A stretch of DNA of 64,000 nt. Source: Patescibacteria group bacterium (GTDB taxonomy: Bacteria; Patescibacteriota; Minisyncoccia; GCA-002772825). The notes below the pieces were generated by a model, which did no database searches, was not told where the DNA came from, and saw only the letters and a program-made list of their open reading frames with translations. The translations under genes were made by a program, and so were the position numbers. Positions 1 to 64,000 of this stretch are shown here, piece by piece. The first letter of the stretch is position 1. Each line of letters opens with the position of its first letter. Where the stretch lies: assembly GCA_024654625.1 (NCBI GenBank), contig JANLHB010000016.1, positions 128,137 through 192,136 of the forward strand, given 5' to 3'.

Positions 1-59
1 ACGCAGATAAATTAACCCACAAGATAGAAGTCGAAGCCGTTGGCACTGCTTTTGATAAT

Positions 60-3000
60 GTGGCAAACCGAACTGCCCGCGAGATTCTCTATGATCCCTC
101 TTCGCCTAAAATCAGGCGATCACATTCAATCGTCTACGACAGCATCCATAAACGATATCTGCTTTTTGGCGGATGGAATGGCACAAGTCCTCGCTACAAC
201 GATGTGTGGGAGTTGTCTGCCGATGACCGATTTGGTTCTTCTCCTCCCCAATGGAGAAAATTAAATCCTTCGGGAACTCCGCCATCTGCCCGCACAACTC
301 ATCTCGCTTTCTTTGATGCCACCGGCAACCGAATGATCATTCACGGTGGATATGACGGCGCGGATAAAAATGACACCTATGCGCTTGATGTTACGACCAG
401 ATACAGCGAAGCGTGGACGACGCTTTCTCCTACCGGCACTGCTCCTGCCGCGCGAAGTCAAGCGGCTGGTGCTTTCAAAGCGTCTACGAGAAAAGCGTAT
501 GTTCAGGGCGGTTTGGTTGGCGCGGGCGATTATCGCAACGACCTTTTTGAGCTTGACCTCTCCACGACAAATGGAGCGTGGACTCAACTGAAAGCCGAAG
601 ATGCGGCCGGCAATCCTCCCAGCCGAGCAGACCACTCGATAGTTTTTGATATTACAAATAATCGTCTGCTTATTTTCGGCGGATACGATGGCACGAATCG
701 ACTGAACGATCTCTGGAGATGGGATATCGCCGGCGCTTCGTTTGCCGAAGTATCTGACGGCACTCCTCCGGGAGTGCGGCAGATGCATGTGGCCGTCTAT
801 GACGAAAATAATCCAAGAATGATTGTCTGGGGAGGGAGAAACGGCACTGCATCCTCAAATTATCTTTCGGAGATTTGGGAGCTCAACACCACATCGGGAA
901 GCGAAACATGGACTGACAGAAGCCAAGCGGCGGGAGATAAAGTCCCCGGCTCGCGTTCTTCGGCCGCATGTTTTGATACGGTCAACAAGATAATGGTCAT
1001 ATTCGGCGGCGAGGATTCGGCATTGGCGCAACACAAGCATGTATATTTCATTGACCTCGCTACATCTGGTTCTGCCCCATTTTGGGGGGCGCTTCACAAC
1101 AACTGGCTATGGGGCCGCGATGCGATAGGTTACGCCTATAATCCCGACAGAAACGAAACTCTTATTTTCGGCGGATTCGGCCGTCTGGTTGAAGATACGC
1201 TTGCCGAAGGAGAACACACGAATGAATTTTGGATTTACGACCACGCCAATGGCGAATGGTATCAGCCGATTTTCAATACGATGTTCGGCATATCAGAACG
1301 AGAAGGGGCAACGATTATTTATGATACTAACCGAGATCGCTACATTATTTTCGGCGGTTTGGGCGGCAACAATACTCTAAACAATATTTACTTCAACGAT
1401 GTCTGGGAATTAAAAGCCAGCGCCGTTGGCGCGACTGGAGTTTATACTCTCACTAAACTCAATCCCTCGGGCACGAAACCCGCCGCACGATGGTTGCACG
1501 CCGCAGTATACGATGCGACTAATGACCGAATGATTGTTTTTGGCGGAGATGACGGCTCGAATTTCTTGAACGACGTGAAAGCACTCTCGTTCTCCGGGGG
1601 AGCTGACGGCGCTTGGTCTGCGATCACGCCCACCGGGACTGCGCCATCTGCCCGCAGACAGACGGCTTACGCCATAGACACCGGCGAGAATGTGATGCTG
1701 ATTTCTCATGGCGGCACTGGGGTGAACTCCTTTGCCGGCGACACTTTCAAACTGACGCTTACCGCAGGATCAGAAGCATGGGGAAGCGTTACGGGAACTG
1801 GCGCTCCATCTGCCCGCCGCGGCATGACCGCCATCTATCGTTCAACAGATGACGCTTTCTACTTTTTCGGCGGATACAACGGCACGACTAATTTTGATGA
1901 ACTCTGGAAGCTAACTTTTGGCGCAACTCCAGCGTGGTCTGCCGTTGCCGATACAAGCCCGCCAGCAGGAAGGCGGTCTCATTCAGGGACTTATTCTCCT
2001 ACGGGAGACAAAATGCTGATTTACGGCGGCCGCGACAGCACTGAAATATCATTCAATACCTTAAATCAAACTTGGGAATATGATATCGCGGGAAATGTTT
2101 GGACAAAGAAAGACCCCAAAATTTACATTCGGGGCGGCGATGATGTGACCGGCTTGGCTTCGTCCACCTCGTATCACTGGCAATCTTGGGTTACGGGAGT
2201 ATCCGGCGGCGATGCCGACAAAGTGTCGGCGTTCGGAAACTTGGAGAGCGTGGCGGATTTTCTCACAGGAACTGGTCAAGCTTTTACTCAAACTCTTAAC
2301 GAAATAGTTGCTGTGGCCGATCAAGTTCCGAAGCAGGCCCAGAAAGCCGCAAGCGAAGTGTTATTAATCGTTGATTCTTTGACGAGAAGCACATCGCGGA
2401 TATTTACGGAAGTCATCGCCATAGTTGATTCAATATCAAATCAGGCGCAAAAAATATTCTCGGAAATAGTTTCAATTGCCGATTCGCTCATAAAGCAAGG
2501 GCAAAAGAATCTGGCAGAAGTTATCACTATTACCGATACCGTACTCACTCAATCAACGCTCTTTAGGACTTACTCCGAAATAATCACAATTACCGACTCT
2601 CTGGCGAAACAAGTTGCCCGATCATTCAACGAAATGGTGATTCTTACCGATTCAGTGACCGCAAAAATCACCGCAAAGATTTTTGAAGAAGTGGTGATTA
2701 TTGTCGATAGCATTCAGCGAACCATTTCGAGAACTTTCAATGAAGCTCTAACGATTATTGATACAAAAATACTCCAGCCGATTAAAAACTTTATTGAGAC
2801 AGTTATTATCGCCGATGTTCTGTCGGTGGTGTTGACCATAAAAAAAGAACTCTCGGAAGCGGTTTTACTGGTTGATTCAGCGATAAAAGATATCGGAAAG
2901 TTTCTGGCGCCAGAAATCGTGTTTGTTGCCGACAACGCGGCACGGTTAAGCGGAAAAAATCTACAAGACACAATTATTGCCGCAGATTCTATCGCTAAAG

Positions 3001-5690
3001 AAAGCCAGCGGAGTATCTTGGAATCCGTATTGGTGGCGGATACTTCCATCCGGCAAGACATCAAAACATTCGGAGAAGTAGTAACGCTGGCTGACAACTT
3101 TTTGAGAACTTGGACAATCCAGAGGGTATTTGAGGAAATCGTTGCCATTGCCGATGTCTTATCCCGTCAAACTCAAAAAGCGTTCAGCGAAGTGGTGATA
3201 ATTGCGGATGCAATCATTGGAAAAACAATATCCAAAGTTTTGTCAGAAATAGTCACGATAGCGGACGCAATCGAGAAACAGATAAGTAGGATTTTTAATG
3301 AAGTTGTGGCAGTGGCCGACAGTATTGTTCGTTCTACCTTAAAACTTTTGAGCGAGGCGGTGATTATCGCCGATATTTTCTTGGCGGTGGCTGTCGTTAA
3401 AAAAGAACTTGTCGAGGCAATTTTGCTGGTAGATTCGGCTATAAAAAGTGTCACGAAATCGATGACAACGGAAATCGTGCTGGTTACAGACAGCGCGGCG
3501 AGATTAGTGGAAAAAAATCTGCAGGACGCGGTTATTGTTGCCGACTCTGTCTTAAAAGAAAGCAGGCGGATCATTCTCGAATCAGTGTTGCTTGTAGACA
3601 CATCCTTCAGACAAGGGATCAAAACGCTCGAGGAAGCGGTGACACTTGTCGACAGTTTTTTGAAAACTTGGACGGCGCAAAGAATCTTTGAGGAAATTGT
3701 CGCCATCAGCGATTCCGTATTCCGGCAAGCGCAAAAGACACTCATTGACGCAGTAATAGTTGCCGACTCGTTAGTGAAATCGATTCAGAGATCGTTGGCA
3801 GAAGCTGTAGCCATCGCAGATTCACTTTTGAGGCAGGCCCAGAAATTAGCGCAAGAAGCTGTGTTTATTGTTGACACCCTCGCAAATCAACTGACTGCAA
3901 GCAGAATTTTTGCAGAAGTTGTCGCAGTGGCCGATACGATTTTTAAGCAAATGAGCAGAAGTTTGGCAGAAGTTGTGGCCATAGTCGACTTTCTTCTGCG
4001 GGCCCCGCAAAAGGTTCTTGCCGATGCGGTGGCCATCGCCGACTCTATCCTAAAATCCGCCCAAAGAGCTTTTTTTGAAGCCGTGGCCGTGGCTGACACA
4101 CTGGCAAAACAAATGATTCGAAGGTTCTCTGAATCAGTGGTTATTGCGGATACTGCCCAAGCTATAAAAACTTTTGTCAGAGATTTGGATGAAATTATTG
4201 CTGTTGTTGATTCAGTAGCGAAACAAACCGGCAGAAGTTTGGCAGAAGTCATATTGATCGTTGATTCGGCGATACGCTCGGCAGGAAAATTCATAACCGA
4301 AACAATTATTGTGGCTGATTCAATTATTCGAGAGACGAGCCGAACGATAAACGAGGTTGTGGTTGTCTCGGATAATCTTGTAAGACAAACTGGAAGAATT
4401 TTGAGCGATGCGGTTGCCTTAGCCGACTCAGTCACTACCAAGATAACCGCCAAGATTTTTGCTGAAGCGGTAGCGATTACTGATGCCATAGAAAAACAGA
4501 CGGGGCGAATTTTGAGCGAGATCGTGGCAATCGCAGACAATCTGATCCGGCAAGCCGGCAAGGTTTTGAGCGATCCCATAGTCGTAATCGATACTTTCAC
4601 CCGCACGATCTCCATTCAGAGAATATTGCAGGAAGCAGTGATTATCGCTGACAGCGTAAACAATCAGGCCCAAAAGATATTCGGGGAAATTATATCGGTC
4701 ATTGATAGTTTAAGCCGGCAGATTTCTCGTCTATTTGCCGAAGCGATATCGATAGCCGATTCGGTTTCAAAGACAGCTCAAAGAATACTTCAAGAAACCA
4801 TCTCAATTGCCGACGCACTCACAAGAGCTGGCGGCAAAGCTCTAAACGAAATCGTCACCATCGCGGATTCTTTATCAAAACAAATCACCCGAACATTAAA
4901 CGAAGTTGTCGCCATCGCTGATTCTGTCTTGAAGCAAGGATCAAGGATTTTTACGGAAGCCATATTGCTTGCTGACAACTTTATTCGGCAGGCCGGCAAA
5001 GTATTTTCCGAAGCAGTACAAATAGCCGATGGCGTGATCGCCGTCAAACTGCAGGTGCTTCTTTCCGAAATAATTGTCATCGCTGACAGCGTTATCATGC
5101 CTTTTACGAAAATGCTTGCCGAGATGATAAGCATTGCGGACGCGATTGTCCGTCAAACAGCCAAGATTTTTGGCGAGGCGGTTTCAATCGCTGATTCGCT
5201 CGGCAAACAGATTTTGAAAATATATGCGGAGATGGTTGCTGTCGCGGATTCAGCGATGCGCCAACCAATGAAGCTTCTCAAAGAAATAGTGACGATAGCA
5301 GATTCGATGGCTCGAATCGTGTCCAGAGTGTTTGCACAAACCATAACGATTGCCGATTCGGCTTTGAAAAAAGCAGTTCGAGTTTTTGCGGAAGCAGTGA
5401 GTATCGCTGAATCACTCGCAAAGCTTCTTACACGATACGCGAATCTTAACGAAATCGTGCAGGTGGCAGATTCGATCATTCGGGCAATTGGCAAGGCGGT
5501 CACCGAGACCGTCCGTATCGTGGCAGAGCTTTTGAATAAACCAACCTTCCCGCCTGTGCTCAAGGTTGCGATTCAATTTCTGACCGCAAAGATCGGTGTT
5601 TTGCTTTCGAGTTCAAAACAGAATACCGAACTAAAGAGCGCGAAAACAGGGGTCGATCTTAAGGGCGCGAAACAAGATATCAATTTGTAA
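60..5690 (+). CDS. Giant repeat protein, 5'-truncated at the window edge. N-terminal Kelch/galactose-oxidase-like beta-propeller repeats, then about 57 tandem copies of a 19-aa unit (x-F-x-E-V-V-x-I-A-D-S-x-x-R/K-Q-x-x-K). Putative phage fibre or adhesin.
   Basis: The reading frame is open from nt 3 with no in-frame stop upstream of the first in-window ATG at 60. Repeated ...FGG...W... Kelch blades run from about aa 1-700. From about nt 2250 to 5500 the sequence repeats with a 57-bp period, seen as recurring EVVAIADS / EIVTIADS / EAVAIADS peptides. Confidence 0.8.
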   Translation: MANRTAREILYDPSSPKIRRSHSIVYDSIHKRYLLFGGWNGTSPRYNDVWELSADDRFGSSPPQWRKLNPSGTPPSARTTHLAFFDATGNRMIIHGGYDGADKNDTYALDVTTRYSEAWTTLSPTGTAPAARSQAAGAFKASTRKAYVQGGLVGAGDYRNDLFELDLSTTNGAWTQLKAEDAAGNPPSRADHSIVFDITNNRLLIFGGYDGTNRLNDLWRWDIAGASFAEVSDGTPPGVRQMHVAVYDENNPRMIVWGGRNGTASSNYLSEIWELNTTSGSETWTDRSQAAGDKVPGSRSSAACFDTVNKIMVIFGGEDSALAQHKHVYFIDLATSGSAPFWGALHNNWLWGRDAIGYAYNPDRNETLIFGGFGRLVEDTLAEGEHTNEFWIYDHANGEWYQPIFNTMFGISEREGATIIYDTNRDRYIIFGGLGGNNTLNNIYFNDVWELKASAVGATGVYTLTKLNPSGTKPAARWLHAAVYDATNDRMIVFGGDDGSNFLNDVKALSFSGGADGAWSAITPTGTAPSARRQTAYAIDTGENVMLISHGGTGVNSFAGDTFKLTLTAGSEAWGSVTGTGAPSARRGMTAIYRSTDDAFYFFGGYNGTTNFDELWKLTFGATPAWSAVADTSPPAGRRSHSGTYSPTGDKMLIYGGRDSTEISFNTLNQTWEYDIAGNVWTKKDPKIYIRGGDDVTGLASSTSYHWQSWVTGVSGGDADKVSAFGNLESVADFLTGTGQAFTQTLNEIVAVADQVPKQAQKAASEVLLIVDSLTRSTSRIFTEVIAIVDSISNQAQKIFSEIVSIADSLIKQGQKNLAEVITITDTVLTQSTLFRTYSEIITITDSLAKQVARSFNEMVILTDSVTAKITAKIFEEVVIIVDSIQRTISRTFNEALTIIDTKILQPIKNFIETVIIADVLSVVLTIKKELSEAVLLVDSAIKDIGKFLAPEIVFVADNAARLSGKNLQDTIIAADSIAKESQRSILESVLVADTSIRQDIKTFGEVVTLADNFLRTWTIQRVFEEIVAIADVLSRQTQKAFSEVVIIADAIIGKTISKVLSEIVTIADAIEKQISRIFNEVVAVADSIVRSTLKLLSEAVIIADIFLAVAVVKKELVEAILLVDSAIKSVTKSMTTEIVLVTDSAARLVEKNLQDAVIVADSVLKESRRIILESVLLVDTSFRQGIKTLEEAVTLVDSFLKTWTAQRIFEEIVAISDSVFRQAQKTLIDAVIVADSLVKSIQRSLAEAVAIADSLLRQAQKLAQEAVFIVDTLANQLTASRIFAEVVAVADTIFKQMSRSLAEVVAIVDFLLRAPQKVLADAVAIADSILKSAQRAFFEAVAVADTLAKQMIRRFSESVVIADTAQAIKTFVRDLDEIIAVVDSVAKQTGRSLAEVILIVDSAIRSAGKFITETIIVADSIIRETSRTINEVVVVSDNLVRQTGRILSDAVALADSVTTKITAKIFAEAVAITDAIEKQTGRILSEIVAIADNLIRQAGKVLSDPIVVIDTFTRTISIQRILQEAVIIADSVNNQAQKIFGEIISVIDSLSRQISRLFAEAISIADSVSKTAQRILQETISIADALTRAGGKALNEIVTIADSLSKQITRTLNEVVAIADSVLKQGSRIFTEAILLADNFIRQAGKVFSEAVQIADGVIAVKLQVLLSEIIVIADSVIMPFTKMLAEMISIADAIVRQTAKIFGEAVSIADSLGKQILKIYAEMVAVADSAMRQPMKLLKEIVTIADSMARIVSRVFAQTITIADSALKKAVRVFAEAVSIAESLAKLLTRYANLNEIVQVADSIIRAIGKAVTETVRIVAELLNKPTFPPVLKVAIQFLTAKIGVLLSSSKQNTELKSAKTGVDLKGAKQDINL

Positions 5691-5693
5691 TTT

Positions 5694-6011
5694 ATGGCCA
5701 GCATTAAAATAGTACAAAACGATACGAAACCATACCTTGAGTTTGAAATAACCCAAGACGGCGCACCTGTCGATCTTACCGGCGCGACGGTGAAATTTTA
5801 TATGAAGGATTCAACCACCGGGTCCGTGAAGATCAATGGAAGCGCATGCACGATTACCGACGCCGCCAAAGGAAAATGCCGCTATGTCTGGGCGGCGGGT
5901 GACACCAACACGGTCGGGACATACCTTGGGGAAGTAGAGGTCACATTTCCCGATACGAAAATCCAGACGGGGTATAAGCAGGTGACGATCATTATTCGAG
6001 ACGACATATAA
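5694..6011 (+). CDS. Phage structural Ig-like protein (BppU N-terminal-like domain)
   Basis: The 105-aa N-terminus IVQNDTKPYLEFEITQDGAPVDLTGATVKFYMK resembles the BppU_N / phage Ig-like fold. It is tightly packed (3-nt gap) in a + strand operon. Confidence 0.5.
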   Translation: MASIKIVQNDTKPYLEFEITQDGAPVDLTGATVKFYMKDSTTGSVKINGSACTITDAAKGKCRYVWAAGDTNTVGTYLGEVEVTFPDTKIQTGYKQVTIIIRDDI

Positions 6012-6015
6012 ATTT

Positions 6016-6648
6016 ATGAACCGAGGAGAAATTAAAACCGCAATAAAAAATCAGGTTGACGATCAGAGTGTCACCGACGCCCTGCTTAATGAGTGGATTC
6101 AAGCCGCAGATGATCGCGTTCAAATTTGGCGTCCGCCGGCCGATCAGAGCCAGAGCTTTGACTACTGGGACTATTTGAAAGACCAAAAAAACTACACGAC
6201 GGTGGCGGATCAGAATAAATATTCTATCCCAGATGAGTACCGAGCGTTTATCGAGCTGACAGTCGGAGACGACACCGAGCCCTACCGGCTGGTTGATTTC
6301 TTGGATCGGGAAGAATTTAACGACCACATCGCTTGGATTCTGGGCAAGTTTTTCTATATGAAGAAAACGCCCTCGGTGGACGGTGACACGATGGTGTTCA
6401 CTTTTGCTCGCATGTCTGACGCGTTTGTCTCGGACAGTGATGAACCAGAAATTGAGCGGCCGTATCATCAGGCCCATGTGGCATTCGGAAAATCCCGCTA
6501 TTACAACCAGCAGGGCGACACGGAATTGGAGAACCAGAATCTAAACGAGTTTGAGAGGATCATGACGAATAAATGGAGGGATCAAGAGCAGGGGCGAATG
6601 GCCTCAGCAAGAGAGTCGGCATCCATCCCCAAAAACTTTTTAGTGTAA
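6016..6648 (+). CDS. Hypothetical phage-module protein
   Basis: Complete 210-aa ORF with a 4-nt gap to the upstream gene, lying in a run of genes on the same strand. No recognisable motif. Confidence 0.55.
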   Translation: MNRGEIKTAIKNQVDDQSVTDALLNEWIQAADDRVQIWRPPADQSQSFDYWDYLKDQKNYTTVADQNKYSIPDEYRAFIELTVGDDTEPYRLVDFLDREEFNDHIAWILGKFFYMKKTPSVDGDTMVFTFARMSDAFVSDSDEPEIERPYHQAHVAFGKSRYYNQQGDTELENQNLNEFERIMTNKWRDQEQGRMASARESASIPKNFLV

Positions 6649-6652
6649 CGAT

Positions 6653-8383
6653 ATGGCATTACTAAAGAAAATTTGGAAACTTTCAAGATTCGACAAGGGA
6701 GTCGGCAATGTGAATGCGCCGGGTATGTTCTGGTGGTCGCAGGGTTTGGATTTTGAATCATCGCCGCCCTATATTCGCGTTGCCGCAAAAATGATCAAGG
6801 AAGCGGATAGCGCGTCCGTCGCTACGCTGGGCGACATTTTCTGGGGAACGATTTTTGACAGCACGAACTGGGCGATCAATATGCTGGACGGCAAGGTTTT
6901 CAAATTCATCTATCCCAGCTGGACGGAAGTTCACGATAATGTGAACGCATGGGGCGGGCTTGGACTTTTCGGCGACAGCCAGATAGAAAATTTCACCGAG
7001 AAAGGATTTTTGTATTTTGCCTCGAACGGCTGGGCGGGACGCTATCAGCGCGAAACCGATACTTGGACTGACTCGTGGCAAAGCTTCGCGGTATCAAACA
7101 ACGCCGAACTTTGCCCGATAACAAAATTTCTCAAGTTCGTCTGTTTTGGCAATGAGCGATACCTCGCCACTTGGGATACCGCCGCAAGCTCGTGGAATGC
7201 GACGCGAATCACTCTTCCGCTAGGATACAGAATCAAATGGCTCATGCCACTCACCGATTACTTGGTGATATCGGCCCACCACAACGCGTTCGGCACAGCA
7301 CTCTTTTTCTGGGACGGAATCTCGGGGACTTATAACCGAGTTCTTCAACTGCCGAATGTGCGCGCGCTTGCCGGCGCGGTGGACAAAAACGCCCTCTATG
7401 TGATCACGGGCGATGGCTGGATCAATCTTTTCAACGGAGTAGGCCTTGTTCGCCTAAATCGCTTCCCAGATATCGAGCTCGACGCAAATTATGCCAGTAT
7501 CCTCAACATCAATCCCGACGCGGTGAAAGTGTTCCAGGGAGTTATTTTGATCGGCAAGGCGGCGAGCGGATTCAGTATGGAGAAGCGATTCTACCCGGGC
7601 GGAATTTGGGTGTTCAATCCCGCAACGCGAGCTCTGTATTTCAAACACACGATGTCGCATTTCGGAATCACCAATAACAGCGGATCAGGAGTTATTGGCA
7701 TCGGAAGCATCATTATTGACCAAGGCGGAAATATCTTCCGAGTCGCGTGGAATAAAGGCGGCGGCACCGGCCAGTATGTCATCGACAACTCAATGGATAG
7801 CGGAAGCGCAAGACCCTACAACTACGGCGCGTTTCTCGTCACTTCGCTTCTCGATGATGAACCATATCGAAGAAAGCGATTCATCCAAACCATAATCAAT
7901 TTTTGGAGACCCTTCGTGGATAGTTCTCTTGCCCGCGTGATCGTGAAATACAACATCACCGAGCAATACCAAAGAGATGTCCGTTTTGCGAGCGGCGGCA
8001 CGAGCACTACATTTACGCTTGGATTTGTGCCGAGCTACTGGGAAGTTGGAGACGAAGTGTCGGTGCTCTCCGGCAACGGCGCGGGACAGATCAGGCACAT
8101 CAAATCCATCAGCGGCACCACGATAACAGTAGATGAATTTCTGCAGGGCGGCGCAAGCTACGATACGACTTCTTTCTTACTGCTTTCAAAATTCAAAAAA
8201 GTCGGCGAGATCAAAGGAAGCACCGAACCAGAGATCGTCAATAAACTGATGCGATTTAATACGAGGTCAAAAAAAATTCAATTAAAAATCGAAATATGGT
8301 CTCCGTCCGGGTTCACCGGCGAGTGGAATATGGGCATTGCCGATATCTCCACCGTCTATGTCCCAGACCGAATCATTAAATAA
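6653..8383 (+). CDS. Hypothetical large structural protein, W/G-rich and probably beta-rich (tail, baseplate or capsid candidate)
   Basis: 576-aa ORF with non-repetitive, protein-like composition, co-operonic with the neighbouring genes. Confidence 0.6.
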   Translation: MALLKKIWKLSRFDKGVGNVNAPGMFWWSQGLDFESSPPYIRVAAKMIKEADSASVATLGDIFWGTIFDSTNWAINMLDGKVFKFIYPSWTEVHDNVNAWGGLGLFGDSQIENFTEKGFLYFASNGWAGRYQRETDTWTDSWQSFAVSNNAELCPITKFLKFVCFGNERYLATWDTAASSWNATRITLPLGYRIKWLMPLTDYLVISAHHNAFGTALFFWDGISGTYNRVLQLPNVRALAGAVDKNALYVITGDGWINLFNGVGLVRLNRFPDIELDANYASILNINPDAVKVFQGVILIGKAASGFSMEKRFYPGGIWVFNPATRALYFKHTMSHFGITNNSGSGVIGIGSIIIDQGGNIFRVAWNKGGGTGQYVIDNSMDSGSARPYNYGAFLVTSLLDDEPYRRKRFIQTIINFWRPFVDSSLARVIVKYNITEQYQRDVRFASGGTSTTFTLGFVPSYWEVGDEVSVLSGNGAGQIRHIKSISGTTITVDEFLQGGASYDTTSFLLLSKFKKVGEIKGSTEPEIVNKLMRFNTRSKKIQLKIEIWSPSGFTGEWNMGIADISTVYVPDRIIK

Positions 8384-8388
8384 CCACC

Positions 8389-8577
8389 ATGGCTTACACA
8401 TTGGAAAAAATTGACGCGGAAAATTTTAAGCTTATCGAAAGCAAGTCGGCAACTTCGGTATTCAATATCAATGAGTTGAAGAAATTAAAAACGCAATTAG
8501 AAAAAGAGGTCACGAGAATTAATAGCGAGCTCGCCAGAGTCAATACAATCTTGGACGAGTACGCAAAACTACCATAA
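8389..8577 (+). CDS. Small coiled-coil protein
   Basis: 62 aa, charged and helical (KLKTQLEKEVTRINSELARVNTILDEY), packed between the neighbouring genes. Confidence 0.4.
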   Translation: MAYTLEKIDAENFKLIESKSATSVFNINELKKLKTQLEKEVTRINSELARVNTILDEYAKLP

Positions 8578-8579
8578 CC

Positions 8580-8786
8580 ATGCCAAACGATCCAAACGAA
8601 AACAGAAATCCGCTTGATCCGCAATTGGGACTCATTCTCACTCTGTTGAGAGATATCCCGATTTTGAATACGGTCCCGAGCGACCCGCCAAAGTTTCCGA
8701 TCGGATTCGCGCTCTATGACGACGGTGTAAATCGGAGGTTTTACATTTTCTTCAATGGCAACTGGCGATATGTAGCTCTCACTTAA
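8580..8786 (+). CDS. Small hypothetical protein
   Basis: 68-aa ORF with 2-4 nt gaps to its neighbours on the same strand. Confidence 0.4.
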   Translation: MPNDPNENRNPLDPQLGLILTLLRDIPILNTVPSDPPKFPIGFALYDDGVNRRFYIFFNGNWRYVALT

Positions 8787-8790
8787 ACAT

Positions 8791-10161
8791 ATGGCAAACA
8801 CACTATTCGAATATTACAAAACAAAAGGCCAAAAACTCCCCGGCATTTCCGATAGATCGAAAACTTTCGAGGAACTTGGCTTGGGAGCGGCTTCGGCATA
8901 TAAGGGCGACTACCAGCAGAATGTTGACCTGTTGGAGAGGTTGAAAGCCGGGTCCCAGCCCAAAATAACCCCAATTCAGCCTCAAACCGCCTCTCTGCCA
9001 GCCCAGAAACCCCCCGTGGCGAGCCTTGCGACCCGTGTTGAAGCGGGGCCGACCCAGCCACCCATTTCACCACCTGTGCCGAGCTTGCCACCCAAAACGA
9101 CCATTTCTGGACAAGAGGTGCCAACCAGCACTGGACTATTCCAGCAGTATCAGGTGGACATAAACAAACGCATGCAGGATTTAGAAGAGCGAGAAAGAAA
9201 AGTTTTGGAATCACAAAAAGCTTTGCCGAGCAAAGCCGATCTTCTGAGCGGCGCGAGAACCGAGCAGGGTCTGCCAGAAGATACCAAAAGAGCCCAAAGC
9301 TTGGATGAACGGCTGGCCTCATTAGAGGGTTCAATCTTTGAATCCGAGAGGGATATTCGGGATCGCATCAAAAAGAGCGGCGGCATTGTGACGGAAAGTC
9401 AGGTGCAAAGATTAGCGGCTTCTGAAACCAGACCATTGCTTGAAGAATACAACCGGCTCTCTACGGAGAGACAACGGCTTGGCCAAGGCATCTCTTCAAA
9501 AGAAGGTCTTGCCCGCGAATTTGCCGGCGCGAAGTTTGAGGACTTGTCCCGCGCGCTTGGGATAGCGGAAACCGAACTTGAATTTGGCAGGAAGCGATAC
9601 GAAATTTATGCGGATATTGCCGGCGATCTCTTGAACGCATCTCAAAAAGACATCGCGCAGATTGTCGAAATGGCTCAATCCAAAGACAAGGCCGAAAGAA
9701 AAGCGGCCGAAGATGCCATTGATTTCGCATTCAAGATGGCGGACTTAGCAGTGAAAACTCCGGCTGGCACGACATTCGATATCGGTGGGAAAAAAGTGGC
9801 CGGCGTAAAACCGCCGACATCATCTTCCGTCAGTACGCTTGCGCCGACGCAGTTCAACATTCGCGCAGGCCTTGCAGGACTTACTAAAGATCAGGCAAAC
9901 GATGTCGCCGCTTCGGAAACTCCGCCGGCGTGGTTTAAGGCCCAAGAAGAAAACAAAGCGCAATCATCGCTGACATTCGCGGAACTTCAGAAAAGATGGA
10001 GCGCCATGAGAAGCAAGGTAGCGCAAGCGGCAGAGACAAAAGAATCTGATGATCCGTTCGCCAGAATCGTTGAGGCGGCGATTAGCGGCGGAGAAACAGG
10101 AACCGAAGGGGGCGATCTCTTCGAGGCCATCATTAAAAAAGCGTTGGCCGAAAGCCCATAA
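8791..10161 (+). CDS. Coiled-coil protein with a proline-rich linker (scaffold- or assembly-like)
   Basis: 456 aa. A central Pro/Gln-rich segment (PQTASLPAQKPPVASLA...PPISPPVPSLPP) is followed by long E/K/R-rich helices. Confidence 0.55.
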   Translation: MANTLFEYYKTKGQKLPGISDRSKTFEELGLGAASAYKGDYQQNVDLLERLKAGSQPKITPIQPQTASLPAQKPPVASLATRVEAGPTQPPISPPVPSLPPKTTISGQEVPTSTGLFQQYQVDINKRMQDLEERERKVLESQKALPSKADLLSGARTEQGLPEDTKRAQSLDERLASLEGSIFESERDIRDRIKKSGGIVTESQVQRLAASETRPLLEEYNRLSTERQRLGQGISSKEGLAREFAGAKFEDLSRALGIAETELEFGRKRYEIYADIAGDLLNASQKDIAQIVEMAQSKDKAERKAAEDAIDFAFKMADLAVKTPAGTTFDIGGKKVAGVKPPTSSSVSTLAPTQFNIRAGLAGLTKDQANDVAASETPPAWFKAQEENKAQSSLTFAELQKRWSAMRSKVAQAAETKESDDPFARIVEAAISGGETGTEGGDLFEAIIKKALAESP

Positions 10162-10166
10162 CAGCT

Positions 10167-19468: not shown

Positions 19469-20974
19469 TTATTTTACACCTTTTTCTGATTTTCTTCTTT
19501 CTACAACGAAATCATAGGTTTTTTTGAACTCATAGGCGTTAAGGATTTTTTCTGCGTCTGGCTTCGCACCGATTTGTCGTTCGATCATCCACTCCGATTG
19601 CGGGTTCAGTTTAAGATAGTCGTTCACCTTTGCGCTTTCTACATGTGTAATTTGAAGGTAGTATTTTGAGCTGTCGTTTTGATCTTGATTTTCAATTTTT
19701 ACGAAATCTCTCTGTTTGAGAAAATTATACCGGCCATCAAGTTCATAGAGGGCAAAAAAACTTTCATTGCCATGTTTCAACATATTGAAATCCTGATCGC
19801 TTAGTGTTACCCCTTTTTTATCGTGAATTTTACCTATCGCAGGAGACGGAAATGATGCAGGAAATTTCTTCACTCGCTTGTACCCCTCAAGCGATAATTG
19901 GGAGTTTTCTCCTTTTTCTAAATACTCATAAGAACCCGTGAAAGGACCAAGGCGAGAATCAAAATCGACAAATATGTGCGGAAATTTGTGCCACTCATCA
20001 CCCTTGTCGTCTATGACGAGCATCTCGTCATAGCGGATCAAGCCATTTCTGATAAATGTTACTTGGTTGCGATGCGGCAAGTGATCCCAGAAGTCCTCGA
20101 TTTTTTCTCGTATTTTTTGTTGCTTCTCTTTCTCCTCTTGAGAATCGCTTTCCCGATAAATTAGATTGATTGCATCCGTAAAATCGTACTCTTTTTTTTC
20201 AGGGTCAACATATGCAAAAAATCTATGCATATTCACAATTAATCCCAGCGGATAGTATGCAACTGTTTTGTATTCGCGCCAGCGCGGGCGTTCTTTAAAA
20301 TCTTTATACTCATTTTGATATGGATATTTTGCATCCTTTGAATCTCGCAAAAGAACCGATCTGTGAAGTTTGCCTTCATCGCCAAAAATCCTATAGAGCT
20401 TATTTTTATTGCTGACGATTTGCCGTATTTCAGTAGCTCGGGATCGTCTTCTACTAACTAAGGAAATGCCAAAAAAAGTGAAGAGGATGCGGTCGTTTTT
20501 GGGGAGATGAAGCATGTCTTCCAGCTCTGCTTTACCCCAGAGATAGAATTCCATAACCCCTTTCTTTCGGAGCTCTTCGCGGAAAATATCATATGATTCT
20601 TTTGAAAAGTTTGCCGAAGCGGCAAGTATATATCCGTATGGCGGATTTTTAGGATCGGCATCGGAAATGATTTCTTTTACTTGCTTGGGACCGATTTCTT
20701 TTTCTCTCTTACCTTGAATCATCCATAAATTACCTGCCATAGGATGCACCTCTTCCGAGTTCTCGTCCTCGCTTTCTATCGGTGAAGCTTTATAGGTTTT
20801 TTCGTAAGCGCGAATATCAAATCCGCTATCATTACCGCTCCTTCCAGTTGCCTCAATCGTCTGCCAATCCTTATAGTCGTAAATCAGTTCCCGAATCAAA
20901 TCTTCAAAACGATGAGGGTCTAAATCCTCAAAGTGAATAGGTCCGTATGTTCGTGTGACTTTGGATTTAGCCAT
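19469..20974 (-). CDS. Mrr-catalytic-domain (PD-(D/E)xK restriction-endonuclease-like) N-terminus fused to an uncharacterised ~370-aa C-terminal region. Candidate defence nuclease.
   Basis: The N-terminus HRFEDLIRELIYDYKDWQTIEATGRSGNDSGFDIRAY...WMIQGKREK...YILAASANFSKESYDIF matches the Mrr_cat pattern FE.lv..ll...G......gDgGiD...vQcK. Confidence 0.6.
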   Translation of the reverse strand: MAKSKVTRTYGPIHFEDLDPHRFEDLIRELIYDYKDWQTIEATGRSGNDSGFDIRAYEKTYKASPIESEDENSEEVHPMAGNLWMIQGKREKEIGPKQVKEIISDADPKNPPYGYILAASANFSKESYDIFREELRKKGVMEFYLWGKAELEDMLHLPKNDRILFTFFGISLVSRRRSRATEIRQIVSNKNKLYRIFGDEGKLHRSVLLRDSKDAKYPYQNEYKDFKERPRWREYKTVAYYPLGLIVNMHRFFAYVDPEKKEYDFTDAINLIYRESDSQEEKEKQQKIREKIEDFWDHLPHRNQVTFIRNGLIRYDEMLVIDDKGDEWHKFPHIFVDFDSRLGPFTGSYEYLEKGENSQLSLEGYKRVKKFPASFPSPAIGKIHDKKGVTLSDQDFNMLKHGNESFFALYELDGRYNFLKQRDFVKIENQDQNDSSKYYLQITHVESAKVNDYLKLNPQSEWMIERQIGAKPDAEKILNAYEFKKTYDFVVERRKSEKGVK

Positions 20975-21032
20975 AATAAAAAATATCTAACACCTCTATA
21001 AGAAAAATCTAGGGGCTATTTCGCCCCATAGA

Positions 21033-22754
21033 TTATTCCAATTTCTGCATGAAATTATTAATCTCATCAGCGATTGCTTTTCTGCGCCATCCCAAAAATT
21101 CTCTGAAGTTTGCTATCTCCCAAAGTTTTCTGTCCAAAGTGATCAGCTGAAGCTTTATTGCTTCTTCGCCTTTTTTAGCAATGATTTCCTTTTCAAGATA
21201 AACAGAGGGTTCTTTGTTGAGAATTTGTCTGTTCGTCTTGCCGCCAATGAAAGCAAAATTTGCGATCTCGTTAATTTCTTTCTTGTCATAACCGAATTTT
21301 GGTTCACGCAAAAGAGATTTTGGAAAGATGTGATGATACTGGATAGTATGCGCCCGGCCCGTGTGCTTCTCGGAAAGTTTCAAACCAGAAAACCAATCCT
21401 TGGCGCCATTATGCTTTAATACGAAATAAAGCATTGAGAAAAATGGACTTCGGATGCCTCTATTAACAAGATCGTCCAGATCAACAACGAATTTTTTGAC
21501 ATGCAGATGTAGCTGATTAATAAGATCATCGAGATTCTTATTTTTGAATAAGAGAGACAGGTCGGCTTCCAAAATAGATTCAGACGATCCCATGCTGTAG
21601 TGTCCGCGCATGTGAGCGAGATAAAACCAGCGCAGAAGTTTTTTCTGTTCTTCCGGGGTTAGCTTCTCGTCGCGCAGTGTCGCATAGACGGCAATCGGGA
21701 TCAGTAAGAAAGGAGATGAAAGATAACTAAGATTGTCTATGCCGGCATTGCTTCTTAAGAAGTTGATAGCAAAGCGCAAGCCGTTTGTGGCAAGCTTCCA
21801 AGAGTCGCCCAGTTTCTCTTTGCTGATTTTACCAACTGTCTTGAATCTGCTTTGATGTGTGGCGAACACCACGAGCATGCGAACGGGCAGACCAGTTTCT
21901 ACAATGTAATCCTCGTCATCCTTAAACTCGGCCGCAAAATCTTCAATAAGACCCATGAACCCCTTCCACCGAGATGTGATCTGGGCTAAGGCCAGATCAG
22001 AACCACGCAATTTGATACCAAGAGAATTGACACGCACGAAAATCTCCGTGACTTCTTCATACGACATGCTTTTTTCAAGCACCTGCATGACATACTGATA
22101 GTCGGAGATCGTTTTGACCTTTTGCAATCTGGCCGAATACTTTTTATAGCGCGGATCTTGTAAGGATGTGATGCCGACTTTTTCGAGTATTTCGCTGAAA
22201 TCTTTTTTGAAAATATCCGATACTGGGACCCAGAGTGGATCGTTTTGCAATGCACGGCTTGCCACTACAAAAGTTCTCTTTCTCATCTCTTCTTGAATAT
22301 CGCGCTCTGCGGTTTCTTCGTCCTCAACATCTTCCAAATCAGCGGTGAAGTCGCCATTATTTTCGTCTACTTCTGTGATTTCTACCGGCGGACCCTCGGG
22401 GTGCTCTAAATTAAAAAGAATGTCGATTGGCCGCTTGCGGTTTCTGACATGAACTGGCTCGCCACCCAAGACCGCAGATAAGGAGGTGATTCTTTGCTGA
22501 CCATCGAGTAGTAATATTTTTTGGGAAATCGTAGGAGTTCTTGTGGCTTGCACGGCAAGTTCTCGTGTCTCAATTTCTTCGTCAGTTTCCCAAACCAAAA
22601 TAGTCCCCGAGGGATACCCGCGATAGAGGGAGTCGAGAAGATCGCGCACTCGGGTTGCTGGCCAGACATACCGGCGTTGCATCTCGGGGAGAGTGAGCTC
22701 GCCGCGCTGAACCTTATCGACTAATTCACGAACTGATATATCTGTTTTTGGCAT
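21033..22754 (-). CDS. GmrSD-family type IV restriction enzyme (DUF262 ParB-like NTPase domain plus DUF1524 His-Me finger nuclease)
   Basis: N-terminal LPEMQRRYVWPATRVRDLLDSLYRGYPSGTILVW and the LLLDGQQRITSL (DGQQR) signature of DUF262. C-terminal TIQYHHIFPKSLL matches the DUF1524 HxxP motif. Confidence 0.8.
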   Translation of the reverse strand: MPKTDISVRELVDKVQRGELTLPEMQRRYVWPATRVRDLLDSLYRGYPSGTILVWETDEEIETRELAVQATRTPTISQKILLLDGQQRITSLSAVLGGEPVHVRNRKRPIDILFNLEHPEGPPVEITEVDENNGDFTADLEDVEDEETAERDIQEEMRKRTFVVASRALQNDPLWVPVSDIFKKDFSEILEKVGITSLQDPRYKKYSARLQKVKTISDYQYVMQVLEKSMSYEEVTEIFVRVNSLGIKLRGSDLALAQITSRWKGFMGLIEDFAAEFKDDEDYIVETGLPVRMLVVFATHQSRFKTVGKISKEKLGDSWKLATNGLRFAINFLRSNAGIDNLSYLSSPFLLIPIAVYATLRDEKLTPEEQKKLLRWFYLAHMRGHYSMGSSESILEADLSLLFKNKNLDDLINQLHLHVKKFVVDLDDLVNRGIRSPFFSMLYFVLKHNGAKDWFSGLKLSEKHTGRAHTIQYHHIFPKSLLREPKFGYDKKEINEIANFAFIGGKTNRQILNKEPSVYLEKEIIAKKGEEAIKLQLITLDRKLWEIANFREFLGWRRKAIADEINNFMQKLE

Positions 22755-22788
22755 AGGTTAACAAGTTGATAAATTGATTGTATCAAGG

Positions 22789-22890
22789 ATGACAAAATAT
22801 GACAATCTCTTTTTAGTTATCCACTTAGCATCGCTTAGCAGAATTTAAGAAATAGAGTAAAATGACAAAATATGACAGGTAGAGTATAAT
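22789..22890 (+). promoter_or_regulatory. Divergent promoter/operator region: two direct copies of ATGACAAAATATGACA (22789-22805 and 22862-22877) and a TATAAT -10 box (22885-22890) upstream of the HTH-mod-res genes
   Basis: Exact 16-nt direct repeat spaced about 73 nt apart. A consensus -10 hexamer lies 8 nt after the second copy and 15 nt before the HTH gene ATG. Confidence 0.4.
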
Positions 22891-22904
22891 GAACCTATAA
22901 GCAT

Positions 22905-23087
22905 ATGCCTGTGGAGAAATTTCTAACAATTAAAGAAGTTGCCAAAAAACTGCGTGTCAGCGAACGCTCGGTGATGCGCTATATTAAGGCGAAAAAACTG
23001 GTCGCCTCAAAAATGGGTCAATGGAGAATAAAAGACGGCGACCTTGATCGTTTTTTTAATGCGCACACCAACTCTAAAAAGAAGTAA
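22905..23087 (+). CDS. Excisionase-family (HTH_17, MerR-like) DNA-binding protein. Putative controller of the downstream type III restriction-modification genes.
   Basis: LTIKEVAKKLRVSERSVMRYIKAKKLVASKMGQWRIKDGDLDRFF matches the excisionase/HTH_17 helix-turn-helix. The mod gene starts 3 nt downstream. Confidence 0.7.
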   Translation: MPVEKFLTIKEVAKKLRVSERSVMRYIKAKKLVASKMGQWRIKDGDLDRFFNAHTNSKKK

Positions 23088-23089
23088 AT

Positions 23090-25210
23090 ATGAAAAATTT
23101 AAATAAATACGATATAGAATTTCTGATCGAGTGTTTAAAAAGCGGCAAGGAAATCCCAACAGAATATAAGTACGCGCTTTTTCCAACCAAGCAAAAAGAA
23201 TACGAGCTTGTTTATGCCGGGAAAATGCGAAAAGAGGATGTGCTGGCAGACACCGAGGAAGCCAAGCCAGTGCCGCTCCAAATCGAAAAAGTTTTTAATG
23301 GCAAGAAATATCCACTTTACTCCAAAGATTGGCACAACCTTTTGGTTTTTGGCGATAATCTTCAAATCCTTAAAACCTTTAATGAGAATAAGGACCTGCT
23401 CGTCAAAAATAAAATTAAGGGGAAAGTAAAACTGATTTATATTGATCCGCCATTTGCAACGGAAGATGATTTCAGAGGAAATGGTGGAGCGAAAGCATAT
23501 TCTGACAAAGCAAAAGGTGCTGAATTTGTTGAATTTTTGCGCCGCCGCTTAATAGTAGCAAAGGAAGTGTTGGCAGATGACGGTACAATTTGGGTTCATT
23601 TGGATCATCGCAAAGCAGAATACATAAAAGTTTTAATGGATGAAATTTTTCCAAGTTGTTATCTTAATACAATTTATTGGCGTAGTCAGGTGGCAAGGGG
23701 CGCAAAAGTTAATGCTGAATTTTTACCAAAAAGTTGCCAACAGATTTTAGTTTACAAAAAGCGCACTGATGCAAAGCCCTTGTGGGAAGCACCCAAAAGG
23801 GAAATTATTTTGACGGAAGAAGAAATTAAACAAGAAGGCAGTTATAAACAAGACGAAAAAGGAAATTACTTTAGAACATCGGACCCGGGATCATATTCAT
23901 TTGAAAGCCTGCTTGACTTTTACAAGCAAGGTCGCATTTATGTGAGCTATGGCGGTAAAGTGATTTTTGATAACAAAAAAAAGGAAGTAAAAACGACAAA
24001 AGGGAAAATCGGCATAAAGTATTATGCTGAAGGTTTGGGCGGCGGAAAGTATAAAATTATAAGGTCAATCGATAATATTTGGACGGATATACCAGGACTT
24101 GGAACGGTGCCATCAGAAGATACTGGATATCCAACACAAAAAGTTGAAACTCTTTTAGAGAGGATCGTAAGTTCAACAACAAACACGGGCGATTTGGTAA
24201 TGGATTTCTTTTCCGGGAGTGGAACAACGGCAATAGTCGCCGAAAAATTAGGTAGGCGTTGGGTTGCCTGTGATATCGGGAAGTTATCAATCTACACAAT
24301 TCAAAAGCGATTATTAGAGATAGATCGGGGCCGAGATTTGATCGACTTAAAGAAAAAATATGGTAAGCCGGCAAAATCTTTCGCCATCGTTACTTCGGGG
24401 CTTTATGATCTTGGAAAGATTTTTGCTCTACAAAAAGATGAATATACTCGCTTCGTGAAAGATTTATTTGAAATTGAGGAAACGAAGGTTACAAAAATAG
24501 GTGGTGTCGAAATCGATGGGAAGAAGCGAGAATTTTACGCGAAAATCTTTCCATATTGGGAACTGAAAAATGCCAGCGTTGATGAAAAGTATTTGCAGGA
24601 ATTACATAAGAGCATTGGCGGGAAAATTGATGAAAGATTTTACATAATCGCTCCCGCGAACAATGTAAATTTTATCAGCGATTATCACCAGATTGGCAAT
24701 GTTCGGTATTATTTTCTCAAAGTACCGTACCAGATCATTAAAGAATTGCACAAGGTTCAGTTTAAGAAGTTTCGACAGCCACAAAGCAAAAGCCAAATCA
24801 ATGATTTGGACGAGGCAATTGGTTTTCACTTTATTCGTCAGCCAGAAGTAAAATCAGAGGTTAAAAAGTTGAAAGATAAAATCGTTTTGAAAATCAAAAG
24901 ATTTGAGTCCGCATATTCACAGGACGAAACCGGCGAAAAACTCAAAAACTTTGAAAGCTTGGCAATGTTGCTTTTGGATTTAAATTATGACGGCGAAAAG
25001 TTTATGATGACAAACTACTTTTTCGCACATGATTTGCTTAATCATAAGTCAAGCGATCAGGAAGAAAGCGAGGAAGAAATTAAAATGGAATTAAAGAAAC
25101 AAAAAGAAATTATCAAAGAATTTCCGAGAAAAGATTGCGGTAAAGAAATTATGGCAATTTATGTTGATATTTACGGTAATGAATTTCGGGAAGTTTTTAA
25201 GGTTAAATAA
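23090..25210 (+). CDS. mod: Type III restriction-modification Mod subunit (beta-class N6-adenine/N4-cytosine DNA methyltransferase)
   Basis: Motif IV, LIYIDPPF (DPPF), lies N-terminal to motif I, DFFSGSGTTAIVAEKLGRRWVACD (FxGxG). This order is the beta-class arrangement, and the res gene follows immediately. Confidence 0.8.
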   Translation: MKNLNKYDIEFLIECLKSGKEIPTEYKYALFPTKQKEYELVYAGKMRKEDVLADTEEAKPVPLQIEKVFNGKKYPLYSKDWHNLLVFGDNLQILKTFNENKDLLVKNKIKGKVKLIYIDPPFATEDDFRGNGGAKAYSDKAKGAEFVEFLRRRLIVAKEVLADDGTIWVHLDHRKAEYIKVLMDEIFPSCYLNTIYWRSQVARGAKVNAEFLPKSCQQILVYKKRTDAKPLWEAPKREIILTEEEIKQEGSYKQDEKGNYFRTSDPGSYSFESLLDFYKQGRIYVSYGGKVIFDNKKKEVKTTKGKIGIKYYAEGLGGGKYKIIRSIDNIWTDIPGLGTVPSEDTGYPTQKVETLLERIVSSTTNTGDLVMDFFSGSGTTAIVAEKLGRRWVACDIGKLSIYTIQKRLLEIDRGRDLIDLKKKYGKPAKSFAIVTSGLYDLGKIFALQKDEYTRFVKDLFEIEETKVTKIGGVEIDGKKREFYAKIFPYWELKNASVDEKYLQELHKSIGGKIDERFYIIAPANNVNFISDYHQIGNVRYYFLKVPYQIIKELHKVQFKKFRQPQSKSQINDLDEAIGFHFIRQPEVKSEVKKLKDKIVLKIKRFESAYSQDETGEKLKNFESLAMLLLDLNYDGEKFMMTNYFFAHDLLNHKSSDQEESEEEIKMELKKQKEIIKEFPRKDCGKEIMAIYVDIYGNEFREVFKVK

Positions 25211-25215
25211 ACGCT

Positions 25216-27762
25216 ATGACAGAAGGCATTAAAATATACAAAACACAGGACTTGGTTTTGCAAGTGAAGCAAAATTATAATCCCGCCAAGCTCAATTTGA
25301 AAAAATGGGTTGATTTTATTGATGTACTTTGCGGCGATAGAGAGTTTCAAAAAGAAGCGATCAGGGATTCGGTTATTTTTCTTGCGTCTGGAGAATATAA
25401 CTCAATCGAAAGTTTAATTGAGGAAAACTTTAGAAAGAACGATGAACTACAGAAAAGATATAAAGATGTCCGTGACTATCAAAGAAATTTGCCATTACCC
25501 CATAAGCTTTCGGCTGTGATTGATTTGGCGACAGGGACAGGCAAAAGCTATGTTATTTATGGTATTGCGCAAATCGCGTTAGGACTTGGCTTGGTTGATA
25601 AGGTTCTGGTGCTTTGCCCATCGCTCACTATTGAGTCGGGCTTAAAAGAAAAGTTTGAGAAGCTTTCCGGGGATGACAAGATAAAGGCGACATTACCAGA
25701 TAATACCGTTTTCAAAAATCCGAGAATTATTGATGCAAACAGCACAATTAAAAATGGCGACATTTGCGTTGAAAATATCCATGCCGTTTATGAGCGGACC
25801 GGCTCATCAATAAATGACAGTTTGAAGAAAAACGGGGAGCGCGTTTTGGTTTTGAACGATGAAGTTCATCATGCCTACAATTCATCAAGCGAGCAGGATA
25901 TAAAAAAATGGAAAGCGTTTTTGCTGAGTCCCGATTTTAATTTCAAATATATTCTCGGTTTTACCGGCACGGCTTATATTGAAGATGAGTATTTTAATGA
26001 TGTTATTTATCGCTACTCAATCCGCGAAGCTGTCGATGATAAAGTAATCAAGTCGGTTGATTATGTTGCGAAAGACGAGAATATAGACAAAAACGAGAAA
26101 TTCCAAAAGATTTATGACAATCATGATGAATTTGTAAAAAAGTACCGGCTTATCAAGCCACTTACGATTTTAGTTACAAAAGATATTTCCAAAGCAAAAA
26201 CACTTCGGGAAGATTTGATTGACTTTTTGGAAAAGCGGGAAAAAATATCGCGCAAGGCGGTTGAAAAAAAGGTTTTGATTGTTACTTCGCATAAAGATCA
26301 CAAGAAAAATGTTTTGGAATTGAAAAATGTTGACGATAAGGATAATTCAGTTGAGTGGATTGTTTCCGTTTCTATGCTTACCGAGGGCTGGGATGTAAAA
26401 AATATTTTTCAAATCGTACCATGGGAGGATCGCGCTTTTAATTCAAAACTTTTAATTGCTCAGGTTTTAGGCCGAGGTCTGCGTATACCAGAAGAATATA
26501 AATCACCCCAGCCGAAGGTTAGGGTTTTCAATCATGACGCTTGGAGTCGGAACATTCGCGGCTTGGTTGATGAAATTTTAGAAATGGAAGTCCGTCTAAC
26601 GAGTGAGGTTTTAACTTCTGGAGATCGGGCGAAATATCACTTTGATTTATACACGATTGACTATGAAAAGCAGGAAAAGGCCGTTAAGGCGGAGAAAGAT
26701 ACGGAAGTTTTTGATTACTCGAAGGGGTATATAAATTTAGTTGCTCAAGTCGAACAGATAGAAAGAGAAACTGAATATGAGGATTTGAGTGGCGTTATCA
26801 AGTCAAAAACAACGGCGATTCAAAAAGAAGTTTTTGGTGTTGACGATGTGGTGGCCAAGATCGTTGAAACTTTCGAGACGAGAGATTTTGAGGCAAAACT
26901 TAGATTTCCAAAGGGTGAATACGAAAAAGAACACTTGCCGCCAGAGAATGAAATAAAAGAGATCGTCATAACCTCAATGCGGAAAGTCGGGATAAAAAGC
27001 GGGGTGTTGACAGAAGATAATGCAAACAGAATCTTCAAAGCGTTTCAAACCCTTTTCAGAGCAAGGGGATCGACAATTGTTTTGGAACGAACAGCAAACA
27101 AGCCGAAGTTAATCGGCACGAAACAACTTGAAAAAGAAAATGTTGCCGTTGGAGCGATCAAACACGGCTCGACGGTTTTCTATACCGAAAATTTCAAAGA
27201 CGAGTGTAAAAATGGAATGATCGATACCTTGCAAGACATAATCAGCGATGAAAATCTGCCGAGAAGCGCAAGCAAAGAAGTTAATCCTTATTGCTTCAAA
27301 ACGCCAGTCAATGTCGTTTTGACAAAACTTGAACCCGAAAGAAGATTTGTTGAAACTTTAGTCAGTCCTCACTTGTGCGAGAAGTTAGATGCTTGGATAA
27401 AATCCCGTGATATGGGATTTTACAGCGTTGAGTATTCGTGGAGAAAAGGTGAGCACCCAACTCAGGGGAGTTTTAACCCCGATTTCTTTATTAGGATTGG
27501 TGAAAAAATCGTTGTTGTTGAAATAAAATCTGACGGTGATGATTCGGATGAAAACAAGGCAAAATATCGTTGGGCGAAAAAACATTTTGAGGACTTAAAT
27601 AGTGAGTTGGCGGCCGCAAAAATCAAACAAAAATACTTTTTCCATTTCTTAAGCCCATCAAGCTATGTCGAATTTACAGAATACTTGTTCGATGGCAGAT
27701 TATTCAAGGGAGAATTTAGATCGGCACTTGAAGATTTGCTTGAAAAAAATCATAGTGAATAA
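25216..27762 (+). CDS. res: Type III restriction enzyme Res subunit (SF2 helicase plus C-terminal PD-(D/E)xK endonuclease)
   Basis: Helicase motif I DLATGTGKSYV, motif II LNDEVHHA (DEVH) and arginine-finger region AQVLGRGLR. C-terminal nuclease NPDFFIRIGEKIVVVEIKSD. Confidence 0.8.
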   Translation: MTEGIKIYKTQDLVLQVKQNYNPAKLNLKKWVDFIDVLCGDREFQKEAIRDSVIFLASGEYNSIESLIEENFRKNDELQKRYKDVRDYQRNLPLPHKLSAVIDLATGTGKSYVIYGIAQIALGLGLVDKVLVLCPSLTIESGLKEKFEKLSGDDKIKATLPDNTVFKNPRIIDANSTIKNGDICVENIHAVYERTGSSINDSLKKNGERVLVLNDEVHHAYNSSSEQDIKKWKAFLLSPDFNFKYILGFTGTAYIEDEYFNDVIYRYSIREAVDDKVIKSVDYVAKDENIDKNEKFQKIYDNHDEFVKKYRLIKPLTILVTKDISKAKTLREDLIDFLEKREKISRKAVEKKVLIVTSHKDHKKNVLELKNVDDKDNSVEWIVSVSMLTEGWDVKNIFQIVPWEDRAFNSKLLIAQVLGRGLRIPEEYKSPQPKVRVFNHDAWSRNIRGLVDEILEMEVRLTSEVLTSGDRAKYHFDLYTIDYEKQEKAVKAEKDTEVFDYSKGYINLVAQVEQIERETEYEDLSGVIKSKTTAIQKEVFGVDDVVAKIVETFETRDFEAKLRFPKGEYEKEHLPPENEIKEIVITSMRKVGIKSGVLTEDNANRIFKAFQTLFRARGSTIVLERTANKPKLIGTKQLEKENVAVGAIKHGSTVFYTENFKDECKNGMIDTLQDIISDENLPRSASKEVNPYCFKTPVNVVLTKLEPERRFVETLVSPHLCEKLDAWIKSRDMGFYSVEYSWRKGEHPTQGSFNPDFFIRIGEKIVVVEIKSDGDDSDENKAKYRWAKKHFEDLNSELAAAKIKQKYFFHFLSPSSYVEFTEYLFDGRLFKGEFRSALEDLLEKNHSE

Positions 27763-27785
27763 CGATCTCAAGAAAATCTGCTCTT

Positions 27786-27815
27786 AAAAAATAATGCCCG
27801 GGAGGGCATTATTTC
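27786..27815. terminator. Bidirectional intrinsic terminator (AATAATGCCC-GGGA-GGGCATTATT) between res (+) and a convergent small gene (-)
   Basis: Perfect 10-bp inverted repeat flanked by an A-run on the 5' side and a T-containing tract on the 3' side. Confidence 0.55.
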
Positions 27816-28042
27816 GTCTGGTGGGGAGTGTCGGTCCGATTGAGCCATTCCTGAAATTCTGCCTTTCTTTCTGGCGTTCCAGAGCGACCCAAAGAATTAA
27901 AAAGAGATTGAGCTTCGTTCTTGCTCGCACCCTTGAGTATTCCGGCGATCCATTTGAGATTTTTCTCGCCTTCAAGGTAAGAACGAAGGGAGTTTTTGAC
28001 CCAACGACTTCCCGCCTCTTGTAATGAGATGTTTCTCGACAT
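27809..28042 (-). CDS. Small hypothetical protein (77 aa), divergent from the XRE gene
   Basis: ORF with ordinary composition sharing a 160-nt divergent intergenic region with the XRE HTH gene. The alternative overlapping ORF 27784-28080 looks spurious. Confidence 0.35.
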   Translation of the reverse strand: MSRNISLQEAGSRWVKNSLRSYLEGEKNLKWIAGILKGASKNEAQSLFNSLGRSGTPERKAEFQEWLNRTDTPHQTK

Positions 28043-28133
28043 AGTAAAGCTACCTTAGCATTTTTTTGTTTTTTTATCAACTTGATAGACGGAATTTGAC
28101 AATGTGGGCAACCTATTGACTTTTATTTAGTGA

Positions 28134-28186
28134 GGTAGTACCATTGGGGTAGTATTACCGAATTGAGGTCATTTTGTAGTACAATC
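28134..28186 (+). promoter_or_regulatory. Candidate operator/promoter: three GTAGTA-containing repeats (GGTAGTA at 28134 and 28148, TGTAGTACAAT at 28176) with a TACAAT -10-like box 18 nt upstream of the XRE start
   Basis: Direct repeats read off the sequence in the 160-nt divergent intergenic region. Confidence 0.3.
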
Positions 28187-28203
28187 GTAAACAACACATT
28201 TTT

Positions 28204-28413
28204 ATGCCAAAACAACAAAATCCATTGGGTCGAAACCTCAAGTCGCTGAGAGAGAAGCGTGGTCTTTCGCAGGATCGATTAGCGAAGTTGGCGGATGTCT
28301 CAAACAATACGATCATTGGGATCGAGCAGGATGAGAATCCGAATCCGACACTTGAGACCCTCAAGAAAATAGCAAAAGCTCTTGAGGTAAGTATCGATGA
28401 TTTGACCCGATAA
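28204..28413 (+). CDS. XRE-family helix-turn-helix transcriptional regulator
   Basis: LGRNLKSLREKRGLSQDRLAKLADVSNNTIIGIEQDENPNPTLETLKKIAKALEVSIDDL is a classic HTH_3 sequence. The next gene starts 4 nt downstream. Confidence 0.8.
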   Translation: MPKQQNPLGRNLKSLREKRGLSQDRLAKLADVSNNTIIGIEQDENPNPTLETLKKIAKALEVSIDDLTR

Positions 28414-28417
28414 CCAT

Positions 28418-28948
28418 ATGCAATTTTTTAATATTTTCACCACGATCAGCCCTCAAGCGATAGAAGTCGCGCTCCTTTCGGTCGTGGCTATTTTATTAAT
28501 AGGGGTGATCCTGTCGATCAGCAAACTCACTACTGGATTTTTGAAAGCACTAACTCACCTGCGTGATAGCTTCCGAGAGGAAATACGATTCTCCATCCAA
28601 CCAAAAGTTATTGAGATGTCTTTAAGCGTGGAATCATTAGTTGAACTCGCCGTAGAGGTTTGGAGAATAGAGCAACGATTGGCAAAAGTTACTTCAGGAC
28701 TTACCGATATCCAGAAGAAAGGGCTTGAGAGTTCGGTCCAAAAGCTGAAGCGATACTTGGAAAAATACGATTTAGAAATCCGAGATTATACCAATCAAAA
28801 ATTCAACGAAGGCCTGAATTTGGATATTTTGTCAGTAGAAAAGGACCCGACAATTACCGAGCCGATAGTCAAAGAGACGGTTGAGCCAACGATCATGTGC
28901 AAAGGTCAGGTCGTGAAAAAAGCCAAAATCATACTCTTGAGCAATTAA
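28418..28948 (+). CDS. Membrane-anchored GrpE-like nucleotide-exchange-factor homologue
   Basis: N-terminal transmembrane segment (ALLSVVAILLIGVILSI) and a long helix. KGLESSVQKLKRYLEKYDLEIRDYTNQKFNEGLNLDI resembles the GrpE core motif G[VL]E..x.K.L...LEK.GVE.ID..G..FDPNLHEA. The terminal CKGQVVKKAKIILL resembles the GrpE C-terminus (GY.l.drvLRpAkV.V). Confidence 0.55.
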   Translation: MQFFNIFTTISPQAIEVALLSVVAILLIGVILSISKLTTGFLKALTHLRDSFREEIRFSIQPKVIEMSLSVESLVELAVEVWRIEQRLAKVTSGLTDIQKKGLESSVQKLKRYLEKYDLEIRDYTNQKFNEGLNLDILSVEKDPTITEPIVKETVEPTIMCKGQVVKKAKIILLSN

Positions 28949-28952
28949 ACCT

Positions 28953-31469
28953 ATGTCAAAACACAACGCGCAAAACATTCAAATCGGCATCGATTTGGGG
29001 ACGACAAACTCCGAGATCGCCATTAATAATAACGGCAATGTTGAGCTGGTGAAAAATGTCTTCGGAGACGAATATACCCCGTCCGTTTTTGGAATTGATA
29101 AAGCGAAAAACAAGGTGGTTGGAAAAAGAGCATACGAGAGGTTGTACAAGGATGCTTCGGAGGATGAATTTTCAAATAACAAAGCAGAGGTAAAGCGTTT
29201 AATGGGAACTTCGGAAACTGTACGCTTCCCGAGGATCAATCAAGAAATGACCCCTGAGGAAATCTCGGCGGAAATATTAAAGAGCCTCAAGGAAGATGTA
29301 TTGAGAAAGTACCCCGATTTTGAGACACGGACCGCCGTGATCACCATCCCGGCGTATTTTTCTACTCTGCAGGCAGAGGCGACCAAGAGAGCCGGCAATC
29401 TGGCGGGATTTGAGTATGCGGTATTGCTTCAAGAACCGATAGCGGCCGCAATGGCCTACGGGTTCATGAATGCGAAAAATGAGAACTGGATCATTTATGA
29501 TCTTGGCGGCGGTACTTTCGATGTCGCGCTTATCTCGTCAAAGGACGGAGCATTGTCAGTGCTTGGCCATAATGGCGATAACTTTTTAGGGGGAAAGGAT
29601 TTTGACTGGCTGATCGTGGACAAAGTTATCGTCCCCGCAATTTTAGAAAAACACGAAATAAAAGATTTCAATCGTGGCAATTCAAAATACAGAAGCGTGT
29701 TCGCAAAGCTGAAGTATATTGCCGAGAACGCGAAAATGTATTTGTCTCAATACGAAAAAACAAACCTTGAAATAGAGGGAATCGGAGATGATGACGATAG
29801 TAACGAAATTTATGTAACCGCTGAAATGACCCGTAAAGGATTTGAGCAACTCATAAAGCCGATGGTTGACCGAACAGTTGAGCTCGCTAAAGAGACAATC
29901 CAAGAGTCCGGGGTCAAACAATCGACTATTCACAAGATCATATTAGTAGGCGGTCCGACCCAAATCCCTTACATTAAAGACCGCTTGAATCGAGAATTTA
30001 AAATTACAGTCGATGCATCCGTAGACCCCTTGACGGTGGTTGCCCGCGGCGCATGCATATTTGCCGTCAGTCAGCGAATCCCCAAAGAATTCCTCAAGGA
30101 AAAGAAAGTGGCCGCTGGCGTGAAAACGCTGACGCTGAACTACGAATCGCTCACATCGGAAGAAGAAGTAACTGTGAGCGGTGTAGTCGAGCAACTGAAA
30201 AATTCAGATGATGAATATTATATTCAAATCCAAAGCGAGAGTGGATTCTATAGCGGATCGAAAATTAAGTTGAAGGGCGGCAAATTCTTCGACACGATTG
30301 CACTCGAACCGCACAAGACCAGCCTCTTCTGGGTTTACTTATTTGATAAGGATGGAAACTCTGTGCAAGTTGATCCCGATTCTTTCTCCATCACTCATGG
30401 ACTTTCCGTAACCGGCGCACCAATACCGCACTCTATCGGTGTTGCCGTAGCAAAAAGAGATATGAGCAGTGGCTTTGCTCTTACTGAAATGTTTGAGCCG
30501 TTCTTCGAAAAAAACAGCGTTCTGCCCCTACGGACCACCAAAACATATAAGACGGTAAAGAGATTGAAAAAGGGAGATACCGAAAATGCTTTGCCAATTA
30601 AGGTATACGAGGGAGAATCCGAAACACCAGACCGCAATCACATTATTTGCGACCTTAAGATCACGGGAGAAAATTTGCCGTATGACCTGCCAGACGGCAC
30701 CGAAGTGGAGATCAAGATAGAGGTCAATGAATCGAGAGAAGTAACGGTTGAAGCTTTTATTCCAACTATCGACTTATCTCTTAACGCGCGAGCCACAATC
30801 CACGCCGAAGATATTGATGTCAAGCAGATGGAGTCCGATCTCAATGCCCAACGGGAACGCATAAAAACCATTGAGGCGAACTGTACGGCGGAAGAAAAAG
30901 CAAAACTGGAAAACACTGTTCAATCAGTGAATACGAGCATAGGCAACGCCCACATCGATCAGGACGAAAAGCGGAAAGCGCACACACACCTGAAAGCTTT
31001 GAAAGTTAAGCTCGATCAGATCGAAAAAGCGAAAGAATTGCCGCAACTTACTAAAGAATTCAATGAGGGCATTGCTGATGTCCAGAAGGTCGTTGAAACA
31101 CTCGGCGATGAGAAAGAGAAGGGCATGAATAATGACCAGCTAAAAACGCTGAAAGAAGAAGGCGAAAGAGCTATCGAAAGTAAAGATAAATACTTACTCA
31201 TGCGAGTTAACGAACAGATCAAAGAGCTGGGCATACGGGTGGCATTGGCTAACCCGGCCATGTGGGTATACCACTTTGAGAAACTCACGACGGAAAACCA
31301 TGCTTTCCTAAGCGAGAAGGAGGCGAGCTATTACATTTCTAAAGGGAAACGCGCGATAGAACTGGGCGATGTCGATGAACTCAAGAGGTGCGTCCATAGT
31401 TTGATGCTTCTGCTCCCGCCAGAAGAACAGGAAGCGATCCGCGGCAATCTTTCCGGCATCACTCACTAA
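28953..31469 (+). CDS. Divergent Hsp70 (DnaK-family) paralogue of 838 aa, with an insertion between the nucleotide-binding and substrate-binding domains and an extended helical C-terminus
   Basis: IGIDLGTTNSEIAI (Hsp70 signature 1 region), DLGGGTFDVALI (signature 2) and ILVGGPTQIPYIKDRL (signature 3 region). A substrate-binding beta-domain-like stretch is IKVYEGESETPDRNHIICDLKITGENLPYDLPDGTEVEIKIEVNESREVTVEAF. About 150 extra residues separate the NBD and SBD. Confidence 0.85.
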   Translation: MSKHNAQNIQIGIDLGTTNSEIAINNNGNVELVKNVFGDEYTPSVFGIDKAKNKVVGKRAYERLYKDASEDEFSNNKAEVKRLMGTSETVRFPRINQEMTPEEISAEILKSLKEDVLRKYPDFETRTAVITIPAYFSTLQAEATKRAGNLAGFEYAVLLQEPIAAAMAYGFMNAKNENWIIYDLGGGTFDVALISSKDGALSVLGHNGDNFLGGKDFDWLIVDKVIVPAILEKHEIKDFNRGNSKYRSVFAKLKYIAENAKMYLSQYEKTNLEIEGIGDDDDSNEIYVTAEMTRKGFEQLIKPMVDRTVELAKETIQESGVKQSTIHKIILVGGPTQIPYIKDRLNREFKITVDASVDPLTVVARGACIFAVSQRIPKEFLKEKKVAAGVKTLTLNYESLTSEEEVTVSGVVEQLKNSDDEYYIQIQSESGFYSGSKIKLKGGKFFDTIALEPHKTSLFWVYLFDKDGNSVQVDPDSFSITHGLSVTGAPIPHSIGVAVAKRDMSSGFALTEMFEPFFEKNSVLPLRTTKTYKTVKRLKKGDTENALPIKVYEGESETPDRNHIICDLKITGENLPYDLPDGTEVEIKIEVNESREVTVEAFIPTIDLSLNARATIHAEDIDVKQMESDLNAQRERIKTIEANCTAEEKAKLENTVQSVNTSIGNAHIDQDEKRKAHTHLKALKVKLDQIEKAKELPQLTKEFNEGIADVQKVVETLGDEKEKGMNNDQLKTLKEEGERAIESKDKYLLMRVNEQIKELGIRVALANPAMWVYHFEKLTTENHAFLSEKEASYYISKGKRAIELGDVDELKRCVHSLMLLLPPEEQEAIRGNLSGITH

Positions 31470-31470
31470 T

Positions 31471-33105
31471 ATGCCCAAAACACTCAAAAACAATTCATAC
31501 CACATTCTGGGACTTGATACTTCTGTAAGCCAGAGGGATGTTTTGAAGCGATCAAAGGAAATTATCAATCGCCTCAAGATTGACGATTTACCAGTGTATG
31601 ATCTGGACTTGGATATTTTTGAGGATTTCCGAACGGAGGAGTCGGTAAAGGAAGCGGTCCAAAAATTATCCGCGCCCAAAAAGAGAATCAAAGAATATTT
31701 CTTCTGGTTTCAAATTGCGGATAGCGTTGACGAGCAAGCGGCCGGCCTTCTCAAGAGCAAGAATTATGCCGAAGCGAGCCGAGTTTGGGAGCACAACTCG
31801 GAGAAAGATACTGCGAAGTCGTTTCTATACAAAAAGAACCTTGCTATTTTGCACTGCCTGCTACTTTTCAAAAAGAACAGCAAAACAAATCTCACGCAAT
31901 CGATGAAGATTTGGAAAGAACTTCTTGACTCCGATAAGTTTTGGAACGCATTCGCCAAAGTATATAAGCTTCATGACGAACTTGGCACAAGCCAGGAGAT
32001 CATAGATGAGTTTAAATCAAACGCCATCTCTTATGTGGCGGATATTTATACTGAACTCGGGCATTTCCACAATGATAATTCGTATGTCGCGGAAAGCTCC
32101 AAGATTCTTGAAGCCAAAGGGGCGGCAACAGAAAAAACTGTCCTGAATCCAATCTATCAGAGCATCGCAGAGGTGGTGGATCAATTGGAATCGTTGAAGG
32201 TTAGCGAGGACGGGATGATTGATAAAAAGGAAGCGCAGACGATCAAGACGCTGATCGGGAAACTTCAAGGTGAGTTCAACAAGCTTATTGAGATAGGCCT
32301 GTACGAAGATAGCCAATCCAAAGCGATCAGGGATAGAGCCGCAAACGCCATTCGAGTCGTTGTGCTGGATTTGCATAATAATCTCAGCGAGACAGACAAG
32401 GCAATTGCATTAATGAATGTTGCATTAAAGATTTCCGGCACCGCCGGCCTTGAGTCAAAGGTAAAACATGATATCCGGGTACTCGAAGAAACAAAGAAAA
32501 ATGCTGGCCTTATTGCTCCTGTTGCCAATCTGGTAGCCGAAGAAAAATATGAAGAGGCGTTGAGACAGATTGAATCAGATAGGAAAAAGTTCAGTGGCAA
32601 TGCCGAATTGCAGGAATTTTACGATGGACAGAAAAAGCTCTGCATAAGCATGCTTGCACTAAATAAATACAAACAAGCCCGGGATTATTTTGATAAACAG
32701 CAAGAAGATAAAGCAAAGCCGTTATTTGATGAAGCGGGCAAGCTGATTCATGACAACATTAATCTCTTCAACTTTAATAATAAAGTTATTGACGAGATGG
32801 TTGAGGAGATTAAATCCAACATGGCAAAAGTGAATCTCAATAACTTGAGTCAATTTGACGAATACAGAAATTCTTACATCAATCTTGCGAAAGAAAAATT
32901 TGAGGGCCAGCTTGAGCAGGGAGCCTTTATCGTGCTGATCGACGCTCACATCTATGGCGGCTTAACTGGATTCATGAAAGGGGCGCGGCAAAAGAACAAT
33001 GTGGCCAATATTTTATATACCCTCGGATGGATAACTGTCTGGTTTTATGGGATCGGCCTGATTTTCTTCATAGCCGGCTGGGTTTACAAAAATCGAAATA
33101 CATAA
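31471..33105 (+). CDS. J-domain-like co-chaperone homologue lacking the HPD tripeptide, with a long helical region and two C-terminal transmembrane segments
   Basis: The N-terminus NSYHILGLDTSVSQRDVLKRSKEIINRLKIDD aligns with J-domain helices I-II (Y.iLGv....s..ei.kaYrkl..k.HPD), but IDD replaces HPD. The C-terminus (ILYTLGWITVWFYGIGLIFFIAGWVY) is hydrophobic. Confidence 0.5.
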   Translation: MPKTLKNNSYHILGLDTSVSQRDVLKRSKEIINRLKIDDLPVYDLDLDIFEDFRTEESVKEAVQKLSAPKKRIKEYFFWFQIADSVDEQAAGLLKSKNYAEASRVWEHNSEKDTAKSFLYKKNLAILHCLLLFKKNSKTNLTQSMKIWKELLDSDKFWNAFAKVYKLHDELGTSQEIIDEFKSNAISYVADIYTELGHFHNDNSYVAESSKILEAKGAATEKTVLNPIYQSIAEVVDQLESLKVSEDGMIDKKEAQTIKTLIGKLQGEFNKLIEIGLYEDSQSKAIRDRAANAIRVVVLDLHNNLSETDKAIALMNVALKISGTAGLESKVKHDIRVLEETKKNAGLIAPVANLVAEEKYEEALRQIESDRKKFSGNAELQEFYDGQKKLCISMLALNKYKQARDYFDKQQEDKAKPLFDEAGKLIHDNINLFNFNNKVIDEMVEEIKSNMAKVNLNNLSQFDEYRNSYINLAKEKFEGQLEQGAFIVLIDAHIYGGLTGFMKGARQKNNVANILYTLGWITVWFYGIGLIFFIAGWVYKNRNT

Positions 33106-33109
33106 ATTT

Positions 33110-33808
33110 ATGTCTGACAAAGAACGATTAAAATTTGATCTTGATTTTTTAGAGAAAGAACAGGAAAAACCTGCCGATGCAAAGCCGGCAGAGGTTCACA
33201 AACCGGCCGAGACGACCGGCGAGAAGTTACCCCTTATCGAATACATAAAAGCGATTTTTAAGGACTTCCCGGCATTTTGCAATAAATATCTTCGGGTAAA
33301 AAATCCGCCCTATCTGTTCTTTATTATCTGGGCTGTTGGAGTGGCAACTGCTATTGATCGAATGAGCGACTACGGGGGCAGTACTTGGCTCGAAGTTTGG
33401 GCTATCGTTTTAATCGGTGGACTCGTAGCGGGGTATTTGCAATATTGGATCGGTGGCGCAATTTATCACTTGCGGGTCAAGTGGTCGAAAGGCGGCGACA
33501 ATTATGATGCATCCAGAAACATCAATATGTTTTCTGGGATACCAGTTGCGATCGCCAGCATTGGCTCCTTACTTCTGAATACAATTGTTTATGGGAATGA
33601 TTACTTTAAATCCGGCGAGGGCAATTCTTTGGATATACTGTTCTTCTTTGTAATAGTCACCGCGATAGCATACTCCATTCGATTAAGCTACAAAGGAGTC
33701 ATGTTTATTCAGCAAACAGAGAAAACCAGAGCCATGATTTGGTTTGTCGTATTGCCGGCAATTTTCTATGTTTTGATATTTTCGGCCGCAATTTTTAATA
33801 AACTATGA
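33110..33808 (+). CDS. Polytopic membrane protein (Yip1-like topology) with the N-terminal MSDKERLKFDLDFLEKE motif
   Basis: 232 aa with four to five predicted transmembrane helices after a charged N-terminus. The N-terminal peptide is shared with the next gene. Confidence 0.55.
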   Translation: MSDKERLKFDLDFLEKEQEKPADAKPAEVHKPAETTGEKLPLIEYIKAIFKDFPAFCNKYLRVKNPPYLFFIIWAVGVATAIDRMSDYGGSTWLEVWAIVLIGGLVAGYLQYWIGGAIYHLRVKWSKGGDNYDASRNINMFSGIPVAIASIGSLLLNTIVYGNDYFKSGEGNSLDILFFFVIVTAIAYSIRLSYKGVMFIQQTEKTRAMIWFVVLPAIFYVLIFSAAIFNKL

Positions 33809-34416
33809 GCGATAAAGATAAAAAGTTAGATTTTGATCTGAGGTTTCTGGACGAGGAATCGCCTAAACCGAAACAAGCGATTCGAAAGGATCGCGCAAAA
33901 CCACAATCAGAGACCGCCAGCTCAATTAACTGGAATTGGAAAACAATATCGATAATTGCCGGCGTAATCATAGTGATAATTTGGATCGCTTCTTCGGAAG
34001 ATAGCACTACGCCAACATCAACTTATACGCCGCCGAGCACTAATCAAGTCAGAAACATATCTGCCGATGACGATAGTGTTGAATACGGAGAATATAGATG
34101 CTCGCGATACCATTATGATAAAGCTGTTGCGCTGTCTCCGAGCGAAAGCGAGCAAACCTTAAATAGCGCACAATTTTCTATGGATACTCGAGCCAGCGAA
34201 TTGGAGCGATTGCAAAGAGAAATCGAGTACAGTGATGTCAACGATTATTCGTCACAATGGGAAATCGATGACTACAACGAAAAAGTAAATACATATAATT
34301 ACAAACTCACTTCTTACAAACGAGATGCCACTGCACTTGACTCTCGCATCGATAGGTTTAATGCTCAAGTAGCGGTCCACAATAATTATCTCACTCAAAA
34401 TTGCACACCAAGATAA
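33805..34416 (+). CDS. Single-pass membrane protein with an extracytoplasmic domain and the N-terminal MSDKDKKLDFDLRFLDEE motif
   Basis: 203 aa with one transmembrane segment (ISIIAGVIIVIIWIA). The start overlaps the upstream stop (ATGA), and it shares the N-terminal motif with 33110-33808. Confidence 0.55.
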   Translation: MSDKDKKLDFDLRFLDEESPKPKQAIRKDRAKPQSETASSINWNWKTISIIAGVIIVIIWIASSEDSTTPTSTYTPPSTNQVRNISADDDSVEYGEYRCSRYHYDKAVALSPSESEQTLNSAQFSMDTRASELERLQREIEYSDVNDYSSQWEIDDYNEKVNTYNYKLTSYKRDATALDSRIDRFNAQVAVHNNYLTQNCTPR

Positions 34417-35501
34417 AAAATATGTCAGCACCAACCAAACCAATTTTATACAACAGCTTCAAGATTAAAGAAGGACTCACGATTAAAAATCGTGTAGAGA
34501 AGGTATTCTTTACCGAAGTATATCAGTTGTCAGATGACAGCTACTTTTACTTACTTTTGAACATTAAGCCGAATGAGATTGTAGACAGAGGTAAAAAATA
34601 CGAACTTATAAAAGTACAGCATGGCGGCAACGAATATGTCGGTATTATTACCAAAGAACATTCTCACGAAAAGGTCACTCAGATTATTGAGGATCTGACG
34701 GTTATGCGAGGTTTTGATTGTGTTGCCGGCATGAAGGAATTGAAAGCCCTTCTAATCAATGATGTAATCAGCCCACTTTTGCACCCTGAAAAATTCAAGA
34801 AGTTTAAATTATCGATTCCGAACGGAATTTTGCTCTTCGGACCGCCCGGCTGTGGCAAAACTTTTATTGTTAGAAAACTCGCGGAAGAAATGAGTTACAA
34901 TTTTATTGAGCTAAAACCCTCTGATGTGGCTACGCCTTATGTGCATGGCGCCGTTTCGAATATTGCCAAGGTTTTCGAAATGGCGAAGTTAAAAGCACCC
35001 TCAATTATTTTTATAGATGAGATCGAGGGATTGCTTCCCAAGAGAGAAGAATTGAGCTCCAGCGCGGACATTAAGAAAGAGGAGATCAATCAATTCTTAA
35101 TGGAGTTGAATGATGCCGGCAATAACAAGATTTTGGTTGTCGGAGCGACAAATCGTCCTCATATGATCGACACCGCAATCTTGCGATCAGGGAGAATGGA
35201 CAAGCGAATCTATGTGCCGCCGCCAGATTTTGAGGCGCGCAATGAATTATTCAAAATTTCTTTGTCCGGCCGGCCGTATGATAAAAATATCGACTTCGAA
35301 AAGTTGGCCAAGCTAACAGAAAACTTTGTAAGTTCCGATGTAGAGTTGATTGTTACGGAAGCGGCTCGTGCCGCTGTAGCCGGGAACATGGCTCTCATTG
35401 ATGAAAAACTAATCCGCACAATTATAGAAAGATTCACTCCCTCTGTGACAGAGGAGCAGGTTGAATATTACGAGCAGTTCAGAAATCTTGAGCGTTCGTA
35501 G
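34401..35501 (+). CDS. AAA+ ATPase (classical AAA clade)
   Basis: Walker A GILLFGPPGCGKTF, Walker B IIFIDEIEGL and second region of homology GATNRPHMIDTAILRSGRMDKRIYV. The start overlaps the upstream gene. Confidence 0.85.
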   Translation: MHTKIKNMSAPTKPILYNSFKIKEGLTIKNRVEKVFFTEVYQLSDDSYFYLLLNIKPNEIVDRGKKYELIKVQHGGNEYVGIITKEHSHEKVTQIIEDLTVMRGFDCVAGMKELKALLINDVISPLLHPEKFKKFKLSIPNGILLFGPPGCGKTFIVRKLAEEMSYNFIELKPSDVATPYVHGAVSNIAKVFEMAKLKAPSIIFIDEIEGLLPKREELSSSADIKKEEINQFLMELNDAGNNKILVVGATNRPHMIDTAILRSGRMDKRIYVPPPDFEARNELFKISLSGRPYDKNIDFEKLAKLTENFVSSDVELIVTEAARAAVAGNMALIDEKLIRTIIERFTPSVTEEQVEYYEQFRNLERS

Positions 35502-35810
35502 TTAAACCTTTTTGAGCGATTTGAAAAATACCGCCGCCACTACCAAATCAACAACCGACCAAAGGAAGTGACCAAAGTAAAATGGATTGATTGGGTTAAA
35601 GATAATTGCGACAACTATCATGACCCACATCCATTTTTTATTTTTATCTAAATGAAAGGTATACGCAGAGTAAGCCGCAGTGCCGAAAATCAAAAATTTC
35701 AAGAGCTGATAAAAAAAATACGGCCAGATTGGAATCATCGCGATCAACAGCGCTACGGCCGATAGTTTGGAGAATAAGTTTTTATAGTGTGTCTGTTCGG
35801 CGGTTATCAT
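35502..35810 (-). CDS. Small polytopic membrane protein
   Basis: 102 aa with three hydrophobic helices. It is convergent with the AAA gene. Confidence 0.45.
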   Translation of the reverse strand: MITAEQTHYKNLFSKLSAVALLIAMIPIWPYFFYQLLKFLIFGTAAYSAYTFHLDKNKKWMWVMIVVAIIFNPINPFYFGHFLWSVVDLVVAAVFFKSLKKV

Positions 35811-35909
35811 ACGAGCATCTTAACAAGATTCGTCCCTTTTCACCAATAAAAGGCCAAAAAAAGATTAAAAGAATCTAAAATAAAGATAAAGAAAAAATAA
35901 AGCCCATCG

Positions 35910-35938
35910 TTGACCACCATGAAGAAATGGTGTAGTAT
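35910..35938 (+). promoter_or_regulatory. Near-consensus sigma70-type promoter: TTGACC, a 17-nt spacer, then TAGTAT
   Basis: -35 at 35910-35915 and -10 at 35933-35938 with an exact 17-bp spacer, inside an A-rich intergenic region. Confidence 0.5.
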
Positions 35939-35944
35939 ATTGCT

Positions 35945-36293
35945 AACCCCAGAAGCCCAGAATAGTTATCCACTATTGCTCGGTTGACTCATCTGGACGA
36001 TTAGCATAGGGGTTGTGTTGAAGGCCAAAGTCGAGCCTTCACAGCAAACTTACAACTGCATATAACAAATCCGTTTCCCGAAAGGGAATCAATTCCGCGA
36101 AAGCGGAAATGAGTTGGAGCACGGAGTTGGCTAGCTACTGAAGTTGCTTAATGTGGGCGAAGGCTTCCATTAAACCGATTTTTGTAGTATCATAATCATG
36201 CCATGCCCTTTTGCAAAAGGGCGGCATGGAAATCCTGCCGCAAGGTTAGGTACAAGGCCACCCGTGAGCTCCAACTCTGGGTGGTTTTGTTTT
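35945..36293 (+). ncRNA. Unassigned structured RNA of ~350 nt between a strong promoter and an intrinsic terminator, immediately upstream of the tyrosine recombinase. Identity unknown; tmRNA and other classes were not confirmed.
   Basis: No ORF longer than 60 codons. GC-rich stem-forming segments are present (catgccc...gggcggcatgg, gcggca...tgccgc). It ends at hairpin CCACCC-N15-GGGTGG followed by TTTTGTTTT (36258-36293). Confidence 0.4.
36258..36293 (+). terminator. Intrinsic terminator (CCACCC ... GGGTGG followed by TTTTGTTTT)
   Basis: 6-bp GC stem followed by a T-tract, 25 nt upstream of the recombinase ATG. Confidence 0.45.
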
Positions 36294-36317
36294 ATGCACC
36301 TTACAACTTAAAAAAAT

Positions 36318-37337
36318 ATGCAATTTAAAGAAGCAATCGATCAATTTTCTAACTGGCGCAGGTTTAAGGTCAAAGTTCAGACCGTAAAAGGTTACGATCA
36401 GACACTGAGACAATTCTGCCTCTACCTTCGAAACCCCCAGATCGAGGACATATCAATCCATCATGTCATGGACTATTTGAATGGCATGAAAGAACTGGGA
36501 TGGGACCAAAATAGCTTTGTCGGGAAGTGCATGGCTCTGCGCAAGTTCTTTGAATTTTATCGACTTCAGAACTATGCAGTTCTCGATGAGAACCTGATTC
36601 CGATACCCAGCAAAGAACATAAACTTCCAAGGGTTGCAAAAGAGGCGGATTATAGGCAACTGATTGCCGCCATACCCGTAAAGACCACCGATCCTCGTCA
36701 TATCCGAAACTTAGCCATCGTGAATTTGTTATGGGACACCGGCGCGAGAAACGGAGAGGTGCTTGCATTAGATGTAGATGATCTGGACATGGAGAGACGC
36801 CGAGCGGTTATCAATACTGAGAAATCAAAAGGAAGGCGGCCGTTTCGGGAATTATTCTGGACACAATCAACCAACGACAGTATATGGGCTTGGTTGAAAA
36901 AAAGAGAACACCTAAAAAAGACAATGGCGTTCAAGGAACCAGATGCTCTCTTTCTCTCGATATGCGCCGGCCAGCACGATACGACAGGCAGACGATTCAC
37001 TATCCGAGGAGTCGGTGAAATGTTGAGGCGTTATTCAAACAGAGCTAAGTTGCCCTACTTGAACGCTCATAGTTTTCGACACCATATGGGTCACCACATT
37101 ATAAAGAGCGGCGGATCAAGCGCCGATGTGATGAATATACTTGGCCACTCGTCGGTCCAGAGCTCGACAATTTACACGATGATGACTGATCACGAATTGG
37201 AAAAGAGATATCGAGGATTCATGAACGATACTCCGACAAAAGAAAGAGCAGAGAGGATAGAGAGAGCAGAAAGAGTTGCGAGAGTCGAAAACTCCGTAGA
37301 GAAATTTGCGAGACCCGTCGTCCCGTTGCCAGATTAA
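36318..37337 (+). CDS. Tyrosine recombinase (XerC/XerD-like phage integrase family)
   Basis: SAM-like N-terminal core-binding domain. Catalytic residues: WDTGARNGE (Arg), HSFRHHMGHH (H-x-x-R) and LGHSSVQSSTIYT (Tyr). Confidence 0.85.
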   Translation: MQFKEAIDQFSNWRRFKVKVQTVKGYDQTLRQFCLYLRNPQIEDISIHHVMDYLNGMKELGWDQNSFVGKCMALRKFFEFYRLQNYAVLDENLIPIPSKEHKLPRVAKEADYRQLIAAIPVKTTDPRHIRNLAIVNLLWDTGARNGEVLALDVDDLDMERRRAVINTEKSKGRRPFRELFWTQSTNDSIWAWLKKREHLKKTMAFKEPDALFLSICAGQHDTTGRRFTIRGVGEMLRRYSNRAKLPYLNAHSFRHHMGHHIIKSGGSSADVMNILGHSSVQSSTIYTMMTDHELEKRYRGFMNDTPTKERAERIERAERVARVENSVEKFARPVVPLPD

Positions 37338-37654
37338 CCAACTGTGGGCATCTATCAGCTTGATAGAATACCCCGATAAGTTATAATGAATATACGAAAA
37401 GACAGCTGTGGGCAACTCAACTTGATGACTTTGAGAACTTAGCATAGGGTTGTCCTTGAAAGAGAAAAGACAGACCTTTGACAACCCGACTTTTACTCCC
37501 AGATGATCCGACGGCAACCTACCGACGGGCCATCTGGGGAGTAAAATAAACACTCGTAAGACAAAAGGTTTTGGGACTACCCAAAGACCCGCATGACAAT
37601 TAGCCCAGTGGATGAAATATAAAAAGTGTCATGGGAGGTAAAAATTAATAATCC

Positions 37655-37671
37655 GGCTATGCGATAGCCAG
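37655..37671. repeat. REP-like palindrome GGCTATGCGATAGCCAG (left flank of the RAYT gene)
   Basis: 6-bp stem GGCTAT/ATAGCC with a GCG loop. The identical copy is at 38321-38337 and the inverted copy at 38557-38571. Confidence 0.6.
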
Positions 37672-37686
37672 AAGTTAAAAAAAAAG

Positions 37687-38343
37687 ATGAAAGGTGATAT
37701 TTTTCATATTATAAACAGGGGAGTGGAAAAAAGAAAAATCTTTTTAACAGATGAAGATTATTTACGTTTCATTCATAATTTAAAGGATTTTAATTGTAGT
37801 GATCTAGTTACAGCTTCATATCATGATAGGCGAAAATATGAACAGTCGTTGCTTGAGAGACGGTTAAATACAAAATTAGACAATGAATTAGTGGATATAT
37901 TGTGTTGGTGCCTTATGCCAAATCATTACCATATACTTGTTCAGGAAAAAATAGATAAGGGGGTCAGTATGTTTTCTAAAAAAATAAGCAGCGGATATAC
38001 TCAATCTTTTAATTTAAAATATAAGAGATCGGGAGTTTTGTTTCAAGGTCGGTCAAAAATTATTCAAATAGAAAATGATGAGCATCTTCTATTTATCCCT
38101 TATTACATTTTTTCTAATCCCATTAAACTAATAAAAAAGAATTGGAAAGATTATGGTTTGGATAACGCGGAAAAAGCAGTTGAATTCTTAGAAAGCTATA
38201 AGTGGTCAAATTATTCAATTGTGACAAATAATAAGGACTATCCTTTCGTAGGTGACAGAGATCTGTTTTTTGAAATCTTTGATACTAATAAGGAGCAGTT
38301 TAGAAAAGATTTTATAACCTGGCTATGCGATAGCCAGAAATAA
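37687..38343 (+). CDS. IS200/IS605-family Y1 (HuH) transposase / REP-associated tyrosine transposase (RAYT)
   Basis: CWCLMPNHYHILVQ contains the HuH motif (HYH) typical of the IS200-like TnpA fold. The gene is flanked by REP-like palindromes. Confidence 0.75.
   Translation: MKGDIFHIINRGVEKRKIFLTDEDYLRFIHNLKDFNCSDLVTASYHDRRKYEQSLLERRLNTKLDNELVDILCWCLMPNHYHILVQEKIDKGVSMFSKKISSGYTQSFNLKYKRSGVLFQGRSKIIQIENDEHLLFIPYYIFSNPIKLIKKNWKDYGLDNAEKAVEFLESYKWSNYSIVTNNKDYPFVGDRDLFFEIFDTNKEQFRKDFITWLCDSQK
38321..38337. repeat. REP-like palindrome GGCTATGCGATAGCCAG (right end, inside the 3' end of the RAYT gene)
   Basis: Exact copy of the 37655-37671 element. Confidence 0.6.
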
Positions 38344-38556
38344 AAAGTGCCATGGAAAATAAATAAAGGTGATTAAGGCCAATGGTCTCGATCCCCTTAC
38401 TGGGGGCATTAGGTTCGTTTCATCAGATTTTTCTGCAAGTCGTGATCTTACAAAATCATCCAATAACTTATGGCCGCATTTTGCCCCCCCCCACGCGTAC
38501 TACATTATTGAGCCGAATACAGTATAGAAAAAGAATATATTATTGTCTAGGAACTC

Positions 38557-38601
38557 GGCTATCGCATAGCCGTAAGCATAGCCGTAAGTATAGCCGTAAG
38601 T
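38557..38601. repeat. Inverted copy of the REP-like palindrome (GGCTATCGCATAGCC) running into a 3x tandem 12-mer (G/T)CATAGCCGTAA
   Basis: The reverse complement of the flanking palindrome is followed by gcatagccgtaa gcatagccgtaa gtatagccgtaa. Confidence 0.55.
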
Positions 38602-38680
38602 TGAAAATAAAAATATTGAACATAGAGCATATTTGTATTATACTTATTATACTTATTGAAGAAAATTAAGGAGGTAATTT

Positions 38681-38899
38681 ATGGATAAAATAAAACTTGG
38701 AATATATGAACATAGTAAAAGCGGAAAAAGGTACGAAGTTTTAGGTGTGGGAAAGCACTCTGAAACTCTAGAGGAGATGGTTGTCTATAAAGCGCTCTAT
38801 GGAGAGGGTGGTATCTGGATAAGGCCACTTGAAATGTTTTTAGAAGAGGTGGAAATTGATGGTCAGAAACTCCCGAGATTTAAATATGTTGGAGAGTAA
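38681..38899 (+). CDS. DUF1653-family small protein
   Basis: YEHSKSGKRYEVLGVGKHSETLEEMVVYKALYGEGGIWIRPLEMF matches the DUF1653 pattern (YRHYKG..Y.V..VA.HTET.E..VVYQALYGD..LWVRP..MF). AGGAGG RBS upstream. Confidence 0.7.
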   Translation: MDKIKLGIYEHSKSGKRYEVLGVGKHSETLEEMVVYKALYGEGGIWIRPLEMFLEEVEIDGQKLPRFKYVGE

Positions 38900-38936
38900 A
38901 AACCCTTATTGTTTAATCAATAAGGGTTTTTCTTGT
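38900..38936 (+). terminator. Intrinsic terminator (AAACCCTTATTG-TTTAATC-CAATAAGGGTTT followed by TTCTTGTT)
   Basis: Perfect 12-bp inverted repeat immediately after the stop codon, followed by a T-rich tract. Confidence 0.6.
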
Positions 38937-39002
38937 TATTAAATTGAAATAATATCGTCTTATGTATATGATAAGAGGATATAAAATTTTTAAAATATAT
39001 GT

Positions 39003-40514
39003 ATGTTTAATTTTAGAAAAAAATTACCAATAGGCGTGGACATAAGCGACTCTTCTGTTGAAGTCTTAAGACTCAATGGGAAGAGAGAGATTGTTAATCA
39101 CGCTAGAATTATTTTACCTGAAGGCATAGTTGAGAATGGCAAAATAATAGATAAAGAAAAGCTTGTCTTAAGTTTAAAGGAAGTTTTAGAAAAAGCTGGC
39201 GGTAGAGACGTCGTATCTTCGTCAAAAAAGATAAAGGTTGTTATAAGCTTGCCCGAATCTAAGGTTTTTGTCCGTAATTTTGAGTTACCCATTGATCTGA
39301 AGAATGATGATTTGAAACAAGAGATAATGAGTGAGATAAATAAGATCGCCCCATCCGGATTGGATACTGTTTATTGGGATTACGTTTTGGTCTCTACCAA
39401 AAAATCTCATCATATATTATTTGTCGCTGTGCCTAAATATCTAGTAGATGAATACAAAGAAGTGGCTGAACTTGCCGGTCTTGAAGTTATAATAATAGAT
39501 GTTGAAGCGTCTTCTCTTGGGCGCGCTCTTTTGAAACCCTTATTTTTGAAAGCGAATTCTATGGTGGTGGACATTGGCACAAGGACAAGCGACATAAGTA
39601 TCTTTGGTCGTGATGGATTGCTTCATCTTTCTGTTTCAGCGCCCGTTGCCGGAAGTCAGTTAACTCAAGCTGTAATGGATAAATTAGCCAAAAGTCGCGA
39701 GGAATCCGAAGAATTAAAAAGAACTTTTGGTTTTAACGATAATGGAGAAGGGCATCAAATTTCTGTTATATTGAAAAATTCTTTTGAAGAGGTTTTGGAT
39801 AAAATAAAAAAAGCCATTAATTATTATCAAAATAATGTTAATGGAAAAGTGGAGGAGATTATTTTAGCGGGAGGGTCATCTTCTTTACCCGGTTTAGATG
39901 AATATTTAGAAAAGAGTCTTGGTGTAAAAGTTAAGATAGGCAATCCTATTGAAAAGTTAAAAAATGGGCAGATCTTAAATAATAGAGAAAAACAGTCAGT
40001 TCTTTTTTCCAACGTCATAGGATTGGCTCTAAGGGGTCTTGATGATTCTTGGAGGGGGATAAATTTATTGCCTAAAGTATCAGGAAGCAGTATCAAAAGA
40101 GAAGTGATTTTAAAATATTTACTTAGTTTGCTCGTTGGTATCTTAATTTTAGCGTCTTTGGGGTATACTTTTTATTCTCATCGTACAAAATCGCAAAATC
40201 AAGACGTTGTTCCACTTGTAGAAAATTCTCTTATTTCAGCTACGAGCACTGATATGATAAGTGATGAGATTGATGGTATGTCAATACAAATAGAGGAAGA
40301 GATTATAAAAGAAGAAGTAATTATAACAAACACACCCACAGGCTGGCTTAATGTAAGAAGTGGCCCTGGGACTAGTTATGCTCAAATAACTAAAGTCTAT
40401 CCAAAAGAAACCTACTCATTGATAGAAGAGAAAGACGATTGGTATAAGATAACAATAGATGAAAAAACTGAAGGGTGGGTCATCTCTGACTACGCAACAA
40501 TAAAGAGCAATTAA
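39003..40514 (+). CDS. pilM: Type IV pilus assembly PilM-PilN fusion protein with a C-terminal SH3b domain
   Basis: PilM-like actin-fold N-terminus (KKLPIGVDISDSSVEVLRL). PilN motif GINLLPK with a transmembrane segment (LLSLLVGILILASLGY). C-terminal SH3_3-like GWLNVRSGPGTSYAQITKVYPKETYSLIEEKDDWYKITIDEKTEGWVISDY. Confidence 0.7.
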   Translation: MFNFRKKLPIGVDISDSSVEVLRLNGKREIVNHARIILPEGIVENGKIIDKEKLVLSLKEVLEKAGGRDVVSSSKKIKVVISLPESKVFVRNFELPIDLKNDDLKQEIMSEINKIAPSGLDTVYWDYVLVSTKKSHHILFVAVPKYLVDEYKEVAELAGLEVIIIDVEASSLGRALLKPLFLKANSMVVDIGTRTSDISIFGRDGLLHLSVSAPVAGSQLTQAVMDKLAKSREESEELKRTFGFNDNGEGHQISVILKNSFEEVLDKIKKAINYYQNNVNGKVEEIILAGGSSSLPGLDEYLEKSLGVKVKIGNPIEKLKNGQILNNREKQSVLFSNVIGLALRGLDDSWRGINLLPKVSGSSIKREVILKYLLSLLVGILILASLGYTFYSHRTKSQNQDVVPLVENSLISATSTDMISDEIDGMSIQIEEEIIKEEVIITNTPTGWLNVRSGPGTSYAQITKVYPKETYSLIEEKDDWYKITIDEKTEGWVISDYATIKSN

Positions 40515-40524
40515 AATGCTCAAG

Positions 40525-40566
40525 AGCTATATATAGCTATATATAGCTATATATAGCTATATATAG
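40525..40566. repeat. Tandem decamer (AGCTATATAT)x4
   Basis: Four exact tandem copies directly after the pilM stop codon. Confidence 0.8.
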
Positions 40567-40569
40567 ATG

Positions 40570-40676
40570 GTAGCTCTACGGACGTCGGCTCTACGGACGT
40601 ACGACGTCCGTAGGACTTACATCCGTCGCTCTACCTACGGACGTCGTACGTCCGTAGAGCTTTTTGATTTTTTTTA
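40570..40676 (+). terminator. Extended GC-rich composite palindrome (CTACGGACGTACGACGTCCGTAG and its reverse complement, nested in GCTCTACGG...CCGTAGAGC) followed by a T-tract: strong terminator or structured element
   Basis: Copy 40597-40619 and copy 40635-40657 are exact reverse complements. The outer GCTCTAC/GTAGAGC arms pair, and T5GAT8 follows. Confidence 0.55.
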
Positions 40677-40695
40677 TTGATCAAGGTAGAATGAT

Positions 40696-41154
40696 GTGAT
40701 AATGGAAAATAACGAATATCTTCATGAGGTGGCAATCACCGCCATCATTATAAAAGATGGGAAGTATCTTATCACCAGGCGCGCGCCCGACAAGAAGAAA
40801 TTTCCAGGAATGTGGACTGTGCCGGGCGGGAGAATGGAGAAAAGCGATTATCTTAAACTTCCTAAAGACACTAATCATCATTGGTATAATGTATTAGAAA
40901 AGACACTAAGGAGAGAGGTTAAAGAAGAGACAGGTCTTGAGATTGATAATATCTGGTATGTGACGAGCCTTGCTCTTATAGGTAAAGATGATGTGCCTTC
41001 TTTAATAATCTCTTGCGCAGCTGATTACGTAGGAGGCGAAGTAAAACTTCAAGAAGAAGAATGTGATGAGTTTAAATGGGTGACTCTGGAAGAATCAAAA
41101 AAAATACGATTTAATAGAAGGGATATATGGAGAGCTATTAATGACAGAACATAA
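40696..41154 (+). CDS. NUDIX hydrolase
   Basis: Nudix box GGRMEKSDYLKLPKDTNHHWYNVLEKTLRREVKEETGL (GX5EX7REUXEEXGU). Confidence 0.8.
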   Translation: MIMENNEYLHEVAITAIIIKDGKYLITRRAPDKKKFPGMWTVPGGRMEKSDYLKLPKDTNHHWYNVLEKTLRREVKEETGLEIDNIWYVTSLALIGKDDVPSLIISCAADYVGGEVKLQEEECDEFKWVTLEESKKIRFNRRDIWRAINDRT

Positions 41155-41175
41155 GCTTAGAGGCGAGAAGGTGGA

Positions 41176-42678
41176 ATGGAAGAAAATATAATTATGGATA
41201 AATATACGCTCACTGTCGGACTTGAGATACATGCAGAGCTAAAGACGCAGACTAAAATGTTTTGCGATTCTTTGAATGACCCCTTAGAGAAACGGCCAAA
41301 TGTTAACGTATGTCCTGTCTGTATGGGACATCCAGGCACTTTGCCGGTTGCTAACAAGGAGGCGGTGAAAAAGGTGTTATTTGTCGGCAAGGCTTTGGGC
41401 GGCAAATTAGCTGACTATTCTCAATTTGATAGGAAAAATTATTTCTACCCGGATATTCCTAAAGGTTATCAGATAAGTCAGTATAAATATCCGCTTGTCT
41501 CAGGCGGCACTTTAAATGGGGTAGAGATTACTCGTATCCACTTAGAGGAGGATACGGGCAAGCTTTTGCATGACGATGATCCGAGTTCAAGTCATGTGGA
41601 TTATAACAGAGCCGGGATTCCTCTTATGGAGCTTGTGACAGAGCCTTGCATAACATCGGCTAAGCAAGCCAGTGAATTCGCTCAAGAGCTACAACTTCTC
41701 TTGCGTTATCTTGATGTGTCAGATGCTGATATGGAGAAGGGCTTGATGCGCGTGGAGGCGAATATTTCTTTAGCGCCTTTAATGGTGGACAGAGGCGGAG
41801 AGCTTGGTCTAAACCAATCTGAAAGATTGGTCGACCGAACAGATTTGCAAAGTAAATCTGTTTTAGGTACCAAAGTGGAAGTTAAGAATTTAAATTCATT
41901 TCGCTCCGTTTTGCGCGCCATAGAGTATGAAGCAAAGAGGCAGTCGGAGATTTTAGATAAAGGAGAGAAAATTGTTCACGAGACGCGCGGGTTTGACGAA
42001 GTGAAAGGAATTACTTATTCGCAGAGGGAAAAAGAGCTCGCGCATGATTATAGATATTTCCCCGAGCCGGATTTGCCTCCGCTTAAAATAAGCGAGCTTG
42101 ATTTTGGCGATATGCCTTTACCGGAATTGCCATGGGAAAAAAGAGAAAGATTTAAAAAAGATTATGGTTTAGCCGACGAAAAGATTCTAAATATTTTTAT
42201 ACAAGAAAAGAGTATTGCTGATTTTCTTGAGAAGACAGCAGTCATTTTAAAAGAAGATTCTTCTGTGAAGCTTGCTGTGAATTATATTACGACTGATTTG
42301 CTGGGCTTGATGAAAGACAAAGGGTATAGTTTTGCTGATATAAAAATCACTCCTGAGAATTTTGCGAAACTTATCAGAGTTATTAAAGAAGGGAGTATTA
42401 ATTCGCGCGCCGGCAAAGATGTGCTAGCGCTAACGCTTGAAAGCGGGGAAGACCCAGAGGCTATCATTAAGGAGAAGGGGCTGACGCAGACGAGTGACGA
42501 AAGCGCTTTAGAGGAAGTTGCCAAAGAGATAATAGAGTCGAACCCCAACGCCGTGGCGGATTATAAAGCGGGTAAGGAAAATGCCTTGAAGTTCTTCATA
42601 GGTCAGGGGATGGCCAAGACTCGCGGCAGTGCCAATCCGAAAGTCCTCGAAGATGTTTTTAAAAAACTTTTAGAGTAA
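41176..42678 (+). CDS. gatB: Aspartyl/glutamyl-tRNA(Asn/Gln) amidotransferase subunit B
   Basis: N-terminus YTLTVGLEIHAELKTQTKMFC and the overall length and C-terminal YqeY-like region are typical of GatB. The true start may be the ATG at 41194. Confidence 0.85.
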   Translation: MEENIIMDKYTLTVGLEIHAELKTQTKMFCDSLNDPLEKRPNVNVCPVCMGHPGTLPVANKEAVKKVLFVGKALGGKLADYSQFDRKNYFYPDIPKGYQISQYKYPLVSGGTLNGVEITRIHLEEDTGKLLHDDDPSSSHVDYNRAGIPLMELVTEPCITSAKQASEFAQELQLLLRYLDVSDADMEKGLMRVEANISLAPLMVDRGGELGLNQSERLVDRTDLQSKSVLGTKVEVKNLNSFRSVLRAIEYEAKRQSEILDKGEKIVHETRGFDEVKGITYSQREKELAHDYRYFPEPDLPPLKISELDFGDMPLPELPWEKRERFKKDYGLADEKILNIFIQEKSIADFLEKTAVILKEDSSVKLAVNYITTDLLGLMKDKGYSFADIKITPENFAKLIRVIKEGSINSRAGKDVLALTLESGEDPEAIIKEKGLTQTSDESALEEVAKEIIESNPNAVADYKAGKENALKFFIGQGMAKTRGSANPKVLEDVFKKLLE

Positions 42679-42690
42679 ACGGCTCCCTCA

Positions 42691-42725
42691 TGTCCAACAC
42701 TCGGTGTTGGACAGTTAGTGTTATG
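42691..42725 (+). terminator. Intrinsic terminator (TGTCCAACAC-TCG-GTGTTGGACA)
   Basis: Perfect 10-bp inverted repeat 13 nt after the gatB stop, followed by a T-rich stretch. Confidence 0.55.
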
Positions 42726-42792
42726 TGGATAAGGTTTATCAGAGATTATGTTATAATATCAGTATTATTATTTAATTTATTTAATCAAAGAT

Positions 42793-43821
42793 ATGGCAAT
42801 AAAAGTGGCAATTAATGGGTTTGGCCGTATAGGTCGGCAAGTTTTGAGATTAGCAAGTACTACTCCAGAGATTGAAGTGGTGGCTATTAATGACTTGGGA
42901 GATGTTGATAATCTTGCTTATCTTTTAAAATATGATTCAGCGCAAGGTAAATTTAAACATGATATCTCTACTTTAAAAGGAGAGGGAAGTCCGGCTCTTA
43001 TAGTAGACGGGAAAAGGATTGGTTTTTTCAGCGAGAAGGATCCGTCTGTCTTGCCGTGGGGAGAACTTGGTATTGATGTAGTAGTGGAATCTACCGGTTT
43101 CTTTACCGAATACAACAAAGCTAAAGCGCATATTGAAGCGGGTGCTAAGAGGGTTGTAATATCTGCTCCGGCAAAAGGAGAAGAAGGAGTAGACGGCAAC
43201 ACAATCCTTATGGGTATAAATGAAGAAGGATTGAAGACATGCGTTGTTTCTTCAAATGCATCTTGTACCACAAACTCTGTTTCTCCTGTGGCTCAGATTA
43301 TGCACGAGACGATAGGTGTGGAAAAAGCATTTTTAAATACAGTTCATGGCTACACTTCTACTCAGAAGCTAGTTGATAGTCCGGACGCGAAAGATTGGCG
43401 AAGAGGAAGAGCGGCGGCGGTGAATATAGTTCCTTCTACTACCGGTGCCGCTATCTCTGTGACAAAAGCCATTACAGAACTTGATGGAAAATTTGACGGT
43501 ATGGCTATGCGCGTGCCTGTTGTGTCCGGCTCAGTGGCGGACTTCACTTTTCTTGCTAAGAGAAAAACTTCAGCGGAAGAGATAAGAGATATCTTTAAGA
43601 AAGCGGCGCAAGATGAGAGATGGAAAGGGATCTTTGCTGTCAGCGATGAAGGTTTGGTCTCATCAGATATTATCGGTTTGCCGCATGCTTCTATTGTAGA
43701 CCTTGAATTTATAAAAGTGGTAGACGGTGATTTGGTGAAGATTCTTTCGTGGTATGACAATGAAATGGGGTATACGAACAGTTTGGTAAAACACGTTATT
43801 GAAGCCGGGAAATTAGTTTAA
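42793..43821 (+). CDS. gap: Glyceraldehyde-3-phosphate dehydrogenase
   Basis: MAIKVAINGFGRIGR NAD-binding N-terminus and an active-site region ASCTTNS. Confidence 0.9.
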   Translation: MAIKVAINGFGRIGRQVLRLASTTPEIEVVAINDLGDVDNLAYLLKYDSAQGKFKHDISTLKGEGSPALIVDGKRIGFFSEKDPSVLPWGELGIDVVVESTGFFTEYNKAKAHIEAGAKRVVISAPAKGEEGVDGNTILMGINEEGLKTCVVSSNASCTTNSVSPVAQIMHETIGVEKAFLNTVHGYTSTQKLVDSPDAKDWRRGRAAAVNIVPSTTGAAISVTKAITELDGKFDGMAMRVPVVSGSVADFTFLAKRKTSAEEIRDIFKKAAQDERWKGIFAVSDEGLVSSDIIGLPHASIVDLEFIKVVDGDLVKILSWYDNEMGYTNSLVKHVIEAGKLV

Positions 43822-43830
43822 TAATAATTT

Positions 43831-44274
43831 ATGATTTATTTAGCCTCTGACCACGCCGGATTTGAATTAAAAGAAAAGTTGCAGACTTTTCTTAGCGAGC
43901 TTGGTTTTGAAGTTGAAGATATCGGGAATCATAATCATGAAGAAGGAGATGATTATCCGGATTTTATTTTTCCTGCGGCAAAAAAAGTAGCCGAAGACCC
44001 TGAGAATAACAGGGCGATAATTTTGGGCGGTTCAGGACAAGGCGAGGCAATAGCCGCTAACCGTATTAAAGGGGTGAGGGCGGCTGTTTTCTATGGCGGA
44101 CCGCTTGATATTATTAAACTATCTCGTGAACATAATGATGCTAACATATTGTCGCTTGGCGCCAGATTTATTTTTGAAAATGAAGCTAAAGAGGCGGTAA
44201 GGATGTGGCTTGAAACCTCGTTTTCCGATGGAGAAAGACACAAAAGAAGGATTGAGAAGATAGATAAAATTTAA
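43831..44274 (+). CDS. rpiB: Ribose-5-phosphate isomerase B (RpiB/LacAB family)
   Basis: MIYLASDHAGFELKEKL N-terminus, about 147 aa with an RpiB-like core. Confidence 0.8.
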   Translation: MIYLASDHAGFELKEKLQTFLSELGFEVEDIGNHNHEEGDDYPDFIFPAAKKVAEDPENNRAIILGGSGQGEAIAANRIKGVRAAVFYGGPLDIIKLSREHNDANILSLGARFIFENEAKEAVRMWLETSFSDGERHKRRIEKIDKI

Positions 44275-44275
44275 T

Positions 44276-45532
44276 ATGTTTGAAAATCAATTTGAAAAAA
44301 CCGTTGTAGATAAAGCGGGAAAAGAGGAAAATATTCAAGAGGTATTTTCAGAAAAATCAGTTGATGAAAGTATTAAAGAAAATCCAAAAGGTTTTTTAAA
44401 TTGGTTCTCATCATTTAAGGATTCTATTGGAAGTTGGCCGGAAAAATTTTTCAAAGATAAATCTTTAAGGAGCTCTATTTTATACGCTTCTATCACTGCC
44501 TGTATATTGCAAGCGGGGACGGTAAATGCCTCAGAAAATGAAATAGATAAAGTGGCGCTTGGAGCGAATAACACCACTGCTGTCTCAGAAATTATAGAAA
44601 GTGAAAGTTCGGAGTCTCCCAAAAGAATCAGGGTGGAAGATTTGGCGAGTATCCAAGATAGAGAGGATAGGGAAGCGGTAGCTGAACGGGTGAATTTTGA
44701 ATTGGAAACTTTTGACAGACTCTCAAGTGATTTTAATAGTTATCTTAATGATAAAATTAAGGGAAGTCCGGATCTTTTTCCCGACGAGATTATTAAAAAA
44801 GTGGCAGGTGGCGAAAAAGTGTTTGACATTGCAGGGAGAATGGAGGCCAAAATTATTGAGGCAAATGATAATTACCTGGAATACAAAAATGGCAACTTTG
44901 ATATTGAAGGCTATTTTGACCGGACTAAGAAGATATTTGATAATGGCAAAATAAGTTTCTCTGAACTTGCTAAAGTTTTGCCTGAGGTGGTGTTAGCTCA
45001 GAAGATGTCTGTCCTTGTGCACGAGATTGGACATGAGAATGAGGCGCTCCGACAAGGTGCAGATACGGCGACAACCACTTTAAATCTATTTGGAGGGTAT
45101 ACAGAATGGAGTGGTGATGTTAAAAATACGGCGGCTATCAATGTTTCCGGTATGAATGCTGATAAAAGATATGGCGAGTTTCTTGTGAATACGATGAGAG
45201 AAGGAGATTCTCCCGGTCAGTTTATGGCTATTATGGCACTTGTCGCCAAGTCGGAGGCGATGAATTATGCGTTATCGACATATTTAACAAGCGCCATGCA
45301 GGAGCATAAAGGGAATGACATTATAGGATATGCGAAGAACACAGGCGCTTCCGTAGAAGAGCTTGCATTAGGATTGACGGCTGATTTTATCATGGATAGT
45401 GATAATTGGAGGCTCATGGGGACTGCGCTTGGGATGGATGGGATCAAATTTCCACAAACAACTTTTTCTCCCATGTATGAGCTTGGAGAGCGCGGACCTA
45501 TTATAGGAATAAAGTTTAAGGGAACATGGTAG
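44276..45532 (+). CDS. Hypothetical protein with an HExxH motif (putative metallopeptidase-like)
   Basis: 418 aa with a hydrophobic segment near aa 60-80 and VLVHEIGHENE (HEIGH). It is embedded in the sugar-phosphate gene cluster. Confidence 0.45.
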   Translation: MFENQFEKTVVDKAGKEENIQEVFSEKSVDESIKENPKGFLNWFSSFKDSIGSWPEKFFKDKSLRSSILYASITACILQAGTVNASENEIDKVALGANNTTAVSEIIESESSESPKRIRVEDLASIQDREDREAVAERVNFELETFDRLSSDFNSYLNDKIKGSPDLFPDEIIKKVAGGEKVFDIAGRMEAKIIEANDNYLEYKNGNFDIEGYFDRTKKIFDNGKISFSELAKVLPEVVLAQKMSVLVHEIGHENEALRQGADTATTTLNLFGGYTEWSGDVKNTAAINVSGMNADKRYGEFLVNTMREGDSPGQFMAIMALVAKSEAMNYALSTYLTSAMQEHKGNDIIGYAKNTGASVEELALGLTADFIMDSDNWRLMGTALGMDGIKFPQTTFSPMYELGERGPIIGIKFKGTW

Positions 45533-46194
45533 AGGTAATACCGGCAATTTTAGAGAAGAATTGGCAAGAGATTAAAAATAAAATTAATCTCGTAAAAGAT
45601 TTTTCTCCTTGGGTGCAGATAGATATTACTGACGGCGTATTTACTCTTGATACTACTTGGAATAATCCACTTGATTTAAAAAATTATTTGGCGGTTCAAC
45701 CGCCAAGTGGAAGGGTAGACGTGGAAGTTGATCTGATGGTGAAAGATCCAGAGCTTGTAATAAAAGATTGGGTGAGTGCTGGCGTTCGAAGAGTGATAAT
45801 CCATATTGAGTCTACTGATAATGTGAATAAATCTATAGATTTGGCAAAAAATTCCGGCGTGGAAGTAGGCCTTGCCTTAAACATTGATACGCCAAATGAA
45901 GCCCTAGATAAATATATGACGGAGATTGATTTCGTGCAGTTTATGGGGATTGCCAAGATTGGGATTCAGGGTCAACCTTTTGATGAAAGAGTTTTACACA
46001 AGATAGAAGGTTTACGCTCGGCGTATCCTAATGCTATAATATCTGTTGATGGCGGAGTTAATATAAAGACAGTTCCTCTGCTTGTGAAAGCCGGCGCAAA
46101 CAGGCTGACAGCCGGTTCGGCAGTGTATGTTGATGAGAACGGGGCGGAAGCTAGCTGGAGGAAATTAATGGATTTAACAAAAAATCAAAATTAG
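45526..46194 (+). CDS. rpe: Ribulose-phosphate-binding TIM-barrel enzyme, most likely ribulose-5-phosphate 3-epimerase
   Basis: IPAILEKNW...WVQIDITDGVFT resembles the Rpe N-terminal motif (S.L.aDf...hvDvMDG.FVPN). Context is rpiB and transketolase. An HPS or OMPDC-family assignment is not excluded. Confidence 0.55.
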   Translation: MVEVIPAILEKNWQEIKNKINLVKDFSPWVQIDITDGVFTLDTTWNNPLDLKNYLAVQPPSGRVDVEVDLMVKDPELVIKDWVSAGVRRVIIHIESTDNVNKSIDLAKNSGVEVGLALNIDTPNEALDKYMTEIDFVQFMGIAKIGIQGQPFDERVLHKIEGLRSAYPNAIISVDGGVNIKTVPLLVKAGANRLTAGSAVYVDENGAEASWRKLMDLTKNQN

Positions 46195-46208
46195 ATTTTA
46201 ATATAAAA

Positions 46209-47078
46209 ATGGCAAGCTTACTTGACGAGAAGATAAAATTTTTAGAAGAAAAAGCAAATAATATAAGAAGATCTATTGTTGAAATGCTTCTTGAAGCCGG
46301 CTCCGGTCATTCAGCCGGCCCTTTGGGTATGGCAGATATTTTTGCTCTGCTTTATTTTCATATTCTAAAACATGATCCTAAGAATCCTAGTTGGCCCGAA
46401 AGAGATAGAGTTATCCTTTCTAATGGGCATATTTGTCCGGTTTTATATGCGGCAATGGCACACTCAGGATATTTCCCAATAGAAGAGCTTAAAACTTTGC
46501 GTAAATTCGGTTCTCGTTTGCAAGGTCATCCGCACAGGGAATGGCTTCCCGGCATAGAGACAAGCTCCGGTCCCTTGGGCTCCGGTCTTTCTCAAGCAGT
46601 GGGTATGGCTATAGCTAATAGGATGAATGACGGCAAGAGTGATGATAAATGGTTCTACTGTCTTATGGGCGACGGAGAACTTGATTGCGGGCAAGTATGG
46701 GAGGCGATAATGATGGCAGGAAGAGAGAAGCTTCACAACATAATAGGCATTATAGACAGGAATAATATCCAGATAGACGGCTTCACTGAAGATATTATGC
46801 CTCTTGATTCGCTTCGCGATAAATTTGAGAGTTTTAATTGGCATGTTCTTGAAGTTGATGGGCATAATTTTGATTCAATCAATGATGCGATAGGGCAGGC
46901 TCAGGCTATGTTTTCCAAGCCTTCTGTAATTATCGCGCATACTATACCAGGCAAAGGGGTAGAGTTTATGGAGAGGAAATTTGAATGGCATGGCAAGCCG
47001 CCAAATAAAGATGAAGCTAAAGAAGCTTTGAACCAGTTGCGAACATTGGGAGGTAAGATAAAGTCTGAGCATGAATGA
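46209..47078 (+). CDS. Transketolase, N-terminal (thiamine-diphosphate-binding) subunit of a split transketolase
   Basis: GSGHSAGPLGMADIFALLYF...SNGHICPVLYAAM and GDGELDCGQVWEAIMMAG (TPP-binding GDG motif). Confidence 0.85.
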   Translation: MASLLDEKIKFLEEKANNIRRSIVEMLLEAGSGHSAGPLGMADIFALLYFHILKHDPKNPSWPERDRVILSNGHICPVLYAAMAHSGYFPIEELKTLRKFGSRLQGHPHREWLPGIETSSGPLGSGLSQAVGMAIANRMNDGKSDDKWFYCLMGDGELDCGQVWEAIMMAGREKLHNIIGIIDRNNIQIDGFTEDIMPLDSLRDKFESFNWHVLEVDGHNFDSINDAIGQAQAMFSKPSVIIAHTIPGKGVEFMERKFEWHGKPPNKDEAKEALNQLRTLGGKIKSEHE

Positions 47079-47090
47079 TATTTTTATAAT

Positions 47091-48089
47091 ATGTTAAACC
47101 CAGATCAAAAATTAAATCCAAAACTTTTAGATAAAGATGTAGAGCAAACTCCTATCAGGTTTGGTTACGGCGACGGTCTTCTGATGGCAGGCGATGAGAA
47201 TCCAAATATTGTGGCGCTCTGCGCGGATCTTACTGACTCCACTAAGACCTCTACTTTTTCAAAAAAATTTCCTGAGAGATTTGTGGAGATGGGAATAGGA
47301 GAGCAGTCTATGGCTTCTGTTGCTTCCGGTATGGCCGCTATGGGGAAAGTGCCTTTCATTGCATCGTACGCGATGTTTTCTCCCGGCAGAAATTGGGAGC
47401 AGATAAGAACCACCATCTGTTACAATAATTCAAATGTTAAAGTAGCCGGCGCGCACGCCGGTATATCAGTGGGTCCGGACGGAGGCACACATCAAGCTAT
47501 TGAAGATATCGCTATCACGAGAGTTATCCCGAGGATGAATGTTGTTGTTCCATGTGATGCTATAGAAGCGAAAAAGGCAACTTATCAAGCATCAAAGATT
47601 GAAGGACCTTTCTATTTGCGATTTGCCCGCGAACCGACCCCTATTGTTACGACAGAAGAATCGCCGTTTGAAGTCGGTAAGGCTAATCTTTTACGCGATG
47701 ACGAGGATCCGCAAGTTGTCATTATTGCTTGCGGTCCATCTGTTTACAATTCGCTTATGGCGGCAGAAGAACTTGCTAAAGAGGGGATAGGATGTTTAGT
47801 TTTAAATAATCATACCATTAAGCCGATGGACGAAGTTTCTGTAATAGATATTGCAAAGAAAGCCGGCAGAGTAGTGACGGTTGAAGAGCATCAAGTTCTT
47901 GGAGGCATGGGGAGCGCCGTGGCTGAAGTTTTAGCTAAAAATTATCCTGTTCCAATGGAGTTTGTGGGCGTGGAAGATAAATTCGGGCAGTCCGGTACTC
48001 AAGAAGAACTTGTGGAGCATTACGGTATGGGCATAAACGGGATAAAAGATGCAGTTAGAAAAGTTATTAAATTAAAAGGTAATGATTAA
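47091..48089 (+). CDS. Transketolase, C-terminal (pyrimidine-binding/C-terminal domain) subunit
   Basis: FVEMGIGEQSMASVASGMAAMGKVPF and the downstream transketolase C-terminal fold. Confidence 0.85.
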   Translation: MLNPDQKLNPKLLDKDVEQTPIRFGYGDGLLMAGDENPNIVALCADLTDSTKTSTFSKKFPERFVEMGIGEQSMASVASGMAAMGKVPFIASYAMFSPGRNWEQIRTTICYNNSNVKVAGAHAGISVGPDGGTHQAIEDIAITRVIPRMNVVVPCDAIEAKKATYQASKIEGPFYLRFAREPTPIVTTEESPFEVGKANLLRDDEDPQVVIIACGPSVYNSLMAAEELAKEGIGCLVLNNHTIKPMDEVSVIDIAKKAGRVVTVEEHQVLGGMGSAVAEVLAKNYPVPMEFVGVEDKFGQSGTQEELVEHYGMGINGIKDAVRKVIKLKGND

Positions 48090-48102
48090 ATATTAAATAG
48101 TT

Positions 48103-49086
48103 ATGTATGATTTTATAGCAATTGGGGATGTTGTAACAGACGCTTTTATAGAACTTGAAGAGAAAGAAGCTGAGGTGGAGAGAGATGATGGTCTTACTAA
48201 GATTTGTATGAGTTTCGGCGACAAAATTCCTTATAAAGACGTGCATATAGTCCCGGGTGTAGGCAATAGTCCGAATGCGGCAGTAAGCGCATCTCGCTTG
48301 GGTTTAAAAACAGCTCTGGTGTCAAATATAGGCAATGACTATTTCGGCCGCGAGTGCGTTGAAACTCTAAAGAAAGAGAATCTCGGTATAGAATTTATAA
48401 AATCTCACGAAGGGAAGAAAACAAATTATCATTACGTCCTTTTATATAAAGGAGAAAGAACTATTTTAATAAAGCATGAGGAATATGCTTACGACTTGCC
48501 TGACATAGGCAAACCGCGATGGATATACTTATCTTCTCTTGGAGCGGGCTCTCTCTCTTTCCACTCGGTCATAGAGAAATATTTGAATGATAATCCTGAA
48601 GTCAAACTCGCTTTCCAGCCGGGAACTTATCAGATAAAGTTCGGTAAAGATTCATTGGCGGGGATTTATAAAAGAGCGGAAATATTTTTCTGTAACAAAG
48701 AAGAAGCGCAGAAGATATTGGGAAACAAGGAAGGAGATATTAAAAAATTATTGCAAGAAGTTTCCGCTTTAGGACCGAAAATTACGGTTATCACTGACGG
48801 GAGAAACGGAGCCTTTGTCTATAATGGCGAACGTTTCTGGCAGATGCCGATCTACCCGGATCCAAGTGCGCCTGTGGATAGGACTGGCGCCGGAGATTCT
48901 TTCTCTTCGGCATTTACATCAGCAATCGCTCTTGGATTTGATATACCGCAAGCTTTAAGATGGGGGCCTATTAATTCTATGTCTGTTGTTCAGTATATAG
49001 GGGCTCGAGCAGGACTTCTTACCAGAGAAAAGCTTGAAGAGAATTTAGCTAAAGCGCCTGTCGGTTACGAGCCGAGATTGATATAA
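48103..49086 (+). CDS. PfkB-family carbohydrate kinase (ribokinase/phosphofructokinase-like)
   Basis: PfkB signature DRTGAGDSFSSAFTSAIALG near the C-terminus. Confidence 0.8.
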   Translation: MYDFIAIGDVVTDAFIELEEKEAEVERDDGLTKICMSFGDKIPYKDVHIVPGVGNSPNAAVSASRLGLKTALVSNIGNDYFGRECVETLKKENLGIEFIKSHEGKKTNYHYVLLYKGERTILIKHEEYAYDLPDIGKPRWIYLSSLGAGSLSFHSVIEKYLNDNPEVKLAFQPGTYQIKFGKDSLAGIYKRAEIFFCNKEEAQKILGNKEGDIKKLLQEVSALGPKITVITDGRNGAFVYNGERFWQMPIYPDPSAPVDRTGAGDSFSSAFTSAIALGFDIPQALRWGPINSMSVVQYIGARAGLLTREKLEENLAKAPVGYEPRLI

Positions 49087-49301
49087 ATATGAAGTGCTTA
49101 GGTCATAAAAAATTAAAAATTAAATATCAAGTTCACAAGATTTTTATACTTTTGAGGATTAACTATAAATAAATGAGTTATGGAGTAGAAAAATTATGGG
49201 TTCCACGCGGAGCAAGGGAGAATTTTTCACGAACAGAACGAATATTATTTATTTAAGATGAAAACGTATAAAAATCCTGTGAATTTGATGTAGGATAAAA
49301 T

Positions 49302-50165
49302 ATGAATACCACTTTAAAACAAGTTTTGGAGGAAGCAAGAGAAGGGAAGAGGGCCGTCGGGCATTTTAATATCGCTAATATTGAGGTGTTGAGAGGGATT
49401 TTTAACGCCGCAAAGAAACTTAACTTGCCTGTTGTCATCGGTGTGTCGGAAGGGGAGAGAGATTTTATCGGCATCAAACAATCAGTGGCGCTTGTGAAAA
49501 GTTTGCGCGAGGAATTTGATTATCCGATCTTCATAAATGCCGATCATACTTATTCGCTTGAGAGAGTGAAAGAGGCCATTGACGCTGGCTTTGATTCCGT
49601 GATTTTTGATGGCGCTAAACTACCGATGGAAGAGAATATAAAGATAACGAAAGAGTGTGTGGATTATGCGCGGTCTGCTAACCCTGATGTCCTTATAGAA
49701 GCGGAGTTAGGCTACATAGGACAATCTTCTAAATTGCTTGATGAGGTGCCGGAGGGGGTCTCTTTAGACCAGCTGACTACACCCGAAGATGCTAGAAGAT
49801 TTGTGGAAGAGACGGGGGTGGATCTCTTCTCTCCTTCTGTCGGCAATATCCATGGTATGTTGAAAAATGCCCCTAACCCGAAGTTGAATATTGATAGGAT
49901 CAAAGAAATAAAAGAGTCTGTCAGCGTGCCACTCGTGCTCCATGGAGGCTCCGGTATCTCTGATGACAATTTTAAAGAGGCGGTGGAAGCGGGTATCTCT
50001 TTGATTCATATCAGCACTGAACTTAGGGTCGTTTATAAAGAGGCGATGAAAAAATCGCTTGAAGAAAACCCTGACGAGATGGCGCCGTACAGGATAATGA
50101 AGCCGGTTGTGTCGGCAATAGAAGAGAAAGTCAATCAAAGATTGAGGCTGTTTAATGGTATTTAA
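49302..50165 (+). CDS. fba: Class II fructose-/ketose-bisphosphate aldolase
   Basis: VGHFNIANIEVLRGIFNAAKKLNLPVVIGVSEG and downstream His-rich metal ligands (LHGGSGISD). Confidence 0.8.
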   Translation: MNTTLKQVLEEAREGKRAVGHFNIANIEVLRGIFNAAKKLNLPVVIGVSEGERDFIGIKQSVALVKSLREEFDYPIFINADHTYSLERVKEAIDAGFDSVIFDGAKLPMEENIKITKECVDYARSANPDVLIEAELGYIGQSSKLLDEVPEGVSLDQLTTPEDARRFVEETGVDLFSPSVGNIHGMLKNAPNPKLNIDRIKEIKESVSVPLVLHGGSGISDDNFKEAVEAGISLIHISTELRVVYKEAMKKSLEENPDEMAPYRIMKPVVSAIEEKVNQRLRLFNGI

Positions 50166-50171
50166 GTATTT

Positions 50172-50252
50172 TGGAAAAATTTCATAGCTTATTTCCCTCC
50201 AGAACGGTCATAAGGGAAATTCTTCGGAAAACAACTATGAAATTTTTCCAAA
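50172..50252. repeat. Nested inverted repeat. Outer arms TTGGAAAAATTTCATAG / CTATGAAATTTTTCCAA (17 bp, perfect). Inner arms ATTTCCCT / AGGGAAAT.
   Basis: Read directly from the sequence. It lies between fba and the dehydrogenase gene. Confidence 0.6.
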
Positions 50253-50283
50253 GAGTAGATTAATAAGTAATTCAAAAAATTTT

Positions 50284-51252
50284 ATGAAAGTATATATCAC
50301 AAGAAGGATTCCGGAGGTGGGTATAAAGATGCTCCAAGATAAGGGTTACGAAGTGGATGTAAATCCTGAAGATAAAGTATTGTCTAAGGACGAGCTTATC
50401 TTCGCTTTAAAACAGAAAGAGTATGACGCCGTGCTGTGTCTTCTTACGGACACGATTGACGGCGAGGTGTTTGATGCGGCGCCGAAGGCGAAGATCTTTG
50501 CTAATTACGCTGTTGGTTATAACAATATCAACGTAGAAGAAGCAAACAAAAAGGGAGTGATGATAACAAACACACCCGGGGTCTTGACTGAAACTGTCGC
50601 CGAACATGCTTTCGGTTTGCTTTTGTCTATTGCTCAGAGAATAACAGAGGGAGACAGATTCACTCGCGCTGGCAAGTATGTAGGCTGGGCACCGATGCTG
50701 ATGCTTGGTAATGATGTCACTGGAAGGACTCTTGGTGTGTTGGGCTTAGGGAGGATCGGCACAAGGGTTGCTCACCATGCTTCTCGCGGATTTGAGATGA
50801 AGATTATCTACTATGACATAAAAAGAAACGAAGAATTTGAGAAAGAATATAATGCCGAGTTTAGAGAGAGTGTGGATGACCTTTTGAAAGAAGCAGATTT
50901 TGTGTCAATTCACGTTCCACTTCTTGATTCAACGCATCATCTTATAAATAAAAAGCGACTTTCTTTAATGAAGTCATCGGCTTATCTGGTAAATACTTCA
51001 CGTGGGCCAATTATAGATGAGACAGCGCTTGTAGAGGCTCTTAAGAATAAAATTATTAAAGGTGCAGCTTTGGATGTATATGAAAATGAGCCGGCGCTTG
51101 CACCGGGCTTATCAGAACTTCATAATGTGGTCTTGACGCCTCACGCGGCTTCAGCCACAGAAGAGACTCGAGGGAAGATGGCTGAGCTCGCCTCGGCAAA
51201 TATCATCGCCGTCGCCGAAGGGCAGACCCCTCTCAATATAGTTAAAAAATAA
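50284..51252 (+). CDS. D-isomer-specific 2-hydroxyacid dehydrogenase (glyoxylate/hydroxypyruvate reductase or PGDH-like)
   Basis: NAD-binding GVLGLGRIGTRVA and the catalytic region NTSRGPIIDETAL...TPHAASAT. Confidence 0.8.
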   Translation: MKVYITRRIPEVGIKMLQDKGYEVDVNPEDKVLSKDELIFALKQKEYDAVLCLLTDTIDGEVFDAAPKAKIFANYAVGYNNINVEEANKKGVMITNTPGVLTETVAEHAFGLLLSIAQRITEGDRFTRAGKYVGWAPMLMLGNDVTGRTLGVLGLGRIGTRVAHHASRGFEMKIIYYDIKRNEEFEKEYNAEFRESVDDLLKEADFVSIHVPLLDSTHHLINKKRLSLMKSSAYLVNTSRGPIIDETALVEALKNKIIKGAALDVYENEPALAPGLSELHNVVLTPHAASATEETRGKMAELASANIIAVAEGQTPLNIVKK

Positions 51253-51281
51253 GAATCCGGTTAGATAATCCGGATTATCAT

Positions 51282-51878
51282 ATGACCAAATCTAACAGAA
51301 AGGGATTTACATTATTAGAGCTTCTTGTCGTTATTGCGATAATTGGTCTTTTGGCTTCTGTTATAGGGGCAACCTTAAGCAGAGCAAGGGCTAGCGCGAG
51401 AGACACTAAAAGAGTCCAAGATTTGAATACCATTGCAAGCGCTTTGGAGAATTTTGCTATTGACAATAATAGATACCCCTTACCGTCAGAGATAGATGCG
51501 GATATTTATAATTTTGATCGTTCAAGTTACGACGATGACTTTTTGGATATTTTGGTTTCTGAAGGTTACTTGACCTCTGTTCCACGAGACCCATTGAATA
51601 CCGGCTGGTCTCCTTGGGAGGCCGGTCAATATTTATATGCCTACGGAGCTTCCCCAAGTGGCAGATATTATATGTTAATATCTCAATTGGAAAATCCAGA
51701 TCACCCCGAATCGGCTCAATATAAATGTGGCAGGTGGACCGGCGGTTGGCCAATGAGTGAAGAAGATTTTGTTTTTGGAATTCGTGTCACTCCCTCATGT
51801 TGCCCTTCTCCATACACTTATTGCACCGGCCACGCTGGTATGGATAGCGCTTATGTTGTAAATAGTGTTTATCCTTAA
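51282..51878 (+). CDS. Type IV pilin / pseudopilin with an N-terminal prepilin methylation motif
   Basis: KGFTLLELLVVIAIIGLLASVI is the class III signal peptide (G/FTLxE). Confidence 0.8.
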   Translation: MTKSNRKGFTLLELLVVIAIIGLLASVIGATLSRARASARDTKRVQDLNTIASALENFAIDNNRYPLPSEIDADIYNFDRSSYDDDFLDILVSEGYLTSVPRDPLNTGWSPWEAGQYLYAYGASPSGRYYMLISQLENPDHPESAQYKCGRWTGGWPMSEEDFVFGIRVTPSCCPSPYTYCTGHAGMDSAYVVNSVYP

Positions 51879-51930
51879 TCCCCCCTCCTTTTTTTTGCGC
51901 AGACAGCCCCCTGTGGATAACATCCTTATA

Positions 51931-51956
51931 CCCCCCCCCACTAAAAAAGGTATAAT
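51931..51956 (+). promoter_or_regulatory. Poly-C(9) tract abutting a candidate promoter (TATAAT at 51951-51956) upstream of the giant surface-protein gene. Upstream C6 and T8 tracts lie at 51880-51896.
   Basis: Homopolymer CCCCCCCCC at 51931-51939 lies in the -35/spacer position relative to TATAAT. Confidence 0.4.
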
Positions 51957-52036
51957 AGTATGATATTAATCCCGTTTGAAATTTATTAACCATAAATACT
52001 TACGGGCAAAGATTATTAATCTAAATTTCAATTGGG

Positions 52037-55000
52037 ATGATATTAAAATTATTCAAAGGGAGAGAAGGGGTAAAAACAAACAGAAACCTTACCAGTAAAC
52101 TTATCCTTTTAGCTATCTCTCTCTTCCTCCTCTTCTCCTCTTTCACTCAAACTACAGAAGCAGCCACAGAATCAATAAAGACGATAAGAGAAGATGGAAC
52201 AGGGGACTACACTTCACTCTCCGCATGGGAAGCCGGAGAACAGAGGGACCTCACCGCTACCGATGAAATAGCCGTCGCCCGTATCGAAGGGACCTGGACT
52301 AACCCTGATACTACCGCTGTCACTATAGACGGTTGGACTACAGACGCGACTAGATATATTAGGATATATACTGCGCCGGAGGCGAGGCACACAGGAAAGT
52401 GGGATACGGGGAGGTATATGCTACAAGCCGGAGGAAACACTTTAAATATCCAAGAACAATACACCAGAATCGATGGGCTTCAGGTTTATCAAACCAATTC
52501 AGGAAACTGGAACAACGGTGCTATAAACGTGAATGTAGCTAAACCCTATGTTCAAATTTCTAACAACATAGTTAAATCGGCATTAGCTAACAATGTCAGT
52601 CTCAACGGCGGTGGCGCATTGATATTGATTCAGTATTTTAACAATACGAGTAATATAAATAAAATTTGGAACAACATTCTTTATGATAAGCCGGGAACTT
52701 ACGGAATAGGGATAAATGCCTATGGTTATAATGAGATAACTTATATTTATAATAATACGATAACAGGTTCGGCGGTGGGGATATATGTTTATACGGGGAT
52801 TTATGAAGTGGTGGTTGCAAAAAATAATCTTGTTTACAACAACACAGACAATTATAACGGCACTTTTAATGTCGCTTCGACTAACAACCTATCTGGCCAT
52901 TCTCAGGCAGACGCTCCCGGATCAAATTCAAAAAACTCTACTACCGTCTTTTTTGTAGATTCAACAAGTAAAGACTTCCATCTTGTTTCAGGCGATACAG
53001 GGGCGAAAGATTCAGGAACAGACTTATCAGGAGATGCAAATCTAGCTTTCTCCACAGACATAGATGGAGAGACCCGTTCAGGGACTTGGGATATCGGCGC
53101 GGATGAAACTTCAGGTGGTACTCCACCACCTTCCTACCAATGCTCCGACGGCCTAGACAACGACGGAAACGGCCTCACCGACTATCCTTCTGACTCGGGC
53201 TGTACTTCTACCACCGACAACGACGAATACAATGCGCCCACCGACATCACTCCACCCACTCGGTCTACCGGCTCACCCACAGGCACCCTAACATCCGGCA
53301 CCACCTCCACCACACTATCAATCACCACCGACGAGAACGCCACCTGTAAGTACGGCGTAAACTCAAACACCGCCTACGCTTCCATACCAAACACTTTCTC
53401 CATCACCGGAGGCACTAGCCACACCACCACCTTAACCGGTCTCACAGGTGGCACATCCTACACCTACTACATAAGGTGCCAAGACACGGCCGGCAACCCT
53501 AACACCTCAGACTATCCGATCACCTTCTCTGTCGCGTCAGCTCCTACAACAGGCACCCCTTCGGTAAGTGGAGTGTCGGGAGCATTCACTAATGATTCTG
53601 CAATCACAATCACGGGCAGTAGCTTTGGGTCCAATGGACCAAACATCGTAGTCTTTGACGATTTTGAGGGTGGTACAAACGGGTCTGTTGTTTCCACAGG
53701 AGCAAATTCTGCTACCGTAGGAAAATGGGACAGAGTGGGCGGTGGCGACAATAATAACCCGCCTGTTTATGATAATATTTTTTCTGTTTCCGGGAGCAGG
53801 GCTATGAAGTCTGATTATACTGTTAAGACCAATACAGGCACAGATTCAAACTCAGCCGCTTTTGTAGATGGAATTGATACGGGAGATGTATTTTTATCCT
53901 ACTGGTATTACTTGCCAACGACTTCGAGCTTCCCTTGTTATAACAGGGGGATCTGTAACTGGAAAGTAGCGTGGCTATATGGCGCGGATACTCGCTATGA
54001 TGACCAGGTTTTACCTGTCGGTTTGCCGGGCGGGACAACTCCACCTTATTCAAGCTGGGCTGTTTCTTGTAATGACTGTTTTGGTGGTACTGCAAACTGG
54101 TATACCCTGAATATGGCTAAAGGGAAATGGTATCGGGTGTCGGCATGGGTTCATGCAACCCCTGATTCTTCCAGTGAAAAGACGTTATGGGTGGTCAGCA
54201 CAGATGATGCAATACCTGTTACCCAAAAGGTCAATTGGACAGGTCAGATATTCAAGGATATTGGCGATGTATTTAAAACTTTTTCTTTTAGCTCATGGGC
54301 GAGATGGTGCAATGACTGCGCTGAAAGCGCGCCAAGATTTGATGATGTATATATGGCAACCGGATCGAATGCAAGAGCAAGAGTGGAAATAGGTAATGCT
54401 TCCACGTATTCCGCCAGCACCAATCTTTCGATAGCTACTGTAACTTCCTGGAGCGACAGCTCCATTGCCGCGACGGTAAGGCAAGGCTCCTTCACCCCCG
54501 GCCAAACCGCCTACCTTTATGTCATAGACGCCAACGGCAATGTCAGCGCCGGCAAACAGATAACGATAGGAGGGACAAGTGTCCCACTGACTGACATCAC
54601 AGCGCCGACTACCACCACTTCATTATTAGGTGGCACCTACAACGGAGCTCAGACAGTAACCCTCTCCACTAACGAGACAGCAACCACTTACTACACCATC
54701 GACGGTTCAACCCCAACCATTTCATTAACAGTCTATTCATCAGCCATCTCCATACCGCAGACCACAACATTAAAATACTTTTCCGTAGATACGGCGGGAA
54801 ACACCGAAGGCGTCAAAACCCAGACCTACACTATCAATACCTCCACCAAATTCAGCTTAAACAACAGAGTCCAAACAACCTCCACCTTAAATGTCAGACA
54901 AACCCCTTCCGCTACTGGCACCCTCTTGGGTACGGAAGCTCAAGGAAACTTAGGCACTGTAACAGGTGGCCCAACTTACGCCGATAGCTTCTGGTGGTGG

Positions 55001-58000
55001 CAAGTTCAATATGATTCAGGTCTAACCGGCTGGTCTGTTGAAGATTACTTAACTTTGTATTCTGCTCCTACATCAGGCACCCCTTCGGTAAGTGGAGTGT
55101 CGGGAGCATTCACTAATGATTCTGCAATCACAATCACGGGCAGTAGCTTTGGCGCCAATGGACCCAACATCGTAGTCTTTGACGATTTTGAGAGGGGGAC
55201 GAACGGAAGTGTTGTCGCAACCGGCGCAAACTCTGCTACCATAGGAAAATGGGACAGAGTGGGGGGTGGAGATAACAGCAACCCGCCAAAGTATGATAAT
55301 ACCTATTCCGTTTCGGGGAATATGGCGTTTAAGGGGGATGCCACGAAGCAAACCAACCCCGGCAGTTCAGATTCTACCAGCGCCGCCTTTATTGATAATT
55401 TAAACTCTTCGGATGTTTATCTTTCATATTGGGTCTATTGGCCGACCACTTCTAGTTTCCCCTGCAAAGATGGGGGGATTTGTAATATTAAATACGCATG
55501 GTTTTATGACACCACTACATTAAATGATAGGACTATGTTTTCATCTATGCCTAGCAGTAACAGCACCGTCAGCTCCATTTATTTTTTTGGTAACGGAAGC
55601 GCTACCGGCGAACATTATTTCTCACCTTCTGTATCCATGCAAAAAGGGAAATGGTACAGATTGTCCGGCTGGATACACGGCGCTTCCGATTCTTCAGGCC
55701 GGGAGAATGCTTGGATTATGAGCCCTTCTGATCAAGCGAATATCGCTGTGTCTCAAAGAGTAGGTTATTCAGGACCAGTACTTAATCCAGGAGGATTATT
55801 CAAACACTTCTCTTTTAATGCATACGAAAGGTGGTGCAACGACTGTGCTGAAAGCGCCCCAAGGTTTGACGACGTCTATTTGGCAACCGGACCAAACGCC
55901 CGCGCAAGAGTAGAAATAGGCAACGCCTCCACCTACAATGCCAGCACCAATCTTGCCATAGCTACTGTAACTTCCTGGAGCGACAGCTCTATCACGGCGA
56001 CAGTAAGACAAGGCTCTTTCACCCCCGGCCAAACCGCCTACCTCTATGTCATAGACGCCAACGGCAATGTCAGCGCCGGCAAACAGATAACGATAGGAGG
56101 GACAAGTGCCCCACCTACCTTGGGTGACCCTGTGGTGAGTGGAGTCTCGAGCACGTTCAATCATGGTTCCAGTGTCACGCTAACGGGTAGCAATTTCGGA
56201 TTAAAAGCTTCAGCCACCCCAATGGTATGGGAAAACTTTGAGTGGGGCGTGAACGGGGATGAGATAACCGGAAAAAATGGATGGATTGAATCGAACGCCG
56301 CGACTCAACCGAATACTTCTATAAATACCGCGCAGGCTTACGGTGCCGGTTCCCGTTCTTCCTATTACATGGTAGACCCCCCGGAAGGCAGTCAAGCGTC
56401 GGAGACTCAGGAATTCGGGTTTATAAAGAAAACATTTCCTGAAAGCGATCAAGTTTATGTCAGTTATTTGACGAGAATTGATCAAACTGTCGCTTCGGGT
56501 TCAAGAATGTGGAAGATTGGCAGAATTGGAAATTGGAGTACCGTACCTTCTTACAATCAGCCTCCATATATGGGAGTTACTTGGTTTCCTACAGAATGGA
56601 ACTCTCATTATGATGTAGGGAATGGGCAGACGGGGGTATACGATGGTGGCGGTTATGCGACTAACACATGGCATCGAGTGGAAATGTGGATTAAGTTGTC
56701 AAGCCCTGCTGATACCGCAAACGGAGAACTGGAGTACTGGTTAAATTATGCGCAGAAAAATCCTAAGAATGTTACCGTAACAAGAACAGCGACCATTGCA
56801 AATGAGAAAATAGATACATTTACTTCTCCTCATATGTATGTTAATGCCGTTGGGGGGAAATATGAAATATGGATGGATGATGTATATATTGATAATACAA
56901 AATCCAGAACAGAGCTTTGCAATAGTTCTACATGGGCTACTCGCATTCAGTGCGAAATCCAAATACCATCCGCATGGTCTCCCAACTCTATCACTCTCAC
57001 CGCAAATCAAGGTGCGTTCACTCCCGGCCAGACAGTCTATCTCTATGTCATAGACGCCTCCGGCAAAGTGAACGCAAGCGGTTATCCTGTAACGATAGGG
57101 GGGATAAGTACTCCCACCTACCAATGTTCCGACGGCACCGACAACGACAGTGATGGTTTTACTGACTACCCTTCAGACCCCGGTTGTACTTCCACCACCG
57201 ACAACAACGAATACAATCCACCAGCCGACACCACCGCCCCAGTCCTCACCGCCATCACCGCAACCTCAATCGGCCCAAACTCCGCCACCATCTCCTGGGC
57301 CACCAACGAACCGTCAGACACTCAGGTAGAGTATGGTCTCTCCACTTCTTATGGTACTGCCACCAACTTAAACTCCAACCTGACCACCACCCACAGTCAG
57401 ACCTTAAACAACCTTTCACCTTCTACCCTCTACCACTACCGAGTAAGGTCAGTTGACGCTTCAGGCAACAACTCTATCTCCACCGACCAGACCTTCACTA
57501 CTTCAGGAGTTCCGGACACCACCCCACCTTCTGCCATCACCAACCTCTCCACCTCCTTCATCAACCACACCTCCATTACTCTAAACTGGACCGCACCGGG
57601 AGATGATGGCACCCAAGGTGCCACCCGCTCTTACGATATAAGGTATTCAACTTCACCGATAGACGACACAAATTTCTCTTCTACCACTCAAGTCACCGGA
57701 GAACCAACCCCTAAAGTCTCCGGCACCTCGGAATCTTATCCTATCGCCGGCCTCTCTTCAGCCACCACCTACTACTTTGCCCTGAAAACCACCGACGATG
57801 CCGGTAATGTCTCACCCCTCTCCAACATCGCTAGTGACACCACTCACTCTCTCACCCTCTCCGTCAATCTCTCCGCCAACAAAACATCAGGCAACCCACC
57901 ATTATCCATCAACCTCACTGCCTCATCCGCCGGCGACACCTTAGGTCAGACCACCTACACCTTCTATTGCAACAGGGAAGACACCGGCACCAACATCACC

Positions 58001-59035
58001 ACCGACTACAACACTCAAGGCCCATTAGAAACCCACACCTGTACTTACCCCACCGTCGGAAGTTACACCGCTAAAGTGATCGCCCAGAGAGGTACCATCT
58101 CCTCAGAAAACAGAGTCAGTATCAATGTCACATCTCCAACTACCACCGGAAACACCACCACCGTCACTTCAGGTGGGGGAGGAGGAGGCGGATCCTACGG
58201 CGGCGGCGGTAACTACTACGACACCACTCCACCAGCTGTCCCTCAAGCCTTCACCGCCCAATCCGCCGAGAACCAAGCCACCCTTACTTGGACCAACCCA
58301 CCCGACTCCGACTTTGTCCGTGTGGCGGTCGTCCGTTCTCTTACTCCTATCTCTAACCTCTCCACTTTCACTCAAGCCCAGACTCAAGGAGAAGTAATCT
58401 ATGAAGGAACAGACAACGAATACACCGACATTAATCTTTCCAACAATACCCCTTACTATTACGCCATCTACTCTTACGACAAGAAACCTAACTACTCCAA
58501 TCCGATTATCGTCACTGCCACTCCGAAACTCGGTCAGACCTCTATCTCCACCCAAACAACACCAACCTCTCTTCCTATCTTCACCCCAACCATCACCACT
58601 CTCCCACCGCTAGAGGGTCCGTTCTCCATCGGTATGGAAAACAATCAAGTCAAACTCCTCCAACAATACTTAGCTCAGGACAAAGAGATCTATCCCGAAG
58701 GGATCACTTCCGGCTACTACGGCGCCTTAACTCAAAGAGCCGTCGAAAGATTCCAAAAGAAATACAATATCATCTCTTCCGGTTCCCCTTACACCACAGG
58801 CTACGGTCTTGCCGGTCCCGGCACCCGTGCCAAGATCATGGCCGTCTTAGGTGCCACCCTTTCCACCTATGGTGGGGGAGTAAGCACCCTACCTGGGCAG
58901 ACAATCCCAACCTCCGAAGATGCCCTGAAAGCCCTCTTGATGAAACAGATTGAAGAACTTCAGGCGATCTTGCAAGATCTTTTAGCTCAACTGGTAGAGG
59001 CTTTGATGTTGCAACTTCAGGGGATGGCGAGGTAG
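52037..59035 (+). CDS. Giant secreted surface protein: N-terminal beta-helix-like region, two MopE-like Cys/Asp metal-binding motifs, three tandem ~350-aa modules ending in IPT/TIG-like domains, FN3 and PKD-like domains, a Gly-rich linker and a C-terminal peptidoglycan-binding domain
   Basis: Signal-anchor LILLAISLFLLFSSF. YQCSDGLDNDGNGLTDYPSDSGCTSTTDN is repeated at aa ~365 and ~1,695. FN3-like TAPVLTAITATSIGPNSATISWATNEPSDTQVEYG...YHYRVRSVDASGN. C-terminal PG_binding_1-like VKLLQQYLAQDKEIYPEGITSGYYGALTQRAVERFQKKYN. Confidence 0.85.
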   Translation: MILKLFKGREGVKTNRNLTSKLILLAISLFLLFSSFTQTTEAATESIKTIREDGTGDYTSLSAWEAGEQRDLTATDEIAVARIEGTWTNPDTTAVTIDGWTTDATRYIRIYTAPEARHTGKWDTGRYMLQAGGNTLNIQEQYTRIDGLQVYQTNSGNWNNGAINVNVAKPYVQISNNIVKSALANNVSLNGGGALILIQYFNNTSNINKIWNNILYDKPGTYGIGINAYGYNEITYIYNNTITGSAVGIYVYTGIYEVVVAKNNLVYNNTDNYNGTFNVASTNNLSGHSQADAPGSNSKNSTTVFFVDSTSKDFHLVSGDTGAKDSGTDLSGDANLAFSTDIDGETRSGTWDIGADETSGGTPPPSYQCSDGLDNDGNGLTDYPSDSGCTSTTDNDEYNAPTDITPPTRSTGSPTGTLTSGTTSTTLSITTDENATCKYGVNSNTAYASIPNTFSITGGTSHTTTLTGLTGGTSYTYYIRCQDTAGNPNTSDYPITFSVASAPTTGTPSVSGVSGAFTNDSAITITGSSFGSNGPNIVVFDDFEGGTNGSVVSTGANSATVGKWDRVGGGDNNNPPVYDNIFSVSGSRAMKSDYTVKTNTGTDSNSAAFVDGIDTGDVFLSYWYYLPTTSSFPCYNRGICNWKVAWLYGADTRYDDQVLPVGLPGGTTPPYSSWAVSCNDCFGGTANWYTLNMAKGKWYRVSAWVHATPDSSSEKTLWVVSTDDAIPVTQKVNWTGQIFKDIGDVFKTFSFSSWARWCNDCAESAPRFDDVYMATGSNARARVEIGNASTYSASTNLSIATVTSWSDSSIAATVRQGSFTPGQTAYLYVIDANGNVSAGKQITIGGTSVPLTDITAPTTTTSLLGGTYNGAQTVTLSTNETATTYYTIDGSTPTISLTVYSSAISIPQTTTLKYFSVDTAGNTEGVKTQTYTINTSTKFSLNNRVQTTSTLNVRQTPSATGTLLGTEAQGNLGTVTGGPTYADSFWWWQVQYDSGLTGWSVEDYLTLYSAPTSGTPSVSGVSGAFTNDSAITITGSSFGANGPNIVVFDDFERGTNGSVVATGANSATIGKWDRVGGGDNSNPPKYDNTYSVSGNMAFKGDATKQTNPGSSDSTSAAFIDNLNSSDVYLSYWVYWPTTSSFPCKDGGICNIKYAWFYDTTTLNDRTMFSSMPSSNSTVSSIYFFGNGSATGEHYFSPSVSMQKGKWYRLSGWIHGASDSSGRENAWIMSPSDQANIAVSQRVGYSGPVLNPGGLFKHFSFNAYERWCNDCAESAPRFDDVYLATGPNARARVEIGNASTYNASTNLAIATVTSWSDSSITATVRQGSFTPGQTAYLYVIDANGNVSAGKQITIGGTSAPPTLGDPVVSGVSSTFNHGSSVTLTGSNFGLKASATPMVWENFEWGVNGDEITGKNGWIESNAATQPNTSINTAQAYGAGSRSSYYMVDPPEGSQASETQEFGFIKKTFPESDQVYVSYLTRIDQTVASGSRMWKIGRIGNWSTVPSYNQPPYMGVTWFPTEWNSHYDVGNGQTGVYDGGGYATNTWHRVEMWIKLSSPADTANGELEYWLNYAQKNPKNVTVTRTATIANEKIDTFTSPHMYVNAVGGKYEIWMDDVYIDNTKSRTELCNSSTWATRIQCEIQIPSAWSPNSITLTANQGAFTPGQTVYLYVIDASGKVNASGYPVTIGGISTPTYQCSDGTDNDSDGFTDYPSDPGCTSTTDNNEYNPPADTTAPVLTAITATSIGPNSATISWATNEPSDTQVEYGLSTSYGTATNLNSNLTTTHSQTLNNLSPSTLYHYRVRSVDASGNNSISTDQTFTTSGVPDTTPPSAITNLSTSFINHTSITLNWTAPGDDGTQGATRSYDIRYSTSPIDDTNFSSTTQVTGEPTPKVSGTSESYPIAGLSSATTYYFALKTTDDAGNVSPLSNIASDTTHSLTLSVNLSANKTSGNPPLSINLTASSAGDTLGQTTYTFYCNREDTGTNITTDYNTQGPLETHTCTYPTVGSYTAKVIAQRGTISSENRVSINVTSPTTTGNTTTVTSGGGGGGGSYGGGGNYYDTTPPAVPQAFTAQSAENQATLTWTNPPDSDFVRVAVVRSLTPISNLSTFTQAQTQGEVIYEGTDNEYTDINLSNNTPYYYAIYSYDKKPNYSNPIIVTATPKLGQTSISTQTTPTSLPIFTPTITTLPPLEGPFSIGMENNQVKLLQQYLAQDKEIYPEGITSGYYGALTQRAVERFQKKYNIISSGSPYTTGYGLAGPGTRAKIMAVLGATLSTYGGGVSTLPGQTIPTSEDALKALLMKQIEELQAILQDLLAQLVEALMLQLQGMAR

Positions 59036-59059
59036 GTTTGACTTAAGTTAAGGTAACAA

Positions 59060-59186
59060 TTAAACGCCTGCCTGCCGGTAGGCAGGGCTCAATGCTAAAC
59101 GGCTCATTCCTTAAGGGGAATGAGCCGTTTAGGTTTAGGAGTGAGGCGTTTAGGTAGTTGACCCCGTCGCTCGCGAGCGACGGGGT
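59060..59186 (+). terminator. Three consecutive strong hairpins after the giant gene: CCTGCC..GGCAGG, AAACGGCTCATTCC-TTAAGG-GGAATGAGCCGTTT and ACCCCGTCGCTCG/CGAGCGACGGGGT
   Basis: Perfect 14-bp and 13-bp inverted repeats read from the sequence. CGTTTAGGT is also directly repeated twice. Confidence 0.5.
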
Positions 59187-59219
59187 TGATTTATAGACAA
59201 AAATATATATAATAGGAGG

Positions 59220-59867
59220 ATGACAAAATTAATGTTAAACGCTGAAAAACGCGATGTTTTAAGGAAGAGACTCAAGGAATCCCGTCTAGGCGGGAAGCTT
59301 CCTGCGGTTGTTTATGGACCTAAGACTAAGCCTGTATCAATATTTGTTTCTTCTGTAGATTTTAAAAAAGTATTTAATGAGGCTGGAGAATCAACTGTTG
59401 TTGATTTAAAGCTTGATAATAAACCCTTAAGCGTTCTTATTCATGAAGTATCTATTGACCCTGTTTCAAGAGAGCCTCTTCATGTTGATTTTTATGCCGC
59501 TCTGATGAATAAACCGGTTGAAGCAAGTATTTTTCTTGAATTTGTCGGTATATCGCCTGCTGTAAAAGGATTAGGCGGCATGCTTGTAAAAGTGATGCAC
59601 GAGATTGAGGTTGAAGCTCTTCCTGCAAATCTTCCTCATAGTCTTGAGGTGGATATTTCAGTACTTGTTAATTTGGGTGATCATATTATTGCTTCTCAAA
59701 TTCCAATGCCTTCCGGCGTTAAACTTATCACTAAAGGAGACGAGAGTATCGTCTTGGTAGAAGCTCCTAGGGAAGAAAAAGTGGAAGAAGTAGAAAAAAC
59801 AATAGCAGATATTGAAGTAGAGAAGAAGGGCAAGAAAGAAGAAGTTGAAGCTGAAGTTGAAGGATAA
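59220..59867 (+). CDS. rplY: Ribosomal protein L25 (general stress protein Ctc form)
   Basis: MTKLMLNAEKRDVLRKRLKESRLGGKLPAVVYGPKTKPVSIFV resembles the L25 N-terminus. C-terminal acidic extension. Confidence 0.75.
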   Translation: MTKLMLNAEKRDVLRKRLKESRLGGKLPAVVYGPKTKPVSIFVSSVDFKKVFNEAGESTVVDLKLDNKPLSVLIHEVSIDPVSREPLHVDFYAALMNKPVEASIFLEFVGISPAVKGLGGMLVKVMHEIEVEALPANLPHSLEVDISVLVNLGDHIIASQIPMPSGVKLITKGDESIVLVEAPREEKVEEVEKTIADIEVEKKGKKEEVEAEVEG

Positions 59868-59897
59868 AATAATCTCTTTAAAAAAAGAGCCTCATTT

Positions 59898-61235
59898 ATG
59901 TTAAAAAAAAATTTATTTTTTTTCGCTATCTTTCTATCCATTTTTGTTTTTTTATCCGGGTACAATTCTTTGTCTGCGGAAATTTTAGACCCTGATACGG
60001 TTATTAAAAAAAGAGCGGAACTTGAAGCAGAGCTCGCTGATATTGAAAGGCAGATTGATGCTCAAAATTCCATAATCAAAGAAAAGCAAAGAGAATCAAC
60101 AACACTTGAGAGAGATATTGCAATTTTTGAAAGTAAGATAGAAAAATCGCGGCTTGAGATTAAGGCAAGAGATTTAGCTATAAAAAAATTAGGAAACTCA
60201 ATAAAAGAGAAAGAAGGTGTCATAGGGATATTATCTTCAAAGATAGATAGAGAGAAGGAGTCTCTGGGCGAGCTTTTAAGGAGGACTAATGAGATTGATT
60301 CAACCTCTCTTATTGAGGTTATATTAGGGTATGAGGATATGTCCGATTTTTTCAACGACTTAGACACTTTCGGTTTTATAGAAGAGGCGGTACAAGATTC
60401 GTTTAATGAACTGAGAAATGATGTTACTAAAACTCAAGCGGAGAAAGAGGAGCTTGTGTCGGCTAGGACTGAGCAATATGAACTAAAGTCAATTCAGGAG
60501 CTTCAAGAAAAAAAGAATCAAGAGTATAAGAAAGAGAAGGAGCAGATTTTAAAAATCACTAAGGGCGAAGAGAAAAAATATCAGGAGATTTTGAAAGAGA
60601 AGCAAAAAAGCGCGGCAGAGATAAAGAGCGCCTTGTTTGTCCTAAGGGGGTCTGACGCTATTCCTTTTGAAAAGGCGCTTCTTTATGCGAATAATGTTTT
60701 TAGGGAGACGGGCGTAAGACCGGCGTTTCTACTTGGCATAATAACGGAAGAATCAAATTTAGGCGCTAATGTAGGCTCTGGTAACTGGAAAGATGATTTA
60801 TATGATTGTTATATCAGGATAGGGTATAAGACTTCTGCTGAAAAGCAAAAGACTGCGTTTATGGAAATAACAAGCGAGTTAAGGCTTAATCCTGATATTT
60901 TGCCTGTATCTAAAGCTCCTTATTACGGGTGCGGAGGCGCTATGGGTCCGGCGCAGTTTATGCCTACAACTTGGAGTTTGTATAAAGATTTGATAGCAAA
61001 AAAGACAGGTAATAATCCGCCTAGCCCATGGAATCCGGAAGATGCTTTTATGGCTTCAGGATTACTTCTAAAAGATAATGGAGCGGCGGCCGGCGGATAT
61101 GAGGCTGAGCGCCGAGCCGCGCTTAGATATCTGGCCGGAGGCAATTGGCAGAAACCGGCTTATGCTTTTTATGGAGATGATGTTATGGAAATAGCCGCTA
61201 AATATCAAAGCCAGATAAATATACTCGGCTTGTAG
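59898..61235 (+). CDS. Secreted coiled-coil protein with a C-terminal lysozyme-like/transglycosylase-like domain
   Basis: Signal peptide (LFFFAIFLSIFVFLSG), about 250 aa of coiled coil, then ...LLGIITEESNLGANVGSG... (ES-containing, SLT-like). Confidence 0.5.
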   Translation: MLKKNLFFFAIFLSIFVFLSGYNSLSAEILDPDTVIKKRAELEAELADIERQIDAQNSIIKEKQRESTTLERDIAIFESKIEKSRLEIKARDLAIKKLGNSIKEKEGVIGILSSKIDREKESLGELLRRTNEIDSTSLIEVILGYEDMSDFFNDLDTFGFIEEAVQDSFNELRNDVTKTQAEKEELVSARTEQYELKSIQELQEKKNQEYKKEKEQILKITKGEEKKYQEILKEKQKSAAEIKSALFVLRGSDAIPFEKALLYANNVFRETGVRPAFLLGIITEESNLGANVGSGNWKDDLYDCYIRIGYKTSAEKQKTAFMEITSELRLNPDILPVSKAPYYGCGGAMGPAQFMPTTWSLYKDLIAKKTGNNPPSPWNPEDAFMASGLLLKDNGAAAGGYEAERRAALRYLAGGNWQKPAYAFYGDDVMEIAAKYQSQINILGL

Positions 61236-61246
61236 TTTGTAATATA

Positions 61247-62224
61247 TTATTGAAGAAGAGCCTTTTCTTCTTCAAGCAGACTATCTATTATAGGATCAAG
61301 ATTTCCATTTAGAATATTCTCTATATTGCTCCAAGATTTCTTTATGCGGTGGTCTGTTATCCTGTCTTGAAGAAAATTATAAGTTCTAATTTTTTCTGAT
61401 CTGTCCCCTGTGCCTATTTGGCCTTTTCTTTCACTGGCCAATTTTTTTTCTTCTTCTTGGCGCTTTATGTCTTCAAGTCTGCTTGAAAGAAGACTGAGCG
61501 CTTTTTCTTTATTTTTCAATTGGCTTCTTTCGCTAGTGCAATGAACCATAAGACCGGATGGCTTGTGGACTATGCGGACAGCTGTTTCAACTTTGTTTAC
61601 ATTTTGTCCGCCTGCGCCGCCTGAGCGCGCAAATGTTATTTCAATATCTTCCGGTTTTATTTCAATTAAGGAGCTTTTCGGTCTAAGGGGCATTACTGCA
61701 ACTGATGCGGTTGAAGTGTGTATTCTGCCGGATTTTTCTGTTGCCGGCACTCTTTGGACGCGATGTACTCCGGATTCAAGCCTCAGTTTTTTATAAGCGT
61801 CAGTTCCTTTAATTTCAAAAACCGCTTCTTTATATCCGCCGGAAGCGCTTTTTGATTCGTCCAGTTTTGTAACGCTCCAATTGTTTTTCTCAGCGTATTT
61901 TCCGTACATTTCCGAAAGATTGAATGCAAAAATAGAAGCTTCATCGCCACCGGCGCCAGCGCGTATCTCAAGTATTATTGATTTAGACTCTTCCTGTTCT
62001 TCAGGTTTCTTGGCTTCTAAAATGAGCCGAGCCTGATTTAAGATTTCGTCTTTTTGTTTAGAGAGAGATAAAATTTCTTCCTCGCTTAAGTCTTTCATCT
62101 CAGGGTTGGAAATAATTATCTTCTCTAATTCTTTTATCTTATTTTCAATACGCAAATATTCTTCCTGGAGATATTTTGTTTTATAGTCTTCTAATTCTTT
62201 TGGTAACATAGAGTAAATATTCAT
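61247..62224 (-). CDS. prfA: Peptide chain release factor 1
   Basis: [16 protein letters not shown] (GGQ) and [25 protein letters not shown]. The PAT/PxT tripeptide discriminates RF1 from the SPF of RF2. Confidence 0.8.
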
Positions 62225-62272
62225 CTTGCATCGGCTTAGGCCACAAATCTGATTTGCAAGCGGGGTTTTTGG

Positions 62273-62551
62273 TTATTTTGCTTTTGTCTCTTCTTTAGCT
62301 TCTTTTTTTGACTTAGTTTGAGTTTTTTTGGTTTTTTCTAGGTGTATTTTAGATGATTCAAGGCGCGCGCGGAATTTCTCAACCCTTCCTGTTGAGTCTA
62401 TAAGTTTCTCTTTTCCGGTGAAAAACGGATGGCAAGCGCTACAAATTTCCATCTCTATGTTTTTTTTAGTAGAGCCGGCTTTTATAATGTTTCCACAAGC
62501 GCATTTTATGACTGCGTCTGTGTAATATTCTGGGTGAGTGTCTTTTTTCAT
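62273..62551 (-). CDS. rpmE: Ribosomal protein L31 (Zn-ribbon type) with a lysine-rich C-terminal extension
   Basis: [47 protein letters not shown]. Confidence 0.85.
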
Positions 62552-62753
62552 AATATTATTATTTAATTTGTGAATACTTGCCCGTCCGAAGCTTTAGCGA
62601 AGGAGTAGGGTCTTTTTCCATTGTCAGAATATACTACCAAAAATGGTTTTAAAAGGCAAGTGTCTTGGCGGTTGAACCGCCAATTATTATTATCCCCATT
62701 TAGTCACTTTTTCCCATTGATTATCTTATTTTTTATTTGTAGAATTAAGGTAA

Positions 62754-63149
62754 ATGAAAGACGAATCAAATGGGAAGTTAAAAATAGATCCGAGAGTGAC
62801 CCCGCTTCGCAAGAAAGAGCTGTTTTCCAACCTTAATTATATAGAAGCCGCGGTTTTAGTTTTAGGAGTAAGTATTTTAATTTTTGTATTGATAAATGTA
62901 AAGAGAAGAGAAGCGGGAATCTTAGATAATGAAGGATTACGTATTCAGGAAGAAAATGAAACACAGAAAAATGAATTGATTGATTTAAGAGAGAAAGCGG
63001 GCGTTAACCTGCTTTCCGAACAAGAAAAACAGGAACAGTTAAGTGAATTAGACGGCTTTAGGAATCAGACCGAAGTCAAGCCTTTTTCTTCCGATGAAAA
63101 ACAGCAACAACTTGACGAGTTAAATAAATTACACAATTTAAATTATTAA
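62754..63149 (+). CDS. Small membrane-anchored coiled-coil protein
   Basis: 131 aa with one transmembrane segment (AAVLVLGVSILIFVLI) and E/Q/K-rich repeats (LSEQEKQEQLSELD / SSDEKQQQLDELN). Confidence 0.45.
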   Translation: MKDESNGKLKIDPRVTPLRKKELFSNLNYIEAAVLVLGVSILIFVLINVKRREAGILDNEGLRIQEENETQKNELIDLREKAGVNLLSEQEKQEQLSELDGFRNQTEVKPFSSDEKQQQLDELNKLHNLNY

Positions 63150-63167
63150 TTAGCATTTTAAATATAT

Positions 63168-64000: not shown

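Follow-up and report, generated by a model that had tools for sequence, protein, structure and literature searches.

In phages P1 and P7, the regulatory RNA c4 is encoded upstream of its target and on the same strand, and the complementary segments of the two change together between related phages. In phage lambda, the output of int depends on the promoter that is used, through the sib/tI element, which is located downstream of int and acts through RNase III. The Lacto-int and int-alpA motifs are conserved structures, of unknown function, beside the integrase genes of phages and islands.

The locus described here lies in a stretch of 64,000 nucleotides from a Patescibacteria group bacterium, the whole of which is called the window below. 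An element of about 350 nt, R1, is located directly upstream of a tyrosine recombinase (integrase) gene, int. We suggest that R1 is a cis-acting riboregulator (attenuator) of integrase expression, serving as a promoter-dependent leader in the integrase modules of temperate phages of Patescibacteria (CPR), and we put the probability of this reading at about 0.55. The parts of the locus are as follows.

35862–35909, + strand: left end of the conserved module, A/T-rich, with repeated (A/C)TAAAG-type motifs upstream of the promoter.
35910–35938, + strand: P_up, a promoter-like site (TTGACC, 17 nt, TAGTAT) from a consensus scan and register conservation, with a presumed start near 35945.
35945–36293, + strand: R1, a structured RNA element, about 350 nt in the window lineage, recognized from fold z, conservation, architecture, and the lack of an Rfam family.
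35961–35977, + strand: small hairpin AATAGT-TATCC-ACTATT with the recurrent motif AGTTATCCACT, DnaA-box-like (TTATCCAC).
36020–36040, + strand: hairpin GAAGGC ... GCCTTC with a conserved GTCGA-type loop.
36071–36124, + strand: three-way junction with the closing helix CCGT (36071–36074)/ACGG (36121–36124), from constrained folds and covariation.
36075–36088, + strand: junction hairpin 1, GAAA loop.
36093–36108, + strand: junction hairpin 2, GAAA loop.
36111–36120, + strand: single strand of the junction, GAGTTGGAGC, which supplies the 5' side of the long-range helix and pairs with 36268–36277.
36183–36193, + strand: putative P_int, an internal −10-like box TGTAGTATCAT between the two pairing partners.
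36196–36255, + strand: near-invariant 3' core, with the hairpin CCATGCC ... GGCATGG (36201–36229) and a GCAA-capped hairpin CCTGCCGCAAGG.
36252–36293, + strand: terminator-like hairpin with a 13-bp stem, a loop of TGA plus GCTCCAACTC (36268–36277, the 3' partner of the long-range helix), and a T-run.
36294–36311, + strand: five-codon mini-ORF (MHLTT*), read from the sequence, directly 3' of the hairpin and in frame with int.
36318–37337, + strand: tyrosine recombinase (integrase) of the Xer-like two-domain type, from Pfam PF00589 (6.8e-24) and PF02899.
37379–37635, + strand: R2, a second conserved noncoding element downstream of int; the module ends after its hairpin ...TGTCATGG at 37635.

R1 resembles c4 of the P1/P7 immI operon (Rfam C4) in that its partners lie on the same strand with the 5' one upstream, pair in a lineage-specific way, and belong to a temperate-phage control region. 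However, R1 has no Rfam C4 match; it adjoins an integrase gene, whereas c4 regulates an antirepressor; its target is a hairpin loop 25–50 nt upstream of the int start, whereas that of c4 is a ribosome-binding site; and its 5' partner sits in a three-way junction, with processing and trans action only putative in R1. As with lambda sib/tI, only one type of transcript could form a given RNA structure, R1 having two promoter-like sites, but R1 lies 5' of int, as a leader that combines a terminator-like hairpin with long-range loop pairing, and there is no sequence relation between the two. The ZTP, fluoride, and preQ1 leaders are similar in being coding-strand 5' leaders in which a covarying multihelix domain forms a pseudoknot into the expression platform, with a terminator-like hairpin close before the ORF. 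Unlike these riboswitch leaders, R1 is much larger (280–350 nt), has a variable linker of 100–170 nt, often with a promoter-like box, and lacks a consistent antiterminator pairing, a hint of a ligand in the gene context, and an Rfam riboswitch match. Like the IS110 bridge RNA and the IS605 omega RNA, R1 is a structured RNA from the noncoding end of a small mobile unit, where it immediately precedes the recombinase gene. Its protein, however, is a tyrosine recombinase and not a DEDD-type (RuvC-like) recombinase or TnpB/IscB, its variable segments pair with each other and not with the flanking DNA, and it has no Rfam match to these RNAs. With Lacto-int and int-alpA, R1 shares a conserved structure adjoining an integrase gene; it differs in having no match to either at E ≤ 10 (assuming that both are in Rfam 15), in its CPR-phage hosts, and in the pairing of a junction with a terminator loop. 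Literature searches gave nothing relevant on integrase-linked structured RNA in CPR or phages, or on an RNA-guided tyrosine recombinase.

R1 is a real, conserved, folded RNA element that is absent from Rfam 15, and its features are much more than chance. The + strand folds with a minimum free energy of −132.2 kcal/mol (z = −5.18), which none of 100 shuffles matches; the z of the − strand of the same stretch is −4.09. An nhmmer search places R1 immediately before int in 24 loci, at E values as low as 1e-120, and all such matches are on the + strand. The strand is also shown by about 30 G-U cells, including invariant pairs of the terminator stem that are compatible with the + strand only, which would be C-A mismatches on the opposite strand. 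No family in Rfam 15 reaches its gathering score in R1. At E ≤ 10, the region 35700–36450 gives only chance-level matches with E of 1.8–5.2, namely CRISPR-DR51 (19.9 bits, with a cut-off of 45) and three eukaryotic miRNA/lncRNA models. The families without an R1 match include RNase P, 6S, SRP, group I/II introns, HEARO/omega RNA, ROOL, GOLLD, C4, and riboswitches, and the Rfam scan of 20 related loci gave only LOOT matches, located elsewhere. Thus, the original prediction of an unclassified structured RNA tied to the tyrosine recombinase is borne out by the fold, the Rfam scan, and the position upstream of int in 24 loci, and the same scan agrees with its statement that RNase P and SRP are absent. 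A protein-coding R1 was rejected, since the core is invariant at all codon positions and the longest ORF of the + strand is not above 41 aa, within the limit of 60 codons that had been given. The sole recurrent reading frame of the region is the five-codon mini-ORF. Its ATG is kept in the window-type loci, in locus L020 the frame runs on into int, and in the prophage-type loci the ATG of int itself occupies the position of the mini-ORF ATG.

R1 is located on the same strand as, and directly upstream of, a Xer-like integrase gene in about 25 independent sequence lineages, drawn from CPR metagenome contigs and IMG/VR viral contigs, whose integrases are 40–97% identical. Near-identical copies come from groundwater sites; contigs L013, L014, and L022 have 'Hain' names, and metatranscriptomes from the Hainich wells are described in PMC12960796. 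In many loci, a phage lysis cassette precedes R1 and the integrase gene follows it; the order in the prophage-type loci and viral contigs is lysis cassette, R1, int, and a small HTH gene, and the prophage-type loci have a gene for a large phage-type (PHROG-matching) protein upstream. Members of the integrase family without a recognizable R1 occur in L083, L081, L104, and L118, and L094 and L055 have a different leader. No copy of R1 away from an integrase was seen in the window or in loci L001–L088. R1 is tied to one integrase family in phages and small mobile units of Patescibacteria, and since it travels with the integrase, it belongs to the mobile element and not to the host.

The integrase residues R144, K169, H251, R254, H277, and Y286 are invariant in 31 homologues, and by our own reading of the sequence they would be the catalytic R-K-H-R-H/W-Y set. 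The nearest solved structures in the PDB are XerA and XerD, and the PHROG class is integrase. A PDB match to 9i5v, with its chain labeled RaiA, traces to a paper on the Porphyromonas gingivalis ribosome. Homologues are 60–97% identical across CPR and 40–72% identical in IMG/VR contigs. The closest integrase in a set of 50,697 phage records shares 27% identity, and no DNA in these records matches R1.

The common architecture, in about 25 clusters, is from 5' to 3' a promoter, a three-way junction with two hairpins, a single strand adjoining the closing helix, a linker, and a hairpin. The linker is 100–170 nt and usually carries an extended −10 box, and the terminator-like hairpin then abuts the int start codon. 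Constrained folds give the same junction in most lineages; its first hairpin is usually GNRA-capped, and in almost all of the parsed lineages there are 0 nt between the pairing strand and the closing helix. Upstream of the junction, the stem at 35961–35977 is compensated between lineages (AATAGT/ACTATT versus GAAGT/ACTTC, from the alignment), and its motif AGTTATCCACT occurs in four copies in the window, with 0.84 expected. The hairpin at 36020–36040 has six pairs, which are 97% paired in a plain MAFFT alignment with one double-change pair, and counterparts of it are found in L039 and L061.

In nearly every lineage, the loop of the terminator-like hairpin and the junction strand are complementary, with a sequence that differs each time. 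This lineage-specific complementarity therefore indicates a long-range kissing or pseudoknot helix. In a plain MAFFT alignment of 14 relatives (A3), the helix has 10 bp, is 100% paired with four double-change pairs, and shows seven fully compensated variants among the 14 sequences, while slid controls are 37–47% paired. Nineteen different 6-mers are seen in this helix in the 24 parsed lineages, and all of them are paired. A second alignment (A5) covers 23 divergent sequences drawn from these 24 lineages. It was anchored and structure-fitted from per-sequence folds, since MAFFT performs poorly on the divergent junction domains, so that the percentage paired is inflated by construction. Its 22 pairs in five helices, the long-range one among them, are 99.8% paired by that measure, with slid controls at 31–42%. 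Every pair, including every pair of the junction, has double changes, and there are 173 double-change cells, compared with 43.8 in shuffles; none of 500 shuffles reaches 173. Both alignments of homologues thus contain compensatory changes.

In an independent test free of fitting, the longest Watson–Crick run between the loop and the upstream region of its own locus averages 6.9 nt, compared with 5.1 nt for the regions of other lineages; the run with the own region is longer than any other in 10 of 37 clusters, even with loops being shared between related clusters. The pairing positions are about three times more variable than the rest of the 3' domain (3 of 10 versus 8 of 81 columns in the window-type loci), and they are always compensated. 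G-U pairs make up 1 of the 138 cells of the long-range helix in A5; such a near-absence would likewise be expected from inverted repeats at the DNA level. In L061, L064, and L066, however, the partner differences are transitions that keep G-U pairing and break DNA identity. The 5' partner in L103 is itself a hairpin loop, which makes a true loop–loop kiss. RNAalifold gave a partly implausible nested structure on the close-relative alignment because it cannot draw a pseudoknot, and a hand-built structure was used instead.

The 3' core is almost identical in the window-type and L024-type loci, though their integrases differ by about 30%. Its GC-rich pairing segments, which had been pointed out before, are present, with CCATGCC at 36201–36207 pairing with GGCATGG at 36223–36229; covariation is uninformative for this hairpin because the sequence never varies. 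The conservation of this 60-nt core beyond the needs of a simple attenuator suggests a bound factor or ligand. The terminator hairpin and T-tract of the original prediction also stand. The stem pairs ACAAGGCCACCCG at 36252–36264 with TGGGTGGTTTTGT at 36278–36290, the T-run extends to 36293, and in A3 its 13 pairs are 100% paired with two double-change pairs. As a G/C-rich stem-loop directly followed by a U-tract, it is probably an intrinsic terminator. The terminator scan accepts loops of up to 8 nt and so missed this hairpin, whose loop is 13 nt; with an inner GAG/CTC pairing, the loop can shrink to 6 nt.

What else might this hairpin do? Sequestration of a Shine–Dalgarno sequence by the G-rich 3' arm was considered and dropped, as the arm is 12–15 nt from the ATG and Shine–Dalgarno sites are found at 5 of the 37 genes in the window. 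Because the genome seldom uses such sites, a terminator is favored over a trap for the ribosome-binding site. In the window, the complementarity of the junction strand extends into the 5' arm of the hairpin (21 nt, 76% complementary), and the extension is 6 bp in L101 and, by inspection, none in L024 or L039. The extension is thus not general, and a consistent antiterminator is unlikely; the conserved feature is the loop-only pairing.

The sigma70-type promoter proposed at 35910–35938 held up, in that its register is kept in relatives. P_up (TTGACC at 35910–35915 and TAGTAT at 35933–35938) has 9 of 12 consensus matches, and the scan score alone is not above chance, with seven sites in the region versus 4.7 expected. 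The register is kept in the two closest groups, as TTGACC-17-TAGTAT in the window-type and TTGACC-17-TAAGAT in the L024-type loci. With a spacing within 16–18 nt and a conserved position, P_up would be a promoter of the sigma-70 type. TTGAC(A/T)-17-TAnnnT sites are also found upstream of the junction domain in L037, L047, L061, L085, L102, L106, L109, L112, and L117, and TAAAG repeats similar to those of the window precede the upstream promoter in L024, L032, L035, and L039. Relatives have the internal −10-like box as TGGTATCAT, TGGTATTAT, TGGTATGAT, or TGCTATACT. In 16 of 27 clusters, a strict TGnTAnnnT motif follows the junction strand, usually as the sole copy in 450 nt, and in the window the 8-mer TGTAGTAT is common to the putative P_int box and the −10 region of P_up.

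In the window-type loci, R1 is part of a 1.77-kb module whose ends are sharp and whose flanks are unrelated. Homology among these loci begins at 35862–35864 on the left, and the right boundary is sharp, at 37635. R2, the other noncoding part of the module, is present once in each of 73 sources, on the int strand and 3' of int. It has a promoter-like site (TTGATG-17-TAGGGT, 37422–37450), a fold z of −3.65, and a terminal hairpin with some compensated changes, and it has no Rfam match. The 5' parts of R1 and R2 share a 29-nt repeat with 72% identity (36001–36029 versus 37439–37467).

The terminal hairpin and U-tract lie on the same strand as int and 0–27 nt before its ATG in most lineages, as expected of a cis leader. 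Because the hairpin abuts the int start in nearly every lineage, a leader or regulatory role is favored over that of a free-standing housekeeping RNA. R1 belongs to the integrase module of Patescibacteria temperate phages and to the 1.77-kb integrase-only unit, which derives from these phages or is related to them. We infer that transcripts start at P_up and P_int and can end at the hairpin, and we infer the sign of the regulatory effect, as follows. R1 would be transcribed on the integrase strand from the promoter just upstream. Its 5' domain folds into the three-way junction, presenting a single strand of 6–10 nt, and its 3' domain ends in the G/C-rich hairpin and U-tract directly before the int start codon. 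The hairpin would be an attenuator, that is, an intrinsic terminator, for transcripts heading into int. Pairing of the junction strand with the hairpin loop gives the kissing or pseudoknot helix, and docking of the loop on the junction would determine how efficient the terminator is or what becomes of the mRNA. The upstream promoter would yield transcripts with both partners, and the internal promoter would yield transcripts with the hairpin only. Since most lineages have a putative extended −10 promoter between the partners, the output of integrase would be set by which promoter fires.

The main rival to the cis attenuator is a c4-like regulator acting in trans from the same strand, which we regard as possible, if on balance unlikely. 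The 5' junction domain would then be a separate small RNA from the upstream promoter that kisses the hairpin loop of an int mRNA made from the internal promoter, a same-strand antisense arrangement like that of c4 of P1/P7 or of the kissing RNAs in plasmid control. Variation in the pairing sequence would set apart specificity groups of related elements; in a more radical variant, R1 (and R2) would be integrase-bound cofactors. In 16 of 27 clusters, the extended −10 box does fall between the partners, and a U-rich run after the closing helix, GGTTTTTGTG in L101, GGTTTTGTG in L113, and GGATTTGT in L078 and L096, could end a short RNA. However, many lineages (L032, L035, L117, L119) show nothing terminator-like after the junction, the window shows nothing of the kind directly after it, and read-through from the upstream promoter would put both partners on one transcript. 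The pairing positions vary fast and are always compensated, as specificity determinants behave. The two partners also change together as regulator and target do in c4 (seven variants among 14 relatives, 19 6-mers in 24 lineages), and the loop–loop kiss of L103 and the near-invariant core, which hints at a bound protein, point the same way. Against this, the pairing sequences have no third copy in the 1-kb flanks on either side. The longest match of the pairing strand to these flanks, downstream of int and upstream of R1, is 5.8 nt for its own locus and 5.8 nt for other loci, so that a guide RNA of the bridge-RNA kind directed at these regions was rejected, with no sign of a DNA guide function. 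Nor is R1 needed for catalysis, since some integrases of the family have no recognizable R1. An extension of the trans reading, which we consider doubtful, sees the whole 1.77-kb R1-int-R2 unit (35862–37635) as a mobile element in its own right, with a tyrosine recombinase that its two structured RNAs control or assist. The compensated pairing would be a specificity code in trans, either defining mutually blind groups (integration immunity or exclusion among CPR phages and mini-elements) or coupling the integrase to its RNA cofactor.

The pairings might instead operate in DNA, as an invertible promoter switch of the fimS type or as a folded single-stranded recombination site like integron attC or the site used by XerCD on the CTX phage; we think this improbable. 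The partners flank a segment of 100–170 bp with a promoter-like box, adjoining a tyrosine recombinase of the Xer/integron-integrase type, and the long-range helix is nearly pure Watson–Crick, with its one G-U in 138 cells. The GCGAAAGC of junction hairpin 2 is also a very stable DNA mini-hairpin. However, the order of the parts is identical in all lineages, and no segment in the opposite orientation is found in the loci examined, where the minus-strand nhmmer matches are the short palindromic hairpin only. The invertible segment was rejected on the absence of inverted copies from these assemblies, which could hide a minor orientation. Palindromic arms surround the 3' repeat but not the 5' one, which means that these repeats are not a pair of equivalent sites for the recombinase. 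Covariation itself cannot tell single-stranded DNA from RNA folds (PMC5737381), but the transitions in L061, L064, and L066 keep pairing in RNA and break the DNA repeat, and the other helices are rich in G-U, are GNRA-capped, and lie on the coding strand between a promoter and a U-tract. Furthermore, the lysis cassette and the large PHROG-matching gene point to tailed dsDNA phages, which presumably have no obligatory single-stranded stage. Finally, R1 could be a host RNA gene, a divergent tmRNA or other housekeeping RNA, used as the attachment site of the integrated element. Integrases often adjoin tRNA or tmRNA genes, and the size of R1 fits. The 5' 65 nt of R1 are repeated downstream of int (36001–36029 versus 37439–37467), which has the look of an att-type duplication, and the GC content drops near 37.6 kb. 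However, ARAGORN finds no tRNA or tmRNA gene in the whole window, and Rfam gives no tmRNA match even at E ≤ 10, so that a tmRNA is not supported. R1 is coinherited with int and evolves along with the integrase lineages. It is found inside prophages, between the lysis genes and int, on viral contigs, and inside the 1.77-kb module, and never without an integrase in the window or in L001–L088. The host gene is thus largely refuted and highly improbable.

To our knowledge, there is almost no experimental knowledge of the integrate-or-excise decisions of Candidate Phyla Radiation phages, and R1 is a conserved control region at this decision point. Its architecture is well defined and testable, with pairing of the junction with the terminator loop and abundant natural compensatory variants. 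If the model of a promoter-dependent leader is true, R1 would be a 5' counterpart of the classical retroregulation of lambda int. If the trans or cofactor reading is true, a tyrosine recombinase would be linked to an RNA specificity code, which would matter for mobile elements and possibly for recombinase engineering. R1 is an uncatalogued RNA class with a putative function, and it adds an RNA family for the annotation of CPR genomes and viromes, in which this region now causes contig breaks and stays unannotated.

The original prediction of a structured RNA upstream of the integrase holds, and its architecture is more widespread than the window could reveal. The features are listed here with window coordinates.

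35910-35938: upstream promoter-like site, TTGACC-17 nt-TAGTAT
35945-36293 (+): R1, the structured RNA element
36111-36120: junction strand, 5′ partner of the long-range helix
36183-36193: internal promoter-like box, TGTAGTATCAT
36252-36264 pairing with 36278-36290: G/C-rich terminator-like hairpin, T-tract to 36293
36268-36277: hairpin loop, 3′ partner of the long-range helix
36318-37337 (+): int, Xer-like tyrosine recombinase gene
37379-37635 (+): R2, non-coding element

The predicted promoter has 9/12 matches in the promoter scan. The predicted terminator hairpin was also found; the terminator scan had passed over it solely for its 13-nt loop. As predicted, 35910-36293 has no sizeable reading frame (longest + strand ORF ≤ 41 aa). 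The + strand of R1 folds at −132.2 kcal/mol, vs −101.4 ± 5.95 in shuffles (z = −5.18), while the minus strand gives z = −4.09. GNRA loops cap several of the hairpins (CCC-GAAA-GGG, CGC-GAAA-GCG, and CCGCAAGG). A five-codon mini-ORF (36294-36311) begins directly 3′ of the terminator-like hairpin and stops 6 nt ahead of int; other lineages have the start codon of int at this place instead. TAAAG-type motifs with about 10-nt spacing lie 5′ of the promoter (35868-35905), and likewise in the upstream regions of the related loci L024, L032, L035, and L039; these may be sites for regulator or recombination proteins.

It had been proposed that the stretch might be a tmRNA, but this candidate was rejected because ARAGORN found no tRNA or tmRNA across the whole window and the Rfam 15 scan was negative for the stretch. 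The only Rfam 15 hits in the window were a LOOT RNA (RF03000; 19109-19231, −) and a SAM riboswitch (RF00162, 61 bits; 18649-18762, −), and a permissive scan of 35700-36450 gave chance-level matches only. The R1 architecture has no counterpart in Rfam 15 or in the literature searched. Three further loci have a LOOT RNA no more than a few kb away from the integrase module (L016:2364-2486, L029:1101-1218, and L083:6402-6526).

In 24 loci with integrases at least 70% identical, nhmmer found the R1 stretch directly 5′ of int and in the same orientation. In loci with more distant integrases the sequence differs, yet side-by-side reading shows an identical order of parts.

Parts of R1 shared among lineages, 5′ to 3′
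1. Upstream promoter, TTGAC(A/T)-17-TAnnnT type
2. Three-way junction, with two hairpins inside the closing helix, one of them mostly CCC-GAAA-GGG
3. Single strand of 6-10 nt immediately 5′ of the closing helix's 3′ strand
4. Linker, 100-170 nt
5. Conserved (A)CGCC-hairpin-GGAAAC segment
6. Last hairpin, 5′ flank A-rich, 3′ flank U-rich
7. int ATG, 0-27 nt beyond the last hairpin

In the window, the terminator-hairpin loop GCTCCAACTC is exactly complementary to the junction strand GAGTTGGAGC. Among 14 close relatives, aligned by plain MAFFT without fitting to structure, there are seven variants of this long-range helix, every one compensated (among them GAGTTAGAGC/GCTCTAACTC, GAGTTGAAGC/GCTTCAACTC, GAGTTGAAAC/GTTTCAACTC, and GGATTGGAGC/GCTCCAATTC). 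Both the long-range helix and the terminator stem are 100% paired in this alignment, with both sides changed in 4 and 2 pairs, respectively; slid controls are 37-47% paired. Distant lineages have unrelated sequences at both partner positions (for example, GGATGCGAC/GTCGCATCC, GAGGCAAA/TTTGCCTC, GACGCTAA/TTAGCGTC, ATGCCACT/AGTGGCAT, GTACGACC/GGTCGTAC, and GTCTGGTAG/CTACCAGAC). In a fitting-free comparison, the longest Watson-Crick run between a loop and the upstream region of its own cluster (sequence group) averaged 6.9 nt, vs 5.1 nt when the upstream regions came from 36 other clusters. For 23 lineages, an anchored alignment contains 22 pairs in five helices, 99.8% paired (slid controls, 31-42%); since it was built from per-sequence folds, the paired percentage is inflated, and it is the variety of pair types that carries information. 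Double changes occur in every pair, in 173 cells vs 43.8 in shuffles, and none of 500 shuffles reaches 173. About 30 G-U cells, some invariant, are compatible with the + strand only. As a prediction from covariation, the long-range helix is exceptionally well supported.

We examined whether the two partners are instead DNA repeats of an invertible promoter switch. The long-range helix is nearly free of G-U (1/138 cells), and the partners flank a segment with a promoter-like box and adjoin a tyrosine recombinase gene, as this reading would have it. However, the segment is inverted in none of the loci examined, the order of parts is constant, and palindromic arms surround the 3′ repeat only. Furthermore, partners in the L061 group differ by transitions that keep G-U pairing but break DNA identity, and RNA is likewise favored by the four remaining helices, by the GNRA capping, and by the coding-strand promoter and U-tract. 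Covariation by itself does not separate RNA from a folded single-stranded DNA site (PMC5737381), but such a site fits poorly with apparently tailed-phage genomes. No additional copy of the pairing strands occurs in the flanking DNA, so a DNA-guide function is unsupported.

A strict extended −10 motif, TGnTAnnnT, lies between the partners in 16/27 clusters, generally as its sole instance within 450 nt, and a TTGAGG-like −35 often overlaps the junction strand. The upstream promoter shares the first eight bases of the window's internal box, in its −10 region. With an upstream promoter and an internal promoter-like box, there may be two transcript forms, a long one with both partners and a short one with the hairpin only. 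The hairpin and U-tract are best read as a putative intrinsic terminator ahead of int. It is not likely that the G-rich 3′ arm is a trap for the ribosome-binding site, because this genome seldom uses Shine-Dalgarno sites (5/37 predicted genes of the window). Most gene starts in the window have A-rich TAAA-type leaders ahead of them. We propose that R1 is a riboregulator of int: in long transcripts, pairing of the loop with the junction would lock the terminator hairpin or modify it, so that the integrase output level would depend on promoter choice. The sib/tI control of phage lambda is a comparator for promoter-dependent integrase output, and the R1 model would be comparable to it in logic. 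There is no antiterminator common to all lineages; the window and L101 show the pairing extended into the 5′ arm, which is not the general pattern. Among the alternatives, the strongest is a c4-like arrangement: the 5′ domain would form a small RNA of its own and act in trans on the leader of int. In favor of this are the internal promoter box between the partners, the U-rich runs that some lineages have 3′ of the junction, and the fact that the pairing positions vary about 3 times more than their surroundings and are always compensated. Some integrases of the family have no recognisable R1.

The int gene encodes a tyrosine recombinase with two domains, PF00589 and PF02899; XerA and XerD are the nearest solved structures. 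R144, K169, H251, R254, H277, and Y286, taken to be the catalytic residues, are unchanged across 31 homologues. Homologues of 60-97% identity occur across many CPR/Patescibacteria lineages; the analysis covered 8 genome loci, 80 metagenome loci, and 34 IMG/VR viral contigs. In a large group of loci, int comes after a gene for a big phage-type (PHROG-matching) protein, a small membrane ORF resembling a holin, an amidase endolysin, and a second small membrane ORF, and is followed by a small HTH gene; in about 10 loci the next ORF looks like host SecD/F. In viral contigs, about 1 kb separates int from the end of the contig. The lysis-gene neighbors and viral contigs thus mark it as the integrase of temperate phages of the CPR. 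Among cultured or annotated phages, the closest integrase is 27% identical, and R1 has no match to their DNA. The family occurs in three tandem copies, recombinase-in-trio-like, at L088:428-3942, and in two copies at L055:1877-3906. A 401-aa chain labelled RaiA (PDB 9i5v chain 14) matches the integrase over about 290 residues; we guess that it is a Xer-like/RaiA fusion. The code traces to a Porphyromonas gingivalis ribosome study, with no apparent bearing on R1.

Window-type loci, those most similar to the window here, have a 1.77-kb module in common. Its ends are sharply defined (35862 and 37635), and outside them the flanks are unrelated between loci. Contigs often begin or end inside it, as expected for a repeated or strain-variable unit. 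This suggests that R1-int-R2 is a mobile or multi-copy unit (window, L002, L011, L013, L018, and L001). A 14-nt A-rich direct repeat lies near both ends (AAAAAAAGATTAAA at 35856 and AAAAAAAGATGAAA at 37679). The next gene (37687-38343, +) encodes a Y1 protein (IS200-like/REP-associated tyrosine transposase-like), whose family recurs about 2 kb past R2 in L004. Just past the right end (~37500-38500), GC content drops (about 0.43 to 0.34) and GC skew increases, which may mark a junction between DNA of different origin. The window also has three very large + strand ORFs, 60-5690 (1876 aa), 10167-15893 (1908 aa), and 52037-59035 (2332 aa).

R2 is conserved, structured, and non-coding, follows int on the same strand in 73 sources, and matches no Rfam family. 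It carries a separate promoter-like site, its terminal hairpin covaries, and its end coincides exactly with the module's right boundary; a GAAGAAGTATAAGAAGTG-type sequence is conserved in its loop. The 5′ 65 nt of R2 repeat the 5′ part of R1, including a direct repeat, TTAGCATAGGG..TTGT..TTGAA, at 36001-36029 and 37439-37467, which brackets the integrase. With the AGTTATCCACT motif and TTGAC box also shared, the two 5′ parts are paralogous by sequence, and may be an att-type duplication. AGTTATCCACT contains the DnaA-box-like TTATCCAC, and has 4 intergenic copies in the window vs 0.84 expected (16082, 19063, 22815, and 35964, +); it is also present at L029:1056 and in L116 and L118. It can form a small hairpin (stem-UAUCC-stem) with covarying flanks, often stands ahead of a TTGAC −35 box, and lies about 40 nt beyond the LOOT RNA 3′ end in the window and L029.

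R1 had been predicted to serve as, or adjoin, the integration site; it is not the host attachment gene, as R1 is tied to the phage integrase. In prophage-type loci, those with phage lysis genes ahead of R1 and int, the phage HTH gene runs into the R2 promoter-like site at its 3′ end, which favors R2 being part of the element rather than the target gene. R1 belongs to the element, not the host, whichever side R2 falls. From the sequence comparisons, we infer that it functions either as a structured leader or as a kissing regulator; a more unusual role has a small chance of being right. R1 is a widespread RNA architecture tied to CPR phage integrases.

Follow-up and report, generated by a model that had tools for sequence, protein, structure and literature searches.

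A C-tract of variable length in a conserved promoter-like cassette upstream of genes for giant secreted proteins in a small lineage of Parcubacteria

The giant gene and the sequence upstream of it

The window, by which we mean the whole 64,000-nt stretch of DNA analysed here, contains a giant gene that follows the gene for a prepilin-type pseudopilin (Table 1). The translated giant protein carries a Sec-type signal peptide, lacks a lipobox cysteine, and has an N-terminal repeat region and two internal repeats of ~480 aa each. The original prediction had called it a surface protein, and this label is reasonable in view of the signal peptide and of the Pfam domains CHB_HEX_C, SH3_3, fn3 (two copies) and, at the C-terminus, PG_binding_1. 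Judged from its translation, the product resembles the surface-exposed or host-interaction proteins that are the targets of contingency loci. An NCBI MAG of the 'Parcubacteria group' encodes a protein with 100% identity to the pilin. Genes in this region are ordered transketolase, PfkB, class-II aldolase, 2-Hacid_dh (2-hydroxyacid dehydrogenase), pilin and giant gene, an order that is kept in a sister species. No terminator was found between the pilin gene and the promoter-like cassette that precedes the giant gene, so read-through from the pilin gene could mask changes at the promoter. Gene starts in the window mostly lack a Shine-Dalgarno sequence and are A/T-rich upstream (for example AAATTT-ATG), with GGAGG present at a few (38681, 59220).

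Table 1. Coordinates in the window of the features at the giant gene locus and of the box motif
Feature	Position	Strand	Remarks
Prepilin-type pseudopilin gene, 198 aa	51282-51878	+	N-terminal methylation motif; Pfam N_methyl 3.9e-9, T2SSG
C6	51880-51885	+	directly past the pilin stop codon TAA (51876-78)
T8	51889-51896	+	not in the conserved cassette
C5	51907-51911	+	abuts the upstream box; missing from the runs listed in the original prediction
Upstream box TGTGGATAAC	51912-51921	+	
Linker ATCCTTATA	51922-51930	+	TCTCCCTTAT in the sister species; conserved in alignment A1
C9 homopolymer	51931-51939	+	cassette element of variable length
ACTAAAAAAGG, then TATAAT (-10 hexamer)	51940-51956 (TATAAT 51951-51956)	+	
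ATGATATTAA	51960-51969	+	ancestral start relic, first copy of a 10-nt direct repeat; the giant gene of relatives starts at the same sequence
67-nt insertion	51970-52036	+	imperfect inverted ends CCCGTTTGAAATTTA / CCCAATTGAAATTTA, matching at 13/15
Giant secreted/cell-surface protein gene	52037-59035	+	2,332 aa; intact ORF
Motif (A/T)GTGGATAA(C/G)	16083-92, 19064-73, 22816-25, 35965-74	-	
Motif (A/T)GTGGATAA(C/G)	42724-33, 51912-21	+	

The original prediction proposed that a C9 tract at the -35/spacer position relative to TATAAT, with C6 and T8 runs further upstream, forms a phase-variation switch. All of its coordinates for the tracts, TATAAT and the ORF were confirmed. The C9 begins 9 nt after a conserved box and ends 11 nt before the conserved TATAAT. 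Assuming a transcription start ~7 nt past the -10 hexamer, it would occupy about -32 to -24 and would cover the 3' half of the -35 position and the upstream spacer. The proposed placement stands insofar as the tract lies inside a conserved promoter-like cassette, but no -35 hexamer is recognisable upstream of TATAAT, and what the tract parts from the -10 is the GTGGATAAC box. Because the -35 is missing, a scan with the sigma-70 consensus misses the cassette promoter and makes no promoter call here; the number of promoter-like sites that it finds in the region equals the shuffle expectation. The C9 would thus be a homopolymer of at least ~7 nt within a promoter, the promoter being predicted from its conservation and position.

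By composition alone the C9 is only weakly unusual. In the window, which has a G+C content of 43.6%, just two runs of C or G exceed 6 nt, both of them C9 (38484-92 and 51931-39), and there are no C7 or C8 runs. The expected number of C or G runs of 9 nt or more is 0.29 per window; two were seen, a number reached in 5 of 100 dinucleotide shuffles. The tract at 51931-39 owes its significance to its conservation in relatives and not to the run itself.

The C6 and T8 runs, in contrast, do not appear to be parts of a switch. Both are missing at the orthologous site in the sister species (TAATTTAAATCTGTGG), in a third species (L043) and in every paralogous copy of the cassette, and because of their absence from the sister species and the paralogs we place them outside the device. 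As an intrinsic terminator the pair was considered and rejected: no hairpin lies ahead of T8, so the stem is absent, and the pair is not conserved. The C5 run has counterparts in paralogous copies (CCCC-TT-CTGTGG in L032, CCCCCC-TT-CTGTGG in L035 and CCCCC-T-CTGTGG in L037). Additionally, ATCCTTAATCCCCCCTCC (51871-88, pilin stop and C6) and ATCCTTATACCCCCCCCC (51922-39, linker and C9) form an 18-nt direct repeat with 83% identity, which may reflect a small duplication or chance.

In the window, TATAAT is followed by AGT and ATGATATTAA, then by 67 nt, and then by ATGATATTAA again; the giant ORF starts at this second copy. The 67-nt insertion is absent from all relatives examined. The tract had been described as ~80 nt upstream of the giant gene, and TATAAT indeed ends 80 nt before the ATG, but this distance is derived and specific to the window, since it results from the insertion flanked by the 10-nt direct repeat. 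In relatives, TATAAT lies only 6-8 nt from the conserved ATG (8 nt in L001 and L043, 7 nt in L024, a distant paralog, and 6 nt in L044). The ancestral start of the window now opens a 9-codon ORF (MILIPFEIY*), and the resulting 80-nt leader RNA has a predicted hairpin in which the AUG at 52037 is paired (-20.6 kcal/mol, z -2.4). Of the features of a MITE, the insertion has the inverted ends (13/15) and the 10-nt direct repeat but not the dispersed copies, since neither the 64-kb window nor ~139 kb of loci fetched from relatives contained a second copy. A search of 51700-52200 against Rfam returned nothing meaningful (one MIR408 match, E = 0.2, far below the gathering score). After the insertion, the cassette in the window may work differently or not at all.

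A cassette common to related species and its upstream box

Comparison with relatives supports the view that a genuine, conserved promoter-like cassette stands immediately 5' of the giant gene and includes the C9. In three Parcubacteria species a CTGTGGAyAAC box is followed by a TCCyTTAT linker, a C-tract, AC(T)AAAAAAGG and TATAAT, and the cassette can be aligned across all three even though the flanking pilins share only 62-75% identity. Box, linker, ACAAAAAAGG and TATAAT are nearly invariant across these species, and AAAAGGTATAAT is invariant both among them and in every paralogous copy. The box has one variable position (T/C) and is otherwise the same in all cassette copies. The sister species, which has the nearest relative of the pilin (75% identity), is represented by seven contigs (JGI, ENA, Logan) with the gene order of the window. 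Its 60-nt intergenic region reads TAATTTAAAT-CTGTGGACAAC-TCTCCCTTAT-Cn-ACAAAAAAGG-TATAAT-AACCCCAT-ATGATATTAAAA. The third species (L043, pilin 62%) has CCCC-TGTGGATAAC-CCCCTTATA-CTCCCC-ACAATAAAAGG-TATAAT-AATCTAAT-ATG. The short TATAAT-to-ATG distance in relatives suggests a leaderless mRNA; promoter activity of the cassette and its transcription start are likewise predicted from the sequence.

A metagenome scan with the N-terminus of the giant protein and a genome scan with the DNA pattern located the cassette in further upstream contexts (L032, L035, L037 and L040). L035 and L037 are two contigs of one MAG, CG10_big_fil_rev_8_21_14_0_10_38_31, and carry C8 and C10, respectively. In the sister species, cassettes precede different proteins that have the signal-peptide start MILKLLKK in common, and cassette and signal-peptide start occur together in at least three or four upstream contexts. 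Since the same cassette stands before different genes, it is conserved and, in the sister species, multi-copy. When the N-terminus from the sister species was used in a further protein search, no additional MILKLLKK-type fragments emerged, and a scan of viral contigs for the cassette yielded no match. One contig is a mosaic (L040, 1-520), matching the pilin-linked L001 exactly over the first 160 nt and the L037 paralog exactly in later segments; either paralogs have recombined or the contig is an assembly chimera. REP-like hairpins (CCCAACGGCTAA...TTAGCCGTTGGG) occur shortly upstream of the paralogous cassettes (L032 1100-1185, L035 3300-3382, and the minus strand of L037), and the runs beside them vary too (G6 or G7; C4, C5 or C6).

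More distantly, a box together with T7, T9 or a CT-rich stretch is found ahead of homologous genes of other Patescibacteria (L044, L013/17/22 and L009). Judging from these loci, the pyrimidine tract may just be a structural feature of this promoter type, which counts against a slippage-based role. The distant homologues L041, L042 and L045 have neither box nor tract. In L013, L017 and L022 the C-tract has its counterpart, ~60 nt before the ATG, in a T9 run that is identical in the three contigs, and L044 (150-195) has T7 instead. These T-runs follow a box (GGGGATAAC or TGTGGATAA) and precede TATACT or TATAAT. The box is also present at the unrelated Patescibacteria loci L034 and L038, which were picked by pattern. 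On L038, a G8 run (1531-1538) lies 5 nt before an ATG (AAAATAGGGGGGGGTGAAATG).

Read on the opposite strand, the box corresponds to the DnaA-box consensus TTATCCACA. In the window, TGTGGATAA (51912-20, reverse complement) matches it at 9/9 positions, compared with 8/9 in L001, and the box with its flanks (CTGTGGATAAC) equals the context of R1/R4 in E. coli oriC. The window has six copies of GTGGATAA where 1.53 would be expected, and none of 100 shuffles reached six. Non-coding DNA makes up 9.5% of the window and contains all six copies, an outcome with a chance of ~7e-7 under uniform placement (0.095 to the sixth power). Every one of them is oriented toward an ORF and a -10-like hexamer (18-33 nt off, judged by eye), and four of the six read AGTGGATAAC. 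This distribution suggests that the box is a general promoter-upstream element in this genome. We also considered a replication origin and rejected it, as there is one box per intergenic region and the six copies are dispersed over 36 kb with no cluster. A local turn in GC skew at 52 kb, which together with the DnaA box had raised the possibility of an origin, matches the composition of the giant gene itself, and neither dnaA nor dnaN was found among the window proteins scanned, a minority of the window ORFs. Compared with the DnaA box as a transcription-factor site, the likeness here is by sequence, with single boxes at many promoters and no oriC cluster. As the motif stands at many promoters here and before homologous genes elsewhere in Patescibacteria, it may aid promoter annotation in genomes of the candidate phyla radiation (CPR). 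Two Rfam matches at gathering level, a LOOT RNA (19109-19231, minus strand, 82.6 bits) and a SAM-I riboswitch (18649-18762, minus strand, 61 bits), have one GTGGATAAC box and a small ORF between them.

Variation of the C-tract and likeness to known systems

We compared ten complete copies of the cassette, L001 and L008 being the same contig. The window has A followed by C9, with 29 nt from box to TATAAT. Four copies (L001/L008, L002, L006 and L032) have T followed by C8 (28 nt), whereas L035 has C8 with the preceding T missing (27 nt). The tract reads T followed by C3AC5 in L004 and L005 (29 nt), T followed by C10 in L037 (30 nt) and CTC4 in L043 (26 nt). Every gap in the alignment of the ten copies (A1) falls in or beside the C-run, and it is these tract differences that give the box-to-TATAAT spacing of 26-30 nt. 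For two further tracts, which lie at contig ends, only lower bounds are available (at least C9 in L003 and at least C8 in L007).

The original prediction called for a comparison of tract length among relatives, and variation was borne out in the sister species, where contigs that are otherwise identical over 1.2-4.6 kb differ solely in the tract. L002 and L004, which come from different samples, align over 3,236 nt with 0 mismatches and 1 gap, as do L001 and L005 over 1,193 nt. L001 and L003 are 100% identical for 4,618 nt, after which L003 has a ninth C. As an internal control, the A6 run two bases past the tract is constant among the sister-species copies. The interrupted C3AC5 allele was recovered in two separate JGI assemblies and is thus not a one-off error. 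Taken together, these alignments point to tract-length polymorphism with invariant flanks both in the sister species and between paralogs. Three contigs (L003, L007 and L040) break inside the C-run. The breaks are suggestive in that they fit read-level heterogeneity, but they also fit the cassette being a repeat, a break being expected at any multi-copy repeat.

Homopolymers in or next to the -35/-10 spacer set the expression of outer-surface proteins in Neisseria meningitidis (opc poly-C, porA poly-G and fetA poly-C). The cassette is similar in having a G/C homopolymer at the -35/-10 region of a surface-protein gene, but the Neisseria promoters have a recognisable -35 and -10 spaced by the tract, whereas no -35 is recognisable here. 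In the vlp genes of Mycoplasma hyorhinis, a poly-A tract lies between -35 and -10, and a conserved promoter and signal-peptide 5' end precede lipoproteins. Similar to vlp, the cassette belongs to a surface multigene family of reduced-genome, host-dependent bacteria, with a near-identical promoter and signal-peptide cassette and a promoter homopolymer of variable length. In contrast, the vlp tract is poly-A and its products are lipoproteins, while the giant protein has no lipobox cysteine.

The closest likeness is to the fim promoters of Bordetella pertussis and B. bronchiseptica (fim2, fim3, fimX and fimN), in which a C-stretch lies between a fim box and a -10 and varies in length among strains and paralogs (PMC1891110). 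Interrupted alleles, C6TC3 and C9TC8, are known from B. parapertussis, and in fimX one extra C (C7 versus C8) changes the transcript level about fourfold (PMC1891110). As in Bordetella, paralogous genes for surface structures have a common promoter in which poly-C covers the -35 region between a box and the -10, tract length varies by strain or paralog, and an interrupted allele exists (C3AC5 here). From the sequence, the cassette appears to be of fim-type architecture, with box, C-stretch and -10 common to paralogs and no consensus -35. The differences are also clear. There is no sequence homology between the two systems, and tracts are 7-22 nt in Bordetella but 8-10 nt here. The fim box is a BvgA site, whereas the cassette box is DnaA-box-like and unrelated to BvgA sites, so the cassette would be a functional analogue of the fim promoters and not a member of their family. 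Additionally, the Bordetella target is a fimbrial subunit and the target here a 2,332-aa multidomain protein, for which the layout in relatives implies a leaderless mRNA.

Interpretation of the tract and other observations in the window

With moderate confidence we regard the C9 as a spacer prone to slippage within a conserved cassette that has a regulatory role for giant secreted-protein genes. The cassette, in the order box CTGTGGATAAC, short linker, C-stretch over the -35 region, A-rich segment and TATAAT, would drive these genes in a small lineage of Parcubacteria. Replication slippage would add or remove one C, and each such change would shift the distance between box and -10 (26-30 nt observed), and with it the helical phase, by one base pair. 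With the box bound by an activator or serving as an UP-like contact, the changed spacing would raise or lower transcription of the surface protein in a heritable yet reversible manner. Such a locus would be a contingency locus with the design of the Bordetella fim promoters. Slippage is the presumed mutational mechanism and tract length is predicted to affect expression; the role may be, for example, to vary surface proteins that contact the host or are exposed to phage.

By analogy, slippage-based tuning of transcription is plausible, and we favour a graded 'volume control' over a sharp ON/OFF switch. Spacing appears to be tolerant, ranging over 26-30 nt in intact-looking copies and 18-33 nt at other box promoters, which argues against a sharp switch. 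L043 has a non-slippery CTC4 tract together with its 26-nt spacing. Tracts of C8-C10 are also short for high-frequency switching, which likewise counts against a switch.

The main rival to a regulatory role is neutral drift, in which the promoter is constitutive, makes no -35 contact, and has an indel-prone spacer whose C-run is tolerated and drifts in length, homopolymers being quick to mutate, with no meaningful change in expression. We consider this unlikely but by no means negligible. The tolerance of 26-30 nt across functional-looking copies, the bare CTC4 of L043, the absence of a -35 hexamer and the unfixed distance between box and -10 at other window promoters are all consistent with drift. 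It fits less well with a C-run held at 8-10 nt in two species and several paralogous copies, with the existence of an interrupted, 'locked' allele, or with the likeness to fimX, where C7 versus C8 alters transcription about fourfold (PMC1891110). For the window itself, a relic is also conceivable if rather doubtful: the 67-nt insertion would have uncoupled or silenced the ancestral leaderless arrangement, and the giant gene would be read via pilin read-through or a new promoter. All relatives have TATAAT-N6-8-ATG where the window has TATAAT-AGT-ATG and the 9-codon relic ORF, with the actual AUG base-paired within a hairpin. Yet the 2,332-aa ORF is intact and the cassette unchanged in the window, a leader lacking a Shine-Dalgarno sequence is normal in a genome where most genes lack one, and the hairpin could itself be regulatory.

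That the length differences are homopolymer sequencing or assembly errors at a tract that is stable in vivo is improbable. Illumina quality drops past long homopolymers, three contigs end in the run, and the L040 mosaic is possibly an assembly chimera. Against this, C8 was recovered in four independent assemblies and C3AC5 in two, and C10 comes from a curated MAG at NCBI. Homopolymer miscalls do not typically insert an A, and the neighbouring A6 and the remaining 1-4.6 kb are error-free between the same contigs. We find it most improbable that the sequence acts at the RNA level, with 51879-51941 serving, once transcribed, as a Rho-utilisation site or another signal for termination or processing of the pilin transcript. 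This stretch is C-rich and G-poor (29 C and 7 G in 63 nt), and the pilin gene has no intrinsic terminator downstream. However, conservation in the sister species does not extend to the C-rich part 5' of the box, and in other contexts it is the downstream genes, not the pilin gene, that the conserved part accompanies.

The regulatory reading of the C9 can be extended to the whole gene family, a step that we regard as unlikely though worth stating. A portable cassette, comprising a DnaA-box-type site, a slippery C-stretch, a -10, a leaderless start and a shared signal peptide, would run the giant-gene family. Its paralogs would be stochastically switched or tuned by slippage and shuffled by recombination, possibly with coupling to DnaA or the cell cycle.

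Patescibacteria (CPR) spend their lives on the cells of their hosts, to which they are attached, and the giant proteins on their surface are leading candidates for mediating host contact. If the proposed tuning is true, ultrasmall bacteria share a bet-hedging strategy with mucosal pathogens and mycoplasmas, and tract length would be a sequence-readable marker to follow in metagenomic time series. A full-text search of one paper library returned nothing linking phase variation or TTATCCACA with Patescibacteria or Parcubacteria. What is plausibly new here is a candidate homopolymer-tuned promoter of a surface-protein gene family in a phylum for which the literature searched holds no such reports.

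Homology between the two C9 loci of the window was considered and rejected, since the only sequence they have in common is C9AC (11 nt). The other C9 (38484-92) sits in the region of an IS200-like element, between copies of the palindrome GGCTATGCGATAGCC (37655, 38321 and 38557). These palindromes flank a Y1_Tnp (IS200-like) gene at 37687-38343, which a tyrosine integrase gene adjoins at 36318-37337, and ATAGCCGTAAG is repeated three times in tandem at about 38563-38600. Lastly, further giant ORFs lie at 60-5690 (1,876 aa) and 10167-15893 (1,908 aa), with a large ORF at 16319-17452. The region 60-17452 is a block of higher GC (46-52%) and may be mobile or phage-like.
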